Source of the DNA: a bacterium
GTDB taxonomy: Bacteria > UBA8248
Reading direction: 5' to 3'
Assembly: GCA_965219955.1 (NCBI GenBank)
Contig: OZ244799.1
Coordinates: 3,328,001-3,392,000, forward strand
Length of the DNA: 64,000 nt
The notes below the pieces were generated by a model. It worked only from the letters and a program-made list of their open reading frames with translations. It had not been told where the DNA came from and did no database searches. Position 1 is the first letter of the stretch; each line of letters opens with the position of its first letter. Of the stretch, positions 1 through 64,000 are shown one piece after another. The position numbers and the translations under genes were made by a program.

Positions 1-241
1 CCGCCACGTCCTTCGCCCCGGCCGGCGAGATGCCGATCGCCTCGACCGGACACGCCGTCAGGCACCATGCCTCGTCACACTGAGGACAGGTATAAGGCGC
101 ATAGCTCGTATGACCTTCGAAAGCAGAAACCCGGATGACCGCCTTCGAGGGCTGAAACGTCCCCGTCTGCTCGTATGAGCACGCGAGTTCGCAACGCATG
201 CAGCCGGTACACTTCTCGGGAATGATCTTGAGTATTTTCAT
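1..241 (-). CDS. 4Fe-4S dicluster (ferredoxin-type) electron-transfer subunit, truncated by the window edge
   Basis: Not in the ORF track. Manual translation from ATG at 241 gives MKILKIIPEKCTGCMRCELACSYEQ...CPQCDEAWCLTACPVEAI, with CxxCxxCxxxC and CxxCxxxxCxxxCP motifs. Confidence 0.9.
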   Translation of the reverse strand, partial: MKILKIIPEKCTGCMRCELACSYEQTGTFQPSKAVIRVSAFEGHTSYAPYTCPQCDEAWCLTACPVEAIGISPAGAKDVA

Positions 242-400
242 CGCACCCCCACGATTTTTTGGTAGGGTTCCCCGCATCGCATCTCACGAATTTTTATGCG
301 GAAAACACATCTTTGAAATGATGAAGACGCGCGCATTCTCGCAGAGACGCACGACCCCGGTCAAACGAAAATCCCGATTTTTGAGCGCGCGCATGGAGCA

Positions 401-1282
401 TCAACCACCCGAGGTCACCAGAGCGGCTCCCGCCACGACGATGAGCGTTCCCACCACCAGACGCTTCGTGATGACTTCCAGGTCGCGAAGCAGCACCACC
501 GACAGCAAAAGAACGAAAATCGGGGTCATGCGAACGAGCGGGGAAATCACCGCGAGTTGCCCGTCGCGCAGCGAGGTCCAGAACAGCACGGCGGAGAAGA
601 GCCCAAACACACCCGCCGGAATGCAAGCTACCGCGATCTGTACGTTCCACTGAAATTTCTGGGCTTTCGATGCGAAGGACGAGGAAGCCAACAAACCCAC
701 GTTGGCTATCAGCGTGGCCACCAGAATTCCCAGCCAGGGCGCATTCATGGCGGCCAGCCCGGCTTTTCGAAGATAGGGCGTAACGCTGAAAGCCGCCATC
801 GCGATGAAAGCGAAGGTGTAGCGCTTCAGCGAATACTCTCCCGTTATCCGCTCGCCGGTGAGCCAGATCATCCCGATGACGATGAGCAAGATTCCCAGCC
901 AGACGCCGGAGTCGGGACGCTCGCCCAGAATCAGCACGCCCATCAGCGCCGAGCCGATGGGGGTCGCCGCCACGAGCGCGCTCGTCCTGCTCACACCGAC
1001 GTACGCACTCGAGCGAAGGGCGCTGTAGCGCGCTACGAGATTCCCCACCAGGCCCGTGAAGAGAAACAAGATGAGAGCCGCCACCCAATCGCCTTCATAG
1101 ATATCGAACGATGGCGAGAAAAAGACGGCGAGGACCGCCATCCACCCGTTCACCCAAAAAATAATGGTGATCGCCGAGGCGCGCTCGAGCAGTCTGCGAA
1201 CGAGTATTTGATTGCATGCGAACAAAAAAGCGCCCAGCAAAGCACGAAACTCGGGCGGCGCCTCCACAATCAAATTTCCCAT
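401..1282 (-). CDS. DMT/EamA family transporter
   Basis: About 10 hydrophobic helices and two EamA halves (LILGERP; VISPLVRMTPIF). Start moved to ATG 1282, which has a GGAG RBS. Confidence 0.85.
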   Translation of the reverse strand: MGNLIVEAPPEFRALLGAFLFACNQILVRRLLERASAITIIFWVNGWMAVLAVFFSPSFDIYEGDWVAALILFLFTGLVGNLVARYSALRSSAYVGVSRTSALVAATPIGSALMGVLILGERPDSGVWLGILLIVIGMIWLTGERITGEYSLKRYTFAFIAMAAFSVTPYLRKAGLAAMNAPWLGILVATLIANVGLLASSSFASKAQKFQWNVQIAVACIPAGVFGLFSAVLFWTSLRDGQLAVISPLVRMTPIFVLLLSVVLLRDLEVITKRLVVGTLIVVAGAALVTSGG

Positions 1283-1336
1283 TTCACTCCTCAAGAACCA
1301 CCACAAAAGCGCGGCCTACCCAAAATGAATGAGCAC

Positions 1337-2386
1337 CTATCTGCCCAGTACGATCAGAACGGCGCCCTCCACGGCAAGCAGCCCCCCGGCGATCACCCGC
1401 AAATTGATGCGCTCGAGCCTTTGATAAAAGACCCAGGAAAAGAAGATCAAGAATAAAATGGAGAGCCGATTTATCGGGATCACCTCTATGAGCTTTCCGT
1501 TCTTGATGGCGAGCCAAAAGCAGTACGCCGAAATAATGTTGAAAATCCCTCCGATGAGAACCAAATACAGGCTCTTTTTATTCCATGTTTTGGGGTTGAG
1601 TTCATGATTTTCCACAAAAGGGATGGAGCCGAGCTGGAGAAGCGCGCCCGCGAGCGCCGTGGTGGCGATGCCGAAAGCGGGTGAGGGAATCGTCTGAAAC
1701 GCGAGCTTCCGCAAGGGCGGGGCGAAGGAGAAGAAAAAGGCCGCGAGAATCGGAAGGAGATAATATAAAAAGGGCGCGCGCTTGCCGCCCGCCCCTCTCT
1801 CCTGAACAAGGAGTATCGCCCCCAACACGATGGCGAAAGTACCCAGGGCGATCGGGAAATTGATCGTCTCGCCGAAAAGGAGCATGGCCAGCAAAGCGCT
1901 CCATATGGGATGGACTTGCAGGAAAATCTGGGAACGCGCCATTCCGATGAGCGTCGCCGAGATGAAGTTCAGGTTTCTCGACAGGAAATGCGAGCAAAGC
2001 CCCGCCAGAACGAACCAGAAAATCCCCGCCAAAGGCCATTTTTCGAGACCCGCACCCAGTATGTATATGGTCGAAGCGTAAGTTACCAGCGTTAAATTGG
2101 TCACAAAGGTGATCGCCTTCGGTCCTATCCACTGCAGGGCGCCTCGATAGATGGTTTGCGTGACCGCCAAAAAGACAGCGGACAAAAAAGACAGAAAAAT
2201 CGGAGGGAGTGACTCGATCAAAGGCGATCCAAGAGACAGAGAGATGTTACGAAGCGATAGATTCTCATTATGACACGAGAAGTCTCCGCCTGAAATCAGC
2301 GAGACAAAGCAAAACCGGGTGCCGCGTGATATATTTTCAACTCCGCTTCCATCTGAGGATGTTAAACATGTCTCTTGACGCTTCAA
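1337..2386 (-). CDS. DMT/EamA family transporter (true start probably near 2220)
   Basis: Multi-TM protein with LLFGE and VIPINRLSILF EamA signatures. The N-terminal ~55 codons are probably not coding. Confidence 0.8.
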   Translation of the reverse strand: MKRQETCLTSSDGSGVENISRGTRFCFVSLISGGDFSCHNENLSLRNISLSLGSPLIESLPPIFLSFLSAVFLAVTQTIYRGALQWIGPKAITFVTNLTLVTYASTIYILGAGLEKWPLAGIFWFVLAGLCSHFLSRNLNFISATLIGMARSQIFLQVHPIWSALLAMLLFGETINFPIALGTFAIVLGAILLVQERGAGGKRAPFLYYLLPILAAFFFSFAPPLRKLAFQTIPSPAFGIATTALAGALLQLGSIPFVENHELNPKTWNKKSLYLVLIGGIFNIISAYCFWLAIKNGKLIEVIPINRLSILFLIFFSWVFYQRLERINLRVIAGGLLAVEGAVLIVLGR

Positions 2387-3042
2387 GACCCGCTGCGGAG
2401 ATTTTTCCCGAATACGCTCTACTGCCTGAAATGTACGCCCGGGAAGTGGAGGGTCTCACCGGGGAGCAACTCGATAAAAAACAACCCGGGAAAAGCTGGG
2501 GCCTGTGGTCGATCCGCGAGCAGGTCAGCCACATGGGATATGTGAATTACAGGTGGTTTTTGCAGGTCTGGGGGAAATCCCTGTTTGGAGAAAACTTGCC
2601 GAAGCCGAAATCCCTATACGACACGGGTGGCGCGGATCGACTCCTCGATCCCGAAAGATTCCACGAGATGGACGATCTGCTCGCCGCTTATGAAGACGGC
2701 TGCCGGCTGGCTCTGGATATCCTCAAAAACGAAACCAGAGAATCCCTGCGGGAAAAAACCAAAATCAGAGAAGTTCCCCGAAACTACGAATGGCCCTCTG
2801 GCGATCGGTATATCGACTGGATTGAAAACGTGGTCCTCAAAATCCACCCCGACGGTTTTTGGCGAGACGAGAAGAAAGACAACGTCTTCCACTACAACCT
2901 GGAGTGGACTTTTCGCCATGTGCTCTGGGAGGGATACGCCCACCTCAAAACCATCCAGGCGCACAAGCAGGCGCAGGGAATCGAGGCGAAGACAGCGCTG
3001 GATGAGGGCGTGGGCTACCTCGCCGCGCTCACCTGGGAGTGA
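2368..3042 (+). CDS. DinB/YfiT superfamily protein
   Basis: WSIREQVSHM N-terminal motif and C-terminal RHVLWEGYAHLKTI metal-binding His pattern. ATG 2368 follows GAGG. Confidence 0.7.
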   Translation: MSLDASRPAAEIFPEYALLPEMYAREVEGLTGEQLDKKQPGKSWGLWSIREQVSHMGYVNYRWFLQVWGKSLFGENLPKPKSLYDTGGADRLLDPERFHEMDDLLAAYEDGCRLALDILKNETRESLREKTKIREVPRNYEWPSGDRYIDWIENVVLKIHPDGFWRDEKKDNVFHYNLEWTFRHVLWEGYAHLKTIQAHKQAQGIEAKTALDEGVGYLAALTWE

Positions 3043-3571
3043 GCATCCGTTGCACCAGGCTCTCGGGCGCGTCGTCGACCGAGAAGGAATCCAGGATTTT
3101 CCCCGAGATGAAACCTTCTTCGTTCATGTGGCGGAAAAAAACCAGCAAAGGATCGTAATAGCCACGGACGTTGAGCAGGCCGACGGGCTTGTCGTGATAC
3201 CCGAGTTGAAGCCAGGTGATCATCTCCATGGTCTCCTCCAGCGTGCCGAGTCCGCCCGGCAGTACGATGAAGCCATCGGACAATTCCGCCATCAGCGCTT
3301 TTCTCTCGTGCATCGTGCGCACGACGCGAAGTTCGGTGATCCCCTCATGGGCGACTTCCATGTCCATCAACTTATCGGGAATCACGCCGGTAATCTCGCC
3401 TCCGTTCTCGAGCACGGCGTCGGCCAGAACGCCCATGAGTCCGATTCCCCCCGCGCCATACACCACGCCGATTCCACGCGCGCCCAAGGCATGTCCCAAA
3501 GCTTGCGCCGCTTCCCGGTATTCAGGCCGAACCCCTTTTGATGAACCCGCGAAAACACATATTCGTTTCAA
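3029..3571 (-). CDS. LOG family nucleotide phosphoribohydrolase (TIGR00730-type)
   Basis: ICVFAGSS, GLMG, MHERKALM and PGGLGTLEE motifs. Confidence 0.93.
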   Translation of the reverse strand: MKRICVFAGSSKGVRPEYREAAQALGHALGARGIGVVYGAGGIGLMGVLADAVLENGGEITGVIPDKLMDMEVAHEGITELRVVRTMHERKALMAELSDGFIVLPGGLGTLEETMEMITWLQLGYHDKPVGLLNVRGYYDPLLVFFRHMNEEGFISGKILDSFSVDDAPESLVQRMLTPR

Positions 3572-3697
3572 GGAAATTTCCTCCCCGCCAGGGCGGCGCC
3601 CAGGCAGGGGTCGACATCCTCTGGCTCTTGCTTTTCACTGTGACTTACTACTTCCATTGACGCCACCCATCATACTACCGCTACACTCAACTTCGCC

Positions 3698-4426
3698 ATG
3701 AAAATTCTGATATGGAACATCATGCACGGAGGCGGACGCCGGGTACCCGCCATCGTAGAATACATTCGTAGCGGAAGGCCTGACCTCCTCGTATTGAATG
3801 AGTTTCGCGGCACACCTCCCAGCCGTGAGCTCGCCTCCCGCATCGAAGAGTCGGGACTGCCCCACCAACTGAGCACGACACCCGAAAACCGACCAGTTAA
3901 AAACGCCTTGCTCCTCGCCTCGCGCTGGCCGCTCAGGCGCATCCACTGGAGAAGATCGCCCGAACCGGAAGAGCGCCGCCTGCTCGTTCATGTTCGCGCA
4001 CCCACGCCCGTCACCATTTGCGGCGTACACGTGCCCAACCGCGTAAGCGGAATCAAATATCCCTTCCTGGATGCGCTTCGCGATTTGGCGCTCCGCTGGC
4101 GCGGTGGCGGGGCGATTGTGGCGGGTGATTTCAACACCGGGCGAATCGGCGAGGATGAAACGGTGAAATGCTTCAACCGGCGCGAAGACGATTTCATGAC
4201 CACCATGTCGAAGGCAGGCTGGGCGGATGCCTATCGCAGCGTCCACGGCCAAAAACGCGCCTATACCTGGCGTGCGCCCGGCGGTGGAGGGGGCTTCCGC
4301 CTGGATCACGCGTTCATCAATCGCCGCGCGCAAGGCAGGCTGCTCGACGCGCGCATCGACTGGCCGCCGGGCAATCCGAGGCCGCCGAGCGATCACGCCG
4401 CTTTGTGGATCACGTTGAAAGATTGA
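3698..4426 (+). CDS. Endonuclease/exonuclease/phosphatase family protein (ExoIII-like)
   Basis: WNI, LNE, HVPN, GDFN, YTW, RLDH and SDHA motifs. Confidence 0.88.
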   Translation: MKILIWNIMHGGGRRVPAIVEYIRSGRPDLLVLNEFRGTPPSRELASRIEESGLPHQLSTTPENRPVKNALLLASRWPLRRIHWRRSPEPEERRLLVHVRAPTPVTICGVHVPNRVSGIKYPFLDALRDLALRWRGGGAIVAGDFNTGRIGEDETVKCFNRREDDFMTTMSKAGWADAYRSVHGQKRAYTWRAPGGGGGFRLDHAFINRRAQGRLLDARIDWPPGNPRPPSDHAALWITLKD

Positions 4427-4479
4427 TTCTGGTTGTAGTAGATGAAGGCTACTCTTTTGAACGGACGGGAGAAAAAACC

Positions 4480-5658
4480 GTGAGCAGACCCCTTGAGGGC
4501 GTCAAAGTATTGGACCTGACCCGTCTCGTCTCGGGCGGGATGTACGGCATGCAACTGGCCGACGCCGGCGCCGACGTGGTCAAGGTCGAAGTCCCGGGCC
4601 ACGGCGATACGCTGCGGGCGTGGAACCCGTACTGGTGGAAGGTCTACGGCCGGGGGAAGCGCTCCATCACGGTGAACCTCGCCACATCGCGAGGGCAGGA
4701 ACTTCTCCGAAAACTGGCGGCCGAGGCGGACGTTCTCGCCGAGAATTTTTTCGTCGGCAAACTCGAAAGTTGGGGCCTCGGGCCGGACGAGTTGTGGAAA
4801 GTGAACCCGAGACTCGTCATCGTCCGGATATCCGGATGGGGGCAGGACGGCCCTTACCGCGACAGGCCCGGCTTCGGCACCCTGGTGGAGGCGATGTCAG
4901 GCTTCGCCGACATGAACGGGTTTCCCGATTCCCCTCCCCTCGCTCCTCCCCAGCCGCTGGCGGATATGACGGCCGCGCTACAGGGCGTCGCCTCCACCAT
5001 GTTCGCGCTCTACCACCGCGACGCCCTGGGGGGCGGCAAGGGGCAGGTTATCGATCTGGCGCTTTACGAGCCGCTCTTCACGATGCTGGGCCCACAGGCG
5101 GCCCGCTATCTCATCGAAGGGGAAAAGCGGCCTCGCCTGGGCAACCGCTCCGAAAACTCCGCACCCAGAAACATCTATCCCACGAACGACGGGAAGTGGA
5201 TCGCAATATCCGCTTCCACCCAGCCGATGTATGAGCGCCTCGCCCGCGCCCTGGGACGCGAAGACATCATCACCGACGAGCGGTTCTTGAACAACGAGAC
5301 GCGCGTCGTGAACCAGGATGCGCTCGACAAAATCGTGGCCGACGCAATCGAAAAACTCAGCTGCGACGAAAATATGGATAGATTCAACGCGGGCGGCGTC
5401 ACGGCGAGCCCGGTCTACGACATCGAAGACATCCTCTCGGACCCCCATTTTCAGGCAAGAAACCTGGTTCGCCACGTGCCTGACGCGGATTTCGGGGCCG
5501 TGCCCATGCAAGGCGCTTTTCCGGGAATGTCGGAGACGCCCCTCGACATCGCCTGGACGGGACCTGCCCTGGGGGAACACACCGAAAAAATACTCGGCGA
5601 ATGGCTGGGCATGACGCCCCCGGAAATCGAGCGCTTGCGAAACGAAGAAGTGCTGTAA
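4480..5658 (+). CDS. CaiB/BaiF family III CoA-transferase
   Basis: PLEGVKVLDLT, LADAGADVVKVE, GKRSITVNL, SGWGQDGPY and PALGEHT motifs. GTG start after GGGAG. Confidence 0.92.
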   Translation: MSRPLEGVKVLDLTRLVSGGMYGMQLADAGADVVKVEVPGHGDTLRAWNPYWWKVYGRGKRSITVNLATSRGQELLRKLAAEADVLAENFFVGKLESWGLGPDELWKVNPRLVIVRISGWGQDGPYRDRPGFGTLVEAMSGFADMNGFPDSPPLAPPQPLADMTAALQGVASTMFALYHRDALGGGKGQVIDLALYEPLFTMLGPQAARYLIEGEKRPRLGNRSENSAPRNIYPTNDGKWIAISASTQPMYERLARALGREDIITDERFLNNETRVVNQDALDKIVADAIEKLSCDENMDRFNAGGVTASPVYDIEDILSDPHFQARNLVRHVPDADFGAVPMQGAFPGMSETPLDIAWTGPALGEHTEKILGEWLGMTPPEIERLRNEEVL

Positions 5659-5661
5659 CCG

Positions 5662-6504
5662 TTACCCCCTGGAAAACAGAACCACGGACGCCGCGGCGAA
5701 TGCGACTCCCACACCTTTTCGCAGCGTTAATCTTTCTTTCAAGAAGATGATGGCGAGCACCCCGGTCAACACGAAACTCAACTGGGCGATGGGCGCCACG
5801 ACGACCGCCTCGCCGTAGGTGAACCCCACGGCGATGGCCACATAGCTCGAAGAGGTGAGCACCCCGCACACGAAGGGGAGCCAGAGCGGCACGCCGCGCC
5901 TGGGCAGCGGGTCTTTTTGAATGAGCACGTAGGGCACGGCCATGCAGAAAACGCCCACGCTTTGCATGGCCGTCATCATGGCGGGTTTGGCCCCCATCCC
6001 GAGTCCCAGTTTGTAGAAAAGCCCGATGACGCCGAACATGCACATGGCGCCGACCGCCAGGCCGACGGAGCGCTTATCCCCGACGGACGCCGCCGCGACG
6101 CTCCCGCCCGCCGTCACGGCGAGAGCCGCAAGAACCAGGGCGAAGCCTTTGATAAGGTTTACATTTTCGCCGAGAAAGAAAATCGTGAGGGCGGCCGTGA
6201 CCGCGAAGTTCAGGCGGACGATCGGCACGAGCGCCACCGCCTCGCCCCGCTTCAAGGCGAGCAGAACGAATAAAAACGCGGTGAACGCCAGAATCCCGTT
6301 GATGAACCCAAAGGCGAGGCCCGGATTCCAGAGCAACTCCTCGCGATACCAGGCCAGGCCGAACGCGTTGGGCAGATACGCCATGTTCTGCAGGAACATG
6401 AAGGGCCCGCTGCGCATATCCCACTGCTGGCCCCATTTGTAGAGAAAGTCATTGACGCCGAGAAAACACAACGACATGAGCGCGAAGACGACTTCGGGCG
6501 GCAT
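5662..6504 (-). CDS. DMT/EamA family transporter
   Basis: Two EamA repeats (GEAVALVPIVRL...FFLGE; GEAVVVAPIAQL...FLKE). Confidence 0.88.
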   Translation of the reverse strand: MPPEVVFALMSLCFLGVNDFLYKWGQQWDMRSGPFMFLQNMAYLPNAFGLAWYREELLWNPGLAFGFINGILAFTAFLFVLLALKRGEAVALVPIVRLNFAVTAALTIFFLGENVNLIKGFALVLAALAVTAGGSVAAASVGDKRSVGLAVGAMCMFGVIGLFYKLGLGMGAKPAMMTAMQSVGVFCMAVPYVLIQKDPLPRRGVPLWLPFVCGVLTSSSYVAIAVGFTYGEAVVVAPIAQLSFVLTGVLAIIFLKERLTLRKGVGVAFAAASVVLFSRG

Positions 6505-6622
6505 ACGCGACTCCCCGGCGCGGACGTCCCTGCTCGCCACGCATACCGCTTGGCTGATGGGGGGATGAAAGCGCCCTCAATTCAGGGAAGCTTCAAGGGG
6601 CAGGCTTCAAAAACCGAAAAAA

Positions 6623-6651
6623 ATGATACGGCCCCCACCCCGCCGTGTCAA
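6623..6651 (-). promoter_or_regulatory. Probable sigma70 promoter of the EamA gene
   Basis: Minus strand TTGACA-N17-TATCAT. Confidence 0.6.
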
Positions 6652-6816
6652 CGGAATGCATGGCGGCGAACACCTCCATTTTCCCCATTCCGACCGGCCT
6701 GGCGTAACCCCCTGCGTTCAAAACATGCTATCTTAGAGTCGATAAGCCAGATAAAACCGTTACAATCCAAAAAACTGTGTGTTTTTCTTTCATCTTTCAA
6801 CTTGGGAGCCGAAGGG

Positions 6817-7281
6817 TTGGGTCGTGAATATCCGCTTCGCCCGATTGTCGGCGTGGGGGCCATCATCATCGAGGACGAAAACGTCCTCATCGTCCGCAGG
6901 GGGCAGCCTCCCAAGATGGGCGCCTGGAGCATTCCGGGCGGAGGCGTTGACCTGGGTGAAGACCTCGAGCAAGCCTGTATGCGAGAGGTCAGGGAAGAGA
7001 CGGGCCTGGACGTGGAGATTCTCTCCGAGGGCCGGGTTTTGAACCGCGTCACCCGGGACGAATGGGAGCGGGTGCAATTTCATTACGTGCTCATCGATTT
7101 CGTGTGCCGGCCCACCGGGGGCGTGCTTCAGGCGGCGAGCGATATATCGGAAGCCAGGTGGGTGCCGTTGAGCGAAGTGTCTTCTTTAAGTCCGATGACG
7201 AGTGGAACGGCGGAATTCATACTGGAATCGGTCGCCGCGCTCAACCAGTCATCTCGCTGGAAATATCGAGAAATCACTTGA
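6817..7281 (+). CDS. NUDIX hydrolase
   Basis: RPIVGVG and Nudix box GGGVDLGEDLEQACMREVREETGL. Probable TTG start at 6817. Confidence 0.9.
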   Translation: MGREYPLRPIVGVGAIIIEDENVLIVRRGQPPKMGAWSIPGGGVDLGEDLEQACMREVREETGLDVEILSEGRVLNRVTRDEWERVQFHYVLIDFVCRPTGGVLQAASDISEARWVPLSEVSSLSPMTSGTAEFILESVAALNQSSRWKYREIT

Positions 7282-8000
7282 AAGACAGCAGCGAAAAAAG
7301 ATCTCCGGATGAACAGCTCGCGGCTTTGGTTTTGCGTCTCGCCGCACGCGAACTCCGGACTCCCGCCTCTCACCTCAGAGAAAAGTTTCTCGCCCTGGCC
7401 CAGGAATCAGACCCCTGGAAGGCCCGCGAGGAAATCCAGGATTTATCCGAGAACATCCAGCACTTGAGCCGCCTCATCGAGACCCTCTCCGACGCCGCCG
7501 ACATCGAAGCACAACACGTCAGCCTGGATAGCGACGAAATCAACCTCGCGCACCTGTTCAGCGAACGCATCGGCAAGCGGCTGTGGAATTTTCCGTCTTT
7601 TCGGTTTTTGCCGGAGATGCCGTCCCGGCTCGACATATACGGCGACAGGACGAGGCTCACCTTTCTCATCGACGATTTGCTGGACGCGGCCATACACATC
7701 GCGCCCGAGGGCGGCATCATCCACGCGCTTCTCGCGAGGAAAGACGACCGAATCGTCTTATCGACCACCAACCGCAACGCAGAACTCTCGCGCTCTCGTT
7801 TCGAGTCGTTTATCGACTGGATGGCGAATGACCTGGAGAATCCGGGCGCGCTTCAGGGCATCGGAATCGGTCTTTATCGAAGCTATCTCACCGCCTTCAT
7901 CCTGGGCGGGCACCTGGAGATCACGACATCGCCCGAAGGCGGCGCATCCTTCACCGTCGAGTTCCCCGCACATCATTCACAACGTTCCGATTTTCCATAG
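7278..8000 (+). CDS. Histidine-kinase-like protein (HisKA + HATPase_c), catalytically degenerate, no sensor domain
   Basis: ARELRTP in place of SHELRTP, DDLLDAAI in place of NLLSNAI, intact GIGIGL and GASFTVEFP. Confidence 0.8.
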   Translation: MKDSSEKRSPDEQLAALVLRLAARELRTPASHLREKFLALAQESDPWKAREEIQDLSENIQHLSRLIETLSDAADIEAQHVSLDSDEINLAHLFSERIGKRLWNFPSFRFLPEMPSRLDIYGDRTRLTFLIDDLLDAAIHIAPEGGIIHALLARKDDRIVLSTTNRNAELSRSRFESFIDWMANDLENPGALQGIGIGLYRSYLTAFILGGHLEITTSPEGGASFTVEFPAHHSQRSDFP

Positions 8001-8012
8001 GAATCCATCTAC

Positions 8013-9086
8013 ATGAGCGACATCAAGCGAATTTCCGAGGAAGCGCTCGTCCGTTTCGCCACAAAAATCATCATGGCTCTGGGAACTCCCGAGGAGCGCG
8101 CCAGGGTAACGGCGGAAATCCTCGCAGCAGCGGATATGCGCGGAATATCGAGCCACGGCGTGGCGGGCGGCACGGGCTTGCGCGAGCTCGTCGACCGCAT
8201 CCGAAAAGACGCCATCGACCCGAAAGCCACTACGAGCGTCAAGCGAAATGAAAACTGGGCCGTCGCCACCATGGATGCGCAGGCCGGCATCGGCCCGGCG
8301 GCGGCGATGGATGCAACCCGCCTCGCGGGCGATCTGGCGGAAGAATACGGCATCGGAAAAGTCTATGTGCACAACGCGAACCACTTCGGGGCGGCGTGCG
8401 TGTACGTGGAGGCGCTCATCGAACGGGGTCTGGCCGGCCGCGCCACATGCACCTCCGGCGCCTGGATGAAGCCTTTCGGGGGAAACAGGATTCGATTGGG
8501 CACGAACCCAATTGCCTGGGGGGTGCCCGCGGGGGATCAGGCCATCGTCATCGATGCGGCCATGACGCAGCGCGCCGTCAGCCCCGCCATCCGCGCCAGC
8601 CGCGCGGGAGAGGCGATTCCGCCCGATTATTTTCTCGATGAAAACGGAGAGGTCATTTCCGGTCACGTGCCGTATGACGAACTGATCAAAGGCTCCGTTC
8701 TGCCCCTGGGAGGAACGCAGTTCGGCTACAAGGGCTCGGGCCTGGCCGTGCTGGTGGACCTGGACGGCGTCATCGGCGGCGGCGCGACGGAACGCATTCC
8801 GACCCTGCGTGTTCAAGACGATGTCCGCATCACCCAGACGATAGAGGCCTGGAGGCTGGACGCGCTCTATCCCATAGAGGATGCGAAGAGGCGCCTGGCC
8901 GAGGCGGTGAGAGACATCAAAAACTGCGGAGGGGCGGAGATGCTGCTGCCCGGAGAGCGCGAGGCGCGGACAAAACTGGACGCGGAGAAAAACGGCATCC
9001 CCTATGAAGCCAGCCAGTGGGATACGCTCAAAACGTTAGGAGACCTGGTGGGCGTCGATCCGCCCGAAGCCCTTCAGGAGAATTGA
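8013..9086 (+). CDS. Ldh_2 family (malate/L-lactate/sulfolactate-type) oxidoreductase
   Basis: ADMRGISSHG, NHFGAA, GTNPIA, PLGG..GYKGSGLA and LPGERE motifs. Confidence 0.9.
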   Translation: MSDIKRISEEALVRFATKIIMALGTPEERARVTAEILAAADMRGISSHGVAGGTGLRELVDRIRKDAIDPKATTSVKRNENWAVATMDAQAGIGPAAAMDATRLAGDLAEEYGIGKVYVHNANHFGAACVYVEALIERGLAGRATCTSGAWMKPFGGNRIRLGTNPIAWGVPAGDQAIVIDAAMTQRAVSPAIRASRAGEAIPPDYFLDENGEVISGHVPYDELIKGSVLPLGGTQFGYKGSGLAVLVDLDGVIGGGATERIPTLRVQDDVRITQTIEAWRLDALYPIEDAKRRLAEAVRDIKNCGGAEMLLPGEREARTKLDAEKNGIPYEASQWDTLKTLGDLVGVDPPEALQEN

Positions 9087-9157
9087 TCCGCTGAGCAAGT
9101 TGTTTTCGGTGTTTCGACTGTAGAGCACTCGCCGGAGCCGCATCCCAAAATTGCCGC

Positions 9158-10408
9158 CTAATCGTTTCGTTCCAGGCGAACGGTTTCTATCTGCCGCTCG
9201 TTCGCCGATTGCACGGTGAGCGTCCAGCCCTCAAGCAATATGCACTCGCCTTGCTTCGGGATATGCTCGAAGCGTTCCAGGAGATAGCCCGACAAGGTTT
9301 CGTAGTCCCCATCGGGGACGGGCAAATCCAGCGCCTCGCGCGCATCCTCTACCTCCATGCGGGCATCGACCAGATACCGATCTTCACTCACCTTATGGAA
9401 CATGCGGACTTCGTCGACGTCATACTCGTCAGCGATGTCGCCCACGATCTCCTCCACCAAATCCTCCAAGGTCACGATGCCGGTACAGGCCCCGTATTCA
9501 TCCACCACCACGGCCATCTTGTCCTTTCGGCTCATCAACTCATCGAGAAGCCTGTCGGCGGGCTTCGTCTCCGGCACGAAGTATGCGCTTCGGATGAGGT
9601 CTTCTTTCGCCTTGAGGCGCCCGGCGGCGTCGGGTCCCAGCCCGATAATGTCCCTCGCGTGCACGACGCCGACGATGTGGTGCAGGTTCTCCCTGTAGAT
9701 CAGAATCCTCGAGTGGCCGTCGTCCTCGATTTTTTCGATTACCTCCTCCACCGTGCTCTCTTCCTCCACCGCGGAGAGGTCCACGATGGGCACCAGCACG
9801 TTTTCCATGTCCAACTCACCGAACGTGAAGATGCGGCCGATCATCTGGCGTTCGAGAACCTGCACGTCTCCGTCGCTTTGCTCCTCCATCAGCGTCTCGA
9901 GTTCCTGCCGCGTGACGAAAGGCGTGCTCTCCCCATTTCGCCTTTTCAGCCCCACTACGGCGCCGATGAGCGCGCTGATGAGCCAGACCAGGGGATACAC
10001 GACCAGCCTGGCGCCCCAGACGACGCGCGCCAGCACGGGGGCGAGCACATCGGCGCGGGCCTGGCAATAACCCTTGGGAACCACCTCTCCGAACACCACG
10101 AGCAGCGGGATCACCAAGGCGACCGAGAGCGCCTCCCCATACGCCGGGCCGACGAAATTGATGGCCGCGATGGTGGCCAGGGAAACGTTCGTCACGAAAC
10201 TCGCGTTATGACAGGTGAGAATCGTGCCCATGAGCCATTCGGGTTTTTCCAGAAGTTGCAAGGCGAGATCTGCGCCCCTGTTCCCTCCCTCCGCCTTGGC
10301 GCGCAGACGGGCGCGGTCCGCGGAAACGATGGCGATCTCAGCACCCGAGAACAATGCTTCCGACAGGAGAAGGATGAGACCGATGACGATGACCGAGAAG
10401 ATATCCAC
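9158..10408 (-). CDS. CNNM/hemolysin-family (DUF21-CBS-CorC) membrane protein
   Basis: FSGAEIA, FGEVVPK, HSRI, VVDEYG..GIVTLEDLVEEIVGDIADE and ETLSGY motifs. Confidence 0.92.
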   Translation of the reverse strand: MDIFSVIVIGLILLLSEALFSGAEIAIVSADRARLRAKAEGGNRGADLALQLLEKPEWLMGTILTCHNASFVTNVSLATIAAINFVGPAYGEALSVALVIPLLVVFGEVVPKGYCQARADVLAPVLARVVWGARLVVYPLVWLISALIGAVVGLKRRNGESTPFVTRQELETLMEEQSDGDVQVLERQMIGRIFTFGELDMENVLVPIVDLSAVEEESTVEEVIEKIEDDGHSRILIYRENLHHIVGVVHARDIIGLGPDAAGRLKAKEDLIRSAYFVPETKPADRLLDELMSRKDKMAVVVDEYGACTGIVTLEDLVEEIVGDIADEYDVDEVRMFHKVSEDRYLVDARMEVEDAREALDLPVPDGDYETLSGYLLERFEHIPKQGECILLEGWTLTVQSANERQIETVRLERND

Positions 10409-10409
10409 T

Positions 10410-11681
10410 TCAATTATCCTCCCGTCTTCGCGCGCGCACCTGGAGAACGCGGGAACCGCTTGTCTCTACAACCGTGAATTCCACGTTCCCCAGCCGAACC
10501 CGTTCGTTCAGCGTGGGCACATGGCCCAGCAACGTGAAGACCGCACCGCCCAGCGTGTTCGCCTCCTCGTAGTCGGGAAGCTCCCAGCCGCTCACCGCCG
10601 AGAATTCGGCCAGTGGAACACGGCCCTGGCACAGGTATGAATTTTCACCTTCCTTCGTAATCCAGGCCTCCTCGGCCTCTTCGTGTTCATCCTTGATCTC
10701 GCCGAAAATTTCCTCGAGAAGATCCGTCATCGACACCAGGCCGAGGGTGCCGCCGAACTCGTCCTGAACGATGGCGACGTGGGTGCGCTCATGCCGAAAC
10801 CGGCGGAACAGGCGGTCGAGCTTCATCCCGCCCGGAACCACGAGGGGGGGACGCAGCATCTGTTTCGTCAGGCGCTCCTCGGGACCGAAATTCTTTCGCC
10901 CCGCCTGGCGCAGAAAATCCTTGACGTAAAGAATACCCACTATCTGATCCCTGTCCTGCCGGAAAATCGGGATGCGTGAATGCGTCGCCGTGCGGACGCG
11001 ATCGATCACCTCGACGATAGGCAGGCTCATCTCCCAACACTCCAGATCCATGCGGGGCACGGCCACGTCGGCCACGGTTCGGTCGTGAAAGCCGAACACG
11101 TTGTGAATGAGTTCGCGCTCGCCTTCTTCGAGTTCGCCTTCGGCATGGCCCGCGTCCACGAGATGCAGGAATTCGTCTTCCATCAGAATGCTCTGGGAAT
11201 CGCGCGAGGGCGCTCCCATCAAGGTGAGCACGCCGTTCGCCACCCGCAAGAACATCCACCGCAGCGGCGAGATGATTCGCGCGAAGAGAGATATGGGAGA
11301 CGCCAGGAACCGCGAGAACCGCTCCGGATACCGCGCCGCCAGGGATTTGGGTGTGATCTCGCCGAATACCATGAGCAGCGGCGTCATGAAGACGGGCGCG
11401 AGCCACCTCTTCTCGGGCTCCAGGTAAGCCACCACGACGCCCGTGAACAGCGCAGAGGAAGCGATGTTCACGATTTCGTTGCCCATCAAAATAGAGGTGA
11501 TCAACCGCCTGGGCCTGTCCAGAAGGTCGGATATCCTCTCTCCCGTGCCGCCTTCCCGGCGCATGGCCCGCACCCTGGGACGCGGAAGGGAGAACAGCGC
11601 CGTCTCACTGGCCGAGAATCCGGCGGAGCAAAGCATGAGGAAAACGAAAGCGACAAACCGGAAAAGCAGGTCGGCATCCAT
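10410..11681 (-). CDS. CNNM/hemolysin-family (DUF21-CBS-CorC) membrane protein
   Basis: FSASETALFSL, FGEITPKSLA, HSRIP and DEFGGTLGLVSMTDLLEEIFGEI motifs. Confidence 0.92.
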   Translation of the reverse strand: MDADLLFRFVAFVFLMLCSAGFSASETALFSLPRPRVRAMRREGGTGERISDLLDRPRRLITSILMGNEIVNIASSALFTGVVVAYLEPEKRWLAPVFMTPLLMVFGEITPKSLAARYPERFSRFLASPISLFARIISPLRWMFLRVANGVLTLMGAPSRDSQSILMEDEFLHLVDAGHAEGELEEGERELIHNVFGFHDRTVADVAVPRMDLECWEMSLPIVEVIDRVRTATHSRIPIFRQDRDQIVGILYVKDFLRQAGRKNFGPEERLTKQMLRPPLVVPGGMKLDRLFRRFRHERTHVAIVQDEFGGTLGLVSMTDLLEEIFGEIKDEHEEAEEAWITKEGENSYLCQGRVPLAEFSAVSGWELPDYEEANTLGGAVFTLLGHVPTLNERVRLGNVEFTVVETSGSRVLQVRARRREDN

Positions 11682-11757
11682 CAGTCAATGCCTCCCGGCT
11701 GATCGGGATGAAGATGTATGAACCCCGGAGGTTCGGGGTCAGGCGCAGGTTCTTCCG

Positions 11758-12639
11758 CTACCATGAGGCTGTCAATCTCCTTAAATAATTTCGAAACGCA
11801 GGGCCGATATCCTCACGATCCAGTGCGAACTCGACCGTTGCCTCCAAGAAACCAAGTTTATCACCTGCGTCAAAGCGCTTCCCTTCGTACTCATAGGCGT
11901 AAAGCCTGGTATGTTCCAGCAGACCCCGCAACCCGTCGGTGAGCTGAATCTCTCCTTTCGCATCCGGCCTCAGGCGTTCGAGGACCGAGAAAATCTCCGG
12001 CGGCAAAACGTAGCGGCCGATGATGGCGACGTCCGAGGGCGCATCTTCCGGCTCCGGTTTTTCCACCATCCCCTTGAGCGGCGTGACGCCCGGGGCGGGC
12101 GACGGCTCGCCGGAAGGATCGATGACGCCGTATTTGGAGAGCGCGTGCTTTTCGACCCGCAGCCCCGCGACCACGCCGCCGCCATGCGCATCGAATACGC
12201 GCACCAGCTGGCCGATGGCGGGCTCTTCGCTCCTGATAACGTCATCGGACAATATGACGGCGAAAGGCTCATCGCCCACAGCCGGCTTCGCGCACAAGAT
12301 CGCATGACCCAAGCCCAAAGGACGCTTCTGGCGGATGGACGTGATGCGCGCTTTCTGCGAAATTTCCTCCACCACGGCCAACAATCTTTCCTCACCCCTG
12401 TCGCGCAGATAGGATTCCACCTCGAACGCCACATCAAAGTGGTCCACCATCGAAACCTTTCCGCGTCCGGTGATGAAGACGATCTCCTCGATGCCGGCGT
12501 CCAGGGCCTCCTGCACGCCGAACTGGATTTGCGGAATGTCCACGATGGGGAGCATCTCTTTCGGGATCACCTTGGTGGCGGGCAAAAACCGCGTGCCGAG
12601 TCCCGCCACAGGAAAAACAGCCTTGCGAACCCGGCTCAT
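11758..12639 (-). CDS. galU: UTP--glucose-1-phosphate uridylyltransferase
   Basis: KAVFPVAGLGTRFLPATKVIPKEMLP, GLGHAILCA, MVEKP and EIQLTD motifs. Confidence 0.96.
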   Translation of the reverse strand: MSRVRKAVFPVAGLGTRFLPATKVIPKEMLPIVDIPQIQFGVQEALDAGIEEIVFITGRGKVSMVDHFDVAFEVESYLRDRGEERLLAVVEEISQKARITSIRQKRPLGLGHAILCAKPAVGDEPFAVILSDDVIRSEEPAIGQLVRVFDAHGGGVVAGLRVEKHALSKYGVIDPSGEPSPAPGVTPLKGMVEKPEPEDAPSDVAIIGRYVLPPEIFSVLERLRPDAKGEIQLTDGLRGLLEHTRLYAYEYEGKRFDAGDKLGFLEATVEFALDREDIGPAFRNYLRRLTASW

Positions 12640-12727
12640 GAGAAGGTTCCCATGAGAATAAAGATGTGTCGGTGCGTGTGATTACGTGACATTTGCCCTC
12701 GATCATAAAAAAAGGCGCAAGCCGAGG

Positions 12728-14827
<2,100 letters not shown>

Positions 14828-15856
14828 CTAGAGGGATTCGAGACGCTTTCTGGCGTCGGACGCCGCGCTCGAATCCGGATATTTGGCAATTACCTGGCCG
14901 AGCAACTCCATGGCGCTCGCGCGATCGTCTATATGCAAAAACGAGAGCGCTTCCAGAAGAAGGGCTTCCGGCGCCTTGTCCCCGTTGGCGAAATCGACCT
15001 GAACCTTGTTGAACGCCAGAATGGCGCGCTCGAAATTCTTCTCCTGATAATAAGACTGCCCTATCCAGTATTGCGCGTCATCCGCCAACTCATGCTTAGG
15101 ATATTCGGAGATGAACCCGTTCAGCAGGGTGCGCGCCTTTGTGAAATTTCTCTCATCGCGCAGGACGCGGATGGCCTTTGTGTAGTCTTCTTCCGGATCG
15201 GGCGGTCTCGGCGCGGGCGCCGGCTGTTGGGGTCGACTCACAGGCTCTTTGGGAATGACGGCAATCCGCTCGTCTGCAACGGGCCGGCCCGCTGCCTGAG
15301 CGTTCTGGTTTAGCGGCAAGCCTGCGGACGTAATTCGGGGGTTGGCGGGAGGAATGCCTACAGGCGGCATCCGGGACGGCGCACCCACCGTCGTGACGAC
15401 AACCTCCACTTTTTTCTTCGCAGCCACCACAGGAGGCTTCGTGCGCAGCCGGTTCACCTCATTTTCGAGCTTCTCGATTCGTTCTTCAAGTTTCGCGATG
15501 GCCTTCTCTGTTTTTTCCTCTGCTTTTTCGAGAGATTTCTCGGAATCCTTGCGCGCGCGCTCCACCTCATCCGTGACCCCTTGAATCGCTTCGCGCGTCT
15601 CCTCGATACGCTGCTCCTGGTTGCGCATTCCGCGCCTGAGCCCTTGCAGATTCTGCTCGATCGCCGAAACATCGACTGGTGGATTCTGCACGGCGACCTG
15701 AGCGGGCGGGGCGGCACGAGGCGGTGCATTCGCTCCCGAGACGACTGCTCCACCAGAGCCGCCCGCAGGTGAGTTCGTCTCGGGACAACCAAGCAGAACC
15801 AGAGAGAGTGCGGCCAACGGAATGATTCGAAGCCTGGAAGTCTTGAAAGTTCTCAT
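14828..15856 (-). CDS. cpoB: Tol-Pal system protein CpoB/YbgF (lipoprotein-type signal, coiled coil, C-terminal TPR)
   Basis: LLGC lipobox, coiled coil, LADDAQYWIGQSYY TPR. Lies directly after pal. Confidence 0.88.
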   Translation of the reverse strand: MRTFKTSRLRIIPLAALSLVLLGCPETNSPAGGSGGAVVSGANAPPRAAPPAQVAVQNPPVDVSAIEQNLQGLRRGMRNQEQRIEETREAIQGVTDEVERARKDSEKSLEKAEEKTEKAIAKLEERIEKLENEVNRLRTKPPVVAAKKKVEVVVTTVGAPSRMPPVGIPPANPRITSAGLPLNQNAQAAGRPVADERIAVIPKEPVSRPQQPAPAPRPPDPEEDYTKAIRVLRDERNFTKARTLLNGFISEYPKHELADDAQYWIGQSYYQEKNFERAILAFNKVQVDFANGDKAPEALLLEALSFLHIDDRASAMELLGQVIAKYPDSSAASDARKRLESL

Positions 15857-15894
15857 AAAGAAAAACTCCCCGGCGGCCTGTGCCGACGGGGAGT
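15857..15894 (-). terminator. Stem-loop with U-tract between pal and cpoB
   Basis: Minus strand ACTCCCCGTCGGC-acag-GCCGCCGGGGAGT followed by TTTTCTTT. Confidence 0.6.
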
Positions 15895-15924
15895 CCTTTT
15901 CCTTTGCGCAGGACTGCCGGGCGA

Positions 15925-16518
15925 CTAGTTCATGCCCGCCGGAATGCCGCCGATGACGTTGAACTTCGCCCGACGGTTCTTGGCCCATCCCGCTTCGTTG
16001 GAGCGCGAGTCGGCCGGACGCTCTTCGCCATAACTCACCGTATCGACCCGGGAGGACTTGACGCCGAGCGACACGAGATAATCCTTGGAACTCTGTGAGC
16101 GCCGATGCCCGAGCGCGATGTTGTATTCCACCGTTCCGCGCTCGTCGCAATGCCCCTCGACCTGCACCCGGATGCTCGGAAACTCCTGCAGGAAGCGGGC
16201 CTTGGCATCCAGGGTCGCGCGCATGTCGGAGCGGATTTCCGATTTATCGAAATCGAAGTACACCAGATCATTCTCAAACGCGGCCAACGAGCGCTTGAAA
16301 GCGGCGCGCTTGCGACGACGCTCCGCCTCCGTCACATCCATTTCCTTTTTCTTCATGGGTGGTTTGGGAGCTGGCTTTTCTCTCACCATGGGAGCCGGCG
16401 GTTTGGGCGGCGGCAGTTCTTCGGTTTCCACCGTTTGCTTCACGCAACCTACGGCGAATACGAGCATCGCAGCCATCAGCAAGGATTGAAAAGATTTAAT
16501 ACGGCCCGATAACAACAT
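15925..16518 (-). CDS. pal: Peptidoglycan-associated lipoprotein Pal
   Basis: AVGC lipobox, VYFDFDKS, EGHCDERGTVEYNIALG, SYGEERP and KNRRA motifs. Start uncertain. Confidence 0.95.
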   Translation of the reverse strand: MLLSGRIKSFQSLLMAAMLVFAVGCVKQTVETEELPPPKPPAPMVREKPAPKPPMKKKEMDVTEAERRRKRAAFKRSLAAFENDLVYFDFDKSEIRSDMRATLDAKARFLQEFPSIRVQVEGHCDERGTVEYNIALGHRRSQSSKDYLVSLGVKSSRVDTVSYGEERPADSRSNEAGWAKNRRAKFNVIGGIPAGMN

Positions 16519-16706
16519 GCAGACATCCCCCTCGGAGTCTTTAGTTCGTATGTGTTCAGAGTGAGAAGCGTGATACACCACGGAGCGGAAACTCTTCCCC
16601 TCTTCATTCATCCCTAGTTATACGGCTAGGAAGTATAAAGGGCGATTGCGCGATGAGCAAGCCCGTTTCTTGTTTTTTCAAGAGATATATCCCGATTTTC
16701 AACATT

Positions 16707-18068
16707 TCATCTCGAGGTGGGCGACCAGGCGGGCTCCTGTCCGGGTTGAAGGCGCTTGAGTTGCGTGCCCGCGGAGGTCATCACATATACATATTTCCGG
16801 CCGGTCCGATCGGAGGAAAAGGCGATGTGCCGCCCATCGGGAGACCAGGTGGGCGATTCGTTGCGCCCCTGGCTGCCCGTGAGGCGGCGCACGTCTCTGC
16901 CGTCGGGGGTCATGGTGACGATGTCGATTTCCTTGCCCCTCTTGATGCGGCTCGTCAGGGCGATCCTGTCTCCCCGGGGGCTCCACTCGGGTTCGGTATT
17001 GTATTTTCTCGTGTATTTTCCTTTGTACGTGATGCGCTTCGGGCTGGAGCCGTCGACGTTCATGACGTAGATGTGAGGATTCCCCGAACGGCTCGAGGTG
17101 AAGGCGATCTTCTTGCCGTCCGGCGAGAAGGTGGGAGACACGTCGATCCCGAAGCTCCGCGTGAGCCTTCTCTTCACGCGGGTGCGCAAGTCGTAGCGGA
17201 AAATCTCGTAGTTCCGTCCCACGAATTCGGAAAACGCGAAATAGCGCGAATTCGGAGAAAAGGCGCCTCCGATGGCCTGCGCGCGGGAAGAACTCACCTT
17301 GAACTCGCGCGCGCCGTTCGTGGGCAGCAGAAACACGCCGGGGGGCCTGGATTTGAACGAAGAATACGCCATCCACCTTCCGTCCGGAGACCACGCGGGC
17401 GTGTTGTTCCCCATGCCGTTGCGCGTCACGCGCCTGAGTTCGGCGCCGTCCCAGTCCATGATGTAAATCTCCCCGCGCTCTTTGAGCGAACGCCGCGAGA
17501 CGAATGCGATTTGCGTGTCGAACACCCCCTTCTCTCCCGTAAATCGCTCGATCACAGCGTTGGCGAACCTGTGCGCCAGCAAGCGCCATCCGCTCCTGGG
17601 GTAGCGGTAGCGCTTGCCGAGTTCCTGGGCGGAGCGGAGCGTGTCGTACAGGTAGACTTCCGCGGTGATGGTTTTTCCCGTGATGGTGTAGCCGCCCTTG
17701 ATGAGGGCATCCACCTTGACGACCTTGCTCCAGTCGGAGAAGCGCTGCTCGTCCCTTCGAATCCCCGCGCGCATGGGGTTCTCCAGATAGCCCTTGCGGT
17801 CGGGTATGAAGAACAGGCCGCTGCGCCTGAGGTCTGATTCGATGACTTGCGCGATCTTGAGGCCCAGCGGGTCGCGCCCGGAATCCAGGGGGCGAAACTC
17901 GGGGACAGCCAATCGAATTTTTCTGGCCGTGGGGGAATAGATGTCGATGAACTCACGCGCGGCTTGCGCAGCTTGAGGCCATGAGAAAACCATGACGATG
18001 AGAAAAACCGCCCAATGAAGCATGGGGCCCTCACGCCTGTTCGGTCTGGTTTGAATTTTTTCTCGCAT
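16707..18068 (-). CDS. tolB: Tol-Pal beta-propeller protein TolB
   Basis: N-terminal TolB domain and PD40 repeats (PAWSPDG, PTFSPDG, PTWSPDG). ATG overlaps the tolA stop. Confidence 0.95.
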   Translation of the reverse strand: MREKIQTRPNRREGPMLHWAVFLIVMVFSWPQAAQAAREFIDIYSPTARKIRLAVPEFRPLDSGRDPLGLKIAQVIESDLRRSGLFFIPDRKGYLENPMRAGIRRDEQRFSDWSKVVKVDALIKGGYTITGKTITAEVYLYDTLRSAQELGKRYRYPRSGWRLLAHRFANAVIERFTGEKGVFDTQIAFVSRRSLKERGEIYIMDWDGAELRRVTRNGMGNNTPAWSPDGRWMAYSSFKSRPPGVFLLPTNGAREFKVSSSRAQAIGGAFSPNSRYFAFSEFVGRNYEIFRYDLRTRVKRRLTRSFGIDVSPTFSPDGKKIAFTSSRSGNPHIYVMNVDGSSPKRITYKGKYTRKYNTEPEWSPRGDRIALTSRIKRGKEIDIVTMTPDGRDVRRLTGSQGRNESPTWSPDGRHIAFSSDRTGRKYVYVMTSAGTQLKRLQPGQEPAWSPTSR

Positions 18069-19132
18069 CAACGGCAAAAATCCTCTCCGCAGAATCGAAA
18101 ACCGAGCAAAAGCCAGTTTTCCTTTATCGTATCGGGCGGCTTGGGCAGGGAGGGTTCGGCGGCCCGCTGCACGGCGCGCAGCGCCGCCTGATCGTAAATG
18201 TGGTTCCCGCTGTAGCGCACGACCCGCAAATTGCGGTAATTCCCTCCCCGGTCCACGTCTATCGTGACGTCGGTCTTGAGTCGGCTCAAATCTGCAATAC
18301 CGGGCGGCACGGACCAGAAACCCCGGATGCGCTCCGCCAGAAGTCCATAATATCGCTCCTTTTCGGTTCGCGCGACGCCGCCGCTGCCGCCCGCGCGGCT
18401 GCCGCCGCCCTGGCCGTCGCCTCCCCCCTCGCCGGCGTATCCCTTACGAGGCGCCCGGCGCTTGGGCACGAGGTCCGCTTTCGCGAGACGATCATCGCTC
18501 TTCCAGTCATCGCGGGGCTGCTTCTTCGTTTCCGCCGGCTTGTTCTTTTCGTTTTTCTTGAAACGATTGCGCCAGCGCTTGGCGCGCGCTCTACGATCGC
18601 GTATCCGCTTGAGACGCGCTTCGCGTACAGGGTCGCGCTTTTTCTTTTTCCGAACGACCTTTTTGTTATTCTTTTCTTTCCCGGTCTTGATTCGCCGGAC
18701 ATTCCTGGTGGGTTTCTTTTTCTTCTTGACGACCTTTTTTTTCTTCACCCTGGCGGGCGCGGTTTTTTTCTTGGGCGCCGCTATCTTCCTCGCCCCCTCG
18801 TCCGGCCCTTTTCGGGGGGCGGGCGCTTCCATGTCCTCGGGCCGGTCGCCGGACGTTCCCCGCGCCGAACCGCCCGGAATTTCATCCGCTCCCACCAGGC
18901 TGACGGCCGTCCCGCTTCCGAAAAACCGGTATTTCGGCTGAGAGGGCGCCAGGCTCACCCAGACGAAGAGCGCCGCGTGCAAAACGGCCGAAGCCGCCAG
19001 CGCCCGGAGAAAACGGCGGTCGCGGAGCAACCCGGCCTTCTTGCCGTTCTTCACCCGAAGGCCCGCGCCGCGGCGGGGTGGGCGTGCGCCTGGGGAATTG
19101 GAATCTTGCGGGAACTCCGGTTTTTTATTCAT
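18068..19132 (-). CDS. tolA: TolA (single TM, Lys/Arg-rich linker, TonB/TolA C-terminal domain)
   Basis: SAVLH TM motif and C-terminal YSGNHIYDQAALRAV. Lies between tolR and tolB. Confidence 0.88.
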   Translation of the reverse strand: MNKKPEFPQDSNSPGARPPRRGAGLRVKNGKKAGLLRDRRFLRALAASAVLHAALFVWVSLAPSQPKYRFFGSGTAVSLVGADEIPGGSARGTSGDRPEDMEAPAPRKGPDEGARKIAAPKKKTAPARVKKKKVVKKKKKPTRNVRRIKTGKEKNNKKVVRKKKKRDPVREARLKRIRDRRARAKRWRNRFKKNEKNKPAETKKQPRDDWKSDDRLAKADLVPKRRAPRKGYAGEGGGDGQGGGSRAGGSGGVARTEKERYYGLLAERIRGFWSVPPGIADLSRLKTDVTIDVDRGGNYRNLRVVRYSGNHIYDQAALRAVQRAAEPSLPKPPDTIKENWLLLGFRFCGEDFCR

Positions 19133-19147
19133 GGGGCCACCGACTTC

Positions 19148-19588
19148 TCAGCGTCTGCGCCGCCCGCCCCGAGAGGATTCCAGGGGGTCGGTCACCATGT
19201 TGAGGCGGCCTATGCCCGCAGCGCGAATGATGGCCATGACCTTCACCACTTCGCCATAAGGAACCGAGCGATCCGCCCTGAGAAAGATTTCCTTGCGCCT
19301 CCTGTCCTTGAAGAGCACCGCGAGCTTCTCCTTGAGCTCGGAGGCGACCAGCGGATTATCATTTATATACATGTCGCGCTTTTTGTCCAACGTGATGACG
19401 ATGGCGTCCTCGGCCACGTTCGCCTTCGCCGCCTGCACCTGCGGCAAATCCACGTTCACGGCCTGGTTCTGCGTCTCTAGCAGGGGCGCCGTGACCATGA
19501 AAATCACCAACAACACCAGCATCACGTCCACGAGCGGCGTGACGTTGATGTCCGAGATGCTCGAACCACGGTTCAGCTTAACGGCCAC
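19148..19588 (-). CDS. tolR: TolR
   Basis: INVTPLVDVMLVLLVIFMVTAP and RADRSVPYG motifs. Confidence 0.95.
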   Translation of the reverse strand: MAVKLNRGSSISDINVTPLVDVMLVLLVIFMVTAPLLETQNQAVNVDLPQVQAAKANVAEDAIVITLDKKRDMYINDNPLVASELKEKLAVLFKDRRRKEIFLRADRSVPYGEVVKVMAIIRAAGIGRLNMVTDPLESSRGGRRRR

Positions 19589-19603
19589 GGGAGGCTCCGC
19601 TCG

Positions 19604-20365
19604 TCATAAACGCATGAAATGGCGGTCGACCAGGTTGAGGAAATCCGCCGTGAAGTTTTCGATTTCATCCGCGATCACCTTCACGCGGCCCTGGTAATGA
19701 TTATAGGCGATCACGGCGGGGATGGCCGCCAGCAGCCCGAGCGCCGTGGCGATGAGCGCCTCGCTGATGCCCGGCGCGACGACGGCGAGCCCGGCGGAAC
19801 CCTTGGCGCCAATCTCGCGAAACGAATTCATGATGCCCCACACCGTGCCGAAGAGCCCGATGAAAGGCGTGGCGCTCGCCGTGGTGGCCAGAAAGGTCAG
19901 CATGCGCTCGAGCCTGCCCACCTGTTCGTTCGCCGCGCGCCTCAGCGCGCGCTCGACGCTTTCCACCCCCGTCATTTCCGAGGTGAGAACGCTCGCATCC
20001 TCTTCTCCTTCCCGCGAGCGCGTTTTCAGCACCTGTTCGGCTTCCTGATAACCCGCGGCGAACACCTCGCCCACCGGACTGCTCTCGTGCTCGGCGAGTT
20101 CCGCATACAGCCTGTCGAGGCGCTTGGAGCGCCAAAACGCATCGACGAACAACGCCGAGCGCCGCCTCGCGCCCCGAAGCTCCCAAAACTTCCAGATGAT
20201 GATGGCCCAGGAAGCGAGCGAGAAAAAAACGAGCACCAGCAAAACGAAAAACACCATGCCGCCCGATTGGGTGGCGAGGGTGATGACGTCCATTTCTTCT
20301 TGAAGCGATGCAATCGGCGCGGATTCGCCCGTCGGCAACGCGGCCGCGGCCAAAAACGGGAGCAA
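19604..20365 (-). CDS. tolQ: TolQ
   Basis: PFIGLFGTVWGIMNSF and VAPGISEALIATALGLLAAIPAV motifs. Confidence 0.95.
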   Translation of the reverse strand: MLPFLAAAALPTGESAPIASLQEEMDVITLATQSGGMVFFVLLVLVFFSLASWAIIIWKFWELRGARRRSALFVDAFWRSKRLDRLYAELAEHESSPVGEVFAAGYQEAEQVLKTRSREGEEDASVLTSEMTGVESVERALRRAANEQVGRLERMLTFLATTASATPFIGLFGTVWGIMNSFREIGAKGSAGLAVVAPGISEALIATALGLLAAIPAVIAYNHYQGRVKVIADEIENFTADFLNLVDRHFMRL

Positions 20366-20446
20366 GTCGATTCTCCTTCTGGGCGGAGTCTGCAGTATCC
20401 CCTCTTTTCCGGGTCGCCGTCAAACCAAACGAGTCGCCGTAAATCG

Positions 20447-20476
20447 TTGACATCTCCTCTGGCGCCCAGTGATAAT
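20447..20476 (+). promoter_or_regulatory. Probable sigma70 promoter of the M20-slt-anmK operon
   Basis: TTGACA-N18-GATAAT, with AGGAGG RBS downstream. Confidence 0.5.
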
Positions 20477-20510
20477 GAGCCTCCCGCCCACCCCAGGAGG
20501 CGTTGCCTGA

Positions 20511-21695
20511 GTGGATATTCACGAGGCAAAGACCGCCATATCGAAGCTGATCGACGATGAGGCGGAAGCACTGTGGGCGCTCTCATTGGCGATTCACGCG
20601 GACCCCGAGCCCAGTCTCGAAGAACACCGCGCGGCCGAGCGCCTGTGCGTTTACCTGGAGAATAACGGGTTCACCCTCACCCGGGGCGTGGCGAACCTGC
20701 CCACCGCGTTTCGAGCGGACAGGCCCGCCGTGGATGAGAAAAAACCCTCCGTATCATTTCTCTCGGAATACGACGCGCTGCCCGGCCTCGGTCACGCCTG
20801 CGCCCACAACATCATCGGTGTCGCCAGCGCCGCCGCGGGCGTTGCGCTCAAAGAAGCGCTCGGCTCCGAATACGGAGGCGTCACCGTTTTCGGCACGCCC
20901 GGAGAGGAAGGCGGAGGCGGCAAGGTGCTGATGGCGCAAACCGGCATGTTCCGGGAAACGGGCGCCGCCATGATGATGCACCCATCGGACGAGACCAGAG
21001 CGGACGTCGATTTTCTGGCGCTCTCGGAGCTTCGCTTTCACTTCAGGGGACGCGCCGCCCACGCTTCCGCAGCGCCCGAGCAAGGCGTCAACGCCCTCGA
21101 CGCCCTCATCGCCACGTTCAGCGCCGTCTCCCTGCTCCGCCAGCAACTCCCCCCGGGGGATCGCGTGCACGGCGTCATCACCGAGGGTGGGGAGGCGCCC
21201 AACATCATCCCCGAAAAGGCCTCCGCGTGGTTTTTCGTGAGGAGCGAAACGATGGAGGGGCTCGATGCGCTGCTCGCGCGGGTCATCGCCTGCGCGGAAG
21301 GAGCGGCCCTTGCGACCGGAGCGGAACTCGAGACGGAGAAAAACCCCGTCATCTACGCTCCCATGCGGGCCAACCCGCCCCTGGCGTCGCTATTCCTGAA
21401 AAACCTGAACCGGCTCGGCGTTCATGAACCCGAATCCCCGCCGCCCCTGCGGATGGGATCCTCCGACGTGGGGAACGTGAGCCAGCAAACGCCCACCATT
21501 CATCCGCAAATCCAGATGGTTCCGCCCGGCGTCTCCGCGCATACGCCTGAGTTCGCCGAAGCATCAGCGGGAGCGGAAGGCAGGCGCGTCCTGCTTACCG
21601 GCGCCAAGGCGCTGGCGATGACGGGGGCGGATTTTCTTCTCGATGAAGGAGCGCGCCGGGCCGTTCAAGCCGAATTCGAGAACCGGAGGACATGA
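20511..21695 (+). CDS. M20 family amidohydrolase (ACY1L2/HmrA-like)
   Basis: EYDALPGLGHACAHN, GTPGEE, MMMHP and GSSDVGNVS motifs. Confidence 0.9.
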   Translation: MDIHEAKTAISKLIDDEAEALWALSLAIHADPEPSLEEHRAAERLCVYLENNGFTLTRGVANLPTAFRADRPAVDEKKPSVSFLSEYDALPGLGHACAHNIIGVASAAAGVALKEALGSEYGGVTVFGTPGEEGGGGKVLMAQTGMFRETGAAMMMHPSDETRADVDFLALSELRFHFRGRAAHASAAPEQGVNALDALIATFSAVSLLRQQLPPGDRVHGVITEGGEAPNIIPEKASAWFFVRSETMEGLDALLARVIACAEGAALATGAELETEKNPVIYAPMRANPPLASLFLKNLNRLGVHEPESPPPLRMGSSDVGNVSQQTPTIHPQIQMVPPGVSAHTPEFAEASAGAEGRRVLLTGAKALAMTGADFLLDEGARRAVQAEFENRRT

Positions 21696-23977
21696 AAATC
21701 AAGGAACGGAAAACAGAAATGAAGCTGCGAGCCTGCATCATCGCCACCATCGGCATCCTTCTGCTCTCAACCAGCGCATGGTCCGCACCGAAAGCGCCGC
21801 CGCCGTCCACGAGCAAACCGGGCGCTGCGCGCGCCGTGAAGCCGCCGCTCGAAAACAAAGCCGCGCGCCCTGCCCTGCCCGCAAGGGTCGAAACACTCCT
21901 GGCGAAGGAGCGGCATGAGGAACTCATCCAATTGCTGCGCCGGGGAAAAGCAGACCTGGGCGGCAGGCGTTCTTTTTTGCTGGGACACGCCTACCTGAAA
22001 CTCGGGCAGTTTCGCCCGGCGGTCAAGGCGTTCCAAAAGGCGCTCAAGCAGATTCCCGCGCTCGAGAACTACTCGCTCCTGTTTCTGGCGAAAGCCGCGC
22101 TCGGAGCGAAGGATAACGCCATCGCCCGGCGCGCGCTCGAAAAACTCGTCAAAAAGGGAAAAAAAGCGCCCGAGCCTCCCTTCGTCTACAAGGAGTTGAT
22201 CCGCATTCTCCGGGAGGAGAAACAGCCCCTGCGCGCGGCGAAGATCGCCAAGCGCTACCTCCTCCTGTTTCCGAAAAGCTACGAGGCGCCCGATCTGCTG
22301 CTCAGGCGCGCCAAGGCGCTTCGCGCCGCGCGGCGAAACCGGCAGGCCGCGCTCGCCTTCCGGGAGTTGTGGCGGCGGCACCCCGAGCACCCCGCCGCAC
22401 GCCGGGCGCTGCGACGCTCGCTGAGAATCGGCGCCGCGCTCTCCCCGCCGCTCAAAAAACCGGGACCCAAGGCCCACTATGAACGCGCCCGGCTCCTCAG
22501 AAAGCGCTATCACTTCGAAAAGGCGTTGCGAAGTTTCCAGGACTTGAAGCGCCGGTTCCCGAAATTCTACTCCCACACCGGCTATCACAAGGGAGTCGTC
22601 TTCAACGAAGCGCTGACTCTCTTCTCCCTGCGCCAAACGAAACAGGCGGATCCCGCCCTCAGGCACGCCATCAGACACTACGCCGCAGGCAGCGCCAGGC
22701 GCGCGGAGGCGCGTTATTTCCTGGCCAGAAACCACCTGCGCAAAAGGAATCAACCCGCCTTCGAAAAACAGGCGCATCGCCTGCTCAAGGAGACGCAAAA
22801 GGGGAAATGGGCGGCGAAGACGCGCTACCTGCTCGCCCGCGTATATGAGGACGACCGCAATTTCAAAAAATCCGCGCGCTATTACAAGGAGGTGATCTCC
22901 AGTCACCCGCGCTCCTCCCTGGCGCCCAAGGCGCTGTTCCAACTCGCCTGGCTCCGTTTCCAGTCCAAAGACTACCGGGGGGCGCACAAAGCATTCTCCA
23001 GGATGAGAGCCGTTTACCCCGAACACTGGCTGGTCTCATCCGCCACCTACTGGGCCGCCTTCTCGGCGGAAAGAACAGGGGACCGAAAGAGCGCCCTCGC
23101 CCATTACCGCGCCTGCGCCCGGGGTCACCGCCACCGCTATTACGGACAACTCGCCCTGCGGGCCATCGGCCGTCTTGCGCGCAGGGGAGATTCAGGCGCG
23201 CCGAAGCCGCCCCCTTTGAGAGAGTCCGGCTTCCGCAAGTCGCTGCGGCCACCGCCTAAAAGCGCACAGGTTCGAGAGGCGGCCGCGCTTCTCTCCTCCA
23301 TGGGTTTTCATGAACTCGCCGCCAAGGAGTACCGCCGCCTCGGCTCATCGCCTTATTCGCGCTACCAGGCGGCTCGCGCCTTCACGGCGGCGGGCCAGAG
23401 CCACCGCGCCATATACCTGATCAACGAATCTTTCTGGGATGCGGTGCGCGCGGGCGGAAGCGACCTGCCGAGGGAATTCTGGGAAACGGTATATCCGCTC
23501 GTCGTAAAACGCAGAGAACCCGGAGGGGCGAATCCCTATCTGGTGAACGCCGTCATCAGGGCCGAGAGCGCCTTCGACCACCGCGCTATCTCCCCCGCCG
23601 GCGCCCGGGGGCTGATGCAGCTCATGCCCGCGACCGGGCGCAGGCTTGCGAGGAAGCACAAAGTCCGCATCAAGTCCGTGAGCGACCTCTTCGACCCCGA
23701 GATCAACACCCGCCTGGGCGCGAGGCACCTCGGCGCGCTCATCCGCGAGTTCGGCGGCGCGCTCGTTCCCGCGATAGCGAGCTACAACGCGGGCCGCTTG
23801 CCCGTCAAAAGATGGTGGGAGGCCGGACGCAACAAGCCGATAGAAATCTTCATCGAGGAGATTCCCTACCAGGAGACGAAAAACTACGTCAAAAGAGTAT
23901 TGGGCTATTACCACGAATACAAAAGAATCTATGGGGAGACGAACCGCTCGAAACGGGGGGGAATGCCCCCCTCATGA
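21692..23977 (+). CDS. slt: Soluble lytic transglycosylase with TPR superhelix (Slt-like)
   Basis: Signal peptide, TPRs, VIRAESAF, GARGLMQLMP, SYNAG and IPYQETKNYV motifs. Confidence 0.9.
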   Translation: MKIKERKTEMKLRACIIATIGILLLSTSAWSAPKAPPPSTSKPGAARAVKPPLENKAARPALPARVETLLAKERHEELIQLLRRGKADLGGRRSFLLGHAYLKLGQFRPAVKAFQKALKQIPALENYSLLFLAKAALGAKDNAIARRALEKLVKKGKKAPEPPFVYKELIRILREEKQPLRAAKIAKRYLLLFPKSYEAPDLLLRRAKALRAARRNRQAALAFRELWRRHPEHPAARRALRRSLRIGAALSPPLKKPGPKAHYERARLLRKRYHFEKALRSFQDLKRRFPKFYSHTGYHKGVVFNEALTLFSLRQTKQADPALRHAIRHYAAGSARRAEARYFLARNHLRKRNQPAFEKQAHRLLKETQKGKWAAKTRYLLARVYEDDRNFKKSARYYKEVISSHPRSSLAPKALFQLAWLRFQSKDYRGAHKAFSRMRAVYPEHWLVSSATYWAAFSAERTGDRKSALAHYRACARGHRHRYYGQLALRAIGRLARRGDSGAPKPPPLRESGFRKSLRPPPKSAQVREAAALLSSMGFHELAAKEYRRLGSSPYSRYQAARAFTAAGQSHRAIYLINESFWDAVRAGGSDLPREFWETVYPLVVKRREPGGANPYLVNAVIRAESAFDHRAISPAGARGLMQLMPATGRRLARKHKVRIKSVSDLFDPEINTRLGARHLGALIREFGGALVPAIASYNAGRLPVKRWWEAGRNKPIEIFIEEIPYQETKNYVKRVLGYYHEYKRIYGETNRSKRGGMPPS

Positions 23978-25188
23978 GCAATCCCCGTCCTCTTCTGGCC
24001 ATCGGCCTGATGTCGGGAACCTCCGCCGATGGCGTGGACGCCGCCCTGGCGCGGATTCACCCGGGCGAACGTACACAAGTCGAAACCCTGGGCTTTCACG
24101 CCGCTCCCTACCCAGGGGACCTGAGAGAACGTCTTCTGCTCGCCGGGGGCGAGGGGGGCGCCCGGACGGACGAGATATGCTCCCTGCGCCGGGAGGTGGG
24201 TGAAGCGTTCGCCTCGGCTGCGCTTGAAGTCGCGTCACGAACCGGCGCCGAACTCGAGAAAATCGACTTCATCGGCAGCCACGGCCAGACGATCCGCCAT
24301 CTGCCCGAAGGCATGGAGGGCGAACGCGGGCCGCTGCTCCCCTCCACCTTCCAGATTGGCGATCCCGCCTTCATCGCCCAGCGCACGGGAATCACCTGCG
24401 TCAGCGATTTCAGAACGCGCGACGTGGCCGCAGGCGGCGCGGGCGCTCCCCTGACCCCCTGGGCGCACCGGGTTCTCTTCAGCCTGGAAAACGCCGCCTC
24501 CGCCTTCTTGAACCTGGGCGGCATCTCGAACATCACCTATCTCCCTCCTGCGGGAGAGGAGGGCGTCTTCGGCTTCGATTGCGGACCCGCGAACATGCCG
24601 CTGGACGCTCTCGCGGGGCGCATCACGAACGGGGAGAAAACCCACGACACCGGCGGCGAACTGGCGGCGGCGGGCCGCGTATGCCCCGATACCCTGGCCG
24701 AACTCCGCCGACACCCCTACCTGAAACGGAAACCACCCAAAAGCACGGGCAGGGAGATGTTCGGCGAAGCGTTCGTCGCTGAAACCCTGGAACGCACGAT
24801 CTCGCGCGGAGGCGGCGAAAAAGACGCCATCGCCACCCTCACCGCCTTTTCCGCGTCGTGCGTCGCGGATGCGATTCGGGATTTCTTTCCGGAGGATCCC
24901 CCGCTCTCCGAGGTGGTGATCGGCGGGGGCGGCGTCCACAACAATACCCTCATGCGCGGCCTGCGCGACGCCCTGGGCGATCTCTCCCTCGTCGGAAGCG
25001 ACGCGCGAGGCGTCTCGCCCGATGCGGTCGAAGCCGTCTGTTTCGCCCTGCTGGCGTGGGGCACGCTCACCGGAGGGACAAACAACCTGCCGGGCGTCAC
25101 CGGTGCGAAGGGGGAGGTATGCCTCGGGAACATCACGCCGGGGCGGAATTTCGCCTCCCTGATGAGGTGTTTTTACAACTCCGCGTGA
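23974..25188 (+). CDS. anmK: Anhydro-N-acetylmuramic acid kinase
   Basis: IGLMSGTSADGVDAAL, GSHGQT, NLGGISN, FDCGPAN and PPKSTGREMF motifs. Confidence 0.95.
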   Translation: MSNPRPLLAIGLMSGTSADGVDAALARIHPGERTQVETLGFHAAPYPGDLRERLLLAGGEGGARTDEICSLRREVGEAFASAALEVASRTGAELEKIDFIGSHGQTIRHLPEGMEGERGPLLPSTFQIGDPAFIAQRTGITCVSDFRTRDVAAGGAGAPLTPWAHRVLFSLENAASAFLNLGGISNITYLPPAGEEGVFGFDCGPANMPLDALAGRITNGEKTHDTGGELAAAGRVCPDTLAELRRHPYLKRKPPKSTGREMFGEAFVAETLERTISRGGGEKDAIATLTAFSASCVADAIRDFFPEDPPLSEVVIGGGGVHNNTLMRGLRDALGDLSLVGSDARGVSPDAVEAVCFALLAWGTLTGGTNNLPGVTGAKGEVCLGNITPGRNFASLMRCFYNSA

Positions 25189-25216
25189 GACCGAACATAC
25201 ACAAACGGCCCTGAAA

Positions 25217-25698
25217 GGGTTTGTTGAAAAAGCCCTCTCAAGCGGTGGGGGGTGCGATGGTTTTGTAGGGACAGGCCTCCGTGCCTGTCCTGCCTTCCAT
25301 GGTTGTCTTTCGTCAGGACAGGCACGGAGGCCTGTCCCTACGGTAAACAATTCGATGATCGGGATGCCCTCCCTTCCTCGGGAGGACTTTTGGGGCAGCC
25401 CCGACAAGGGGGGAGTGATTCCTCTCTCCTCGGGGTTTTTGGGCAGCCCCTTGTCAGGGGGGCAAGATAAGAAAAAGGCCCCCCTGTTAAGGGGGGTTGG
25501 GGGGTTTCGGCAAGGCGGACCCCGGAAAGGCAACCCCCCCTACCCCCCCTTGTCAGGGGGGTCTTTTTGTTGCTCCCCCCTTTCGGGGGGACCTTTTTTT
25601 TATATTCCCCACCGTGGTGGAGGGGTTGCCTTTTTTACCCCCCTGACAAGGGGGGGTAGGGGGGGTTGCTCCTTTGAGGAGGGGTTTTTCAACAGCCC
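25217..25698. repeat. Mosaic of REP-like palindromes enclosed by IS-like terminal inverted repeats
   Basis: Left end GGGTTTGTTGAAAAAG and right end TTTTTCAACAGCCC. GTAG-type REP pair at 25265-25341. Inverted pair GCAACCCCCCTACCCCCCTTGTCAGGGG at ~25530-25560 and ~25638-25669. Confidence 0.8.
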
Positions 25699-25748
25699 CG
25701 GAATGCGGCATCATGCCCTCCCGACTCTCAAACCTCAGGAGATAAAAC

Positions 25749-26936
25749 GTGGATGCCGCCATCGAGGCGCAAGCCGTCTCACTCACCAAAGAGCTTATTG
25801 CGATTCCCAGTGAAAATCCCACGGGCGATGAGTTCGCCATGGCGGACAGGATGGAGGCCTTTTTCCGGGGCATCGGCCTCGAGGTTATGCGCGAGCGCGT
25901 CGCCGAAAGGCGGGAGAACGTAACGGCGGAGATTACCGGCGCGGGGGGCGGCCCCGCTCTCGTCTTTCTCAATCACATGGATACCGTGCCTGCGGGCGAG
26001 GGGTGGTCGCGCGATCCGTTTCTCGCCGCGGAAGAAGACGGGAAAATCTGGGGCCGGGGAAGCTGCGATATGAAAGGCGGCATCTCCGCCAGCCTCGCAG
26101 CGATGGAGAGCCTGAAGCGCCGAATCGACGGCGGCGCAAAGGCAAGGGGCACGGTTCGCTGCTGCATGGTGGTGGATGAGGAAAGCGGCTGCATGACCGG
26201 CACAGAGGCGGCCATCGCGAGCGGACACATCCATGCTGATGACGTCGTGATCTCCTGCGAGCCGACCGAACTCGCCCTGGTGACGGCGCAAAAAGGCGCC
26301 ATGTGGTTCGAACTCGCCTTCAGTGGAAAGAGCGCCCACGCCGCGACGCCCCACATGGGCGCGGACGCGATTCACGCCGCATCCCACGCCGTGGTGGCGC
26401 TGCAGGAAGCGGTGGCGCAACTCCACCACGAAGACCCTCTGCTGGGACGATGCACCATGATCACCAGCATCATCGAGGGAGGCCACAAAACCAACGTGGT
26501 CTCCGAGAGATGCGTGATGCAGATAGACTCCCGTTTCGTTCCACCCCTGCGGACGGGGGACATCCAGCAGATCATTCACGAGAAAGCCGCCCTGGCCTGC
26601 GACCGGGTGAGCGGGGTCGAATTCTCCCTGCGCGCCACGATTGCGGACCGCCCGCCCGTGACGGCGGACACCGACAGCGCGGGAGCGAGGCTCATTTTCG
26701 AGACTTTGAAGGAAATCCTGGGCGCAGAGCCTAAGCCCGCGGGGGTGAGCTATTATTCGGACGCGGGCATGGCCGCGGCCCAGACCGGAAGCCGAAACTG
26801 CTTTCTCCTGGGACCTGGAAACATCGAACAAGCCCACACGCCCGACGAGTTCATCGAGGTCGATTCGCTGAAAAAAGCCGCGCGCCTCTACGGCAGGCTG
26901 CTCGAGAAATTCGCGCTGGACGAAGACTCGCCGTAA
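25749..26936 (+). CDS. M20 ArgE/DapE family deacylase
   Basis: NHMDTVP, GRGSCDMKGG, VDEE, CEPT, GKSAHA and AHTPDE motifs. Confidence 0.9.
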   Translation: MDAAIEAQAVSLTKELIAIPSENPTGDEFAMADRMEAFFRGIGLEVMRERVAERRENVTAEITGAGGGPALVFLNHMDTVPAGEGWSRDPFLAAEEDGKIWGRGSCDMKGGISASLAAMESLKRRIDGGAKARGTVRCCMVVDEESGCMTGTEAAIASGHIHADDVVISCEPTELALVTAQKGAMWFELAFSGKSAHAATPHMGADAIHAASHAVVALQEAVAQLHHEDPLLGRCTMITSIIEGGHKTNVVSERCVMQIDSRFVPPLRTGDIQQIIHEKAALACDRVSGVEFSLRATIADRPPVTADTDSAGARLIFETLKEILGAEPKPAGVSYYSDAGMAAAQTGSRNCFLLGPGNIEQAHTPDEFIEVDSLKKAARLYGRLLEKFALDEDSP

Positions 26937-26945
26937 ATTTCGCCA

Positions 26946-29231
26946 TCACTCACCGGCGCGCTTGTCCAGCGCCCGGAGCATCTCCGTGACGCTTTCGAGC
27001 GCTTCCGCCGCGCCGAGTTCCTGGAACATCCGGCGCGCCTCGGTCAGACACTCGCGCGAGGCCTCCCACTCCCGACCCTCGAAATGCACCCGGCCCAGGC
27101 TTCCGAGCGCAACCCCCTGGGCGAGAACGCTCCCTTGCTCGCGGTTGATCTCCAGGGCCGCCTCATACGCCTCGCGCGCTTCGGGCAAATCGCCCCGCGC
27201 GTAGTGAATGTTCCCCATGCCGCTCAGGTTCGCCGCCTCGCCTCTTCTGTTTTCCAGTCCGCGATTCAGGCGCAGGGCGTTCTCGTAATACCGAAGCGCG
27301 CGCGTAAATTGCTCCTGCGCCGCAAAGCTCACCCCCATCTGACCGTACACCAGGGCTTCACACGCCTTGTCCCCGATTTTCTGGCAAAGGCTCAGGGCCT
27401 CATCCAGACTCACCTGCGCCGCTTCGTATTCGCCCGTCTCGCTCAGGACGGAGGCCAGCGCGGTATGCGCCCGCGCCTCGTTGCGCCTGTCTCCCAATCT
27501 GTGGAACAGGTGCGCCGCCTCGGAAAGATGCTCCCTGGCTTTTTCCTTTTCCCCCAGACGACGGAACAACCGGCCGACCCGCATGCGCAAGATGGAGAGT
27601 TGTTCAAGCTCACCCTGCGGCCCGATATAGCCGAGCGCCTTCTCATAGGATTCCGCCGCCTTTTCGTCATCGCCCCTTTGCTGGTAGAAATACCCCAGAT
27701 TCCTGGAGACCACCGCCTGCATCGGAACGTCCCGGCCCGCTTCGCGGAAAGCCTCGCGAGAATAGGAAATCGCAGGCTCCACTTTCTCCCGCATGTAGGA
27801 AGCCACGGCCAGCGCGTTGAGAATGGGCGCGAGCCGACTCGTGCGGCGCAGCGATTCCTTGAGGTGCTCCGTCGCATCCTCAACGCGCCCCAGAATCATC
27901 TCCAGAATGGCCAGACGCAGATATTCCTCGGCCGCGGGCGACTGCCGGGCTCTCTCGCGCTGGCCGAGATCGATGCCGGCGGCATTTACCACGCCCGGGG
28001 CCCAGGCGGGAAGTTTCTGCTCCATGTTTTCCGCCAGAAGCAGATCTTCCGGACAAATATCCGCCACGAGTTCGCGTATCAATTCAGAGGGCGTGTTCGC
28101 CGGAGGCTCATGCGAGGCGGCTGTTGGCGGAGCGGAGCCGGAGACGAGTTGCTCCACGTCATCTTCCAACGGAAAATCAAACGCATCGGCGTCTTCTTCT
28201 ACCTCGATTTGCTCATGCGTGACGTCGCTTTGCGTAAAAGCGTCCTCCTCTGCGCGCTCGCGCTGAATGAGGGAGATAATGTCTTCCTCGGCAGCGGGTT
28301 CCTGTGCGGCTTTCTCTTCCGGATCCGGCGGCGATTCCGGCGCGGCTCCCACGACCTCATCGTCCACATCCGCCCGCTCCTCAAGCGTGGGTTCCGGGGG
28401 AGCATCCATCACGCCTTCGCCCTCACGCGTGAGACGAAACACCTCCGCGCCTTCTTCCTCATCACCAGGCGCATCATCGCCGGAAACCGCATCATCGCGA
28501 ACCTCGCTCACGGCGGGAATCCGCACGCGCAGGGGAGCGTCCGCGCCTTCGCTCGTTTCGGAGATTCCCGGGTCTCCCCCTTCATCGGCGAGAACTTCTC
28601 CCACCGTGATCTGCGTTTCGCTGTCGAGTCCGCCGGCCGCCGGGGTATCTTCCGTCGGCTGATGAGAAGGCTCGTCTTCCACCGTAAACCCGGGCGGCTC
28701 AACCAGGCCGGCCTCCGGCAGTTCATCCGACGCGCGGCGGTGTTCCGCACCCTCGAGCGCGGGCAAACCGTCCCACCAGGAAACACCCGGTTCTGCGGCA
28801 GGCGCGTCATCCCCGTGAAGCGCAGGCTCTTCGTCATATTCCGGAAGAGACTCGCCTTCGGTGGGGAGAACCTGATCCTCCGGGAGAACCTCGCGACTCT
28901 CCTCCCCGATGACCCGCACGCCTTCTTCCACGTCATCCAGCGATTCCGGGGAATCCCCGGTTACCTCACGGACGGTTCCGCCCTGCACCGTTTCTCGTTG
29001 ATCCTCGTCGACGTCAGGAATGAAATCGTCGATGAACCGCGAGGAAACATCCTCCCAGACGTCAGGCGCTCTGCCCCCGGACCCGCCTTCCGAAACGCCG
29101 TCCCATCCACGCGCCGAACCCCTTGCGCGACCCGAGGCGCGGCGGCGCATCCACAAAACAACGGGGATGCCCAGAAGGGCGAGCACACCCGCTGCGCCGA
29201 ACACCGTCTTCCAGACAGCCATCTCAAACAT
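26946..29231 (-). CDS. Membrane-anchored protein with a long acidic low-complexity region and C-terminal TPR repeats
   Basis: N-terminal TM followed by RRR, an E/D/P-rich linker, then TPR_12-type repeats (GEAANLSGMGNIHY). Confidence 0.8.
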   Translation of the reverse strand: MFEMAVWKTVFGAAGVLALLGIPVVLWMRRRASGRARGSARGWDGVSEGGSGGRAPDVWEDVSSRFIDDFIPDVDEDQRETVQGGTVREVTGDSPESLDDVEEGVRVIGEESREVLPEDQVLPTEGESLPEYDEEPALHGDDAPAAEPGVSWWDGLPALEGAEHRRASDELPEAGLVEPPGFTVEDEPSHQPTEDTPAAGGLDSETQITVGEVLADEGGDPGISETSEGADAPLRVRIPAVSEVRDDAVSGDDAPGDEEEGAEVFRLTREGEGVMDAPPEPTLEERADVDDEVVGAAPESPPDPEEKAAQEPAAEEDIISLIQRERAEEDAFTQSDVTHEQIEVEEDADAFDFPLEDDVEQLVSGSAPPTAASHEPPANTPSELIRELVADICPEDLLLAENMEQKLPAWAPGVVNAAGIDLGQRERARQSPAAEEYLRLAILEMILGRVEDATEHLKESLRRTSRLAPILNALAVASYMREKVEPAISYSREAFREAGRDVPMQAVVSRNLGYFYQQRGDDEKAAESYEKALGYIGPQGELEQLSILRMRVGRLFRRLGEKEKAREHLSEAAHLFHRLGDRRNEARAHTALASVLSETGEYEAAQVSLDEALSLCQKIGDKACEALVYGQMGVSFAAQEQFTRALRYYENALRLNRGLENRRGEAANLSGMGNIHYARGDLPEAREAYEAALEINREQGSVLAQGVALGSLGRVHFEGREWEASRECLTEARRMFQELGAAEALESVTEMLRALDKRAGE

Positions 29232-30831
29232 TCGCCGTCTCCCGCCGCGGGAGTTTGCGCAGGGCGCGCCCGGGACGCACACCCGTATGACCTCCACCCT
29301 CCACGACGACCTCTCCGTTCACCAGAACCATCTCGATTCCCGAGGGGTATGCAATGGGACGCTCGTAGGTGCACTCATCACGTATCTCGTCGGGGTCGAA
29401 CAACACGAGGTCGGCCTTCATCCCGGCCGCAAGACGCCCCCGATCCGCTATACCGAGCCGGTCGCATGGAGCGGAGGTCATCTTCCGGATCGCCTCGGCC
29501 ACCGGGAACAGGCCCTCGTCCCGCGCCAGCGCGCCCAGGACGAAGGGAAAGGTTCCGAAATTTCTCGGGTGAGGCCTGCCCGCGCCCAGGGGTGGTTCGT
29601 GCGTGAGCGCGCCCGCGTCCGAACCCACCATGACGTAGGGTTTCTGGAGAATGCGGCGCATGTTCCCGGCGCTCATCATGAAAATGAGAATCTCGACGTT
29701 CATCCTCTCCTCGACAAGCAAGTCGAGCATCGCATCCACGGGAGCCATGCCCCGGGTCTCGCCCAGGCGAGTGAGGGTGAGGCCCTCGCAGGGCCGGTTC
29801 GCCTCCGTGAAGACCCGGCTGATCAGGATGTTCTCCCAATAGGAAGATTCGGGGTGCGCTCGTGTGATTTCGTCCCGAATCTTCGCCCTGGTGTCCGGGT
29901 TCGCGAGGCGCTCCACCTTCTCATCAAGTGCGCCGTCATGCGCCCAATCGGGCAACAATGCGCTCAGGTGGGTGTTCGAGGCCGTGTATGGATAGCGATC
30001 GCAGGTCACGTCCTCGCCCCTCTCGCGCGCATGCTCGATGCGGGCGAATGCTTCGTCGAGCTTGTCCCAATTGCGCTCGCCCGCCGTTTTCAAATGGCTG
30101 ATCTGAAGCGGCAGCTTCGCCGATGCGGCAGCGCTCATCACCTCGTCCATCGCTTCGAGCAAACCGTCTCCCTCGCTGCGCATGTGGGTGGCCAGCAGCC
30201 CCCCGCATCGCGCCGAGACCCGGCAAAGCGCCGTGAGTTCCTCCTTGTCCGCGAAACAGGCCGGCGCATACACCAATCCGGTGGAGAGGCCGAAAGCCCC
30301 CTCCTCCATCCCGGCGGAGAGCATCTCCTCCATTGCGGCGAGTTCCTCCGCGCGGGCCGGGCGCGCTTCGCCTCCCATCACGCTCGCGCGAATCGTGTTG
30401 TGTCCCGCCAGATGCGCGTAGTTGATCGATACGCCCACCGCGTCCACGTGATCGAGGTGCTCGCCTACGCCCTGAAACGGGAGGTCCAGGTCGAATTGCT
30501 CCCGGTACCATTTCCTGCGCTCCCCGGCCTCGGCCCCGCGAATCGGGGAGGCGGCGTAACCGCAGTTGCCTCCCACGTCGGTCGTCACCCCCTGGCGGAC
30601 CTTTGCATGCGCCTCGGGATTGATGAGGAGGTAATAATCCGAGTGACCATGGATATCGACGAACCCGGGGCTCACGGCCAGACCCCGCGCGTCGACTTCT
30701 CGCCGGGCGGAGCCGCTCACTCCGGGCCCTACCTCCGCAATGGTGTCTCCGCGAACGGCGAGCGCACCTTCATACGGAGGGTCGCCCAAGCCGTTGAATA
30801 TCATGGCATGGTGAAATATGACGTCATACAT
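29224..30831 (-). CDS. N-acyl-D-amino-acid deacylase (D-aminoacylase) family
   Basis: PGFVDIHGHSD, GGNCG, GLSTGLVY, HMRSE, ISHLK and HPRNFGTF motifs. Confidence 0.92.
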   Translation of the reverse strand: MYDVIFHHAMIFNGLGDPPYEGALAVRGDTIAEVGPGVSGSARREVDARGLAVSPGFVDIHGHSDYYLLINPEAHAKVRQGVTTDVGGNCGYAASPIRGAEAGERRKWYREQFDLDLPFQGVGEHLDHVDAVGVSINYAHLAGHNTIRASVMGGEARPARAEELAAMEEMLSAGMEEGAFGLSTGLVYAPACFADKEELTALCRVSARCGGLLATHMRSEGDGLLEAMDEVMSAAASAKLPLQISHLKTAGERNWDKLDEAFARIEHARERGEDVTCDRYPYTASNTHLSALLPDWAHDGALDEKVERLANPDTRAKIRDEITRAHPESSYWENILISRVFTEANRPCEGLTLTRLGETRGMAPVDAMLDLLVEERMNVEILIFMMSAGNMRRILQKPYVMVGSDAGALTHEPPLGAGRPHPRNFGTFPFVLGALARDEGLFPVAEAIRKMTSAPCDRLGIADRGRLAAGMKADLVLFDPDEIRDECTYERPIAYPSGIEMVLVNGEVVVEGGGHTGVRPGRALRKLPRRETANV

Positions 30832-30900
30832 CGTGGACTGCCCGGGGCGGATTCTGCTCGACCGTCGAGCATAGCAGGAAAGCGAATTATGGGCGAATCT

Positions 30901-32118
30901 TCATCCGCCTGCAATCGGCGGCGCGTCCGAGACCCATTTTCCGTCTATCATCGCGGCGATCAGCTCAAGGGAACCGGGTTCGAGAACGCAAATATCCGCG
31001 CGCAGACCCGGGGCGAGACGGCCCCGGGCGGATCCCAGGCCAAGGACGCGCGCGGGGTTTCGCGTGGCCGTCGCCAGGGCGCATGCGGCATCGAGCCCGC
31101 ACCATTCCCGAAGGCGCGGGAGCATTCGAGACAGCGAGAGACGGCTGCCGCTCAACACGCCCCCGCGCATCACCGCGTCGACCGGCATCTCATCTTTCGT
31201 CTCGTGCGCGGCGTCTCGAGGCCTTAAGCCTCCATCGGCCACCAGGTCCGAGGTGAGCACCGTCCGCTCCCAGCCCCTGGCGCGGACGAACGAGGCGAGC
31301 GATTGCCGTGCCACGTGCACGCCGTCCGCTATCAGGCCGGCGGAGAGCCTCGCATCGTTCTGCACGTAATCCATCGGCGAGGCGCTCCTGTGCGCGGGCG
31401 TCTCCGGATGGCCGTAGCTATTGAACGCATGAACCGCGAAAGCGCCGCCCGCCTCCAGAAACGCCTCCACGCAAGCGGCTGAAGCCCGGGTGTGTCCCAT
31501 GGCGGGAACGACGCCCTTCTCCGCCAGCCAGCGGGCGAAGTCCGCAGCGCCCTCCAAGCCCGGTGAGAGCGTGACCACAGCAAGCCCCGGCGCGCCGCCC
31601 ACACCAAAGCCCCCGGCGGCCCGGGCGATCGCCTCGACCTCCTCTTTCGAGGGCGCGCGGATGTGCTCTTGCGGATGAGCGCCCCTCATCTCCGGTTCCA
31701 GGTAAGGGCCCTCCAGGTGAACGCCCAGGATGCGCGCCTCGGCAGCGTCTTCTTCTCGTTGCAGCGCCCAGGCATCGCTCACCGCGCGGGCGGCGTTGAT
31801 CAACTCGTCCCGGGAAGCCGTGGTGAGGGTGGGCAGAAAAGCCGCCGTGCCGCGCTTCGCCAACTCCCGGGCGATCCGCCGCACGCCGGCGGCGTCGGCC
31901 GCGAGCATCGCATCCGCCCCCAGGCCGTTCACCTGAAGATCCACGAAACCGGGACAAACCAGCGCGCCGCCCAGGTCGAGGGCGCGCGCTCCGGCAGGCA
32001 AGGGATGCGCGCCTCGCGGACCCACATACGAAAAAACGCCCTCCTCGATAACGAGGAGGGCGTCGGCTATCCTCTCGAGCGGCGTATACGCCGTCACGCC
32101 CGCGAGGCACAGGGCCAT
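30901..32118 (-). CDS. nagA: N-acetylglucosamine-6-phosphate deacetylase family
   Basis: PGFVDLQVNG, FLPTLTT, GVHLEGPY, GAHP, GHT, IADGVH and NPAR motifs. Confidence 0.8.
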   Translation of the reverse strand: MALCLAGVTAYTPLERIADALLVIEEGVFSYVGPRGAHPLPAGARALDLGGALVCPGFVDLQVNGLGADAMLAADAAGVRRIARELAKRGTAAFLPTLTTASRDELINAARAVSDAWALQREEDAAEARILGVHLEGPYLEPEMRGAHPQEHIRAPSKEEVEAIARAAGGFGVGGAPGLAVVTLSPGLEGAADFARWLAEKGVVPAMGHTRASAACVEAFLEAGGAFAVHAFNSYGHPETPAHRSASPMDYVQNDARLSAGLIADGVHVARQSLASFVRARGWERTVLTSDLVADGGLRPRDAAHETKDEMPVDAVMRGGVLSGSRLSLSRMLPRLREWCGLDAACALATATRNPARVLGLGSARGRLAPGLRADICVLEPGSLELIAAMIDGKWVSDAPPIAGG

Positions 32119-32127
32119 GGCGCGGGC

Positions 32128-32733
32128 CTACTTCTTCTTTGCGCTTTTTTTCAGTTCGGCGCGCACCTTCGCGTTCGCGTCGATGAGCGACTCGATGTTC
32201 CCTTTCGCCACCTCATACAGGGAGGATTGCACGCGCTCGAGTATCAGGCGGCCCGCCAGGGTCGTCACACCCGGAACCTTGGGCGGCGCTTCCCTGTCAT
32301 TCGAGCCTTTTGCAATATCCTCGATGTCCTTGAGGATGTCCCGGTCGTCGTAGAGTTCACTCTCCCCGTACTGATAGGTGAGCTTCACGTAGTCTCTTTC
32401 TTTTCTTTCCTGATCGCGCGTCTCGCGGACGATGTTCTCCATGTCGGCGGAAACGGGTTTTTTCGCCGAGTCGTTGCGCTTTTCGATCTGCTTGAAGTAC
32501 TTGGCGTGATCATAGGATGCGGGCAGTTCCTCGCCGGGTATCTTCGAGCTGATCTCGAAGCGAATCGCCCTGTCCGAATCCACGAATTTCGGCGGGCCGA
32601 TTTCGTAGGTGATGCCCTCGACGTTGAACCGATCTCCCTTCTTGGGCTCGAATTGTTTCTGCAAATCTTTCGTCAACCGGTTCAGCGTGACGGAAGCGGT
32701 TTCGATGAAAAGCTGCGCTTGAAGTGAAGACAT
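32128..32733 (-). CDS. Hypothetical protein
   Basis: Host-like codon usage from MSSLQAQ, first gene of a minus-strand run with nagA. No motif recognised. Confidence 0.7.
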   Translation of the reverse strand: MSSLQAQLFIETASVTLNRLTKDLQKQFEPKKGDRFNVEGITYEIGPPKFVDSDRAIRFEISSKIPGEELPASYDHAKYFKQIEKRNDSAKKPVSADMENIVRETRDQERKERDYVKLTYQYGESELYDDRDILKDIEDIAKGSNDREAPPKVPGVTTLAGRLILERVQSSLYEVAKGNIESLIDANAKVRAELKKSAKKK

Positions 32734-32943
32734 TTTTTCGATCTCCTCGGCATCGAAGAACAAATCAGAGGATGGAACATGCCCTAGCGGAAAGAATGCG
32801 TCAAGACCCCGGGAGGCATTCCCGGAACCTGCAGAGACATCAAAGAAAGCATCCCCGTTTCCATCGGCGAAGGAGGATATATGTGATATGGTCGGACTTT
32901 TCAAGCGCTTCATCCTTCAATCCTTGACAAGGAGCATTTCCAG

Positions 32944-33870
32944 ATGGCAGGGCCCGTCCACATCCGCATCGGGGGCTATTCCCCGCCCGACACCTCCCAC
33001 AGCCGCGCGATGGTTCTCTTCCGGGAGAAGATGAGCGAGCGGCTCGGCGGCGGCGTCAAGACGGACATCTTCTGGAACGTGATGGACTTCGGCTACGGCG
33101 CGCCCGACCTGCTCGCCATGGTGGAATGCGGGATGCTCGGCTTGTGCTATTTCTCGACGAGCTATCTCGCCGACAGGGTGCCCGAACTGGAAATCGTCGA
33201 CCTTCCTTTTTTGTTCGAGGATTCCGCCCACGCCTACGGCGCGCTCGACGGCGCGCTCGGCGCGCACTTGAGCGAGCGAATCGAGGCGCAGACCGGCTAC
33301 AGGAACCTGGGCTTCTGGGACAACGGCTTCCGCCACCTCTCGAACAGCGTCCGCGACGTAAGGACGCCCGAGGATTGCCGGGGTCTCAGAATCCGCCTGC
33401 AGCCCAACGAGACGCACGTCAGGACCTTCGAACTCCTGGGCGCCGAGCCCGTACCGGTGGAGCTCAAGGAGGGAATCGCCATGATCGAATCGGGCGAGGT
33501 GGACGCGCAGGAAAACCCGCTTTCGAACACCGTCACCTACGGCGTCACGAACCACCAAAGGCGCATCACGATGAGCGGGCACTTCTACGGCGCGCGCGCC
33601 CTGCTCGCCCACCGGGAGAGCTTTGGCGCCTGGCCCGCTGAAGTCCAGGAGGCGGCGCGCGCGTGCATCCGCGAAGCCATCGACCACCAAAGAGAGGCCG
33701 CCCAGGCGGGGGAGATCGCGATTCGCAGGCGCCTCGAAGAAGAGGGGGTCTCTTTCGTGGACCTGACGGAGGAGGAACGCGCGGCGTTCACGGAGGCCAC
33801 GGAACCCATCCGCGCCGAAGCGAGAGAAAGGCTCGGGGATTCACTCTTCGATCTGGCCGGGAGAACATAG
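32944..33870 (+). CDS. TRAP transporter DctP-family solute-binding protein, no signal peptide
   Basis: DLPFLF, WDNGFRHL, GLRIR and VDAQENP motifs. Starts MAGPVHIRIGGY directly after an AAGGAG RBS. Confidence 0.88.
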   Translation: MAGPVHIRIGGYSPPDTSHSRAMVLFREKMSERLGGGVKTDIFWNVMDFGYGAPDLLAMVECGMLGLCYFSTSYLADRVPELEIVDLPFLFEDSAHAYGALDGALGAHLSERIEAQTGYRNLGFWDNGFRHLSNSVRDVRTPEDCRGLRIRLQPNETHVRTFELLGAEPVPVELKEGIAMIESGEVDAQENPLSNTVTYGVTNHQRRITMSGHFYGARALLAHRESFGAWPAEVQEAARACIREAIDHQREAAQAGEIAIRRRLEEEGVSFVDLTEEERAAFTEATEPIRAEARERLGDSLFDLAGRT

Positions 33871-33994
33871 AAAAGAACGGCCTCCGGCGCAGCCGTGCCC
33901 TCCACTCCTCGCCATCACACCCTCACTCCGGTTAAAATCTATCTCCAGACAGCGCGAATCGAAAACAGGTTATTCATAGAAGGCGCGGAAGACC

Positions 33995-34984
33995 TTGCGT
34001 ATAGGCTACATTGCCGCATCCCTGATCGGCATCACCATCGTCGGCACGATCGGCTATACCCTGATTGAGGGATGGTCGCTCGTCGAGTCATTCTATATGA
34101 CGATGATCACGGTCACGACCGTCGGCTTCAACGAGGTGCGTGAACTGAGCACCACAGGGCGCATGTTCACCGTGGCGATCATGCTCCTGGGCGTGGGCCT
34201 GGTGTTCTACGGAATCGCCATCATCGCCGAGGTGAGGTTCGAAGAGCGGGTGCGTCAGATTTTCGGGAGGCGAAAACTGGTGAAAGAACTCGACAGACTC
34301 GAAAACCATCACATCATCTGCGGGTACGGGCGCATCGGCTCCACCGTCGCGGCGGAATACGCCAGAGAGTCGCTGCCCCACGTCATCATCGAGAGCGACG
34401 AGTCCATCGCCGCGCACCTCGATCAGGACGGGCGCCTGGTGATCCTCGGCGACGCCACGCTGGATGAAATCCTCATGGAGGCGCACGTGGAGAAGGCGAA
34501 GAGCCTCGTCTGCGCCCTGGCCACCGACGCGGAAAACGTGTTCGTCACCCTCTCGGCGCGGGCGCTGAACCCCGATCTCTTCATCCTGAGCCGCGCGGCG
34601 CTCGAGAGTTCCATCGGCAAGATGGAGGCGGCGGGCGCGAACCACGTGGTCTCGCCCTACATCATGGGCGGCATGCGCATGGCGCAGTCCGTTCTGAGAC
34701 CCAAACTCGCCGGCTTTCTCGACGAGGTGACCGGCCACGCGACGACGGACCTGGACTTCGACGAGGTGACCGTGCCCGAGGGTTCGAACCTGGTCGGCAT
34801 GGCGCTCCGGGAATCGAAGATCAGCCAGGAAACCGGGGTATACCTGCTCTCCATCCGCCACAACAGCGGGGAGATGCGCTTCAACCCGGGGCCTGATTTT
34901 CAGATCCAGGCGGGAGACCACCTCTACGCCCTGGGCACGCCCGAAGAGGTGGAATCCCTGCGAAAGCGCGTTCACGCAAAATAG
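33995..34984 (+). CDS. 2-TM potassium channel with RCK (TrkA-N/TrkA-C) domains
   Basis: Pore TVTTVGFNE, HHIICGYGRIG and GDAT motifs, C-terminal FNP. Confidence 0.9.
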   Translation: MRIGYIAASLIGITIVGTIGYTLIEGWSLVESFYMTMITVTTVGFNEVRELSTTGRMFTVAIMLLGVGLVFYGIAIIAEVRFEERVRQIFGRRKLVKELDRLENHHIICGYGRIGSTVAAEYARESLPHVIIESDESIAAHLDQDGRLVILGDATLDEILMEAHVEKAKSLVCALATDAENVFVTLSARALNPDLFILSRAALESSIGKMEAAGANHVVSPYIMGGMRMAQSVLRPKLAGFLDEVTGHATTDLDFDEVTVPEGSNLVGMALRESKISQETGVYLLSIRHNSGEMRFNPGPDFQIQAGDHLYALGTPEEVESLRKRVHAK

Positions 34985-35000
34985 CGGGCTCCCCGCTCCG

Positions 35001-35329
35001 GGGTTGTTGAAAAAGTCCACATTTCAGGGGTAGAGGAGAAGCTCCTCTCGGATAGAAAGGCCCACCCTACCCCCCTGTCGGGTCTGTTGAAAAAGTCATT
35101 ATTTCGAGATCCGGCGTATATTACCTACCGGGGAGAGAGAAGAATCACTCCCCCTTGAGGGGGAGTGATTACGGACTGGCGCGGTGGTTCTGGAAGGACA
35201 GGTCGCGACCTGTCCCTACGCATGTATGCGCCCCTTCGCTTCTGTTCGTCATTCCGGCTTTCGCCGGAATGACGGTGAACAATCTCGACCAGAGGCAAGA
35301 ACTCCTTAGGGGGACTTTTTCAGCAACCC
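35001..35329. repeat. Mosaic of IS-end remnants and REP-like palindromes
   Basis: GGGTTGTTGAAAAAGTCC (35001) and GGACTTTTTCAGCAACCC (~35312-35329), with an internal second end at 35081. Also a CACTCCCCCTTGAGGGGGAGTG hairpin, AGGACAGGTCGCGACCTGTCCCTAC and CGTCATTCCGGCTTTCGCCGGAATGACG. Confidence 0.8.
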
Positions 35330-35341
35330 AACTTCGCCCCG

Positions 35342-36076
35342 CTAATCGAGGGCGTCCAGCTTCAGACCTTCCGCCAGGCGCAACAGCCTGTCTGCGGCCT
35401 CGGTTCCGGGGGCTGCGCGCGCGATAATCTCGTCCACTTCCGCCAGATGGGGGATTACACCCAAGAGCGGGGCGTCCGCACCGCAAAGCTCGGCGACCGC
35501 CGCCGGGTTGCGCTCCGCCGCCGGCGTGGCCTCTCCCGTCGTGTCGGAGAGGATAACGCCCAGAACCCTAAGACCCTGCCTTTTCGCCTCCCGCACGCTC
35601 AAGAGCGTGTGGTTGATGGTTCCCAGCCCCAGCGGGGCGACGAGCACGAGGGGCAGATTCGAGGCCAGGGCCAGATCGCTCATCAAGACGCTTTCAGTTA
35701 AAGGGGCGAGTAAACCGCCCGCCCCCTCGACGAGCAGGGGGCCGCCTTCTTTTTTGAGGGCTTCAATCGAACCTGCGATGCTTTCCAAATCCGGCGGCTC
35801 GCCCTCGCGCTCGGCCGCATGAGCGGGCGTCAAGGGAACTTCGTATCTGTAGGGGCAAATCTCCTCAAGCGGCCTCGGGTCGCCCGCCGCCGTCTTGAGA
35901 GCCAGGGCGTCGCGGGGGACGAGGCGACCATCTTTAAGAACGCAGCCTGATTCGGCGGGCTTCATCACCCTGGGGCTTCTCTCCGCAGCCGCCCAGTGGG
36001 CCGCGATAACGCAGCCCGCCACCGTCTTTCCCACGCCGGTTCCCGTTCCGGTCAAAAAGATGGCAATATCGGACAT
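35342..36076 (-). CDS. bioD: Dethiobiotin synthase
   Basis: FLTGTGTGVGKT, MKPAESG, LVEGAGGLLAP and LGTINHTLL motifs. Confidence 0.94.
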   Translation of the reverse strand: MSDIAIFLTGTGTGVGKTVAGCVIAAHWAAAERSPRVMKPAESGCVLKDGRLVPRDALALKTAAGDPRPLEEICPYRYEVPLTPAHAAEREGEPPDLESIAGSIEALKKEGGPLLVEGAGGLLAPLTESVLMSDLALASNLPLVLVAPLGLGTINHTLLSVREAKRQGLRVLGVILSDTTGEATPAAERNPAAVAELCGADAPLLGVIPHLAEVDEIIARAAPGTEAADRLLRLAEGLKLDALD

Positions 36077-36102
36077 CGGATGAACCTCATGAGGAGCCGA
36101 AA

Positions 36103-36333
36103 ATGAGCCGCGCCGAAACCATCGACCTCACGGGCGAACTCTGCCCCATGAACTGGGTGCGTACCAAGCTCGCCCTCGAGGCGATGGCGCCGGGCGATAC
36201 GCTCGAAGTATGGCTCGACGCGGGCGAGGCCGCCACCAGCGTTCGCAAGAGCGCCGCCGCCGAGGGCCACGCCGTCCAGAGCGCGACGCCGGATGATGAG
36301 GGCCACGTGAGGGTTGTTATCAGGAAGGGGTGA
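36103..36333 (+). CDS. TusA/SirA family sulfur carrier
   Basis: IDLTGELCPMNWVRTKLALE, 76 aa. Confidence 0.85.
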   Translation: MSRAETIDLTGELCPMNWVRTKLALEAMAPGDTLEVWLDAGEAATSVRKSAAAEGHAVQSATPDDEGHVRVVIRKG

Positions 36334-36376
36334 ACTTCCAGGTTCTCGGCAAGCCTTCTGACAGTCTTTAATTTCC

Positions 36377-36520
36377 TGCCAAATAGCGTGTCAAATAGTG
36401 TGTCAAATAACAAAACTTAAGAACTTATCTCAAAAAGTAAGTTTGACAACTATATAATAATCATATATTTATGAATTTATATTCTTTGCCAAATAGCGTG
36501 CCAAATAACGTGTCAAATAA
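36377..36520 (+). promoter_or_regulatory. Two arrays of three 12-bp-period TGYCAAATA direct repeats upstream of the Fic gene
   Basis: Arrays at 36377-36410 and 36487-36520, with an inverted copy overlapping TTGACA at ~36442-36448. Confidence 0.65.
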
Positions 36521-36529
36521 GGAGATAAA

Positions 36530-37720
36530 TTGGACTGGAAAAAGTTCAGATTCGAATATCGATACGAAAATTCAGGCTTCAGAAATACCATTGTCTCCAT
36601 AGAGGCGTCCAAAGAAGCGGCTATAAGCCTCATTCTCCCTCCTGATTGGAGAGAGACATTGAACAAGCTCAACCGCGTCCGCGCCATTCACGGCACCACG
36701 GCCATCGAGGGAAACCCCCTTTCAGAAGCCGAAGTTTCAAGGCAAATCGAGGCTCAGGAGCAATCCACCGATCATCATGAAGCAACGCAACTCAGCAAGG
36801 AGCAAATTCAGATCAGAAACGCCGGAGCCGCGCAAACGTGGATCCAAGAGAGGTTCCAACCCGGCAGCGACCCTTTTGCTCTCACTGACATTTTAACCAT
36901 GCACAAAATGATCACCGAGAACGCCGACATGACGGATAACGCACCCGGGCGGTTGAGAGCCTTTTCGGTTACCGTCGGAAGCCCTTCTTTGGGAGGCGTT
37001 CACAGGGGCGCGCCGCATGAGGAACTGCCCGGTTTGATGAATGAATACATCGAATTTTTGCGATCCCGCAAAATGGAGGCGGAACACTCCGCCATACGTG
37101 CGCTACTTGCGCATTTTTTCCTGGTGACCATCCACCCGTTCGGCGATGGGAACGGCAGAGCTTCCCGCCTGGTGGAGGCGGGAATCTTGTTCCAGGGGGG
37201 GTATAACGTGCATGGGTTCTATGGGCTGTCGAATTATTTCTACCGTCACGACGATGAATACAAAAGACTTCTTCAAAAGTGTAGAGAAGAACAACCCTTC
37301 GACGTTACTCCGTTCATTGCTTTTGGTTTGCAGGGTTTCATGGAAGAGTTGAAAGGAATCAACAATTTCATCAACACGAAACTCAATCGAATCGTCTATC
37401 GAAACATGCTTGTGCAGGCGCGCAATAAGAAGATATCCGAAAGGAGACACTTGATTAACGACAGGGAATACAATCTCCTTGATTTTTTAATCGCAGAAAC
37501 CGAACCCGTCGACCCATTCTCCGAGCAACCCTCAAGGGTGATTGGCGCTACGGAATTGATCGGATCTCCGTATATTCGAGGAGCATACAAGAACGTAACC
37601 ACGAGAACTTTCATCAGAGAATTGCTCCGACTTGAGCAATTTGGCTTTATCAAAGTCACGGATACACCACCTAATGACCTGAATATTGAACTGGACTTTG
37701 ACGCTATAGGGAAATACTGA
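36530..37720 (+). CDS. Fic family protein (class II-type) with probable C-terminal winged HTH
   Basis: HPFGDGNGRASR catalytic motif and N-terminal TTAIEGN autoinhibitory motif. Lower GC than neighbours. Confidence 0.92.
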   Translation: MDWKKFRFEYRYENSGFRNTIVSIEASKEAAISLILPPDWRETLNKLNRVRAIHGTTAIEGNPLSEAEVSRQIEAQEQSTDHHEATQLSKEQIQIRNAGAAQTWIQERFQPGSDPFALTDILTMHKMITENADMTDNAPGRLRAFSVTVGSPSLGGVHRGAPHEELPGLMNEYIEFLRSRKMEAEHSAIRALLAHFFLVTIHPFGDGNGRASRLVEAGILFQGGYNVHGFYGLSNYFYRHDDEYKRLLQKCREEQPFDVTPFIAFGLQGFMEELKGINNFINTKLNRIVYRNMLVQARNKKISERRHLINDREYNLLDFLIAETEPVDPFSEQPSRVIGATELIGSPYIRGAYKNVTTRTFIRELLRLEQFGFIKVTDTPPNDLNIELDFDAIGKY

Positions 37721-37746
37721 ATTGCCTCATTCGAGGGTCGCCCCTC

Positions 37747-38226
37747 TCACGGCAGGGGCTCATCCTTTATCCACCGCGCGAGAGCCTTCTCGGGGTCTGC
37801 GATTTCATCGAGCGAGGTGTAGTAGTAGGCCTCCCAGCCGACCTCGGGCAGGCCGGTGAAGACCATGAGGTTCAGCGGATAGGCCTCGCAATCGGTCGAG
37901 CGCCTGAAATCGTCCCGGAACAAGAAGACGGGCTTCCCCCAGGCGACCGCCATGCCGAGTTCCACCATCACGCCCTCATCGGGCGGACAGCCGTTGACCA
38001 CGCCGAAAAAGCCCGCCGCATCGCGCACGTCGCGCATGTCGTTCTGGCCGACGCGGTACGCCCAGCCGGGGCGCGCGAGCATCTCGGGCTGGTTGTTGCG
38101 CGAGAACGGCTCCCACACTTCGGCGCCCAAACCTTCGAGCGCCGCAACGAGCTCCTTCAGGGGCCCTTCGCGCTGCTGCAGGGAAAAGCCGTACGGGCTC
38201 GCCAGATACAGGGTCTTTTCGGTCAT
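37747..38226 (-). CDS. Nucleoside 2-deoxyribosyltransferase family protein
   Basis: LYLASP, DEGVMVELGMAVAWGKPV and NLM motifs. Confidence 0.85.
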   Translation of the reverse strand: MTEKTLYLASPYGFSLQQREGPLKELVAALEGLGAEVWEPFSRNNQPEMLARPGWAYRVGQNDMRDVRDAAGFFGVVNGCPPDEGVMVELGMAVAWGKPVFLFRDDFRRSTDCEAYPLNLMVFTGLPEVGWEAYYYTSLDEIADPEKALARWIKDEPLP

Positions 38227-38370
38227 TTTTTCATCCCTCGTCTCCCCCGTTTCACCTCGCGCCTTCGATAAGGGAGCGCGCCATACTCCCACACGATGAG
38301 AAGAGTCGTCCAGCGCGGGCGGGCGGCACCCGAAGCGGCGCATCCATCGACGCCTGCCTCCCGCGCGGCC

Positions 38371-39525
38371 TCACTCCACGTTCTCGCCAAAGGCGGCGAA
38401 GGCAAGCCCCGCGCACAGCGCAATCCCTGCGGCAACGTGGAGCAGGGTCACGAACCCCCAGATGGGGAGCAGCCAGCCCGCCAGCAGCGCGCCGAGCGTG
38501 GAACCGACCCCCCAGGTGGCGGCGCTGTAGAGGGATTGGGCCGTGTTCTTCGTCGCAGCACTGCTCAGGCGGTCGACGTACTGAATCGCGCCCGCGTGGA
38601 AGACGCCGAAGGCGACGCCGTGCAGAAGCTGGATGAGGATGAGCAAAACCGCATCCGTCGTGAGGGCGACGAACTCCCAGCGGAGGCCGGCGGCCATCAT
38701 GCCGGCGGCTATCATCCACTTGAGGCCGAACCTTCGCTGTATGGCCTGCGCGTAGATGAGAAAAACGATTTCGCTCACCACGCCCACCGTCCATGCCAGG
38801 GCGATCAGGTCCGCCGAAAGCCCGAGTTGTTTCAGCCTGATGCTGAAATAAATCCCGAAGGGTCCCGCGGAAATCGAGGCGAACGTCGTGGTGAGGAGGA
38901 AGACGGCGAGCGGGCTGCTTTTGAGCAAGAGGCTCAGATCGGCCCGGAAGCGCGGCCGCGCGCGCGCCGTCTCTCTCGGCAGATGATAGATGACGAAAAC
39001 GAGCAGGACGCCCACGCACGCCACGAACGGAAAGATGGAGGCGACCCCGGTGGTCTCGACCAGCCGCCCCGCGCCCATGGCCGCGACGATGAAGCCCAGC
39101 GACCCCCACAGGCGCACCCGGCCGTACTGCGCGCCGGTCGCCTCTATCTCGCGAAGACAGAGATTCTCCGCTATCGGCACGAGGGGGGCTCTGAGAGCAG
39201 AGAACAGCGTGATCAATATGAGCAGGGTGATAAAACCGCTCGCCCCCCACAGGAGAAGAGCTAAAAGAGAACTCGCGACGGCGCACGTGAAGGCCACACT
39301 CCTGCCCAGGCGGAACTTGTCCGCGAGCGCGCCGAACAGGGGGGGTGCTACCGCGCTCGAGAGGCGCGGCGCGGCGTTCAGCAGGCCGAGCTGGAACCCG
39401 CTCACGCCCGCGGAATGATAAAAGATGTTCAGAAACGGGAGCATGACGCCGACGGCGAAAAAATGCAGGAAATAAAACGCGGGCATCCGCCAGAAGGGGA
39501 CAGGGCCTGCGTCTTGCGCGCTCAT
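38371..39525 (-). CDS. MFS transporter (MFS_1-like)
   Basis: 12 TM helices, FGALADKF, YGRVRLWGSLGF and QLLHGVAFG motifs. Confidence 0.88.
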   Translation of the reverse strand: MSAQDAGPVPFWRMPAFYFLHFFAVGVMLPFLNIFYHSAGVSGFQLGLLNAAPRLSSAVAPPLFGALADKFRLGRSVAFTCAVASSLLALLLWGASGFITLLILITLFSALRAPLVPIAENLCLREIEATGAQYGRVRLWGSLGFIVAAMGAGRLVETTGVASIFPFVACVGVLLVFVIYHLPRETARARPRFRADLSLLLKSSPLAVFLLTTTFASISAGPFGIYFSIRLKQLGLSADLIALAWTVGVVSEIVFLIYAQAIQRRFGLKWMIAAGMMAAGLRWEFVALTTDAVLLILIQLLHGVAFGVFHAGAIQYVDRLSSAATKNTAQSLYSAATWGVGSTLGALLAGWLLPIWGFVTLLHVAAGIALCAGLAFAAFGENVE

Positions 39526-39834
39526 GGGCGCGCCCGGTGAATACGGGGCAACTGGAACCTCTCCACCCGGGCGGGAGAACCCATTCGACCACGATGCGGA
39601 AACGATTTCCACCCGCGCGGCGGTTTCTTCTTCGGCATGGTTTTGTTATTCTCCACGCGCGACGGGTTGTTTCGTTCCAAACCAACAGATCGAACGCCGT
39701 GCGGACCGTTCAGCCGCCCGGATTCAGGGGCCGCAGCGGCGAATCCAAAACCGACGAATCGCGGGTAACTCCCCCGGATGGGGGAATTTCATATAGCTTC
39801 TTCACCTCATGGCAATTCCAGCAGGAGCAAAATC

Positions 39835-40863
39835 ATGAGCACGAACAACCTGGCGAAAATCGCCAACCAGATGGTGGCGCCCGGCAAAGGCATCCTCGCG
39901 GCGGACGAGAGTTCGGGCACGATCCAAAAGCGCCTCGACAGCATCGGCGTCGAATCCACCGAGGAGAACCGGCGCGCCTACCGCGAGCTTCTCTTCACGA
40001 CGGAGGGAATCGAGGAATACATCAGCGGCGTCATCCTCTTCGACGAAACGCTGCGCCAGAGCGCCGCGGACGGGACGAACTTCGGCGCGCTGCTCGCCTC
40101 GCGCGGCATCCTCCCCGGCATCAAGGTCGACAAGGGTGCCAAGGACCTGGCCTTCGCCCCGGGGGAGAAGGTCACCGAGGGTCTCGACGGCCTGCGCGAG
40201 CGGCTGGAGGAATACGCCTCACTCGGCGCCACGTTCACCAAGTGGCGCGCGGTGATCACCATCAGCGATGGGATTCCCTCCGCCTACTGCATCGAGGCCA
40301 ACGCGCACGGCCTCGCGCGCTACGCCGCGCTCTCCCAGGAGGCGGGCCTCGTACCCATCGTGGAGCCCGAGGTGCTCATGGACGCGGACAACACCATCGA
40401 GGCCTGCGAGGAAGTGACGAACGAGACGCTCGAGAGCGTCTTCCGCGCCCTGCACTTACACCGCGTCTCGCTCGAGGGCATGATCCTGAAGCCCAACATG
40501 GTGATATCGGGCAAGGGATGCCCGGTCCAGGCGGGCGTGGGGGAAGTGGCCGAGGCCACGGTGCGCTCCCTCACGAGAAACGTGCCCGCCGCCGTGCCCG
40601 GCATCTGCTTCCTCTCGGGCGGGCAGAGCGACGCCGTCGCCACCGCGCACTTGAACGCGATGAACGCGATGGGCCCCCACCCGTGGGAGCTCAGCTTCTC
40701 CTACGGCCGCGCGCTGCAGGCGCCCGCCCTCAAGGGCTGGGGCGGCGAGACGGCGAACGTGCCCCTCGCCCAGAGGCTCTTCCTCCATCGCTGCAAGTGT
40801 AACGGCGCCGCGCGCACGGGCGCGTATGAGGACGCGATGGAAGGAGAAGTCGCCGCCGCCTAG
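39835..40863 (+). CDS. Fructose-bisphosphate aldolase class I (eukaryote-type)
   Basis: KGILAADES, GIKVDKG, KWRAV, VPIVEPEVL, LKPNMV and FSYGRALQ motifs. Confidence 0.95.
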   Translation: MSTNNLAKIANQMVAPGKGILAADESSGTIQKRLDSIGVESTEENRRAYRELLFTTEGIEEYISGVILFDETLRQSAADGTNFGALLASRGILPGIKVDKGAKDLAFAPGEKVTEGLDGLRERLEEYASLGATFTKWRAVITISDGIPSAYCIEANAHGLARYAALSQEAGLVPIVEPEVLMDADNTIEACEEVTNETLESVFRALHLHRVSLEGMILKPNMVISGKGCPVQAGVGEVAEATVRSLTRNVPAAVPGICFLSGGQSDAVATAHLNAMNAMGPHPWELSFSYGRALQAPALKGWGGETANVPLAQRLFLHRCKCNGAARTGAYEDAMEGEVAAA

Positions 40864-40904
40864 CCGCCGGGCAAGCGACCGCCCACAAAGGAGCAGGACA
40901 GAGG

Positions 40905-41945
40905 ATGCAACAGCAAGCCGCCACCGCCGGGAGCACAAGCTTCAAGGGAATGACGCTCGAGCGCCACATTCGCGAGGAAGAGCGAAACCACCCGGGCGCG
41001 CGGGGGCTATTCACCCGCCTCGTCACGCAGATCACCCTGGCCGCCAAGATCATCAACGCCGAGGTCAACAAGGCGGGCCTCGTGGACATCCTCGGGCTGA
41101 CCGGCGAGGTGAACGTACAGGGCGAGGAAGTCCAGAAACTCGATGAATACGCCAACGATATCCTGAGAAAGGCCCTCGACCACACCGGCTCGGTGGCCGC
41201 CCTGGCGAGCGAGGAGATGGAAGAGGTCTACGACGTCCCCGGCGAATACATCGAGGGGGGTGAATACGTTGTGCTCTACGACCCGCTGGACGGCTCCTCG
41301 AACATCGACGTGAACGTGAGCATCGGATCGATTTTCTCCATCCTGCGCCGCAAGGGCGGGAGCGGCCCCACGGCACTCGACGACTTTCTCCAGCCGGGCG
41401 TCGAACAGGTCTGCGCGGGCTACGTCATCTACGGATCGTCCACCATGCTGGTATACACCACCGGCAACGGCGTGGACGGCTTCACGCTCGACCCCTCGGT
41501 GGGCGAGTTCTTCCTCTCCCATCCCGACATCCAGATTCCAGAGCGGGGGAAGATTTACAGCATCAACGAGGGCAATTCCTCGAAATGGGACGAAGCCACC
41601 ACCCGCTACGTCGCATACCTGAAAGAAGAAGACGCCGACTCGGGCCGCCCCTATTCGGGACGCTACATCGGTTCGCTGGTGGCCGATTTCCACAGAAATC
41701 TCCTGAAGGGCGGCGTCTTCCTCTACCCGGGCGACAGGAAAAACCCCAGCGGCAAGCTGCGCCTTCTCTATGAGTGCAACCCCATGTCGTTCATCGCGGA
41801 GCAGGCAGGGGGCGCAGCGAGCGACGGCCGCCAAAGGGTGATGGAGATCCAGCCCGAAATGCTGCACCAGCGCATTCCTTTCATCGTCGGAAGCAAGCAC
41901 GACGTCGCCGACGCCACCCGCTTCATGTCCGGAGGAGGAAACTGA
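40905..41945 (+). CDS. fbp: Fructose-1,6-bisphosphatase class I
   Basis: NVQGEEVQKLD, DPLDGSSNID, RYIGSLVAD and GKLRLLYE motifs. Confidence 0.96.
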   Translation: MQQQAATAGSTSFKGMTLERHIREEERNHPGARGLFTRLVTQITLAAKIINAEVNKAGLVDILGLTGEVNVQGEEVQKLDEYANDILRKALDHTGSVAALASEEMEEVYDVPGEYIEGGEYVVLYDPLDGSSNIDVNVSIGSIFSILRRKGGSGPTALDDFLQPGVEQVCAGYVIYGSSTMLVYTTGNGVDGFTLDPSVGEFFLSHPDIQIPERGKIYSINEGNSSKWDEATTRYVAYLKEEDADSGRPYSGRYIGSLVADFHRNLLKGGVFLYPGDRKNPSGKLRLLYECNPMSFIAEQAGGAASDGRQRVMEIQPEMLHQRIPFIVGSKHDVADATRFMSGGGN

Positions 41946-42845
41946 ATGCAGACGCATCGCCTCGTGATTTTATTCCTCGCCGCCGCCCTGTTCACCGGAT
42001 GCGTGGGCATCGAAGACTATGAGCGAAAAACGGATGAAGCAGCAGGCCTGAGAGGAGAGCTCGCGAAGTACCAGGGCGAGATCGATGAACTCCAGAGAAA
42101 GATCGAAGAACTCGAAGGACAAATCAAGCAAAAAGACCTGGAAAGCCAGGAGCTCAGCCAGTCCCTCACCATGGCCAGGCGCCACAGCCAACAGATAGAG
42201 ACGCGCGTGGCCGACCTGCGCGCGCAAATGACTTCCCAGCAATCACAGCAAACCGAGAGCGCCAAGAAAGCCCGGCGCTTCGAGCGCGCTTATGAAAACT
42301 CCCGCACGCGGGTCCGTGAACTTCAGAAAAACCTCGTCGCCGTACAGAAGAAACTCCTGCGCTTCGAGGACCGGATTCGCTTCCAGATACAACTCGAAAA
42401 AGACATGAATGCGCAACTCTCGAGAGAACGACGACGCGGCATCGTTCAGGTTCGGCGCGAGGGCGACCGGGTGTTGATCAGCATCGCGAGCGCCATCCTT
42501 TTCCGATCGGGAAGCGCCAAGATCCGCTCCGAGAGCAAGGCCCTGCTCGTGAAGTTCTCGAGTCTCCTGCGCCGCTACTCCAACCGCGAGGTGCAGGTGC
42601 AGGGGCATACCGACAACGTGCAGATATCCGATCGCCTGGCGGAGCGCTGGGAGACGAACTGGGAGCTTTCCGCCGCGCGCGCCACGCGGGTGCTGCGCTA
42701 CTTCGTCGAGGTGGGCAACCTCGACCCGCGCAGGGTCTCGGGAGCGGGGATGGGCGAGTTCCGCCCGATCGCCGACAACGACACGCGCGAGGGCCGCCGC
42801 ACGAACCGGCGAATCGAAATCATCATCTATCCCCCCGATTCCTAA
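41946..42845 (+). CDS. Lipoprotein with long coiled coil and MotB/OmpA-type peptidoglycan-binding domain
   Basis: FTGC lipobox, GHTDNV, NWELSAARA and NRRIEI motifs. Confidence 0.88.
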   Translation: MQTHRLVILFLAAALFTGCVGIEDYERKTDEAAGLRGELAKYQGEIDELQRKIEELEGQIKQKDLESQELSQSLTMARRHSQQIETRVADLRAQMTSQQSQQTESAKKARRFERAYENSRTRVRELQKNLVAVQKKLLRFEDRIRFQIQLEKDMNAQLSRERRRGIVQVRREGDRVLISIASAILFRSGSAKIRSESKALLVKFSSLLRRYSNREVQVQGHTDNVQISDRLAERWETNWELSAARATRVLRYFVEVGNLDPRRVSGAGMGEFRPIADNDTREGRRTNRRIEIIIYPPDS

Positions 42846-42888
42846 GGGGCGAACTCCTCCTCACGGCGTTCAGAGAAAGGACACCTTC

Positions 42889-43551
42889 TTGATCCTAGAG
42901 CGGATACCCGTCGGCCCCTTCCAGATGAACAGCTACGTCGTGGGCTGTGAGGAGACGAAAGAGGGCGCCTACATCGACCCGGGCGCGGAGGTGGAGCGCG
43001 TCATCGCGGCGGCGCGCGGGCACGGCCTCACCCTCACCAAGCTCATCGGCACCCACGCGCACCTCGACCACGCCGAGGGCGTGGCGGAGGCGAAGGAAAA
43101 GCTCGGGCTTCCCTACTGGCTCCACGAGGCGGAACTGTTCAACCTGCGCAACATCCCGAACGCGGCGCGCGGCTACGGGTTCCCCGAACCGCCGGTCCCG
43201 GAGGTGGACGCGCACCTCGTGCCGGGCGAGACGATTTCGGTGGGAAACCTGGAATTCGAGATCAGGCTCACCGACGGGCACGCGCCGGGCAACGTCACGC
43301 TCTACCGGCCGGGGGACGGGAACGAGGCGGGGCACGCCATCGTGGGTGACGCCCTTTTCGCGGGATCGATCGGGCGGACCGACCTCTACATGGGCGACGG
43401 CGGCGTGCTTTTGAACGCCATCCGGACGCAACTGCTCACGTTACCTGACGATACCGTCGTGCATCCGGGCCACGGGCCGGAGACCACCATCGGCCACGAG
43501 AAATCCACCAACCCGTTCTGCCGGCCCGGAGCCGAAAAATTTCTGATCTGA
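42889..43551 (+). CDS. MBL-fold metallo-hydrolase (glyoxalase II-like)
   Basis: THAHLDH, GHAPG, GDALFAGSIGRTD and PGHGPETT motifs. Confidence 0.92.
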   Translation: MILERIPVGPFQMNSYVVGCEETKEGAYIDPGAEVERVIAAARGHGLTLTKLIGTHAHLDHAEGVAEAKEKLGLPYWLHEAELFNLRNIPNAARGYGFPEPPVPEVDAHLVPGETISVGNLEFEIRLTDGHAPGNVTLYRPGDGNEAGHAIVGDALFAGSIGRTDLYMGDGGVLLNAIRTQLLTLPDDTVVHPGHGPETTIGHEKSTNPFCRPGAEKFLI

Positions 43552-43592
43552 GCCCGGACGCCCCCCAGGCGCATCCTCATCTGGGAGGCGGG

Positions 43593-44096
43593 GTGAAGTT
43601 CTGCGTCGCCTGCGGGAGTCCCCTCGTCTACCGCCCCTGGACGGAGGGGGACGGCACCACCCAGCTTTGCTGCAGCGCGGCGTCCTGCAACCACGTCCAT
43701 TTCCTCGACCCGAAGGTGGCGGCCGGCGTCGTGGCGACCATCGACGGGCAGGCCGTGCTCGTGCGGCGCGCCCACAACCCCGGCAAGGGACTCTGGACGT
43801 TCCCGGGCGGCTTCGTGAACCGGGGCGAGGTGGTCGCAGAAGCCGCCGCGCGCGAGGCGGAAGAAGAAGCGGGCATAGAGGTGGCGGTCGATTCGCTCTT
43901 GGGGGTGTACTCGTTCGAGGGAAACGCCACCGTGCTCATCGTCTACACGGGCGTCGTGACGGCCGGCGCCCCCCGCGCCCTGGCCGAGACCACCGAGGTC
44001 AAGCTCGTCGCGCCCGACGCGATCGACTTCCGTGAGCTCGCCTTCGACACCACCCGCGCCGCCATGCGCGACTGGCGGGAGAGGGTGGGTGGGTAG
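43593..44096 (+). CDS. NUDIX hydrolase with N-terminal Zn ribbon
   Basis: CVACG...C..C and Nudix box PGGFVNRGE...AAREAEEEAG. Confidence 0.9.
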   Translation: MKFCVACGSPLVYRPWTEGDGTTQLCCSAASCNHVHFLDPKVAAGVVATIDGQAVLVRRAHNPGKGLWTFPGGFVNRGEVVAEAAAREAEEEAGIEVAVDSLLGVYSFEGNATVLIVYTGVVTAGAPRALAETTEVKLVAPDAIDFRELAFDTTRAAMRDWRERVGG

Positions 44097-44170
44097 GGGC
44101 AGGCCCCCGCGCCTTTCCTGAAAAGGGAGAACCACAGGGGGCAGGACAATCCACGCAGGTAGACCCCCTA
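44093..44170. repeat. Degenerate GTAG-type REP pair
   Basis: GTAGGGGCAGGCCCCCGCGCCTTTCC...GACCCCCTA resembles the REP at 25265. Confidence 0.45.
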
Positions 44171-44176
44171 GCCCCC

Positions 44177-44512
44177 TCACGACGCTCCCGCGTATATCAG
44201 CGCGCCGGGTTTGAGGGGAGCGTTTTTCTTGGGCTTCTTCACCCGCAACTCCACCGTCATGCCCAGCTTGACCATGTAGTCGATCAACCGCTCGCGAGAG
44301 AAGCGCGAGAGCTTCCCGTTCATGAGATAGGACGCCTCGGGTTGCTTGATGCCGAGAATTCGCATCACATCCTTCTGGGTCAGCTTTCTTGACTCAATCG
44401 TATCCGATACCTCTCTCAGGAGTTGCGCCCTCAACATTATTTCATCCGCGTTCGGAAGCCCGAGATCCTTGAAGACATTGTGGCTTCCTTCGTAAATTTC
44501 AATTTCGCTCAT
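44177..44512 (-). CDS. HigA-type XRE antitoxin
   Basis: GSHNVFKDLG and LTQ..LGIKQPEASYLMNGKLSRFS HTH. Downstream of the toxin. Confidence 0.88.
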   Translation of the reverse strand: MSEIEIYEGSHNVFKDLGLPNADEIMLRAQLLREVSDTIESRKLTQKDVMRILGIKQPEASYLMNGKLSRFSRERLIDYMVKLGMTVELRVKKPKKNAPLKPGALIYAGAS

Positions 44513-44532
44513 CTGTTCATCCCCTATGATCC

Positions 44533-44913
44533 TTACTTCGTCCCTTTTCGTTGTTTTATATATTCAATCAATCCCCTGAAATTCGCCTCGATGATCCGCA
44601 TTTCCCGCCTTGGCGTTTGGATTCCCCTTTTCGATTTCTTTTGAAAGGCGTGCAGAACACAGACGGCTTCTTTGAATTTCACCGTGTAGATCGCCCGATA
44701 CGTGTCACCGTCGTGGTTTTCGATGATCTCCAAAACGCCGGCTCCCCTGAAGCTCTTCAGTGGCTTGGCGGAGGAATCTTTGCCTCCCCATTGAGCTGCC
44801 TCCAAGGCGTACAAAATATCCTCCTGCACCTCATGGGGAAATTGCGTAAACGCATCCTTACTCCTGCCTGCCCACCATATGGGTTTGGGTGTTTTCGACC
44901 TGATGCGTCGCAC
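44533..44913 (-). CDS. HigB/RelE-type (Gp49-like) toxin
   Basis: AKPLKSF.GAGVLEI, GDTYRAIYTVKF and VLHAFQKKS motifs. Confidence 0.9.
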   Translation of the reverse strand: MRRIRSKTPKPIWWAGRSKDAFTQFPHEVQEDILYALEAAQWGGKDSSAKPLKSFRGAGVLEIIENHDGDTYRAIYTVKFKEAVCVLHAFQKKSKRGIQTPRREMRIIEANFRGLIEYIKQRKGTK

Positions 44914-44986
44914 GGATATAATTCATCCTTTCTCCTCGCTGTTTGCTCATTGAAATTTTGTAAGGAAATCTATCCGGGTCATCAAG

Positions 44987-45017
44987 CAATATATAACATG
45001 ATTGTTATATTCGTCAA
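44987..45017 (-). promoter_or_regulatory. higBA promoter with overlapping palindromic operator
   Basis: Minus strand TTGACG-N18-TATATT. Perfect inverted repeat ATATAACA-TGAT-TGTTATAT at 44991-45010. Confidence 0.7.
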
Positions 45018-45175
45018 GTCAGAACCGGCCCATTTGAGCGTTCGAAATGTGGCGATCAGTCCCCTCCCCCTACTCTCCTTACGCTCACGATCATATAATC
45101 GGGCTACTCGTTACGACCTTTCCCGTTCACGGGAGGCGCGCTCGGCGCGGCCTCTTATCAGATAAGGAGATGATG

Positions 45176-45853
45176 ATGACGCTATCCGAAGAAACGCTCG
45201 CGAAGCTGAGAGCGATCGACACGCCCACGGTGTCGAACGCCGTGGAATCCTTCGGCGTGCGCCCGAGGACGCTCGGCCACACCGACGCGAGCATCGAGTG
45301 CATGTTCCCCGATATGGGCGTGGCGCTGGGCTACGCCGTGACGTTCACGACGAGCGAATACGCACCGGGCGAGGAGCGAACGCACACCTCGCGCATCGCG
45401 CTATACGAAGCCGTGGCCGCGGCGCCCAGGCCCTGCGTGCTCGTGCAGCAGGACGTCGGCCCGAAGCCGCCCTCGGCGTGCCTCTGGGGGGAGATCATGT
45501 CGAACCTCTTCTCGCGCCTGGGCGCCGAGGGCGTGGTGACGGACGGGGTGGTGCGCGATTTGGAAGAGATGCGCAAGGCGGGCTTCAAGACCTGGTGCGC
45601 GGGCATGACGGTATCGCGCGGCGACGTGCGCGTGGTGGCGGTGAACACGCCGGTATCTGTCGGCGGGATGGCCGTGGTTCCGGGCGACCTCATCCACGCG
45701 GACGTGAGCGGCGCGCTCGTGGTGCCCAAAGAGGTCGCGGCGGACGTTCCCGAAGCGGCCGAGCGCGTGCTCGCCAGGGAAGCGGACTTGCTCTCCGCCA
45801 TCCGCGCGGAGGATTTCAGCCTCGATGACCTGGTGCGGCGGTTTTATTCGTAG
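45176..45853 (+). CDS. RraA/HMG-aldolase family protein
   Basis: DTPTVSNA, GYAVT, WGEIMS, VTDGVVRD and PGDLIHAD motifs. AAGGAG RBS. Confidence 0.88.
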   Translation: MTLSEETLAKLRAIDTPTVSNAVESFGVRPRTLGHTDASIECMFPDMGVALGYAVTFTTSEYAPGEERTHTSRIALYEAVAAAPRPCVLVQQDVGPKPPSACLWGEIMSNLFSRLGAEGVVTDGVVRDLEEMRKAGFKTWCAGMTVSRGDVRVVAVNTPVSVGGMAVVPGDLIHADVSGALVVPKEVAADVPEAAERVLAREADLLSAIRAEDFSLDDLVRRFYS

Positions 45854-45974
45854 GGAAGAGGACCACACGGCATATCCGTAAGGGATCCTGCGTGGGGACA
45901 GGGCGCGGCCTGTCCCTACCGGATTCCGCAGCCGCTTCTTCCTCGGTCGGGGCCGGCCCTCCGCCGCTTCGACT

Positions 45975-46598
45975 CTACCCGCCGGCCAGCCAGCGCTCGG
46001 CCGCCTCGCGCACTTCGGCTTCCTTCTCCGTCCTGGCAATGGTGATCCCCTCGGGAGGCGTCTGCCCCGTCCGCGCGTTCCGCCAGCAGTGGTAGCGGAT
46101 GTTGAGGGGGTATTGCTCGAGGTTCATGTCCTCATAAAAGGAGTCCGGTATCTCGCGCGGGTTGTGCGCGTCCATGCGGTCTTTCTCGTAGATGGCCGTG
46201 CGGTTGAAGATGCGCCACTCGCCGTCGCGCTTTTCCACCTGATCCAGATAGCAGCTCCACGTGTGGAAATCGAAGGCGTACCCGTCGAGGAGGCGCCGGT
46301 TGTGCAGGATGACGTCGTACTCGATGATGGCGCGCTCGCCGTTCAGCCGCACACGGGGGTTCGCGTTGACGTGCTTGGTGAACTCCTGCACGTCGCGCGA
46401 CGCCATCATCTTCACGGAGCGCTCGATGAACTCGTCCACCGGGCCGGAGTGCCAGCTCACCGTCACGTTCCCGTCCGGGTGGTAGCAGTCCCTGAGCGTC
46501 TCCCAGTCGCCCTTGTCGCGGGAATAACAGGCCGCGGCGACGACTTCCTGTATCTCGAACTTGTCGAGCATGTTCTGCAGTCTTTCGGAATCCGGCAT
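45975..46598 (-). CDS. SnoaL-like/NTF2 family protein
   Basis: RDKGDW...CYHPDG, DQVEKRDGEWRI and IYEKDR motifs. Confidence 0.82.
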   Translation of the reverse strand: MPDSERLQNMLDKFEIQEVVAAACYSRDKGDWETLRDCYHPDGNVTVSWHSGPVDEFIERSVKMMASRDVQEFTKHVNANPRVRLNGERAIIEYDVILHNRRLLDGYAFDFHTWSCYLDQVEKRDGEWRIFNRTAIYEKDRMDAHNPREIPDSFYEDMNLEQYPLNIRYHCWRNARTGQTPPEGITIARTEKEAEVREAAERWLAGG

Positions 46599-46649
46599 GG
46601 CGATCCTCCCTTTCCGGGTCGTTCTGTATGCAGATACGCATGAGCGCGC

Positions 46650-46691
46650 AAACAAAAGCAGCCTCCCGCCTTTTTCCGAACGGGAGGCTGC
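46650..46691 (-). terminator. Intrinsic terminator after the ABC solute-binding gene
   Basis: GCAGCCTCCCG/CGGGAGGCTGC 11-bp stem followed by TTTTGTTT on the minus strand. Confidence 0.7.
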
Positions 46692-46708
46692 CTGCTATCT
46701 ATCTGCGG

Positions 46709-48247
46709 CTATTTTTCCAGATACGCCTTGCGCCAGTAAATCCGCTCGCCGGGGTGGACGATCACACCCTTGAGCTTCTTGGATTTGCCGACGAGCATGA
46801 CTTCCTGCTTGAAGAAGACCCAGGGCGGATTGTCGATCACCATCTTCGCCGCCTTCTTGTACATCGCCTTGCGCTTGACCGGGTCGTTGATCTGGCGCGC
46901 CTTGTCCACGACCTTCTCGAGTTCGGGGTTCTTGTAGCGGGTATAGTTCCCCGAACGCCCGTGGGTGGCGGAGTGGAACTTGTTGTACATCACCATGTCC
47001 GGGTCGCCCGTGGAGACGCCCCAGCCGTAGAGGAACATGGGCGCCTTGCCCTTCCGGACGGAGGGGGCCACGAGGCCCCAGGAGCCCGTGCGGAGCTTGG
47101 CCTGGATTCCCACGTTCGCCAACTGCGCCTGGATGGCCTCGGCGGCCACCTTGTCGGCCGTGTACCTGCCCGTGGGGTGCCAGAACTCGGTCTTGAACCC
47201 GTTGGGATACCCCGCTTTGGCCAACAGCTCCTTGGCCTTTTTCGGGTTGTAGGAATAGCCCATCTTCTCGAACTCGGGGTCATAGCCCCAGACGGTCGGC
47301 CCGAAGGGTCCGCGGATGGGCCGCCCCACGCCGAGCATCACCTTCTCGATGATGGTTTTCGTGTCGATGGCGTAGTTCATCGCCTGGCGCACGATCGGGT
47401 TGTCGAAAGGCTTGTGGAGCATGCTCATCCCGATGAAGATCACCCGGAACAGGGGCGCTTTCACGAGGTCGAGCTTGGGGTCCTTGTCCACCTCGCCGAG
47501 CTGGGCCGGGGGCAGGAACATGGCCAGCTGGGCCTGGCCCGAACGAAGCTGGAGCACCCGCGTCGTGGCTTCCGGAACGAGGCGGAATTCGAGAACGTCG
47601 ATCTTGGGTTTCCCGTCCCAGTAATCCGGGTTCGCCTTGAAGCGGATGTATTCTCCCGCCACCCATTTCTCGAAGATGAACGGGCCGGTGCCGACCGGGT
47701 TGCGCCGGAAATTCTTGCCGTGTTTCTTGATGGCGGTCGGGCTGCCGATGGCGGCGACCGGCGTCCCCAGGTTCAGCAGGACGGGCGCGAAGGGATACTT
47801 GAGCCCGATCTCGACCGTGTGGTCGTCGATCACGTTGACCTCCTTGATCATCGCGATCCATTTCCTGAGGCGGGCGCGCTTGTGGCTTCGCGTCCGGTCG
47901 AGGTTGAACTTCACGGCCGCGGCGTTGAAGGGCGTCCCGTCGTGGAACTTCACCCCCTTGCGCAGCTTGAAGACGAGCGTGGTGGGGTTCTTGAATTCCC
48001 ATGAGGTGGCGAGGCGCCCCTCGATTTTGCCGTCCAGGCGGTGGTAGGTCAGCGAATCGTAGAGGCTCGTCTGGACGTTCAGGTCGGCGGAACCGGCCGG
48101 ATGAAGGGCGTTGTCGAGACTCTTGGGCTCCGCGCCGTGGACGAAGACGACTTTGGACGCCGCCGATGAAGTGCTCCACATGAGAGCGATTGCGGCAATG
48201 AACAGAACTGCGGTGCAAACCAGCTTCTTGGGACTTGTGTGCAGCAT
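46709..48247 (-). CDS. ABC transporter family 5 (peptide/glutathione-type) solute-binding protein
   Basis: Signal peptide, FKLRKGVKFHDGTPFNA, PVGTGPF and VRQAMNYAID motifs. Confidence 0.93.
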   Translation of the reverse strand: MLHTSPKKLVCTAVLFIAAIALMWSTSSAASKVVFVHGAEPKSLDNALHPAGSADLNVQTSLYDSLTYHRLDGKIEGRLATSWEFKNPTTLVFKLRKGVKFHDGTPFNAAAVKFNLDRTRSHKRARLRKWIAMIKEVNVIDDHTVEIGLKYPFAPVLLNLGTPVAAIGSPTAIKKHGKNFRRNPVGTGPFIFEKWVAGEYIRFKANPDYWDGKPKIDVLEFRLVPEATTRVLQLRSGQAQLAMFLPPAQLGEVDKDPKLDLVKAPLFRVIFIGMSMLHKPFDNPIVRQAMNYAIDTKTIIEKVMLGVGRPIRGPFGPTVWGYDPEFEKMGYSYNPKKAKELLAKAGYPNGFKTEFWHPTGRYTADKVAAEAIQAQLANVGIQAKLRTGSWGLVAPSVRKGKAPMFLYGWGVSTGDPDMVMYNKFHSATHGRSGNYTRYKNPELEKVVDKARQINDPVKRKAMYKKAAKMVIDNPPWVFFKQEVMLVGKSKKLKGVIVHPGERIYWRKAYLEK

Positions 48248-48434
48248 ACACTGCCCTCCTCGAATGGAAACATCAGGGCAAAAGCCCCGATTCCCGGACG
48301 ATCCGAATCCCCCCTGATCACGGAATCAGACGACCCGAATCGCCTCACGCAATAACCGATTCACCAATTTGTAGGCTTGGTATTAACTATAATACTTACC
48401 CGGCGAACTGGCAAGATGAAGCGGCCTCTTCGCG

Positions 48435-49180
48435 GGGGTGTTGAAGAAGTCCTCCCCGGCCGGGGGACAAAGGCAACCCCCCTACCCCCCTTGTCAGGGG
48501 TCAAACGCGAGTGATGAGCGAGCGTTTGCATGAACCATTGACGAGAAACACATCGTCTTGCAAAACCTCCCTCTTCGGTCGGTTTTGACCCCTGACAAGG
48601 GGGGGTAGGGGGGGTTGCTTTTCAGCAAGTGAGGGGGTAATCGAACCGACCGAGGAGGGGCCGCCCCGCAGGGACAGGCCTCCGTGCCTGTCCTGAGGAG
48701 GGACAACCTCAGGAGGCAGGGCGGACACACAGGTCCGCCCCTACGGGTGAATGCGGTTTTGTTCGTCATTCCGGCGAAAGCCGGAATCCATTTGCGGGCG
48801 CGGGTGAATGAACGGCGGCGTTTCATTTCCCGCCGATGCGCGGGAACCCTGATGAAAGGCAAAATGCGTAAAATGGATTCCGGCTTTCGCCGGAATGACG
48901 GCGGTGGTCAATTCCGAGTGAGGAGGGATTTTGGTTGAGCGCACGTTTTTGAAGTTCACTCCCCGGTAGGTAATATACGCCGGATCTCGAAATAATGACT
49001 TTTTTAACAACCCCCTCGTCGGAGGGCATCGACTTTACCCCCCTGACAAGGGGGGGTAGGGGGGGTTGCCTTTATTCCCTGAGGAGGGGAGCTCTTTCAA
49101 CAATCCCCCAAGGGGGGAATCGTTTCTTTTTCCCCGTCGGTCGAGCCGGACCCTCATTCATCGAGGCTTTCCAACAACCC
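48435..49180. repeat. Large mosaic of REP-like palindromes and IS-end remnants between the divergent ABC genes
   Basis: GTGTTGAAGAAGTCC (~48438). CCCCCCTACCCCCCTTGTCAGGGG inverted pair. GTAG-type REPs at 48668-48744. CGTCATTCCGGCGAAAGCCGGAATCCA inverted pair at ~48764-48900. Several right-end motifs (TTTTAACAACCCC, TTTCAACAATCCC, TTCCAACAACCC). Confidence 0.8.
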
Positions 49181-49278
49181 GGAAAAGGCTGCCCGGATCG
49201 TGCATTCGGCCCGGTTATGATAGCATCGAATCTCCTTTTATGGTGTTTTCGTTCTCATCCGGGCGGGACGGTGCGTTC

Positions 49279-50211
49279 ATGTTCGAATATCTGTTGCGGA
49301 GAGTGTTCCTTCTCGTCCCGGTTCTCATCGGGGTTTCGCTCGTCATCTTCCTCTCCATCCGCCTCGTTCCGGGAGACCCGGCCGAAGCCCTCGCGGGCGA
49401 ATTCGCGGATGAGGAGTATATTGCGGAAATCCGCCGGATTTACGGGCTGGACCAGCCCCTCCACGTCCAGTACGGCATGTTCATGAAGCGGGCCTTACAA
49501 GGTGACCTGGGCCGCTCGATCCTCTCGGACAGGCCGGTGCTGAACGAGGTCTGGACCCGTTTTCTCAACACGCTGCAACTCGCTTTCTGGGCGGTGCTCC
49601 TCGCCACCATTGTGGGCTTGCTGGCGGGCGTGTTGTCCGCGACACACCCCTACTCCAAGTTCGACTACGGGAGCATGACGGGCGCTCTGCTCGGCATATC
49701 CATGCCCTCGTTCTGGTTCGGCCTGATACTCATGGGGTTTTTCTCCGTCTATCTCGGGTGGCTCCCGGCGGGGGGAAAGGGCACGGCGGCCCACCTCATC
49801 ATGCCGGTGGTCACGCTCGGGCTTACGGGGGCCGGCCTCATCGCGCGCATGACGCGCAACACCATGCTCGAGATAACGGGGAGTGAATACATCACCACGG
49901 CGCGCTCGAAGGGCCTGGCGAGCGGAAAGGTCCATTACGTCCACGCCCTCAAGAACGCCATGCTGCCCGTCATCACCGTGGTCGGCCTCCAGTCGGGATA
50001 CCTGCTGGGCGGATCGGTGATCACCGAATCGGTGTTCGCCTGGCCGGGCCTCGGGCGCTACATCGTCGAGGCCATCAAGCTGCGCGATTACGCCGCGGTG
50101 CAGGGCTCCTTGCTCTTCTTCGCGCTCACGTTCGCCGTGGTGAACCTGACGGTGGACCTCCTCTACGCGATCTTCAACCCGCGCATCCGTTATGGCGGGT
50201 CGAGCGAATGA
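49279..50211 (+). CDS. ABC transporter permease (DppB/GsiC-like)
   Basis: PGDPA, GLDQPL, GDLGRS, YITTARSKG and FAWPGLG motifs. Confidence 0.93.
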   Translation: MFEYLLRRVFLLVPVLIGVSLVIFLSIRLVPGDPAEALAGEFADEEYIAEIRRIYGLDQPLHVQYGMFMKRALQGDLGRSILSDRPVLNEVWTRFLNTLQLAFWAVLLATIVGLLAGVLSATHPYSKFDYGSMTGALLGISMPSFWFGLILMGFFSVYLGWLPAGGKGTAAHLIMPVVTLGLTGAGLIARMTRNTMLEITGSEYITTARSKGLASGKVHYVHALKNAMLPVITVVGLQSGYLLGGSVITESVFAWPGLGRYIVEAIKLRDYAAVQGSLLFFALTFAVVNLTVDLLYAIFNPRIRYGGSSE

Positions 50212-51104
50212 GCCCGGCCGCCGGCGTCGAATTCATCCCCCAGGAAATCGAAAGCGAACCGATTCGCAGCATGTGGGCGGACACCCTGCGCCGCCTGCTC
50301 AAGCACCGGATCGCCGTGGTCGGGTGCGTCTTCGTCTTCACGTTCGTCGCGATCTCTCTCCTGGCGCCCCTCATCGCGCCCTACGACCCCATAAAAGCGG
50401 ATTTCCAGGCGGCGCTCAAAAACCCCTCGCTCTCCCATCCCTTCGGGACGGACCATTTCGGCCGCGACGTGTTCAGCCGCATCATCTACGGCGCGCGCAC
50501 CTCGCTGCTCATCGGGGTGTTCTCCGTGCTCATCGCCGCGTTCGGGGGCGTGCTGCTCGGCCTCGTCGGCGGGTACCTCGGCGGCTGGATCGACAACCTC
50601 ATCATGCGGACGGTGGACATCATGCTCACCTTCCCGCGCATCCTGCTCTCCATTCTGCTCATCGCCATCATCGGCACGGGGATGGAGAACATCATGCTGG
50701 CGGTGGGCATCTTCGCCATCCCGACCTACGCGCGGCTGGTGCGCAGCTCGGTGCTCGTCATCAAGGAGACCGAATTCGTGGAGGCGGCCCAGGCGATGGG
50801 CGGCTCGAGCCGCCGCGTGCTGTTCCTGCACATCTTTCCGGGGACGCTCGGCCCCATCGTCGTGCAGTCGACCTTCCTCATCGCGACCTCCATCCGCGTG
50901 GCGGCGGGCCTGAGCTTCCTGGGCATCGGCGTGCCCCCGCCCACGCCCGAATGGGGCACCATGCTCGCCGACGCGCGCTCCTACATGGCGCTGGCGCCGC
51001 ACCTGCTCGCCATCCCCGGCTTCGCCCTCATGGGCGTGGTGCTCTCCTTCAACCTGCTCGGCGACGGGCTCAGGGACGCGCTTGATCCGAAGCTGCGGAG
51101 GTAG
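50208..51104 (+). CDS. ABC transporter permease (DppC/GsiD-like)
   Basis: HPFGTDHFGRDVFSR, EFVEAAQAMG and FNLLGDGLRDALDP motifs. Confidence 0.93.
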   Translation: MSPAAGVEFIPQEIESEPIRSMWADTLRRLLKHRIAVVGCVFVFTFVAISLLAPLIAPYDPIKADFQAALKNPSLSHPFGTDHFGRDVFSRIIYGARTSLLIGVFSVLIAAFGGVLLGLVGGYLGGWIDNLIMRTVDIMLTFPRILLSILLIAIIGTGMENIMLAVGIFAIPTYARLVRSSVLVIKETEFVEAAQAMGGSSRRVLFLHIFPGTLGPIVVQSTFLIATSIRVAAGLSFLGIGVPPPTPEWGTMLADARSYMALAPHLLAIPGFALMGVVLSFNLLGDGLRDALDPKLRR

Positions 51105-51176
51105 GGGGGGGATGACAAGGGGAGAGGCGAAAAGGTATTTTGGGGGGTGATGAAAAATGTTTGATGGGGCCGGCGC

Positions 51177-51428
51177 ATGAGTCGAGGCCAACCGCTATTT
51201 GACAGAATTCTCGGTGGTCGCTCTGATGCGAATATCCGCTTTGATGACTTGCGCGGCCTGCTCCGGAATCTGGGGTTCACCGAACGAATACGCGGGAGCC
51301 ATCACGTATTCAGAAAAAAGGGCGTTGCCGAGAGAATCAATCTGCAACGCGACGGCGGGCATGCGAAATCCTATCAGGTAAGGCAGGTCCGTATCATGCT
51401 TCTGAAATACGAACTGGAGGACGAATGA
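51177..51428 (+). CDS. hicA: HicA family toxin
   Basis: DANIRFDDL..LL..LGF.ERIRGSHHVF and AKSYQV motifs. Confidence 0.88.
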   Translation: MSRGQPLFDRILGGRSDANIRFDDLRGLLRNLGFTERIRGSHHVFRKKGVAERINLQRDGGHAKSYQVRQVRIMLLKYELEDE

Positions 51429-51640
51429 CGTTCAAATACGAGATCATTCTCTATTGGAGCAACGCGGACGGCGCTTTCGTGGCCGAAGTCCCGGAGCTTC
51501 CCGGCTGCATGGCGCACGGGGACACGCAGGAAGAGACTCTCAAACACGTCAATCAGGCGATGGAACTCTGGATAGACACGGCGCGAGAGTTCGGCGACCC
51601 CGTGCCCGAACCCAAGGGCGAGCGCTTGATGCTCGCGTGA
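51425..51640 (+). CDS. hicB: HicB family antitoxin (short form without DNA-binding domain)
   Basis: AEVPELPGCMAHGDTQEE...WIDTAREFGDPVPEP. Confidence 0.9.
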   Translation: MTFKYEIILYWSNADGAFVAEVPELPGCMAHGDTQEETLKHVNQAMELWIDTAREFGDPVPEPKGERLMLA

Positions 51641-51651
51641 GGGCTGAAAGC

Positions 51652-51781
51652 GCAAAAGAAATCGCGGCGGAGGTTCCTTGACGACTCCGGGCGCGTGCTC
51701 GCCAGGGAAGCCGACCTCCTCACCGCCATCCGCGCGGATGATTTTCGCCTGGAGAGGATCGTGAGGCGGTTTTATTCGCAG
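51652..51781 (+). pseudogene. Orphan 3' fragment of the RraA-family gene (copy 2)
   Basis: Aligns to ~45722-45853 and encodes RVLAREADLLTAIRADDFRLERIVRRFYS. It has a +1 frameshift upstream and the stop changed to CAG. Confidence 0.85.
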
Positions 51782-51784
51782 GGG

Positions 51785-51878
51785 GGCTTCGCCCTCATGG
51801 CCGTGGTGCTCTCCTTCAACCTGCTGGGCGACGGGCCCAGGGACGCGCTCGACCCGAAGCTGAGGCGGTAGGGGGGGA
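51785..51878 (+). pseudogene. Orphan 3' fragment of dppC
   Basis: 87-bp codon-aligned copy of 51018-51104 (7 differences, 5 synonymous), plus the downstream G-run. Confidence 0.9.
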
Positions 51879-51985
51879 CGCCGGAGAAGCGGAACTCCTC
51901 TGCGTCATTCGTGAAGGGGGATTTCAGTCCGGTTCACTTTTCCATTTCCAAAATTAAAGAGAATATAGTGCGTTTTCGAAAAACA

Positions 51986-52804
51986 TCACTTCTTGCTCAG
52001 TTCCAGCAACCCGACCTGGTAGGCTATGGATCTTCCCAATCTACGGAAACCATGCCTGGCGCCTTTAACGATATCCAGCCGGGCGGATACGCCGCGCTCT
52101 TTTAGGTACCGAATGTAGGGGCGGCATAATTCTGCAGGGTTCGTAGTATCGCGAGAGCCGGTTATTGCGATGATCTTTGCGTTCGGCGGTATCTTGTCGA
52201 CATAGTCAATGGGATTGATATCCTCCGATCTATACGTCCTGCCCTGCATCATCTTCTTGGCTTCCTTATCGCAAGCGCACCCCGCCAACAGCGCCGCGTC
52301 CGCAACGCCCGGATGACGGCCAAGCATGACCGCAGATATGTTCGAACCGCCTGAATGACCGATCATGACTACCCGCGAGGCCTTGTGGTGAATCTTCAGC
52401 TTCCGGACAGCCGCGGCTATCGCATCGATGCTTTCTTCAGTCTCCCAGTTTCGACGACCATAAGTCTTGGGGCTTGATCGCCTGCCTTCCCGGTCGTAGT
52501 GATCGGGGCGCAGCATGGCGACCGACACGACGCCGGGAGCATAGATAGAGGCGTAGCGATACATGTAATCCGATGGTCCGCCCCTGCTGTTGTCGCCGTG
52601 GAGAAAGACGCGCAAAACCGGTCGAGAAACCTCCTTGTCATGCACGAAAGTCTTGATCGCGAAGCAGAGATTCTTCCCGGAAACCCAGTTAAGGTTATCC
52701 GTTTTTTCGCAAGGTGGGCTGGACGAAACAACCGAAGCGGTGAGAAACAGCGGACAAACCACAGCAGCAATTGCTGCAAGGCGCCTGATCACCATAACCG
52801 GCAT
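51986..52804 (-). CDS. Secreted alpha/beta hydrolase
   Basis: Signal peptide, FLHGD, GHSGG nucleophile elbow, GSRD and ARH catalytic residues. Confidence 0.85.
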   Translation of the reverse strand: MPVMVIRRLAAIAAVVCPLFLTASVVSSSPPCEKTDNLNWVSGKNLCFAIKTFVHDKEVSRPVLRVFLHGDNSRGGPSDYMYRYASIYAPGVVSVAMLRPDHYDREGRRSSPKTYGRRNWETEESIDAIAAAVRKLKIHHKASRVVMIGHSGGSNISAVMLGRHPGVADAALLAGCACDKEAKKMMQGRTYRSEDINPIDYVDKIPPNAKIIAITGSRDTTNPAELCRPYIRYLKERGVSARLDIVKGARHGFRRLGRSIAYQVGLLELSKK

Positions 52805-52967
52805 TCTCCTTCTATGGGATATTCAATTAAAATGTTTAACCGAACATTTCATATCCAGCTATGCGTCCCGGATGAATATTCTTCACCAATCCGGCTATGT
52901 GGCGGACACGGTTAGACTCACCTGTCCAGAACCGGATGAGTTGACGCTCGCTCCCGGTAAAGTCCGG

Positions 52968-53170
52968 CAGGGAAGCCACCGCGGCAACGATGCTGTTTAT
53001 CTCCTGGGTGGTGTATATGTCATCGCGGGATTGCTCACGTGTCGCCTCACCGGAAGAGGTGCGCCCGTCGAGCGTATGTCCCGGGCGCGCCATTGCTGCG
53101 CCAATCGCACCGTACGCCGCGGCTCTCCCTGCCACCGGCATGCCAATCCATGAAGACCCTCGATACGACT
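52968..53170 (-). pseudogene. Internal fragment of a paralogous alpha/beta hydrolase
   Basis: GAIGAAMARPGHTLDGRTSSG...YTTQEINSIVAAVASL aligns with GVVSVAMLRPDHYDREGRRSS...ETEESIDAIAAAVRKL of the adjacent gene. Confidence 0.6.
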
Positions 53171-53211
53171 CTTCCGCAAAATAGACACGCGACATCGCCG
53201 ATGATGCTGAA

Positions 53212-53255
53212 ATTATAAGAAGGCGCACACTTTTTTACGTCCCCGGAATTGGGGA
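53212..53255 (-). promoter_or_regulatory. Putative activator-dependent promoter: palindrome TCCCCGGAATTGGGGA plus TATAAT
   Basis: 16-bp palindrome at 53240-53255 and minus-strand TATAAT at 53217-53212, 22 nt apart. Confidence 0.6.
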
Positions 53256-53293
53256 GATTCAGCGCATATTTGCATATACCAGGGAGAATTCGG

Positions 53294-54707
53294 GGTAAAG
53301 TCCTAAACTTGCTGGAAAAATCAGAGGGGTGCATCCTCGGCAGAGGCAACACAAAACCGTGCCGGTAAGCGCCGGCACCAAACCGAGGAGGCACCCCATG
53401 AAGAAGAGAATACAGGCATCGATGCACACACGCCAATCCCTGTCCGACTTGATCGAAGGCCGTCTGTCGAGTCCCGATGCGCGGGCCGACCTGGTGAAGC
53501 TCGCCACGCGGCTCATCGTGGAAGAGGCGCTGGAGGCGGAGAGCCGCGACGCTCTGGGCCGGGAATACTACGAGCACGGAGCGAAGCCCGGCCAAGGCTA
53601 CCGCAACGGCCACCGTGCTGGTCGTCTCAAGACGGCGGAAGGGTTCGTCGAGTTCGCGGCGCCTCAGATTGCCGGGCGCGAGGAGGCGTTCCGCTCGGCG
53701 ATTAGAGACAACCTCAAGGGGCGCACCGAGGGGCTCGAGGAGTTGGCGGTGGAGCTTCTGGCGCGCGGTCTCTCGGTGCGGGACATCGAGGACGTCTTCA
53801 GCGACGAGAGCGGCCGTCTGCTGCTCTCTCGCACGGCGGTCTCCGAGCTCGGCGAACGGTTGTGGTCAGAATATCAGGAGTTCGCTTTGCGGGATTTGGG
53901 CGAGTACGAGGTCGTCTATCTGTTCATCGACGGGATCGCCGAGCGGCTCCGCCCGGGGAGCAAGCGCGAGCCGGTGCTGGCGGCCTGGGGAATCACGGCG
54001 AACGGTGCCAAGGTGCTGCTGCACCTGATGGCGGGTTCGAAAGAAGACGCCGAGACGGTGAGCGCGTTCTTCCAGGACATGCGCGCCCGGGGTCTGGGCG
54101 ACCCGCTGGTTGTAGTGAGTGACGGAGCGCCCGGCATCATCAAGGCGATCGAGACGTGCTTCCCGCGCTCGGAGCGGCAGCGCTGTCTGGCGCACCGCAT
54201 GCGGAACCTCGCGGCGAAGGCGCCCGAGGACCTCTGGCCGGAGTTCAGGGAGCGGGCCGCGGCGGCCTACCAGGCCCCCTCGCGCGCCATCGCCCGGGAG
54301 TTGGCCGAGGGACTCGCCAGGGACTACGAGTCCAAACTACCCAGCGCCGTGGCTTGCTTCCGCGACGACTTCGAAGCCTGTATCGCGCACCTGCGTGCGC
54401 CGGTCAACCATCGCCGGGCCGTGCGCACCACGAACCAGCTGGAGCGTTTGTTCGTCGAGGAGCGCCGAAGGCTCAAGATCATCCCGAATGCCTTCGGCGA
54501 GAAACCGGTGCTCAAGCTCATGTTCAGCGCCATGATCCGGGCCGCCGAAAGGTGGCGCGCGCTCAAGATTACCGGCTTCGAACGACGCCAGATGGAAGCC
54601 CTCAGACGGGAACTGGACCAGAACTACGAGGAGGAAAACGAACTCAACCGCAGGCCCTCAGCCGATATGCGCCAAAAGAAAGTTTCCAGCAATTCTCGGA
54701 CTTGACC
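53294..54707 (+). mobile_element. IS256 family insertion sequence, apparently complete (1414 bp)
   Basis: Imperfect TIRs GGTAAAGTCCTAAACTTGCTGGAAA / GGTCAAGTCCGAGAATTGCTGGAAA. 9-bp TSD AGAATTCGG at 53285-53293 and 54708-54716. Confidence 0.93.
53398..54705 (+). CDS. IS256 family DDE transposase
   Basis: GYRNG, GLSVRDI, YLFIDG, VVSDG, QRCLAHRMRN and RTTNQLER motifs. Confidence 0.95.
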   Translation: MKKRIQASMHTRQSLSDLIEGRLSSPDARADLVKLATRLIVEEALEAESRDALGREYYEHGAKPGQGYRNGHRAGRLKTAEGFVEFAAPQIAGREEAFRSAIRDNLKGRTEGLEELAVELLARGLSVRDIEDVFSDESGRLLLSRTAVSELGERLWSEYQEFALRDLGEYEVVYLFIDGIAERLRPGSKREPVLAAWGITANGAKVLLHLMAGSKEDAETVSAFFQDMRARGLGDPLVVVSDGAPGIIKAIETCFPRSERQRCLAHRMRNLAAKAPEDLWPEFRERAAAAYQAPSRAIARELAEGLARDYESKLPSAVACFRDDFEACIAHLRAPVNHRRAVRTTNQLERLFVEERRRLKIIPNAFGEKPVLKLMFSAMIRAAERWRALKITGFERRQMEALRRELDQNYEEENELNRRPSADMRQKKVSSNSRT

Positions 54708-54759
54708 AGAATTCGGGGAGATATACGACGACAGCGAAGGCCCGGAGCTGTTATTGCCT

Positions 54760-55908
54760 TCAATCTCGAGACTCCGGAGCGCCGGCCAGCGACAGCACGA
54801 GCCGCACCAGATCCACCTGCCGCGAGAGGCCGAGCTTTGCGAACATGTGCTTCACGTGCGTGCGGATCGTACTTTCCTTTCGGCCCGTCGCCGAGGCTAT
54901 CGCACGAACGCCCATGCCTTCGGCCAACAACACCGCCACCCGGCTCTCCATACCCGTGAGACCCAGGGCGTCACCCACGATAGCCGGATCGATGCGGGTC
55001 CGGCTCGCCGGGTCCACAACCAGTACGAGCGCCGCGACCGGCCAGGGGCGGGAGTCCGTCTCCAGCCGAGCCACCGGGTTGACGTGCAAAACCAGCGGCA
55101 GGGCCGGCGCACGCCTTATTATCGCAGAGCCGCCGACGCCCTGAGTCCCGAACGGCGGCAGCGCCCGGTTCAGCAATCCCTGGAGGTTGGCGTTGTCCTC
55201 AGGCCTCCGGGCGAACAGGAAACCGCGCTCATCGAACAGGCCGTCTCCGGCACGCAGCAAATCCCAGGCGCGGTCGTTCACTTCCACGATCCGCCCGCGC
55301 GGGTCGAGCTGGATGACGCCTGACCCGGTGGTGTCGAGCAGCCTCGTGAGGGAGGCGCCCAGAGCATCCGCGCCGTCAAGCGTCTGCCGGAAGCGCACGT
55401 ATTGGCGGATATGGGGCAGGAGACGCCGGATCAGGCCGAGCTGAGCCGATGACCAGTCGCCTCCGTCAACCGGGTCGTTGATGCCCCAGCAGATGCTCGA
55501 GCCGTCGGGCCCGTCCAGGCGCACGTTGATGCTGTTCCGGGCAAGCATGAGGGTTGAGCATTCGTTGAACACCAGAGAGGTTTTCTGCTCCTCCTCGGAG
55601 AAGAGGTCGGCAAAATGGCAAAGTTGGCTGTCGGGGAGTCGCCGCAGGCGCGGAAGCCGCTCGTCCAGGGGGAAGTAGACATCGAAGTACTCGCGTTCGA
55701 ATTCGTGGTGCCGGTATCCCTGGTAGAAAAACCGCGCCAGGTGGACCCGAACGTCCGCTCCGGAGTGTAAATCGCCGACAGCAAAGCAGTTGCCGTATAC
55801 GCCGAGGGCATCGTCGATCAGCGCGGAGGCGGTCGACAGCCTGGCATCGTCCATCGCCGCCTCCTGCAACGAGGCCACGATGCGCTCGAACGCCTCCCGT
55901 TCACTCAT
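54760..55908 (-). CDS. PAS-LuxR helix-turn-helix transcriptional regulator
   Basis: PAS-like GVIQLDPRGRIVEVN and C-terminal LTGMESRVAVLLAEG...TIRTHVKHMFAKLG HTH. Confidence 0.9.
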   Translation of the reverse strand: MSEREAFERIVASLQEAAMDDARLSTASALIDDALGVYGNCFAVGDLHSGADVRVHLARFFYQGYRHHEFEREYFDVYFPLDERLPRLRRLPDSQLCHFADLFSEEEQKTSLVFNECSTLMLARNSINVRLDGPDGSSICWGINDPVDGGDWSSAQLGLIRRLLPHIRQYVRFRQTLDGADALGASLTRLLDTTGSGVIQLDPRGRIVEVNDRAWDLLRAGDGLFDERGFLFARRPEDNANLQGLLNRALPPFGTQGVGGSAIIRRAPALPLVLHVNPVARLETDSRPWPVAALVLVVDPASRTRIDPAIVGDALGLTGMESRVAVLLAEGMGVRAIASATGRKESTIRTHVKHMFAKLGLSRQVDLVRLVLSLAGAPESRD

Positions 55909-56196
55909 GACGCCTTCCCGGAAAGCGGGAGCAAGGCCGGCCCATATTCCATTATATCAAGAGGCGAGAACCCTCTCTGGTTGTCCATATGACCCCTCGT
56001 AGTCATGGACACCGACATCGTTGCGGGTAAATCGAACTGTTTCAGCCGCGCCCGAACCACATGCCCGGTCCGGAGTCATTTGAACAAACCCGACAGCGCA
56101 TTTCATGTCGCCGCTATTCAATTTCTCCACTCCGAGCGATGCAGAAGTGTCTATCCATTGTTGTTCCGCGAGTTCAGGCGAAATTACAATACTTAA

Positions 56197-56240
56197 AGTA
56201 TAGGATATCGCACGCTTCTTCTCTTCCCCAAAATTGGGGA
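56197..56240 (-). promoter_or_regulatory. Second putative activator-dependent promoter: TCCCCAAAATTGGGGA plus TATACT
   Basis: Palindrome at 56225-56240 and minus-strand TATACT at 56202-56197, again 22 nt apart. Confidence 0.6.
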
Positions 56241-56300
56241 GACCCGGAGGAATTCCCGGAATGTTCAGGGGATTTCAGGGAAACCAAACGTAACCGGCGG

Positions 56301-56536
56301 CGGGTGATCTGGTTCACGCGGACGGGGGTGGTGCGCTCGTGGCGCCGAAAGAGATCGCGGCGGACGTTCCCGAAACCGCCGGGCGCGTGCCCGCCAGGGA
56401 AGCCGACCTCCTCGACGCCATCCGCGCGGAGGACTTCAGCCTGGAGGAGATCGTGAGGCGGTTTTATTCGTGAGGGGGGGACCACACGGCATATCCACAA
56501 GCAATACCGTGTAGGGACAGGTCGCGACCTGTCCTC
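56301..56536 (+). pseudogene. Orphan 3' fragment of the RraA-family gene with its downstream flank (copy 3)
   Basis: In-frame GDLVHADGGGALVAPKEIAADVPETAGRVPAREADLLDAIRAEDFSLEEIVRRFYS*, then GACCACACGGCATATCC and a REP, as at 45681-45919. Confidence 0.9.
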
Positions 56537-56829
56537 GTGTTTCGGTCATCATTACCCGCAGGGGTCAGACATATATGTCTGGCTGCGTGTTCTCCCGTTT
56601 TTTCTGCCCGCGCCCGCTCGATCGGGCGGATACAAAACCTCATCCTGAGTAGGCACGAAAGCGCCGTATCGAGGGATGGGAGGCGCCTTCCGGCGCGCAG
56701 AGCAATCGCTTCCGCATTGGGCGCGATTGATCTTCGATACACGGCTCCGCCGCTACTCAGGATGAGGAGGATGTGAGGACTTTTTCAACAACCCCTCATC
56801 AGTCGCGATTGATCCTTCAAGGGGGAGTG
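56511..56829. repeat. REP-like palindrome mosaic
   Basis: GTAGGGACAGGTCGCGACCTGTCC. CCTCATCCTGAGTAG...CTACTCAGGATGAGG pair at 56638-56767. GGACTTTTTCAACAACCCC at 56777-56795. CCTTCAAGGGGGAGTG. Confidence 0.7.
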
Positions 56830-56947
56830 GTTTCTCCCTTCCCGCTCGTCGGCGGTTTTGACACTCACGCCGCGGGGTGTGGTATGATCCGCCGCGTTAC
56901 GGGATAAAGGCGAAGGACGCGAATCAAACCAGGGGAGGCGTGACGCC

Positions 56948-57301
56948 ATGAAGGTGATGAACTACAAGGACGCGGAACTGAAAGCGGAGAAGGCGGCCAA
57001 GGGCGCGGGCATCCGCTGGCTGCTCAGCGAGCGCGACGGCGAGACCGGGATGGCGATGCGGGTCATCGAGATAGAAGCGGGCGGGCAGACGCCCGACCAC
57101 GCCCACTCCTGGGAGCACCAGGTGTTCATGCTGAAGGGCGAGGGCCGGGTGGTCGTCGAGGGCGAGACGCGGGCCATCGCGCCGGGGGCGGCGATTTTCG
57201 TGGCGCCTGGCGAGAACCACACCTTCCACAACGATTCGGACGAGACGATGGAGTTCGTCTGCATGATTCCCGTGAGCGCTACCAAGGCGTACGAGCACTA
57301 G
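56948..57301 (+). CDS. Cupin domain protein
   Basis: HAHSWEHQVFMLKGEG and PGENHTF motifs. Strong RBS and an upstream TGTGGTATGAT extended -10. Confidence 0.9.
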   Translation: MKVMNYKDAELKAEKAAKGAGIRWLLSERDGETGMAMRVIEIEAGGQTPDHAHSWEHQVFMLKGEGRVVVEGETRAIAPGAAIFVAPGENHTFHNDSDETMEFVCMIPVSATKAYEH

Positions 57302-57552
57302 GGCGCAGGACCTGCTTCGAATTTCCGTAAATTTCGATAAAATTCGATAAAATAAGATAAATTCACGGGGTTTTTCGATAAATAACCGGCCATTTTGGAG
57401 GGGAAATGCGGGGAGCCGCGCGGGCGTAAATCCCCCTCCCGCAGAAACATCGTGAGGATACCACGGCCCCGCAGGCGCTCGCGCAGCGGCAAATGCGGGG
57501 AACTGCCGGGTTGAAGCTCCTGGCGGGCGTTCTTCCCGGGCGTCCGCGAATA

Positions 57553-57600
57553 CCACAATATGTAGCCTCAAAAAATCATTTCTCACACAATATATGGGCG
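57553..57600. promoter_or_regulatory. Tandem NrdR-box-like sites
   Basis: CCACAATATGTAGCCT (57553) and ACACAATATATGGGCG (57585) fit acaCwAtATaTwGtgt, 32 bp start to start. Confidence 0.65.
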
Positions 57601-57784
57601 AAATAGCCCCGTACCCGGAAAAATCCGAAGAAAAATCAATTTTTATAAAAATAACTCATTATATTTCAATAAGTTATAATTATTTATGCAGGAATCGCTT
57701 TAAGCGAGGCAGAGGGGCCATATTTTTTTATTTTATATAAAGTAAATAAATACAACAGGTTATATTAGTTAATGAAAAAATTAC

Positions 57785-57814
57785 TTGAAATAAAATCCGG
57801 GCGCTTGGTATATT
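57785..57814 (+). promoter_or_regulatory. Probable sigma70 promoter of the GAF-mreB operon
   Basis: TTGAAA-N18-TATATT with TG extension and an AT-rich upstream region. Confidence 0.55.
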
Positions 57815-57850
57815 CCGAAACATCCCAATCCGTCCCGTCGGGTGCCAGTA

Positions 57851-59305
57851 ATGACGAACCTGGAAAGAGACCTTTTCTCCCTCATCACGCTCGTCAGCAA
57901 CGTCACGGAAGCTTACTCCGCCTGCCTGTTCCTTGAAAACAAACGCCGCAAGACCTACCAGCTCACCACCTATCACAGCCTTAGCCCCTACATCCTCGCG
58001 GATGCTTCGGTCGATGTGGGCCAGGGCTTCATGGGTTGGGTTTTGGAGAACAACGAGCCGTTAAGCGTCAATCAATTCGACAAAGACACGCTCGTTCTCG
58101 GCTATTACAGCAGGAACGAGGATATCAAGTCCTTCATGGCGACCCCCCTGCCTTCTTCCATCAACAAGGGGGCGCTCGCCATCGACAGCAAAAAAAGCTG
58201 GTGCTTCACGTCCAGAGACCAAAAGATACTCGCGGGGTTCGCCCAGCAATTCGCCTATCTTGCAGACGGTGCCATGACGAGCGTTCAAATGGAACGACGC
58301 TCCATGAGCGTTCCCGCCTTCAGCAGATACCTGACCTCGCTTCGATCCAGCGAGAATGAAGGTCAATTGTTGAATGCGATATGCCAGGTACCGCGCGAGT
58401 TGCTTCCCTTCGACGCCTGCTTCCTCGTCCTCGTTGACGAGGAAGCAGGCTTCCCCCGCCTTGTCCGGACTTCCGGGTTCGGGGAACTCTTCCTGGGCGA
58501 AGTCACCATCAGTGAACGCGCAAGCCTGGCGGGGTATGTACTGAATAAAAAAGAAAGCTTAAGGCTCCCGGACCTGAAAGGGAAAAAAGGAACCAGACCA
58601 CTCTTCCATCATGATGAACCCCAGTTCGATGCGCGCTCCGCCGTGTGCCTTCCTCTCATCTCAAGAGGTGAAATTCTTGGTTGTCTGGGGTTCGCCAGCA
58701 AACATCGGGCGCAATTTGACGCATCTTCCGTTCAACGCGGAGAAATCATTGCCGGTATTGTGGCAGATGCAATCGCAAATCGGAAAAACGAGTTGCGCTG
58801 GCAAGCACGTTTGGAAATCGACACCCTCACCGGCGAACCGAATATACAATACCTGCATTCTCGTCTTCATGAAATTATCCGCGACGCAGAAACCAGGGGG
58901 CGCCAACTCGCGCTGCTCAGCATCGCTCCCGATGCTTCATCAGAATTCAAGGACATATCGCAGGAAGAGGTAATTCTTCAGCTCTCGAATTCGCTAAAAC
59001 AGTTCGCTACCGGAGATGATATTCTGGTGCGGCATGAGGGGCCCCGATTCCTCTTGTTATTGCAAGACTCCTCCCAGGAATATGCTGAAGCTGTGGCAGA
59101 ACGAATATTGAATGTCGTTGATCACACTCCCTTCTACTTCGGCGGAAAAGAGTTCGAAATCACGATTTCAATAGGTGCGGCATGTTTCCCTGAAACTGCG
59201 AGAAGCTCAAAACACCTTATCCAATCATCTCTTGAAGCACTCGGTTACGCTCAAAAAGGGGGCAGGATAAATCAACTTTGCTTTATGGGGGGAGATAGTT
59301 CATGA
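57851..59305 (+). CDS. GAF-GAF-degenerate GGDEF protein
   Basis: Two GAF domains (GQGFMGWV...SFMATPL; SLAGYV...SAVCLPL) and a C-terminal DTLTG...RHEGPRF...ITISIG. Confidence 0.85.
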   Translation: MTNLERDLFSLITLVSNVTEAYSACLFLENKRRKTYQLTTYHSLSPYILADASVDVGQGFMGWVLENNEPLSVNQFDKDTLVLGYYSRNEDIKSFMATPLPSSINKGALAIDSKKSWCFTSRDQKILAGFAQQFAYLADGAMTSVQMERRSMSVPAFSRYLTSLRSSENEGQLLNAICQVPRELLPFDACFLVLVDEEAGFPRLVRTSGFGELFLGEVTISERASLAGYVLNKKESLRLPDLKGKKGTRPLFHHDEPQFDARSAVCLPLISRGEILGCLGFASKHRAQFDASSVQRGEIIAGIVADAIANRKNELRWQARLEIDTLTGEPNIQYLHSRLHEIIRDAETRGRQLALLSIAPDASSEFKDISQEEVILQLSNSLKQFATGDDILVRHEGPRFLLLLQDSSQEYAEAVAERILNVVDHTPFYFGGKEFEITISIGAACFPETARSSKHLIQSSLEALGYAQKGGRINQLCFMGGDSS

Positions 59306-60339
59306 AATTACATTTTGTAAAGCGTCTCAGATCTTGGATGGGGCCCAACATCGCGATGGACCTGGGGACAGCGAATACTCTGGTTTACACAAAAAATGCT
59401 GGAATCGTTCTTGATGAGCCCTCTGTCGTCGCCTTGAACTCGAACAATGGAGGAGGTGTTCTCGCTGTAGGGAAAAAAGCCAAGGAGATGTACGGCCGGA
59501 CTCCAGATTCCATTCGGACAATTCGCCCCATGAAAGATGGAGTAATTGCGGATTTTGACGTAACCAAAGCAATGATACGCCATTTTGTCGGTACGATAGT
59601 GCCCAAAAGATCTTTCAGCCGACCTACAATGATGGTTTGTGTTCCCTCAGGAATCACCAGCGTTGAAATGAAAGCCGTAATTGATTCCGCCACCCAATGT
59701 GGGGCCGGCAAGGTCCATTTAATCGAAGAACCCATGGCTGCGGCCATCGGAAGTAAGCTACCCATCCATGAAATCGCCGGCTCCATGATTGTTGATATCG
59801 GGGGAGGAACGACCGAAATGGCCGTCATCTCTCAATATGCCGTTGCATATTCAGAATCCCTACGCATGGCGGGAGATGCAATGGACGAATGCATACAACG
59901 CCACATTAAAAGACACCACGGTTTATCGATCGGCTCATTCGAGGCTGAACGCGTTAAAATGGAAATTGGAGCGGCAGCTCCACTTACAGAGCCGCTTGAA
60001 ATGGAAATTTCTGGCGCAGATGTTTCCACAGGCATGCCCCGCACCATCAAGTTATCCGATGAATCAGTGCGAGAAGCTCTCGACGGTCCTGTAAAAGCCA
60101 TTGTTGAATCAATTCGAAAAGCGCTGTCCAAAACAAGCCCTGAACTCGCTTCAGACATTTACCGAAGAGGAATCGTTTTAGCAGGCGGCGGTTCACTCCT
60201 GAAAGGACTTGGGACCAGGCTCCATGAAGAAACGGGTCTCCCTATTTATAGAGTAAAAGACCCGCTAACCACAGTCGTCCGCGGTACTGGACACGTACTA
60301 GACCACTTAAAGGACTTCAAGCAAGTCTGTCTGAACTGA
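59302..60339 (+). CDS. mreB: Rod shape-determining protein MreB family actin homologue (stand-alone paralogue)
   Basis: DLGTANT, EPSVVA, RPMKDGVIADF, EEPMAAAIG, DIGGGTTE and LAGGG motifs. No mreC/mreD follows. Confidence 0.93.
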   Translation: MKLHFVKRLRSWMGPNIAMDLGTANTLVYTKNAGIVLDEPSVVALNSNNGGGVLAVGKKAKEMYGRTPDSIRTIRPMKDGVIADFDVTKAMIRHFVGTIVPKRSFSRPTMMVCVPSGITSVEMKAVIDSATQCGAGKVHLIEEPMAAAIGSKLPIHEIAGSMIVDIGGGTTEMAVISQYAVAYSESLRMAGDAMDECIQRHIKRHHGLSIGSFEAERVKMEIGAAAPLTEPLEMEISGADVSTGMPRTIKLSDESVREALDGPVKAIVESIRKALSKTSPELASDIYRRGIVLAGGGSLLKGLGTRLHEETGLPIYRVKDPLTTVVRGTGHVLDHLKDFKQVCLN

Positions 60340-60362
60340 TATTCAAGAGCACCACCCCCCCA

Positions 60363-60402
60363 ACCGGGGACCCGGCCCCATGCGCAATACCGGGTCCCCG
60401 GT
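60363..60402. terminator. 13-bp perfect stem-loop after mreB (no U-tract)
   Basis: ACCGGGGACCCGG...CCGGGTCCCCGGT. Confidence 0.5.
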
Positions 60403-60513
60403 CCCTTCCAGCAGAATGACTGTAGAGAGATTTTACTGTCACAAATTATCCGGTAGAATTAACATATATTTATTCTTGGTTTTTTAAACCTTTTGTTTCA
60501 ACAGGAAAGAAAA

Positions 60514-60786
60514 ATGACTTTCTCACAACAAGGCGATTCATACTCATTCGAAACATCCATAGAAGACATGAAACTAGTTTACAGGATCCTGCATCGCCAT
60601 ATCGGAGAGCACCTTGAGCTTATGGATAGTGCGTTCATGGATGAATTACAAATCGCGCTACAAAAAAAAGCTCAAAAAGAAGGAGTGGATATCGGCCATC
60701 ACGGTGCATGGGACTTATGGCTGGGTAACGATGCGACAACCCCATGTGAGGAACGTGTAAAAAAACGAAAAACATTCGATAGTTAA
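60514..60786 (+). CDS. Small hypothetical protein
   Basis: 90-aa ORF after AGGAAAG (…LVYRILH…HLELMDS…GVDIGHHGAWDLWLG). No family recognised with certainty. Confidence 0.65.
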   Translation: MTFSQQGDSYSFETSIEDMKLVYRILHRHIGEHLELMDSAFMDELQIALQKKAQKEGVDIGHHGAWDLWLGNDATTPCEERVKKRKTFDS

Positions 60787-61661
60787 CCCTCGCCTCCGAG
60801 ACGTAATTCCAATGATTGATTCAGAACTTCCATCACTATATCTGTAGGCATATCCACTCCCGTCCACATCTTCCAAGCAGCCGCTGCTTGATATACCAGC
60901 CAACCCGTTCCGCGAACAATTTGAGCACCAGCCCGTCTGGCTGCTTTCAGAAATGCCGTATCAGGAGGAATATAGACCGCATCCGAACAGATACAATCCT
61001 CAGGTATGGCGTTTTCGGGAATCGGGGTGGTCGCCATACGTTCGGTGTCTCCCCACATCCCGAGGCTTGTCGTATTCACGATAATCTCGCAACCTTCAGC
61101 CGCCGAATACAGATCGTCTAAGCCACCGCCATTTACCTTGGAAGAAGGAACGCTCTTCTCCACAAATTGCGCCAACTCCAATGCTTTGTCATATGTTCGA
61201 TTTCTAATATCTAGGTGAGCCGCTCCGCACTGGGCTATTTTGACGGCAATGGCTCTCGCTGCCCCTCCTGCACCCAAAACAAGACATTTCTTTTCCCTGG
61301 GATGCTCTCCCGTTGTTTCCTCCAAAAATCGGAGCCAACCGATACCATCCGTATTGTGGCCGACAAGATTCCCATCTTCTTCAAAAACTATCGTGTTTAC
61401 TGCACCCATCAAACGGGCATCTTCACTCAATTCATCCATGAGTTTGGCGACAGCCACCTTATGCGGAATCGTGATTGTGAGTCCGCGAAATCCCATCGCC
61501 TGGGCTCCTCGCACGGCTTCTTCCAAAAAATCCGGGTGCACTTCATAGGCCAGATAGTGATAATTCAAACCCAACACTTCAGCCGCTTTGTTGTGCAGTA
61601 CAGGTGATAAAATATGGCCTGCCGGATATCCAAGAACTCCCAATGGGATCGGATTTGGCAC
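60783..61661 (-). CDS. aroE: Shikimate dehydrogenase family
   Basis: LSPVLHN, TIPHK, GAVNT, GHNTDG, LGAGGAARA and NTTSLGM motifs. Confidence 0.9.
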   Translation of the reverse strand: MPNPIPLGVLGYPAGHILSPVLHNKAAEVLGLNYHYLAYEVHPDFLEEAVRGAQAMGFRGLTITIPHKVAVAKLMDELSEDARLMGAVNTIVFEEDGNLVGHNTDGIGWLRFLEETTGEHPREKKCLVLGAGGAARAIAVKIAQCGAAHLDIRNRTYDKALELAQFVEKSVPSSKVNGGGLDDLYSAAEGCEIIVNTTSLGMWGDTERMATTPIPENAIPEDCICSDAVYIPPDTAFLKAARRAGAQIVRGTGWLVYQAAAAWKMWTGVDMPTDIVMEVLNQSLELRLGGEG

Positions 61662-61866
61662 GAATGTTCTCCTTCACATTATTCCATCAAGTAATACAGC
61701 ATTCGTGATCAACTTGTAGCTATTAGAATATATACATAGACTAGATTTTTCGGAGCCTGTTCGCAATGGAAAGATTACCGCATCTCTTGAGGTGTTTGAG
61801 AGCCTGCAAAGCTCAACATTGCACAAAAAACCAGGCATCCACATACGCCACATATTTGAGGGCCTC

Positions 61867-64000
61867 ATGAATGAATTTAAGGTAGCTGGGAAAAATATCC
61901 CCAGATACGATCTGCCGGATAAAGTTGTGGGCACGGCAAAATTCGCAGCAGACGTCACTGCAGTGCAGCCCCTTGTTGGTTTAATTCTCAGAAGTCCACT
62001 ACCACACGCTCGTATCGTTTCTATAGACACGAAGGAAGCCAAAGAAATACCGGGCGTGCGGGCCGTGCTGAAAGGCAATGATTGCCCCCCTCACCTTTTC
62101 GGTCTTGAGATCAAAGATATGTGCTGGCTGGCTCGTGATGGGTATGTCCGATACATCGGAGACCCTGTTGCAGCCATTGCGGCTGAATCGATGGATGCCG
62201 CTCAAGCGGCGCTTGATTCTATTCAGGTGAACTATGAAGCCCTTGAACCTGTGGTGGACCTTTTGGAAGCGCGTGACGGCAAGGGTCCACTCGTACATGA
62301 AGATTGGGAAAAAATAGGCTTAGGTCCCAATGGGGAAGGGAATGTAATCGGTCGCTATGAAATGGCCATGGGCGATGTAGGCGCCGCTATGGAAAAAGCA
62401 GACCACACATTCGAACACACATTCCAAACCCCATACGCGCATTCTGGATATATCGAACCTCATGCCTGTACGGTGGAGCCGGGGGCCGATGGAAAAATCA
62501 CGATTTGGACAACAACGCAAGCACCCTTCGTCATCCGCGACCAAGTCGCAGCGGCTTTGGGGATTACGTTGACGAAAGTAAAAGTCATCCCCACGGAAAT
62601 CGGCGGTGGATTCGGGGGTAAGATTCATTCGTTTGTTGAACACATCATCGCATTGCTTGCTCTCAAAAGCGGGCGCACCGTGCGCCACGAGATGACGCGT
62701 GAAGACGATCATAACGGCGTCGGTCCCAGGCAAGGGTTACGAATACACTTAAAAACCGGAGTAACCTCTGATGGCAAAATTCTAGCTCGCGAAACAGATG
62801 TCATCGTCGACCACGGCGCATATGGCCCCGGCGCTCCGACGCAGGCGAGTTCCCGCATCCCGATGTTCACCAGCTGCTACAACATCCCTGATTGTTCGGT
62901 GACAATGGCGAGCGTCTACACCAACGGACCCATATGCGGCTCGGTGAGAGGACCATGCGGGCCCCAATGCTTCTTCGCAACAGAGGTACATCTGGACATC
63001 ATCGCGCGCGAACTAGGCATCGACCCCTTTGAAATCAGGAGAAAAAACGGCATTCGAAAAGGCGACACCGGCTTGTTCGGTACGCAAAAAGACGACGGCA
63101 TGCTCAAAGTTTTGGAAAGCACCGCCAAAGAAGGAAACTGGGGCGAGGCTATCGAAACGAATGTGGATTTGGAAGGTCCTGGGTGGAAGCTAGGTCGCGG
63201 CCTTGCCGTTAGTTTTTGGCGCGGAAGTGGCGGGGCTTCCGCGTGCACGGCGCGCTTAAATGCAGACGGTAGCATCCAGCTCCTCAGTGGCTCCGTGAAC
63301 CTTACGGGCGCAACAACCTCGATGTGCCAGATTGCCGCGGAAATGATGGATATCGGCTTTGGGCAAGTATCTTTTGACAGCGGCGATACCGACACCGCTC
63401 CGGAATCCATCCACGCGGCGGGCAGCATGCTGACCCGCTCAATGGGCGCCGCCGTGATTGTTGCCGTAGACAATTTGAAAGAAAAAATTCGAGGCGTAGC
63501 CGCTGAAAAACTTGAAGCCGACCCGGATGATTTAAAAATAGAAGGAGGGTGTGTATTTTCGATATCTACGCCCGAGCGCTCCATGTCATTGAGTGAAGTG
63601 GCGAAAGTGGCGCCAGGGATTTCAGGTTATATTATGGGCCAAGGTGAAACACAGACGCCGGCTTTTTGCCCCATCTACACGGCGCAAATCGCGGAGGTGG
63701 CCGTAAATCTGGATTCGGGTGAGGTTAAAATTTTGAGGCTGGTTTGTTCACAGGACGTGGGCTTCGCCATGAACCCTATTTCCGTCGTCGGCCAAATGGA
63801 AGGTGGGATGCTTCAGGGAATCGGTTTGGCTCTTCTGGAGGAACAGCCTCGAGACGAGGCCGGCAATATCTTTGGTGGAACTCTCCATGAATATCTTCTG
63901 CCCACCAGTCTGGATGTACCCGAGTTGAAAACCGTGATGGTTGAGAACAAGGCGGATGATACGCCTTACGGTATGAGAGGTGTCGGCGAACCGCCCATAC
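61867..64000 (+). CDS. Xanthine dehydrogenase/CoxL family molybdopterin-binding subunit, truncated by the window edge
   Basis: Not in the ORF track. MNEFKVAGKNIPRYD...RSPLPHARI...IGGGFGGK...SVRGPCGPQ...GQMEGG...GVGEPP, open to the window end. Confidence 0.92.
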   Translation, partial: MNEFKVAGKNIPRYDLPDKVVGTAKFAADVTAVQPLVGLILRSPLPHARIVSIDTKEAKEIPGVRAVLKGNDCPPHLFGLEIKDMCWLARDGYVRYIGDPVAAIAAESMDAAQAALDSIQVNYEALEPVVDLLEARDGKGPLVHEDWEKIGLGPNGEGNVIGRYEMAMGDVGAAMEKADHTFEHTFQTPYAHSGYIEPHACTVEPGADGKITIWTTTQAPFVIRDQVAAALGITLTKVKVIPTEIGGGFGGKIHSFVEHIIALLALKSGRTVRHEMTREDDHNGVGPRQGLRIHLKTGVTSDGKILARETDVIVDHGAYGPGAPTQASSRIPMFTSCYNIPDCSVTMASVYTNGPICGSVRGPCGPQCFFATEVHLDIIARELGIDPFEIRRKNGIRKGDTGLFGTQKDDGMLKVLESTAKEGNWGEAIETNVDLEGPGWKLGRGLAVSFWRGSGGASACTARLNADGSIQLLSGSVNLTGATTSMCQIAAEMMDIGFGQVSFDSGDTDTAPESIHAAGSMLTRSMGAAVIVAVDNLKEKIRGVAAEKLEADPDDLKIEGGCVFSISTPERSMSLSEVAKVAPGISGYIMGQGETQTPAFCPIYTAQIAEVAVNLDSGEVKILRLVCSQDVGFAMNPISVVGQMEGGMLQGIGLALLEEQPRDEAGNIFGGTLHEYLLPTSLDVPELKTVMVENKADDTPYGMRGVGEPPI

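What the first reader, a model, noticed from the sequence alone, without database searches (positions are those of the whole stretch)
57851..60339. Candidate undescribed system: GAF-GAF-dead GGDEF protein coupled to a stand-alone MreB
Seen: the genes overlap by ATGA, the operon is closed by a 13-bp hairpin and there is no mreC/mreD/pbp2/rodA. In the GGDEF-like domain the signature reads EGPRF, the metal-binding DID reads APD, the NDxxGH segment is absent and there is no RxxD I-site, so it should neither make nor canonically bind c-di-GMP. MreB keeps its ATPase motifs and an amphipathic N-terminus. Inference: a ligand-responsive adaptor that regulates or positions a second actin filament outside the Rod complex. 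My unverified recollection is that a similar GAF-mreB pair occurs in sulfate-reducing deltaproteobacteria.
Basis: partly seen in the sequence, partly recalled or inferred. Interest (0 to 1): 0.75.

Follow-up and report, generated by a model that had tools for sequence, protein, structure and literature searches.

The report
GAF sensor locked to second MreB
A sensor-type protein is encoded back-to-back with an ancient second copy of the bacterial actin MreB in about 120 genomes from four deep bacterial lineages, and it likely controls that spare filament through its first GAF domain, a pairing I could not find described in the papers searched.

Summary
A GAF-GAF-dead-GGDEF gene (57851-59305) overlaps a second mreB (59302-60339) by ATGA. 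The genome keeps a separate mreB-mreC-mreD-pbp2-rodA operon. In four phylum samples, 120 of 123 matches to the first GAF domain had an mreB directly downstream; 2 lay at contig edges and 1 was a true exception. The GAF-linked MreBs form one old branch (SH-aLRT 99, quick tree) and keep the ATPase, lateral-contact and membrane-binding residues.

14 of 50 full-length orthologues lack it, another clade lacks GAF2, and this genome has no other GGDEF and no EAL or PilZ match. Only GAF1 is universal. The pair is near oriC only within this family. In Desulfovibrio vulgaris the syntenic pair (DVU1682/DVU1681) is dispensable, while mreB-1 is essential.

Best reading: a dedicated metabolite-sensing GAF partner that regulates an accessory MreB filament. 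This scan found the same pair three times before on other DNA. Ten literature searches found no description of it.

The parts
57664..57676 (+). IHF-like site (one mismatch to a recalled WATCAANNNNTTR consensus) in the AT-rich upstream region
   Evidence: Sequence. 16 exact matches in 18 related upstream regions against a shuffled mean of 0.7, maximum 4; the regions are related, so not independent.
57785..57814 (+). sigma-70-like promoter with extended -10
   Evidence: 10 of 12, TG present. CTTGA is invariant in 18 aligned upstream regions. RNA contigs of two samples of one study begin at 57836 and 57837 (contigs cannot show a start).
57851..59305 (+). 484-aa GAF-GAF-degenerate GGDEF protein
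57851..58300 (+). GAF1, the only domain present in every orthologue examined; invariant G62, Y86, P99, D112, F119
   Evidence: Closest solved sequences are the GAF domains of PtsP (3ci6, E 2e-13).
58355..58780 (+). GAF2, absent in one clade of orthologues
58817..59266 (+). degenerate GGDEF domain (EGPRF, APD, no RxxD); the only GGDEF match in the genome
59302..60339 (+). MreB2, 345 aa, member of an old GAF-linked MreB branch; overlaps the GAF gene by ATGA
60363..60402 (+). 13-bp GC-rich hairpin without U-tract, likely marking or protecting the transcript 3' end
   Evidence: Changes on both sides at 7 of 13 pairs over 16 rows, one row off-target. One RNA contig ends at 60360.

Best explanation
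This is an ancient two-gene module in which a cytoplasmic GAF protein likely binds and regulates, through its first GAF domain, a second MreB that is predicted to form membrane-bound filaments and is accessory to the essential Rod-system MreB. Shown: the pairing, the separate mreBCD-pbp2-rodA operon, one branch for the GAF-linked MreBs, intact catalytic and lateral-contact residues, GAF1 as the only universal domain, and dispensability of the syntenic pair in D. vulgaris. Inferred: the ATGA overlap couples translation so the two proteins are made in fixed ratio; GAF1 binds a cytoplasmic metabolite; ligand state sets assembly or placement of MreB2; and MreB2 tunes wall growth or cell form under conditions not met in rich laboratory medium. 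The GGDEF is a relic of a sensor-cyclase ancestor, probably structural, and c-di-GMP is probably not the signal. My odds: functional coupling about 0.9, direct binding about 0.55, the whole chain 0.45.
For: Adjacency: 44 of 46 GAF1 matches in the 49 own-phylum genomes (the other 2 at contig edges); 17 of 17 strong matches in 91 Desulfobacterota-type genomes; 42 of 43 matches in 51 genomes of the phylum of a Bdellovibrionales-labelled MAG; 17 of 17 in 26 Nitrospinota-type genomes. The other flanking genes change between lineages. Of the 74 Desulfobacterota-type genomes without the GAF orthologue, 62 have one mreB match, 1 has none and 11 have two. 43 GAF-linked plus 2 GAF-less MreBs form one branch, SH-aLRT 99, of 107 rows. 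MreB2 keeps D20, G22, T23 and E143 in 56 of 56 rows, V121 in 55 of 56, and a hydrophobic residue at 105 in 56 of 56. These align to Caulobacter E140, V118 and F102; E140 and V118 roles are from PMC4051119 passages, the membrane role of F102 is recalled. No intact GG[DE]EF in 36 of 36 GGDEF-bearing rows. No other GGDEF, no EAL and no PilZ match in the 94%-complete single-contig genome. In two small genomes both partners are divergent together and still adjacent (L216, L218). DVU1682 and DVU1681 are non-essential and DVU0789 is essential (PMC10102598 Table S5); their synteny with suhB and idi matches locus L079. One RNA contig spans the gene junction.
Against: No binding or ligand data were obtained. 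Two MreB2-branch genes lack the GAF neighbour (L160, L162) and one GAF gene lacks an adjacent mreB (L217), so the link is not obligatory. Rate covariation was inconclusive: over all 63 branches GAF1 tracks MreB2 better than MreB1 (partial r 0.63 against 0.22), but on the 33 terminal branches there is no difference (0.62 against 0.63). The longitudinal-contact residue S284 varies (S in 13 of 56). Both genes are dispensable in D. vulgaris, and the paper's main text does not mention mreB. Many GAF domains are dimerisation modules without a known ligand (established knowledge). The tree is a quick search without bootstrap and is rooted only by midpoint.
Confidence: 0.45

Rival explanations
1. MreB2 is a Rod-system isoform like Bacillus Mbl or MreBH that co-assembles with MreB1. 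The GAF protein is co-expressed for the same condition but acts on another target, without touching MreB2.
For: MreB2 is 54-56% identical to MreB1 and passes the ordinary MreB family cut-offs. RodZ is in the genome. Two MreB2 genes exist without the GAF gene.
Against: MreB2 does not cover for mreB-1, which is essential in D. vulgaris. Residues nearly fixed in mreC-linked MreBs are lost in GAF-linked ones, at positions 89, 100, 181-182, 206, 239 and 339. Overlap or near-overlap of the two genes persists across four lineages.
Confidence: 0.25
2. The direction is reversed: MreB2 is a scaffold that positions the GAF protein as a signalling hub (compare dead-GGDEF adaptors such as PelD, PopA or CdgA), and the output is not cell shape.
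For: PelD is among the fold matches of the GAF1-plus-GGDEF form. The pair is dispensable for growth. The dead domain is retained in a genome with no other c-di-GMP domain found.
Against: No output domain is shared by all orthologues: the GGDEF-like domain is absent in 14 of 50 and GAF2 is absent in another clade. There is no RxxD site. No third gene travels with the pair.
Confidence: 0.15
3. The GAF protein is a ligand-independent chaperone or inhibitor that keeps a potentially harmful MreB2 in check, like an antitoxin.
For: In wild-type D. vulgaris libraries insertions in DVU1682 are depleted (density 0.32, normalised reads 0.23) while mreB-2 is normal (0.85, 1.34). The regulator is encoded first and coupled.
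Against: The depletion is absent in the JW710 background (0.95, 1.05). Two genomes carry MreB2 without the GAF gene. GAF1 keeps invariant residues (Y86, D112) that may line a pocket (pocket assignment is inference).
Confidence: 0.1
4. The two genes are neighbours by inheritance only and have no shared function.
For: Related genomes are not independent observations. Rate covariation on terminal branches is not specific.
Against: 120 of 123 matches are adjacent across four phylum samples at 20-30% protein identity while all other neighbours change. Presence of the GAF gene tracks presence of the MreB2 branch.
Confidence: 0.05

Closest known systems
Desulfovibrio (Nitratidesulfovibrio) vulgaris Hildenborough DVU1682 'GAF domain protein' and DVU1681 'mreB-2'
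   Same: Same order and a 1-base overlap, apart from essential mreB-1 (DVU0789); downstream suhB and opposing idi as in locus L079 (PMC10102598 Table S5 rows).
   Different: DVU1682 spans 1,035 nt, the size of the GAF-GAF form without GGDEF. It is only annotated; no study was found. Orthology rests on synteny, size and annotation, not on a direct sequence comparison.
MreB isoforms of Bacillus subtilis (Mbl, MreBH) and Spiroplasma (MreB1-5)
   Same: Extra MreB copies outside mreBCD that form separate branches (bioRxiv 10.1101/2020.05.13.095042 passages).
   Different: That paper's text has no mention of Deltaproteobacteria, Desulfo-, Nitrospin- or GAF. None of these isoforms is tied to a sensor gene, as far as I recall.
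Bdellovibrio bacteriovorus MreB2 (Bd1737)
   Same: A stand-alone second MreB in a related group (review PMC6985089 passages).
   Different: Reported essential. Its neighbours are an aminotransferase (Bd1736) and a 204-aa hypothetical gene (Bd1738), not an annotated GAF gene. I could not obtain the sequences, so membership in this branch is untested. A third, unrelated stand-alone MreB clade exists in the sampled phylum.
Degenerate GGDEF adaptors: PelD (Pseudomonas), PopA (Caulobacter), CdgA (Bdellovibrio)
   Same: A GAF or receiver domain plus a catalytically dead GGDEF. PelD is a fold match of the short form.
   Different: PelD and PopA bind c-di-GMP at an RxxD site (recalled), which is absent here. 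The GGDEF is dispensable in this family, and none of them is tied to mreB.
GAF domain of PtsP (EI-Ntr)
   Same: Best solved-structure sequence matches to GAF1 (3ci6 E 2e-13, 3trc E 5e-11). It senses glutamine and 2-oxoglutarate (recalled).
   Different: Low identity; there is no phosphotransferase domain here. The ligand cannot be transferred by analogy.

Membership tests
MreB/Mbl family | Scores above the curated MreB model cut-offs | tested here: met
   PF06723 430 bits; TIGR00904 436 against 365.75; PRK13927 445 against 293. Below the MreBH, MamK and BeeR cut-offs.
MreB/Mbl family | ATPase motifs and catalytic glutamate | tested here: met
   D20, G22, T23, E143, G169, G296 in 56 of 56 rows; D165 in 55 of 56. 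Degenerate copies L216 and L218 were not in that alignment.
MreB/Mbl family | Residues for antiparallel double filaments and membrane binding | tested here: inconclusive
   V121 in 55 of 56; hydrophobic residue at 105 in 56 of 56; amphipathic N-terminus. S284 is kept here but varies in the family. Assembly itself was not tested.
Canonical Rod-system MreB | Encoded with mreC/mreD and branching with mreC-linked MreBs | tested here: not met
   No mreC beside it; separate branch.
Canonical Rod-system MreB | Essential for growth | tested here: not met
   From published data on the syntenic D. vulgaris gene only; not testable in this organism.
Canonical Rod-system MreB | Binds RodZ and moves with PBP2/RodA | not testable with these tools
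   RodZ is present. Two paper look-ups for the interface residues gave nothing.
Active diguanylate cyclase | GG[D/E]EF signature, metal-binding aspartate, NDxxGH | tested here: not met
   EGPRF, APD, segment absent; 0 of 36 GGDEF-bearing orthologues are intact.
c-di-GMP receptor of PelD/PopA type | RxxD I-site | tested here: not met
   The position reads TGDD.
c-di-GMP receptor of PelD/PopA type | Host has c-di-GMP enzymes | tested here: not met
   No other GGDEF, no EAL and no PilZ match. Genome 94% complete; HD-GYP not searched.
Ligand-sensing GAF protein | GAF fold | tested here: met
Ligand-sensing GAF protein | Binds a small molecule | not testable with these tools
   Only conservation of residues.
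Bdellovibrio MreB2 (Bd1737) type | Same branch and same neighbour as Bd1737 | not tested
A search for 77-259-aa GAF1 proteins returned 18 hits, none named Bdellovibrio.

The most novel reading that the evidence does not exclude
A signal-gated bacterial actin system: a dedicated GAF sensor binds a metabolite and directly switches assembly of its own MreB filament, which has a job apart from the Rod complex. It would be conserved since before the split of Nitrospinota, Desulfobacterota and related phyla.
Probability: 0.3. Interest if true: 0.85.

Novelty: new variant of a known kind. Interest (0 to 1): 0.62.

Why it matters
Why many bacteria keep several MreBs, and how MreB assembly is tied to metabolism, are open questions. 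Known MreB regulators are membrane anchors, toxins or small inhibitors (recalled); I know of no dedicated small-molecule sensor for an MreB. This pair names a candidate regulator and narrows the working part to one 150-residue domain. Both genes can be deleted in D. vulgaris, which has a barcoded mutant library, so the question is directly testable. It would also define an MreB subfamily that I could not find described, spanning sulfate reducers, Nitrospina relatives and sponge-associated bacteria.

Tried and rejected
Cluster-member look-up for organism names could not be made.

A fixed position near ori or ter was rejected. The pair lies 81-194 kb from dnaA in 8 of 8 single-contig genomes of the same family, including this one (136 kb). 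In 3 of 3 more distant genomes it is 21-46% of the chromosome away; two of those have two DnaA matches. No credible dif site was found.

A c-di-GMP receptor role was rejected. A classical intrinsic terminator was rejected (no U-tract). No Rfam match in 44000-64000.

My first guess that this is the Bdellovibrio mreB2 locus is not supported by its annotated neighbours and remains untested by sequence.

The AU test of a duplication within this phylum did not finish in two runs. The careful tree did not finish; both trees are quick searches. Three short MreB fragments were dropped before the first tree, and 28 rows (6 long branches, 22 near-duplicates) before the second. Rate covariation was inconclusive.

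The representative-protein search was swamped by multi-GAF proteins and not used further. The atlas search returned only generic GAF clusters. RNA runs were contigs only, and two of the four had small shares; they cannot show strand, level or ends. One row (L058) of the hairpin alignment was cut at wrong coordinates and is off-target.

In the Desulfobacterota-type sample I counted as orthologues only the 17 matches at 119 bits or more; the next was 74 bits. The weaker matches in 14 other genomes had no mreB beside them by coordinates.

Literature searches that found no description of the pair. Fenton et al. 2010 was not held, and most subscription journals are outside the library.

Full report
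Observation. The sequence shows a 484-codon gene at 57851-59305 whose stop overlaps the start of a 345-codon gene at 59302-60339 by ATGA. Pfam finds two GAF stretches and a GGDEF domain in the first and MreB_Mbl in the second. The second passes the curated MreB cut-offs and stays below those of MreBH, MamK and BeeR. An AlphaFold model (pLDDT 86) gives GAF1, GAF2 and a GGDEF fold, and its fold matches are sensor-cyclases and tandem-GAF proteins. The GGDEF signature reads EGPRF, the metal site APD, the NDxxGH stretch is missing and there is no RxxD. A perfect 13-bp hairpin follows at 60363-60402. It shows changes on both sides at 7 of 13 pairs in 16 rows, one of them off-target, but has no U-tract. 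A sigma-70-like promoter at 57785-57814 is conserved in relatives. In sponge metatranscriptome assemblies, contigs of two samples of one study begin at 57836-57837, and one contig spans the gene junction and ends at 60360. This fits one transcript, but contigs cannot prove it.

Host and the other MreB. The window lies in a single 4.28-Mb contig. Close relatives are labelled Nitrospinota, Nitrospinaceae or Tectomicrobia. The genome has a second mreB, 54-56% identical, heading mreC, mreD, pbp2 and rodA (these four gene names are read from sequence and order), and it has a RodZ match. The first refutation test therefore fails: this is not the only mreB. The dead GGDEF is the only GGDEF match in the genome, with no EAL or PilZ match (94% complete, HD-GYP not searched).

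Conservation of the pair. Own phylum: 46 of 49 genomes match and 44 of 46 have mreB directly downstream, the other two being cut by contig ends. Desulfobacterota-type sample: 17 of 91 genomes have a strong match and 17 of 17 have the adjacent mreB plus another mreB elsewhere. Of the 74 without it, 62 have a single mreB match. Phylum of a Bdellovibrionales-labelled MAG: 42 of 51 genomes give 43 matches; 40 are adjacent by coordinates, two more sit beside a degenerate mreB, and one has none. Nitrospinota-type sample: 17 of 26 genomes match and 17 of 17 are adjacent. That is 120 of 123 matches, in 119 genomes. A Schekmanbacteria record also has the pair. Other neighbours change between lineages. 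Kin are not independent, but the span reaches 20-30% protein identity.

Phylogeny. In a 107-row tree, all 43 GAF-linked MreBs and two GAF-less ones (L160, L162) form one branch with SH-aLRT 99, apart from 45 mreC-linked MreBs, many from the same genomes. This points to one old duplication. The tree is a quick search, 28 long or near-duplicate rows were left out, and the test of a more recent duplication did not finish. An earlier 92-row tree with the long branches placed all mreC-linked rows on a branch free of GAF-linked ones with support 89. MreB2 evolves about 2.6 times faster than MreB1 (tree lengths 16.4 and 6.3). It keeps the catalytic E143 in 56 of 56 rows, the lateral-contact V121 in 55 of 56 and a hydrophobic residue at 105, while S284 varies. 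Several residues nearly fixed in mreC-linked MreBs are lost, as expected if it has other partners (inference).

Which part of the partner matters. Of 50 full-length orthologues, 36 carry a GGDEF-like domain, none intact, and 14 end after GAF2. A third form has GAF1 followed directly by a GGDEF-like remnant, with no GAF2 (Pfam; profile comparison probability 92, E 8e-7; model and fold search). One genome has a 164-codon GAF1-only frame before a broken remainder and an intact mreB2. GAF1 is thus the only constant. Its invariant residues include Y86 and D112, and its closest solved sequences are the PtsP GAF domains.

Position. The origin lies near 3,525 kb (dnaA, DnaA boxes, parS-like sites; the skew minimum is about 80 kb further on), 136 kb from the pair. 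Similar distances hold in 8 of 8 single-contig genomes of the family but not in 3 of 3 more distant ones. Position is family synteny, not a property of the module.

Genetics in a relative. DVU1682 (GAF domain protein) overlaps DVU1681 (mreB-2) by one base, both are non-essential in two backgrounds, and mreB-1 is essential. The downstream suhB and opposing idi match locus L079, which supports orthology without a direct sequence comparison. Insertions in DVU1682 are depleted in the wild-type library but not in JW710. Homologues of a 345-aa GAF-GAF form are named Desulfovibrio. For Bdellovibrio bacteriovorus, a review states that both mreB copies are essential. The neighbours of Bd1737 are an aminotransferase and a 204-aa hypothetical gene (supplement rows), so it is not shown to be this module.

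How it likely works. The two proteins are probably made in fixed ratio. GAF1 likely binds a cytoplasmic metabolite and contacts MreB2, setting where or when it assembles on the membrane. The filament is accessory and likely tunes wall growth or cell form in conditions that rich medium does not impose. Functional coupling is well supported (about 0.9). Direct binding (about 0.55), the ligand and the output are inference. Against this: three exceptions to the pairing, an inconclusive rate-covariation test, and no reported phenotype.

Novelty. Extra MreBs and dead-GGDEF adaptors are known kinds. A sensor gene fixed to its own MreB branch was not found in ten searches. What I saw of papers: passages of PMC6985089, PMC10102598, PMC4051119, PMC12991368, PMC8836040 and bioRxiv 10.1101/2020.05.13.095042; supplement rows of PMC10102598, PMC3627812 and PMC12546842 (one file of the last was unreadable); a term search with no hits in PMC6052060; nothing of Fenton et al. 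2010. The scan itself noted the pair three times on other DNA, which is not independent evidence. I rate it a new variant of a known kind, interest 0.62, with a 0.3 chance of the bolder reading.

Noticed in passing
window 60514-60786 (+): A 90-aa ORF with no Pfam or NCBIfam match follows mreB2 in most loci of the same family (60-100% identity) but not in more distant ones. It is single-copy in the genome and has its own promoter-like site at 60432-60459. Atlas clusters are unnamed.
   Followed up: partly
L237-L246 (phylum of G043): A third, stand-alone MreB clade (support 100) nested among mreC-linked MreBs, with no GAF or mreC neighbour; many genomes of that phylum have three MreBs.
   Followed up: partly
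L216:3877-4959 and L218: Strongly degenerate MreB2 copies (in L216 the catalytic glutamate motif is altered) still sit beside a divergent GAF gene in two 1.8-1.9 Mb genomes.
   Followed up: partly
L160:2968-3990 and L162:2993-4015: MreB2-branch genes without the GAF gene, preceded on the other strand by a thermonuclease-like gene and followed by a small convergent ORF in both genomes (the nuclease label is recalled).
   Followed up: partly
window 57600-57790: AT-rich upstream region with repeated IHF-like motifs about 100 bases apart, conserved across the family.
   Followed up: partly
window 57330-57520: A short repeated element (TTTCGATAAA copies and GC-rich arms) that matches many unrelated RNA contigs, suggesting a dispersed repeat.
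   Followed up: no
B. bacteriovorus Bd1738 (supplement rows): A 204-aa hypothetical gene one base from mreB2 (Bd1737). The coordinates suggest it lies upstream on the same strand (inference). Whether it is a GAF1 relic is untested.
   Followed up: partly
window 53329-54705 (+), 51177-51428 (+), 54760-55908 (-): Mutator-family transposase, a HicA-like toxin ORF (below the Pfam cut-off) and a LuxR-type regulator upstream of the pair; not conserved neighbours.
   Followed up: no
whole genome G000: No intact c-di-GMP enzyme or PilZ match was found in a 4.28-Mb genome, apart from this dead GGDEF.
   Followed up: partly
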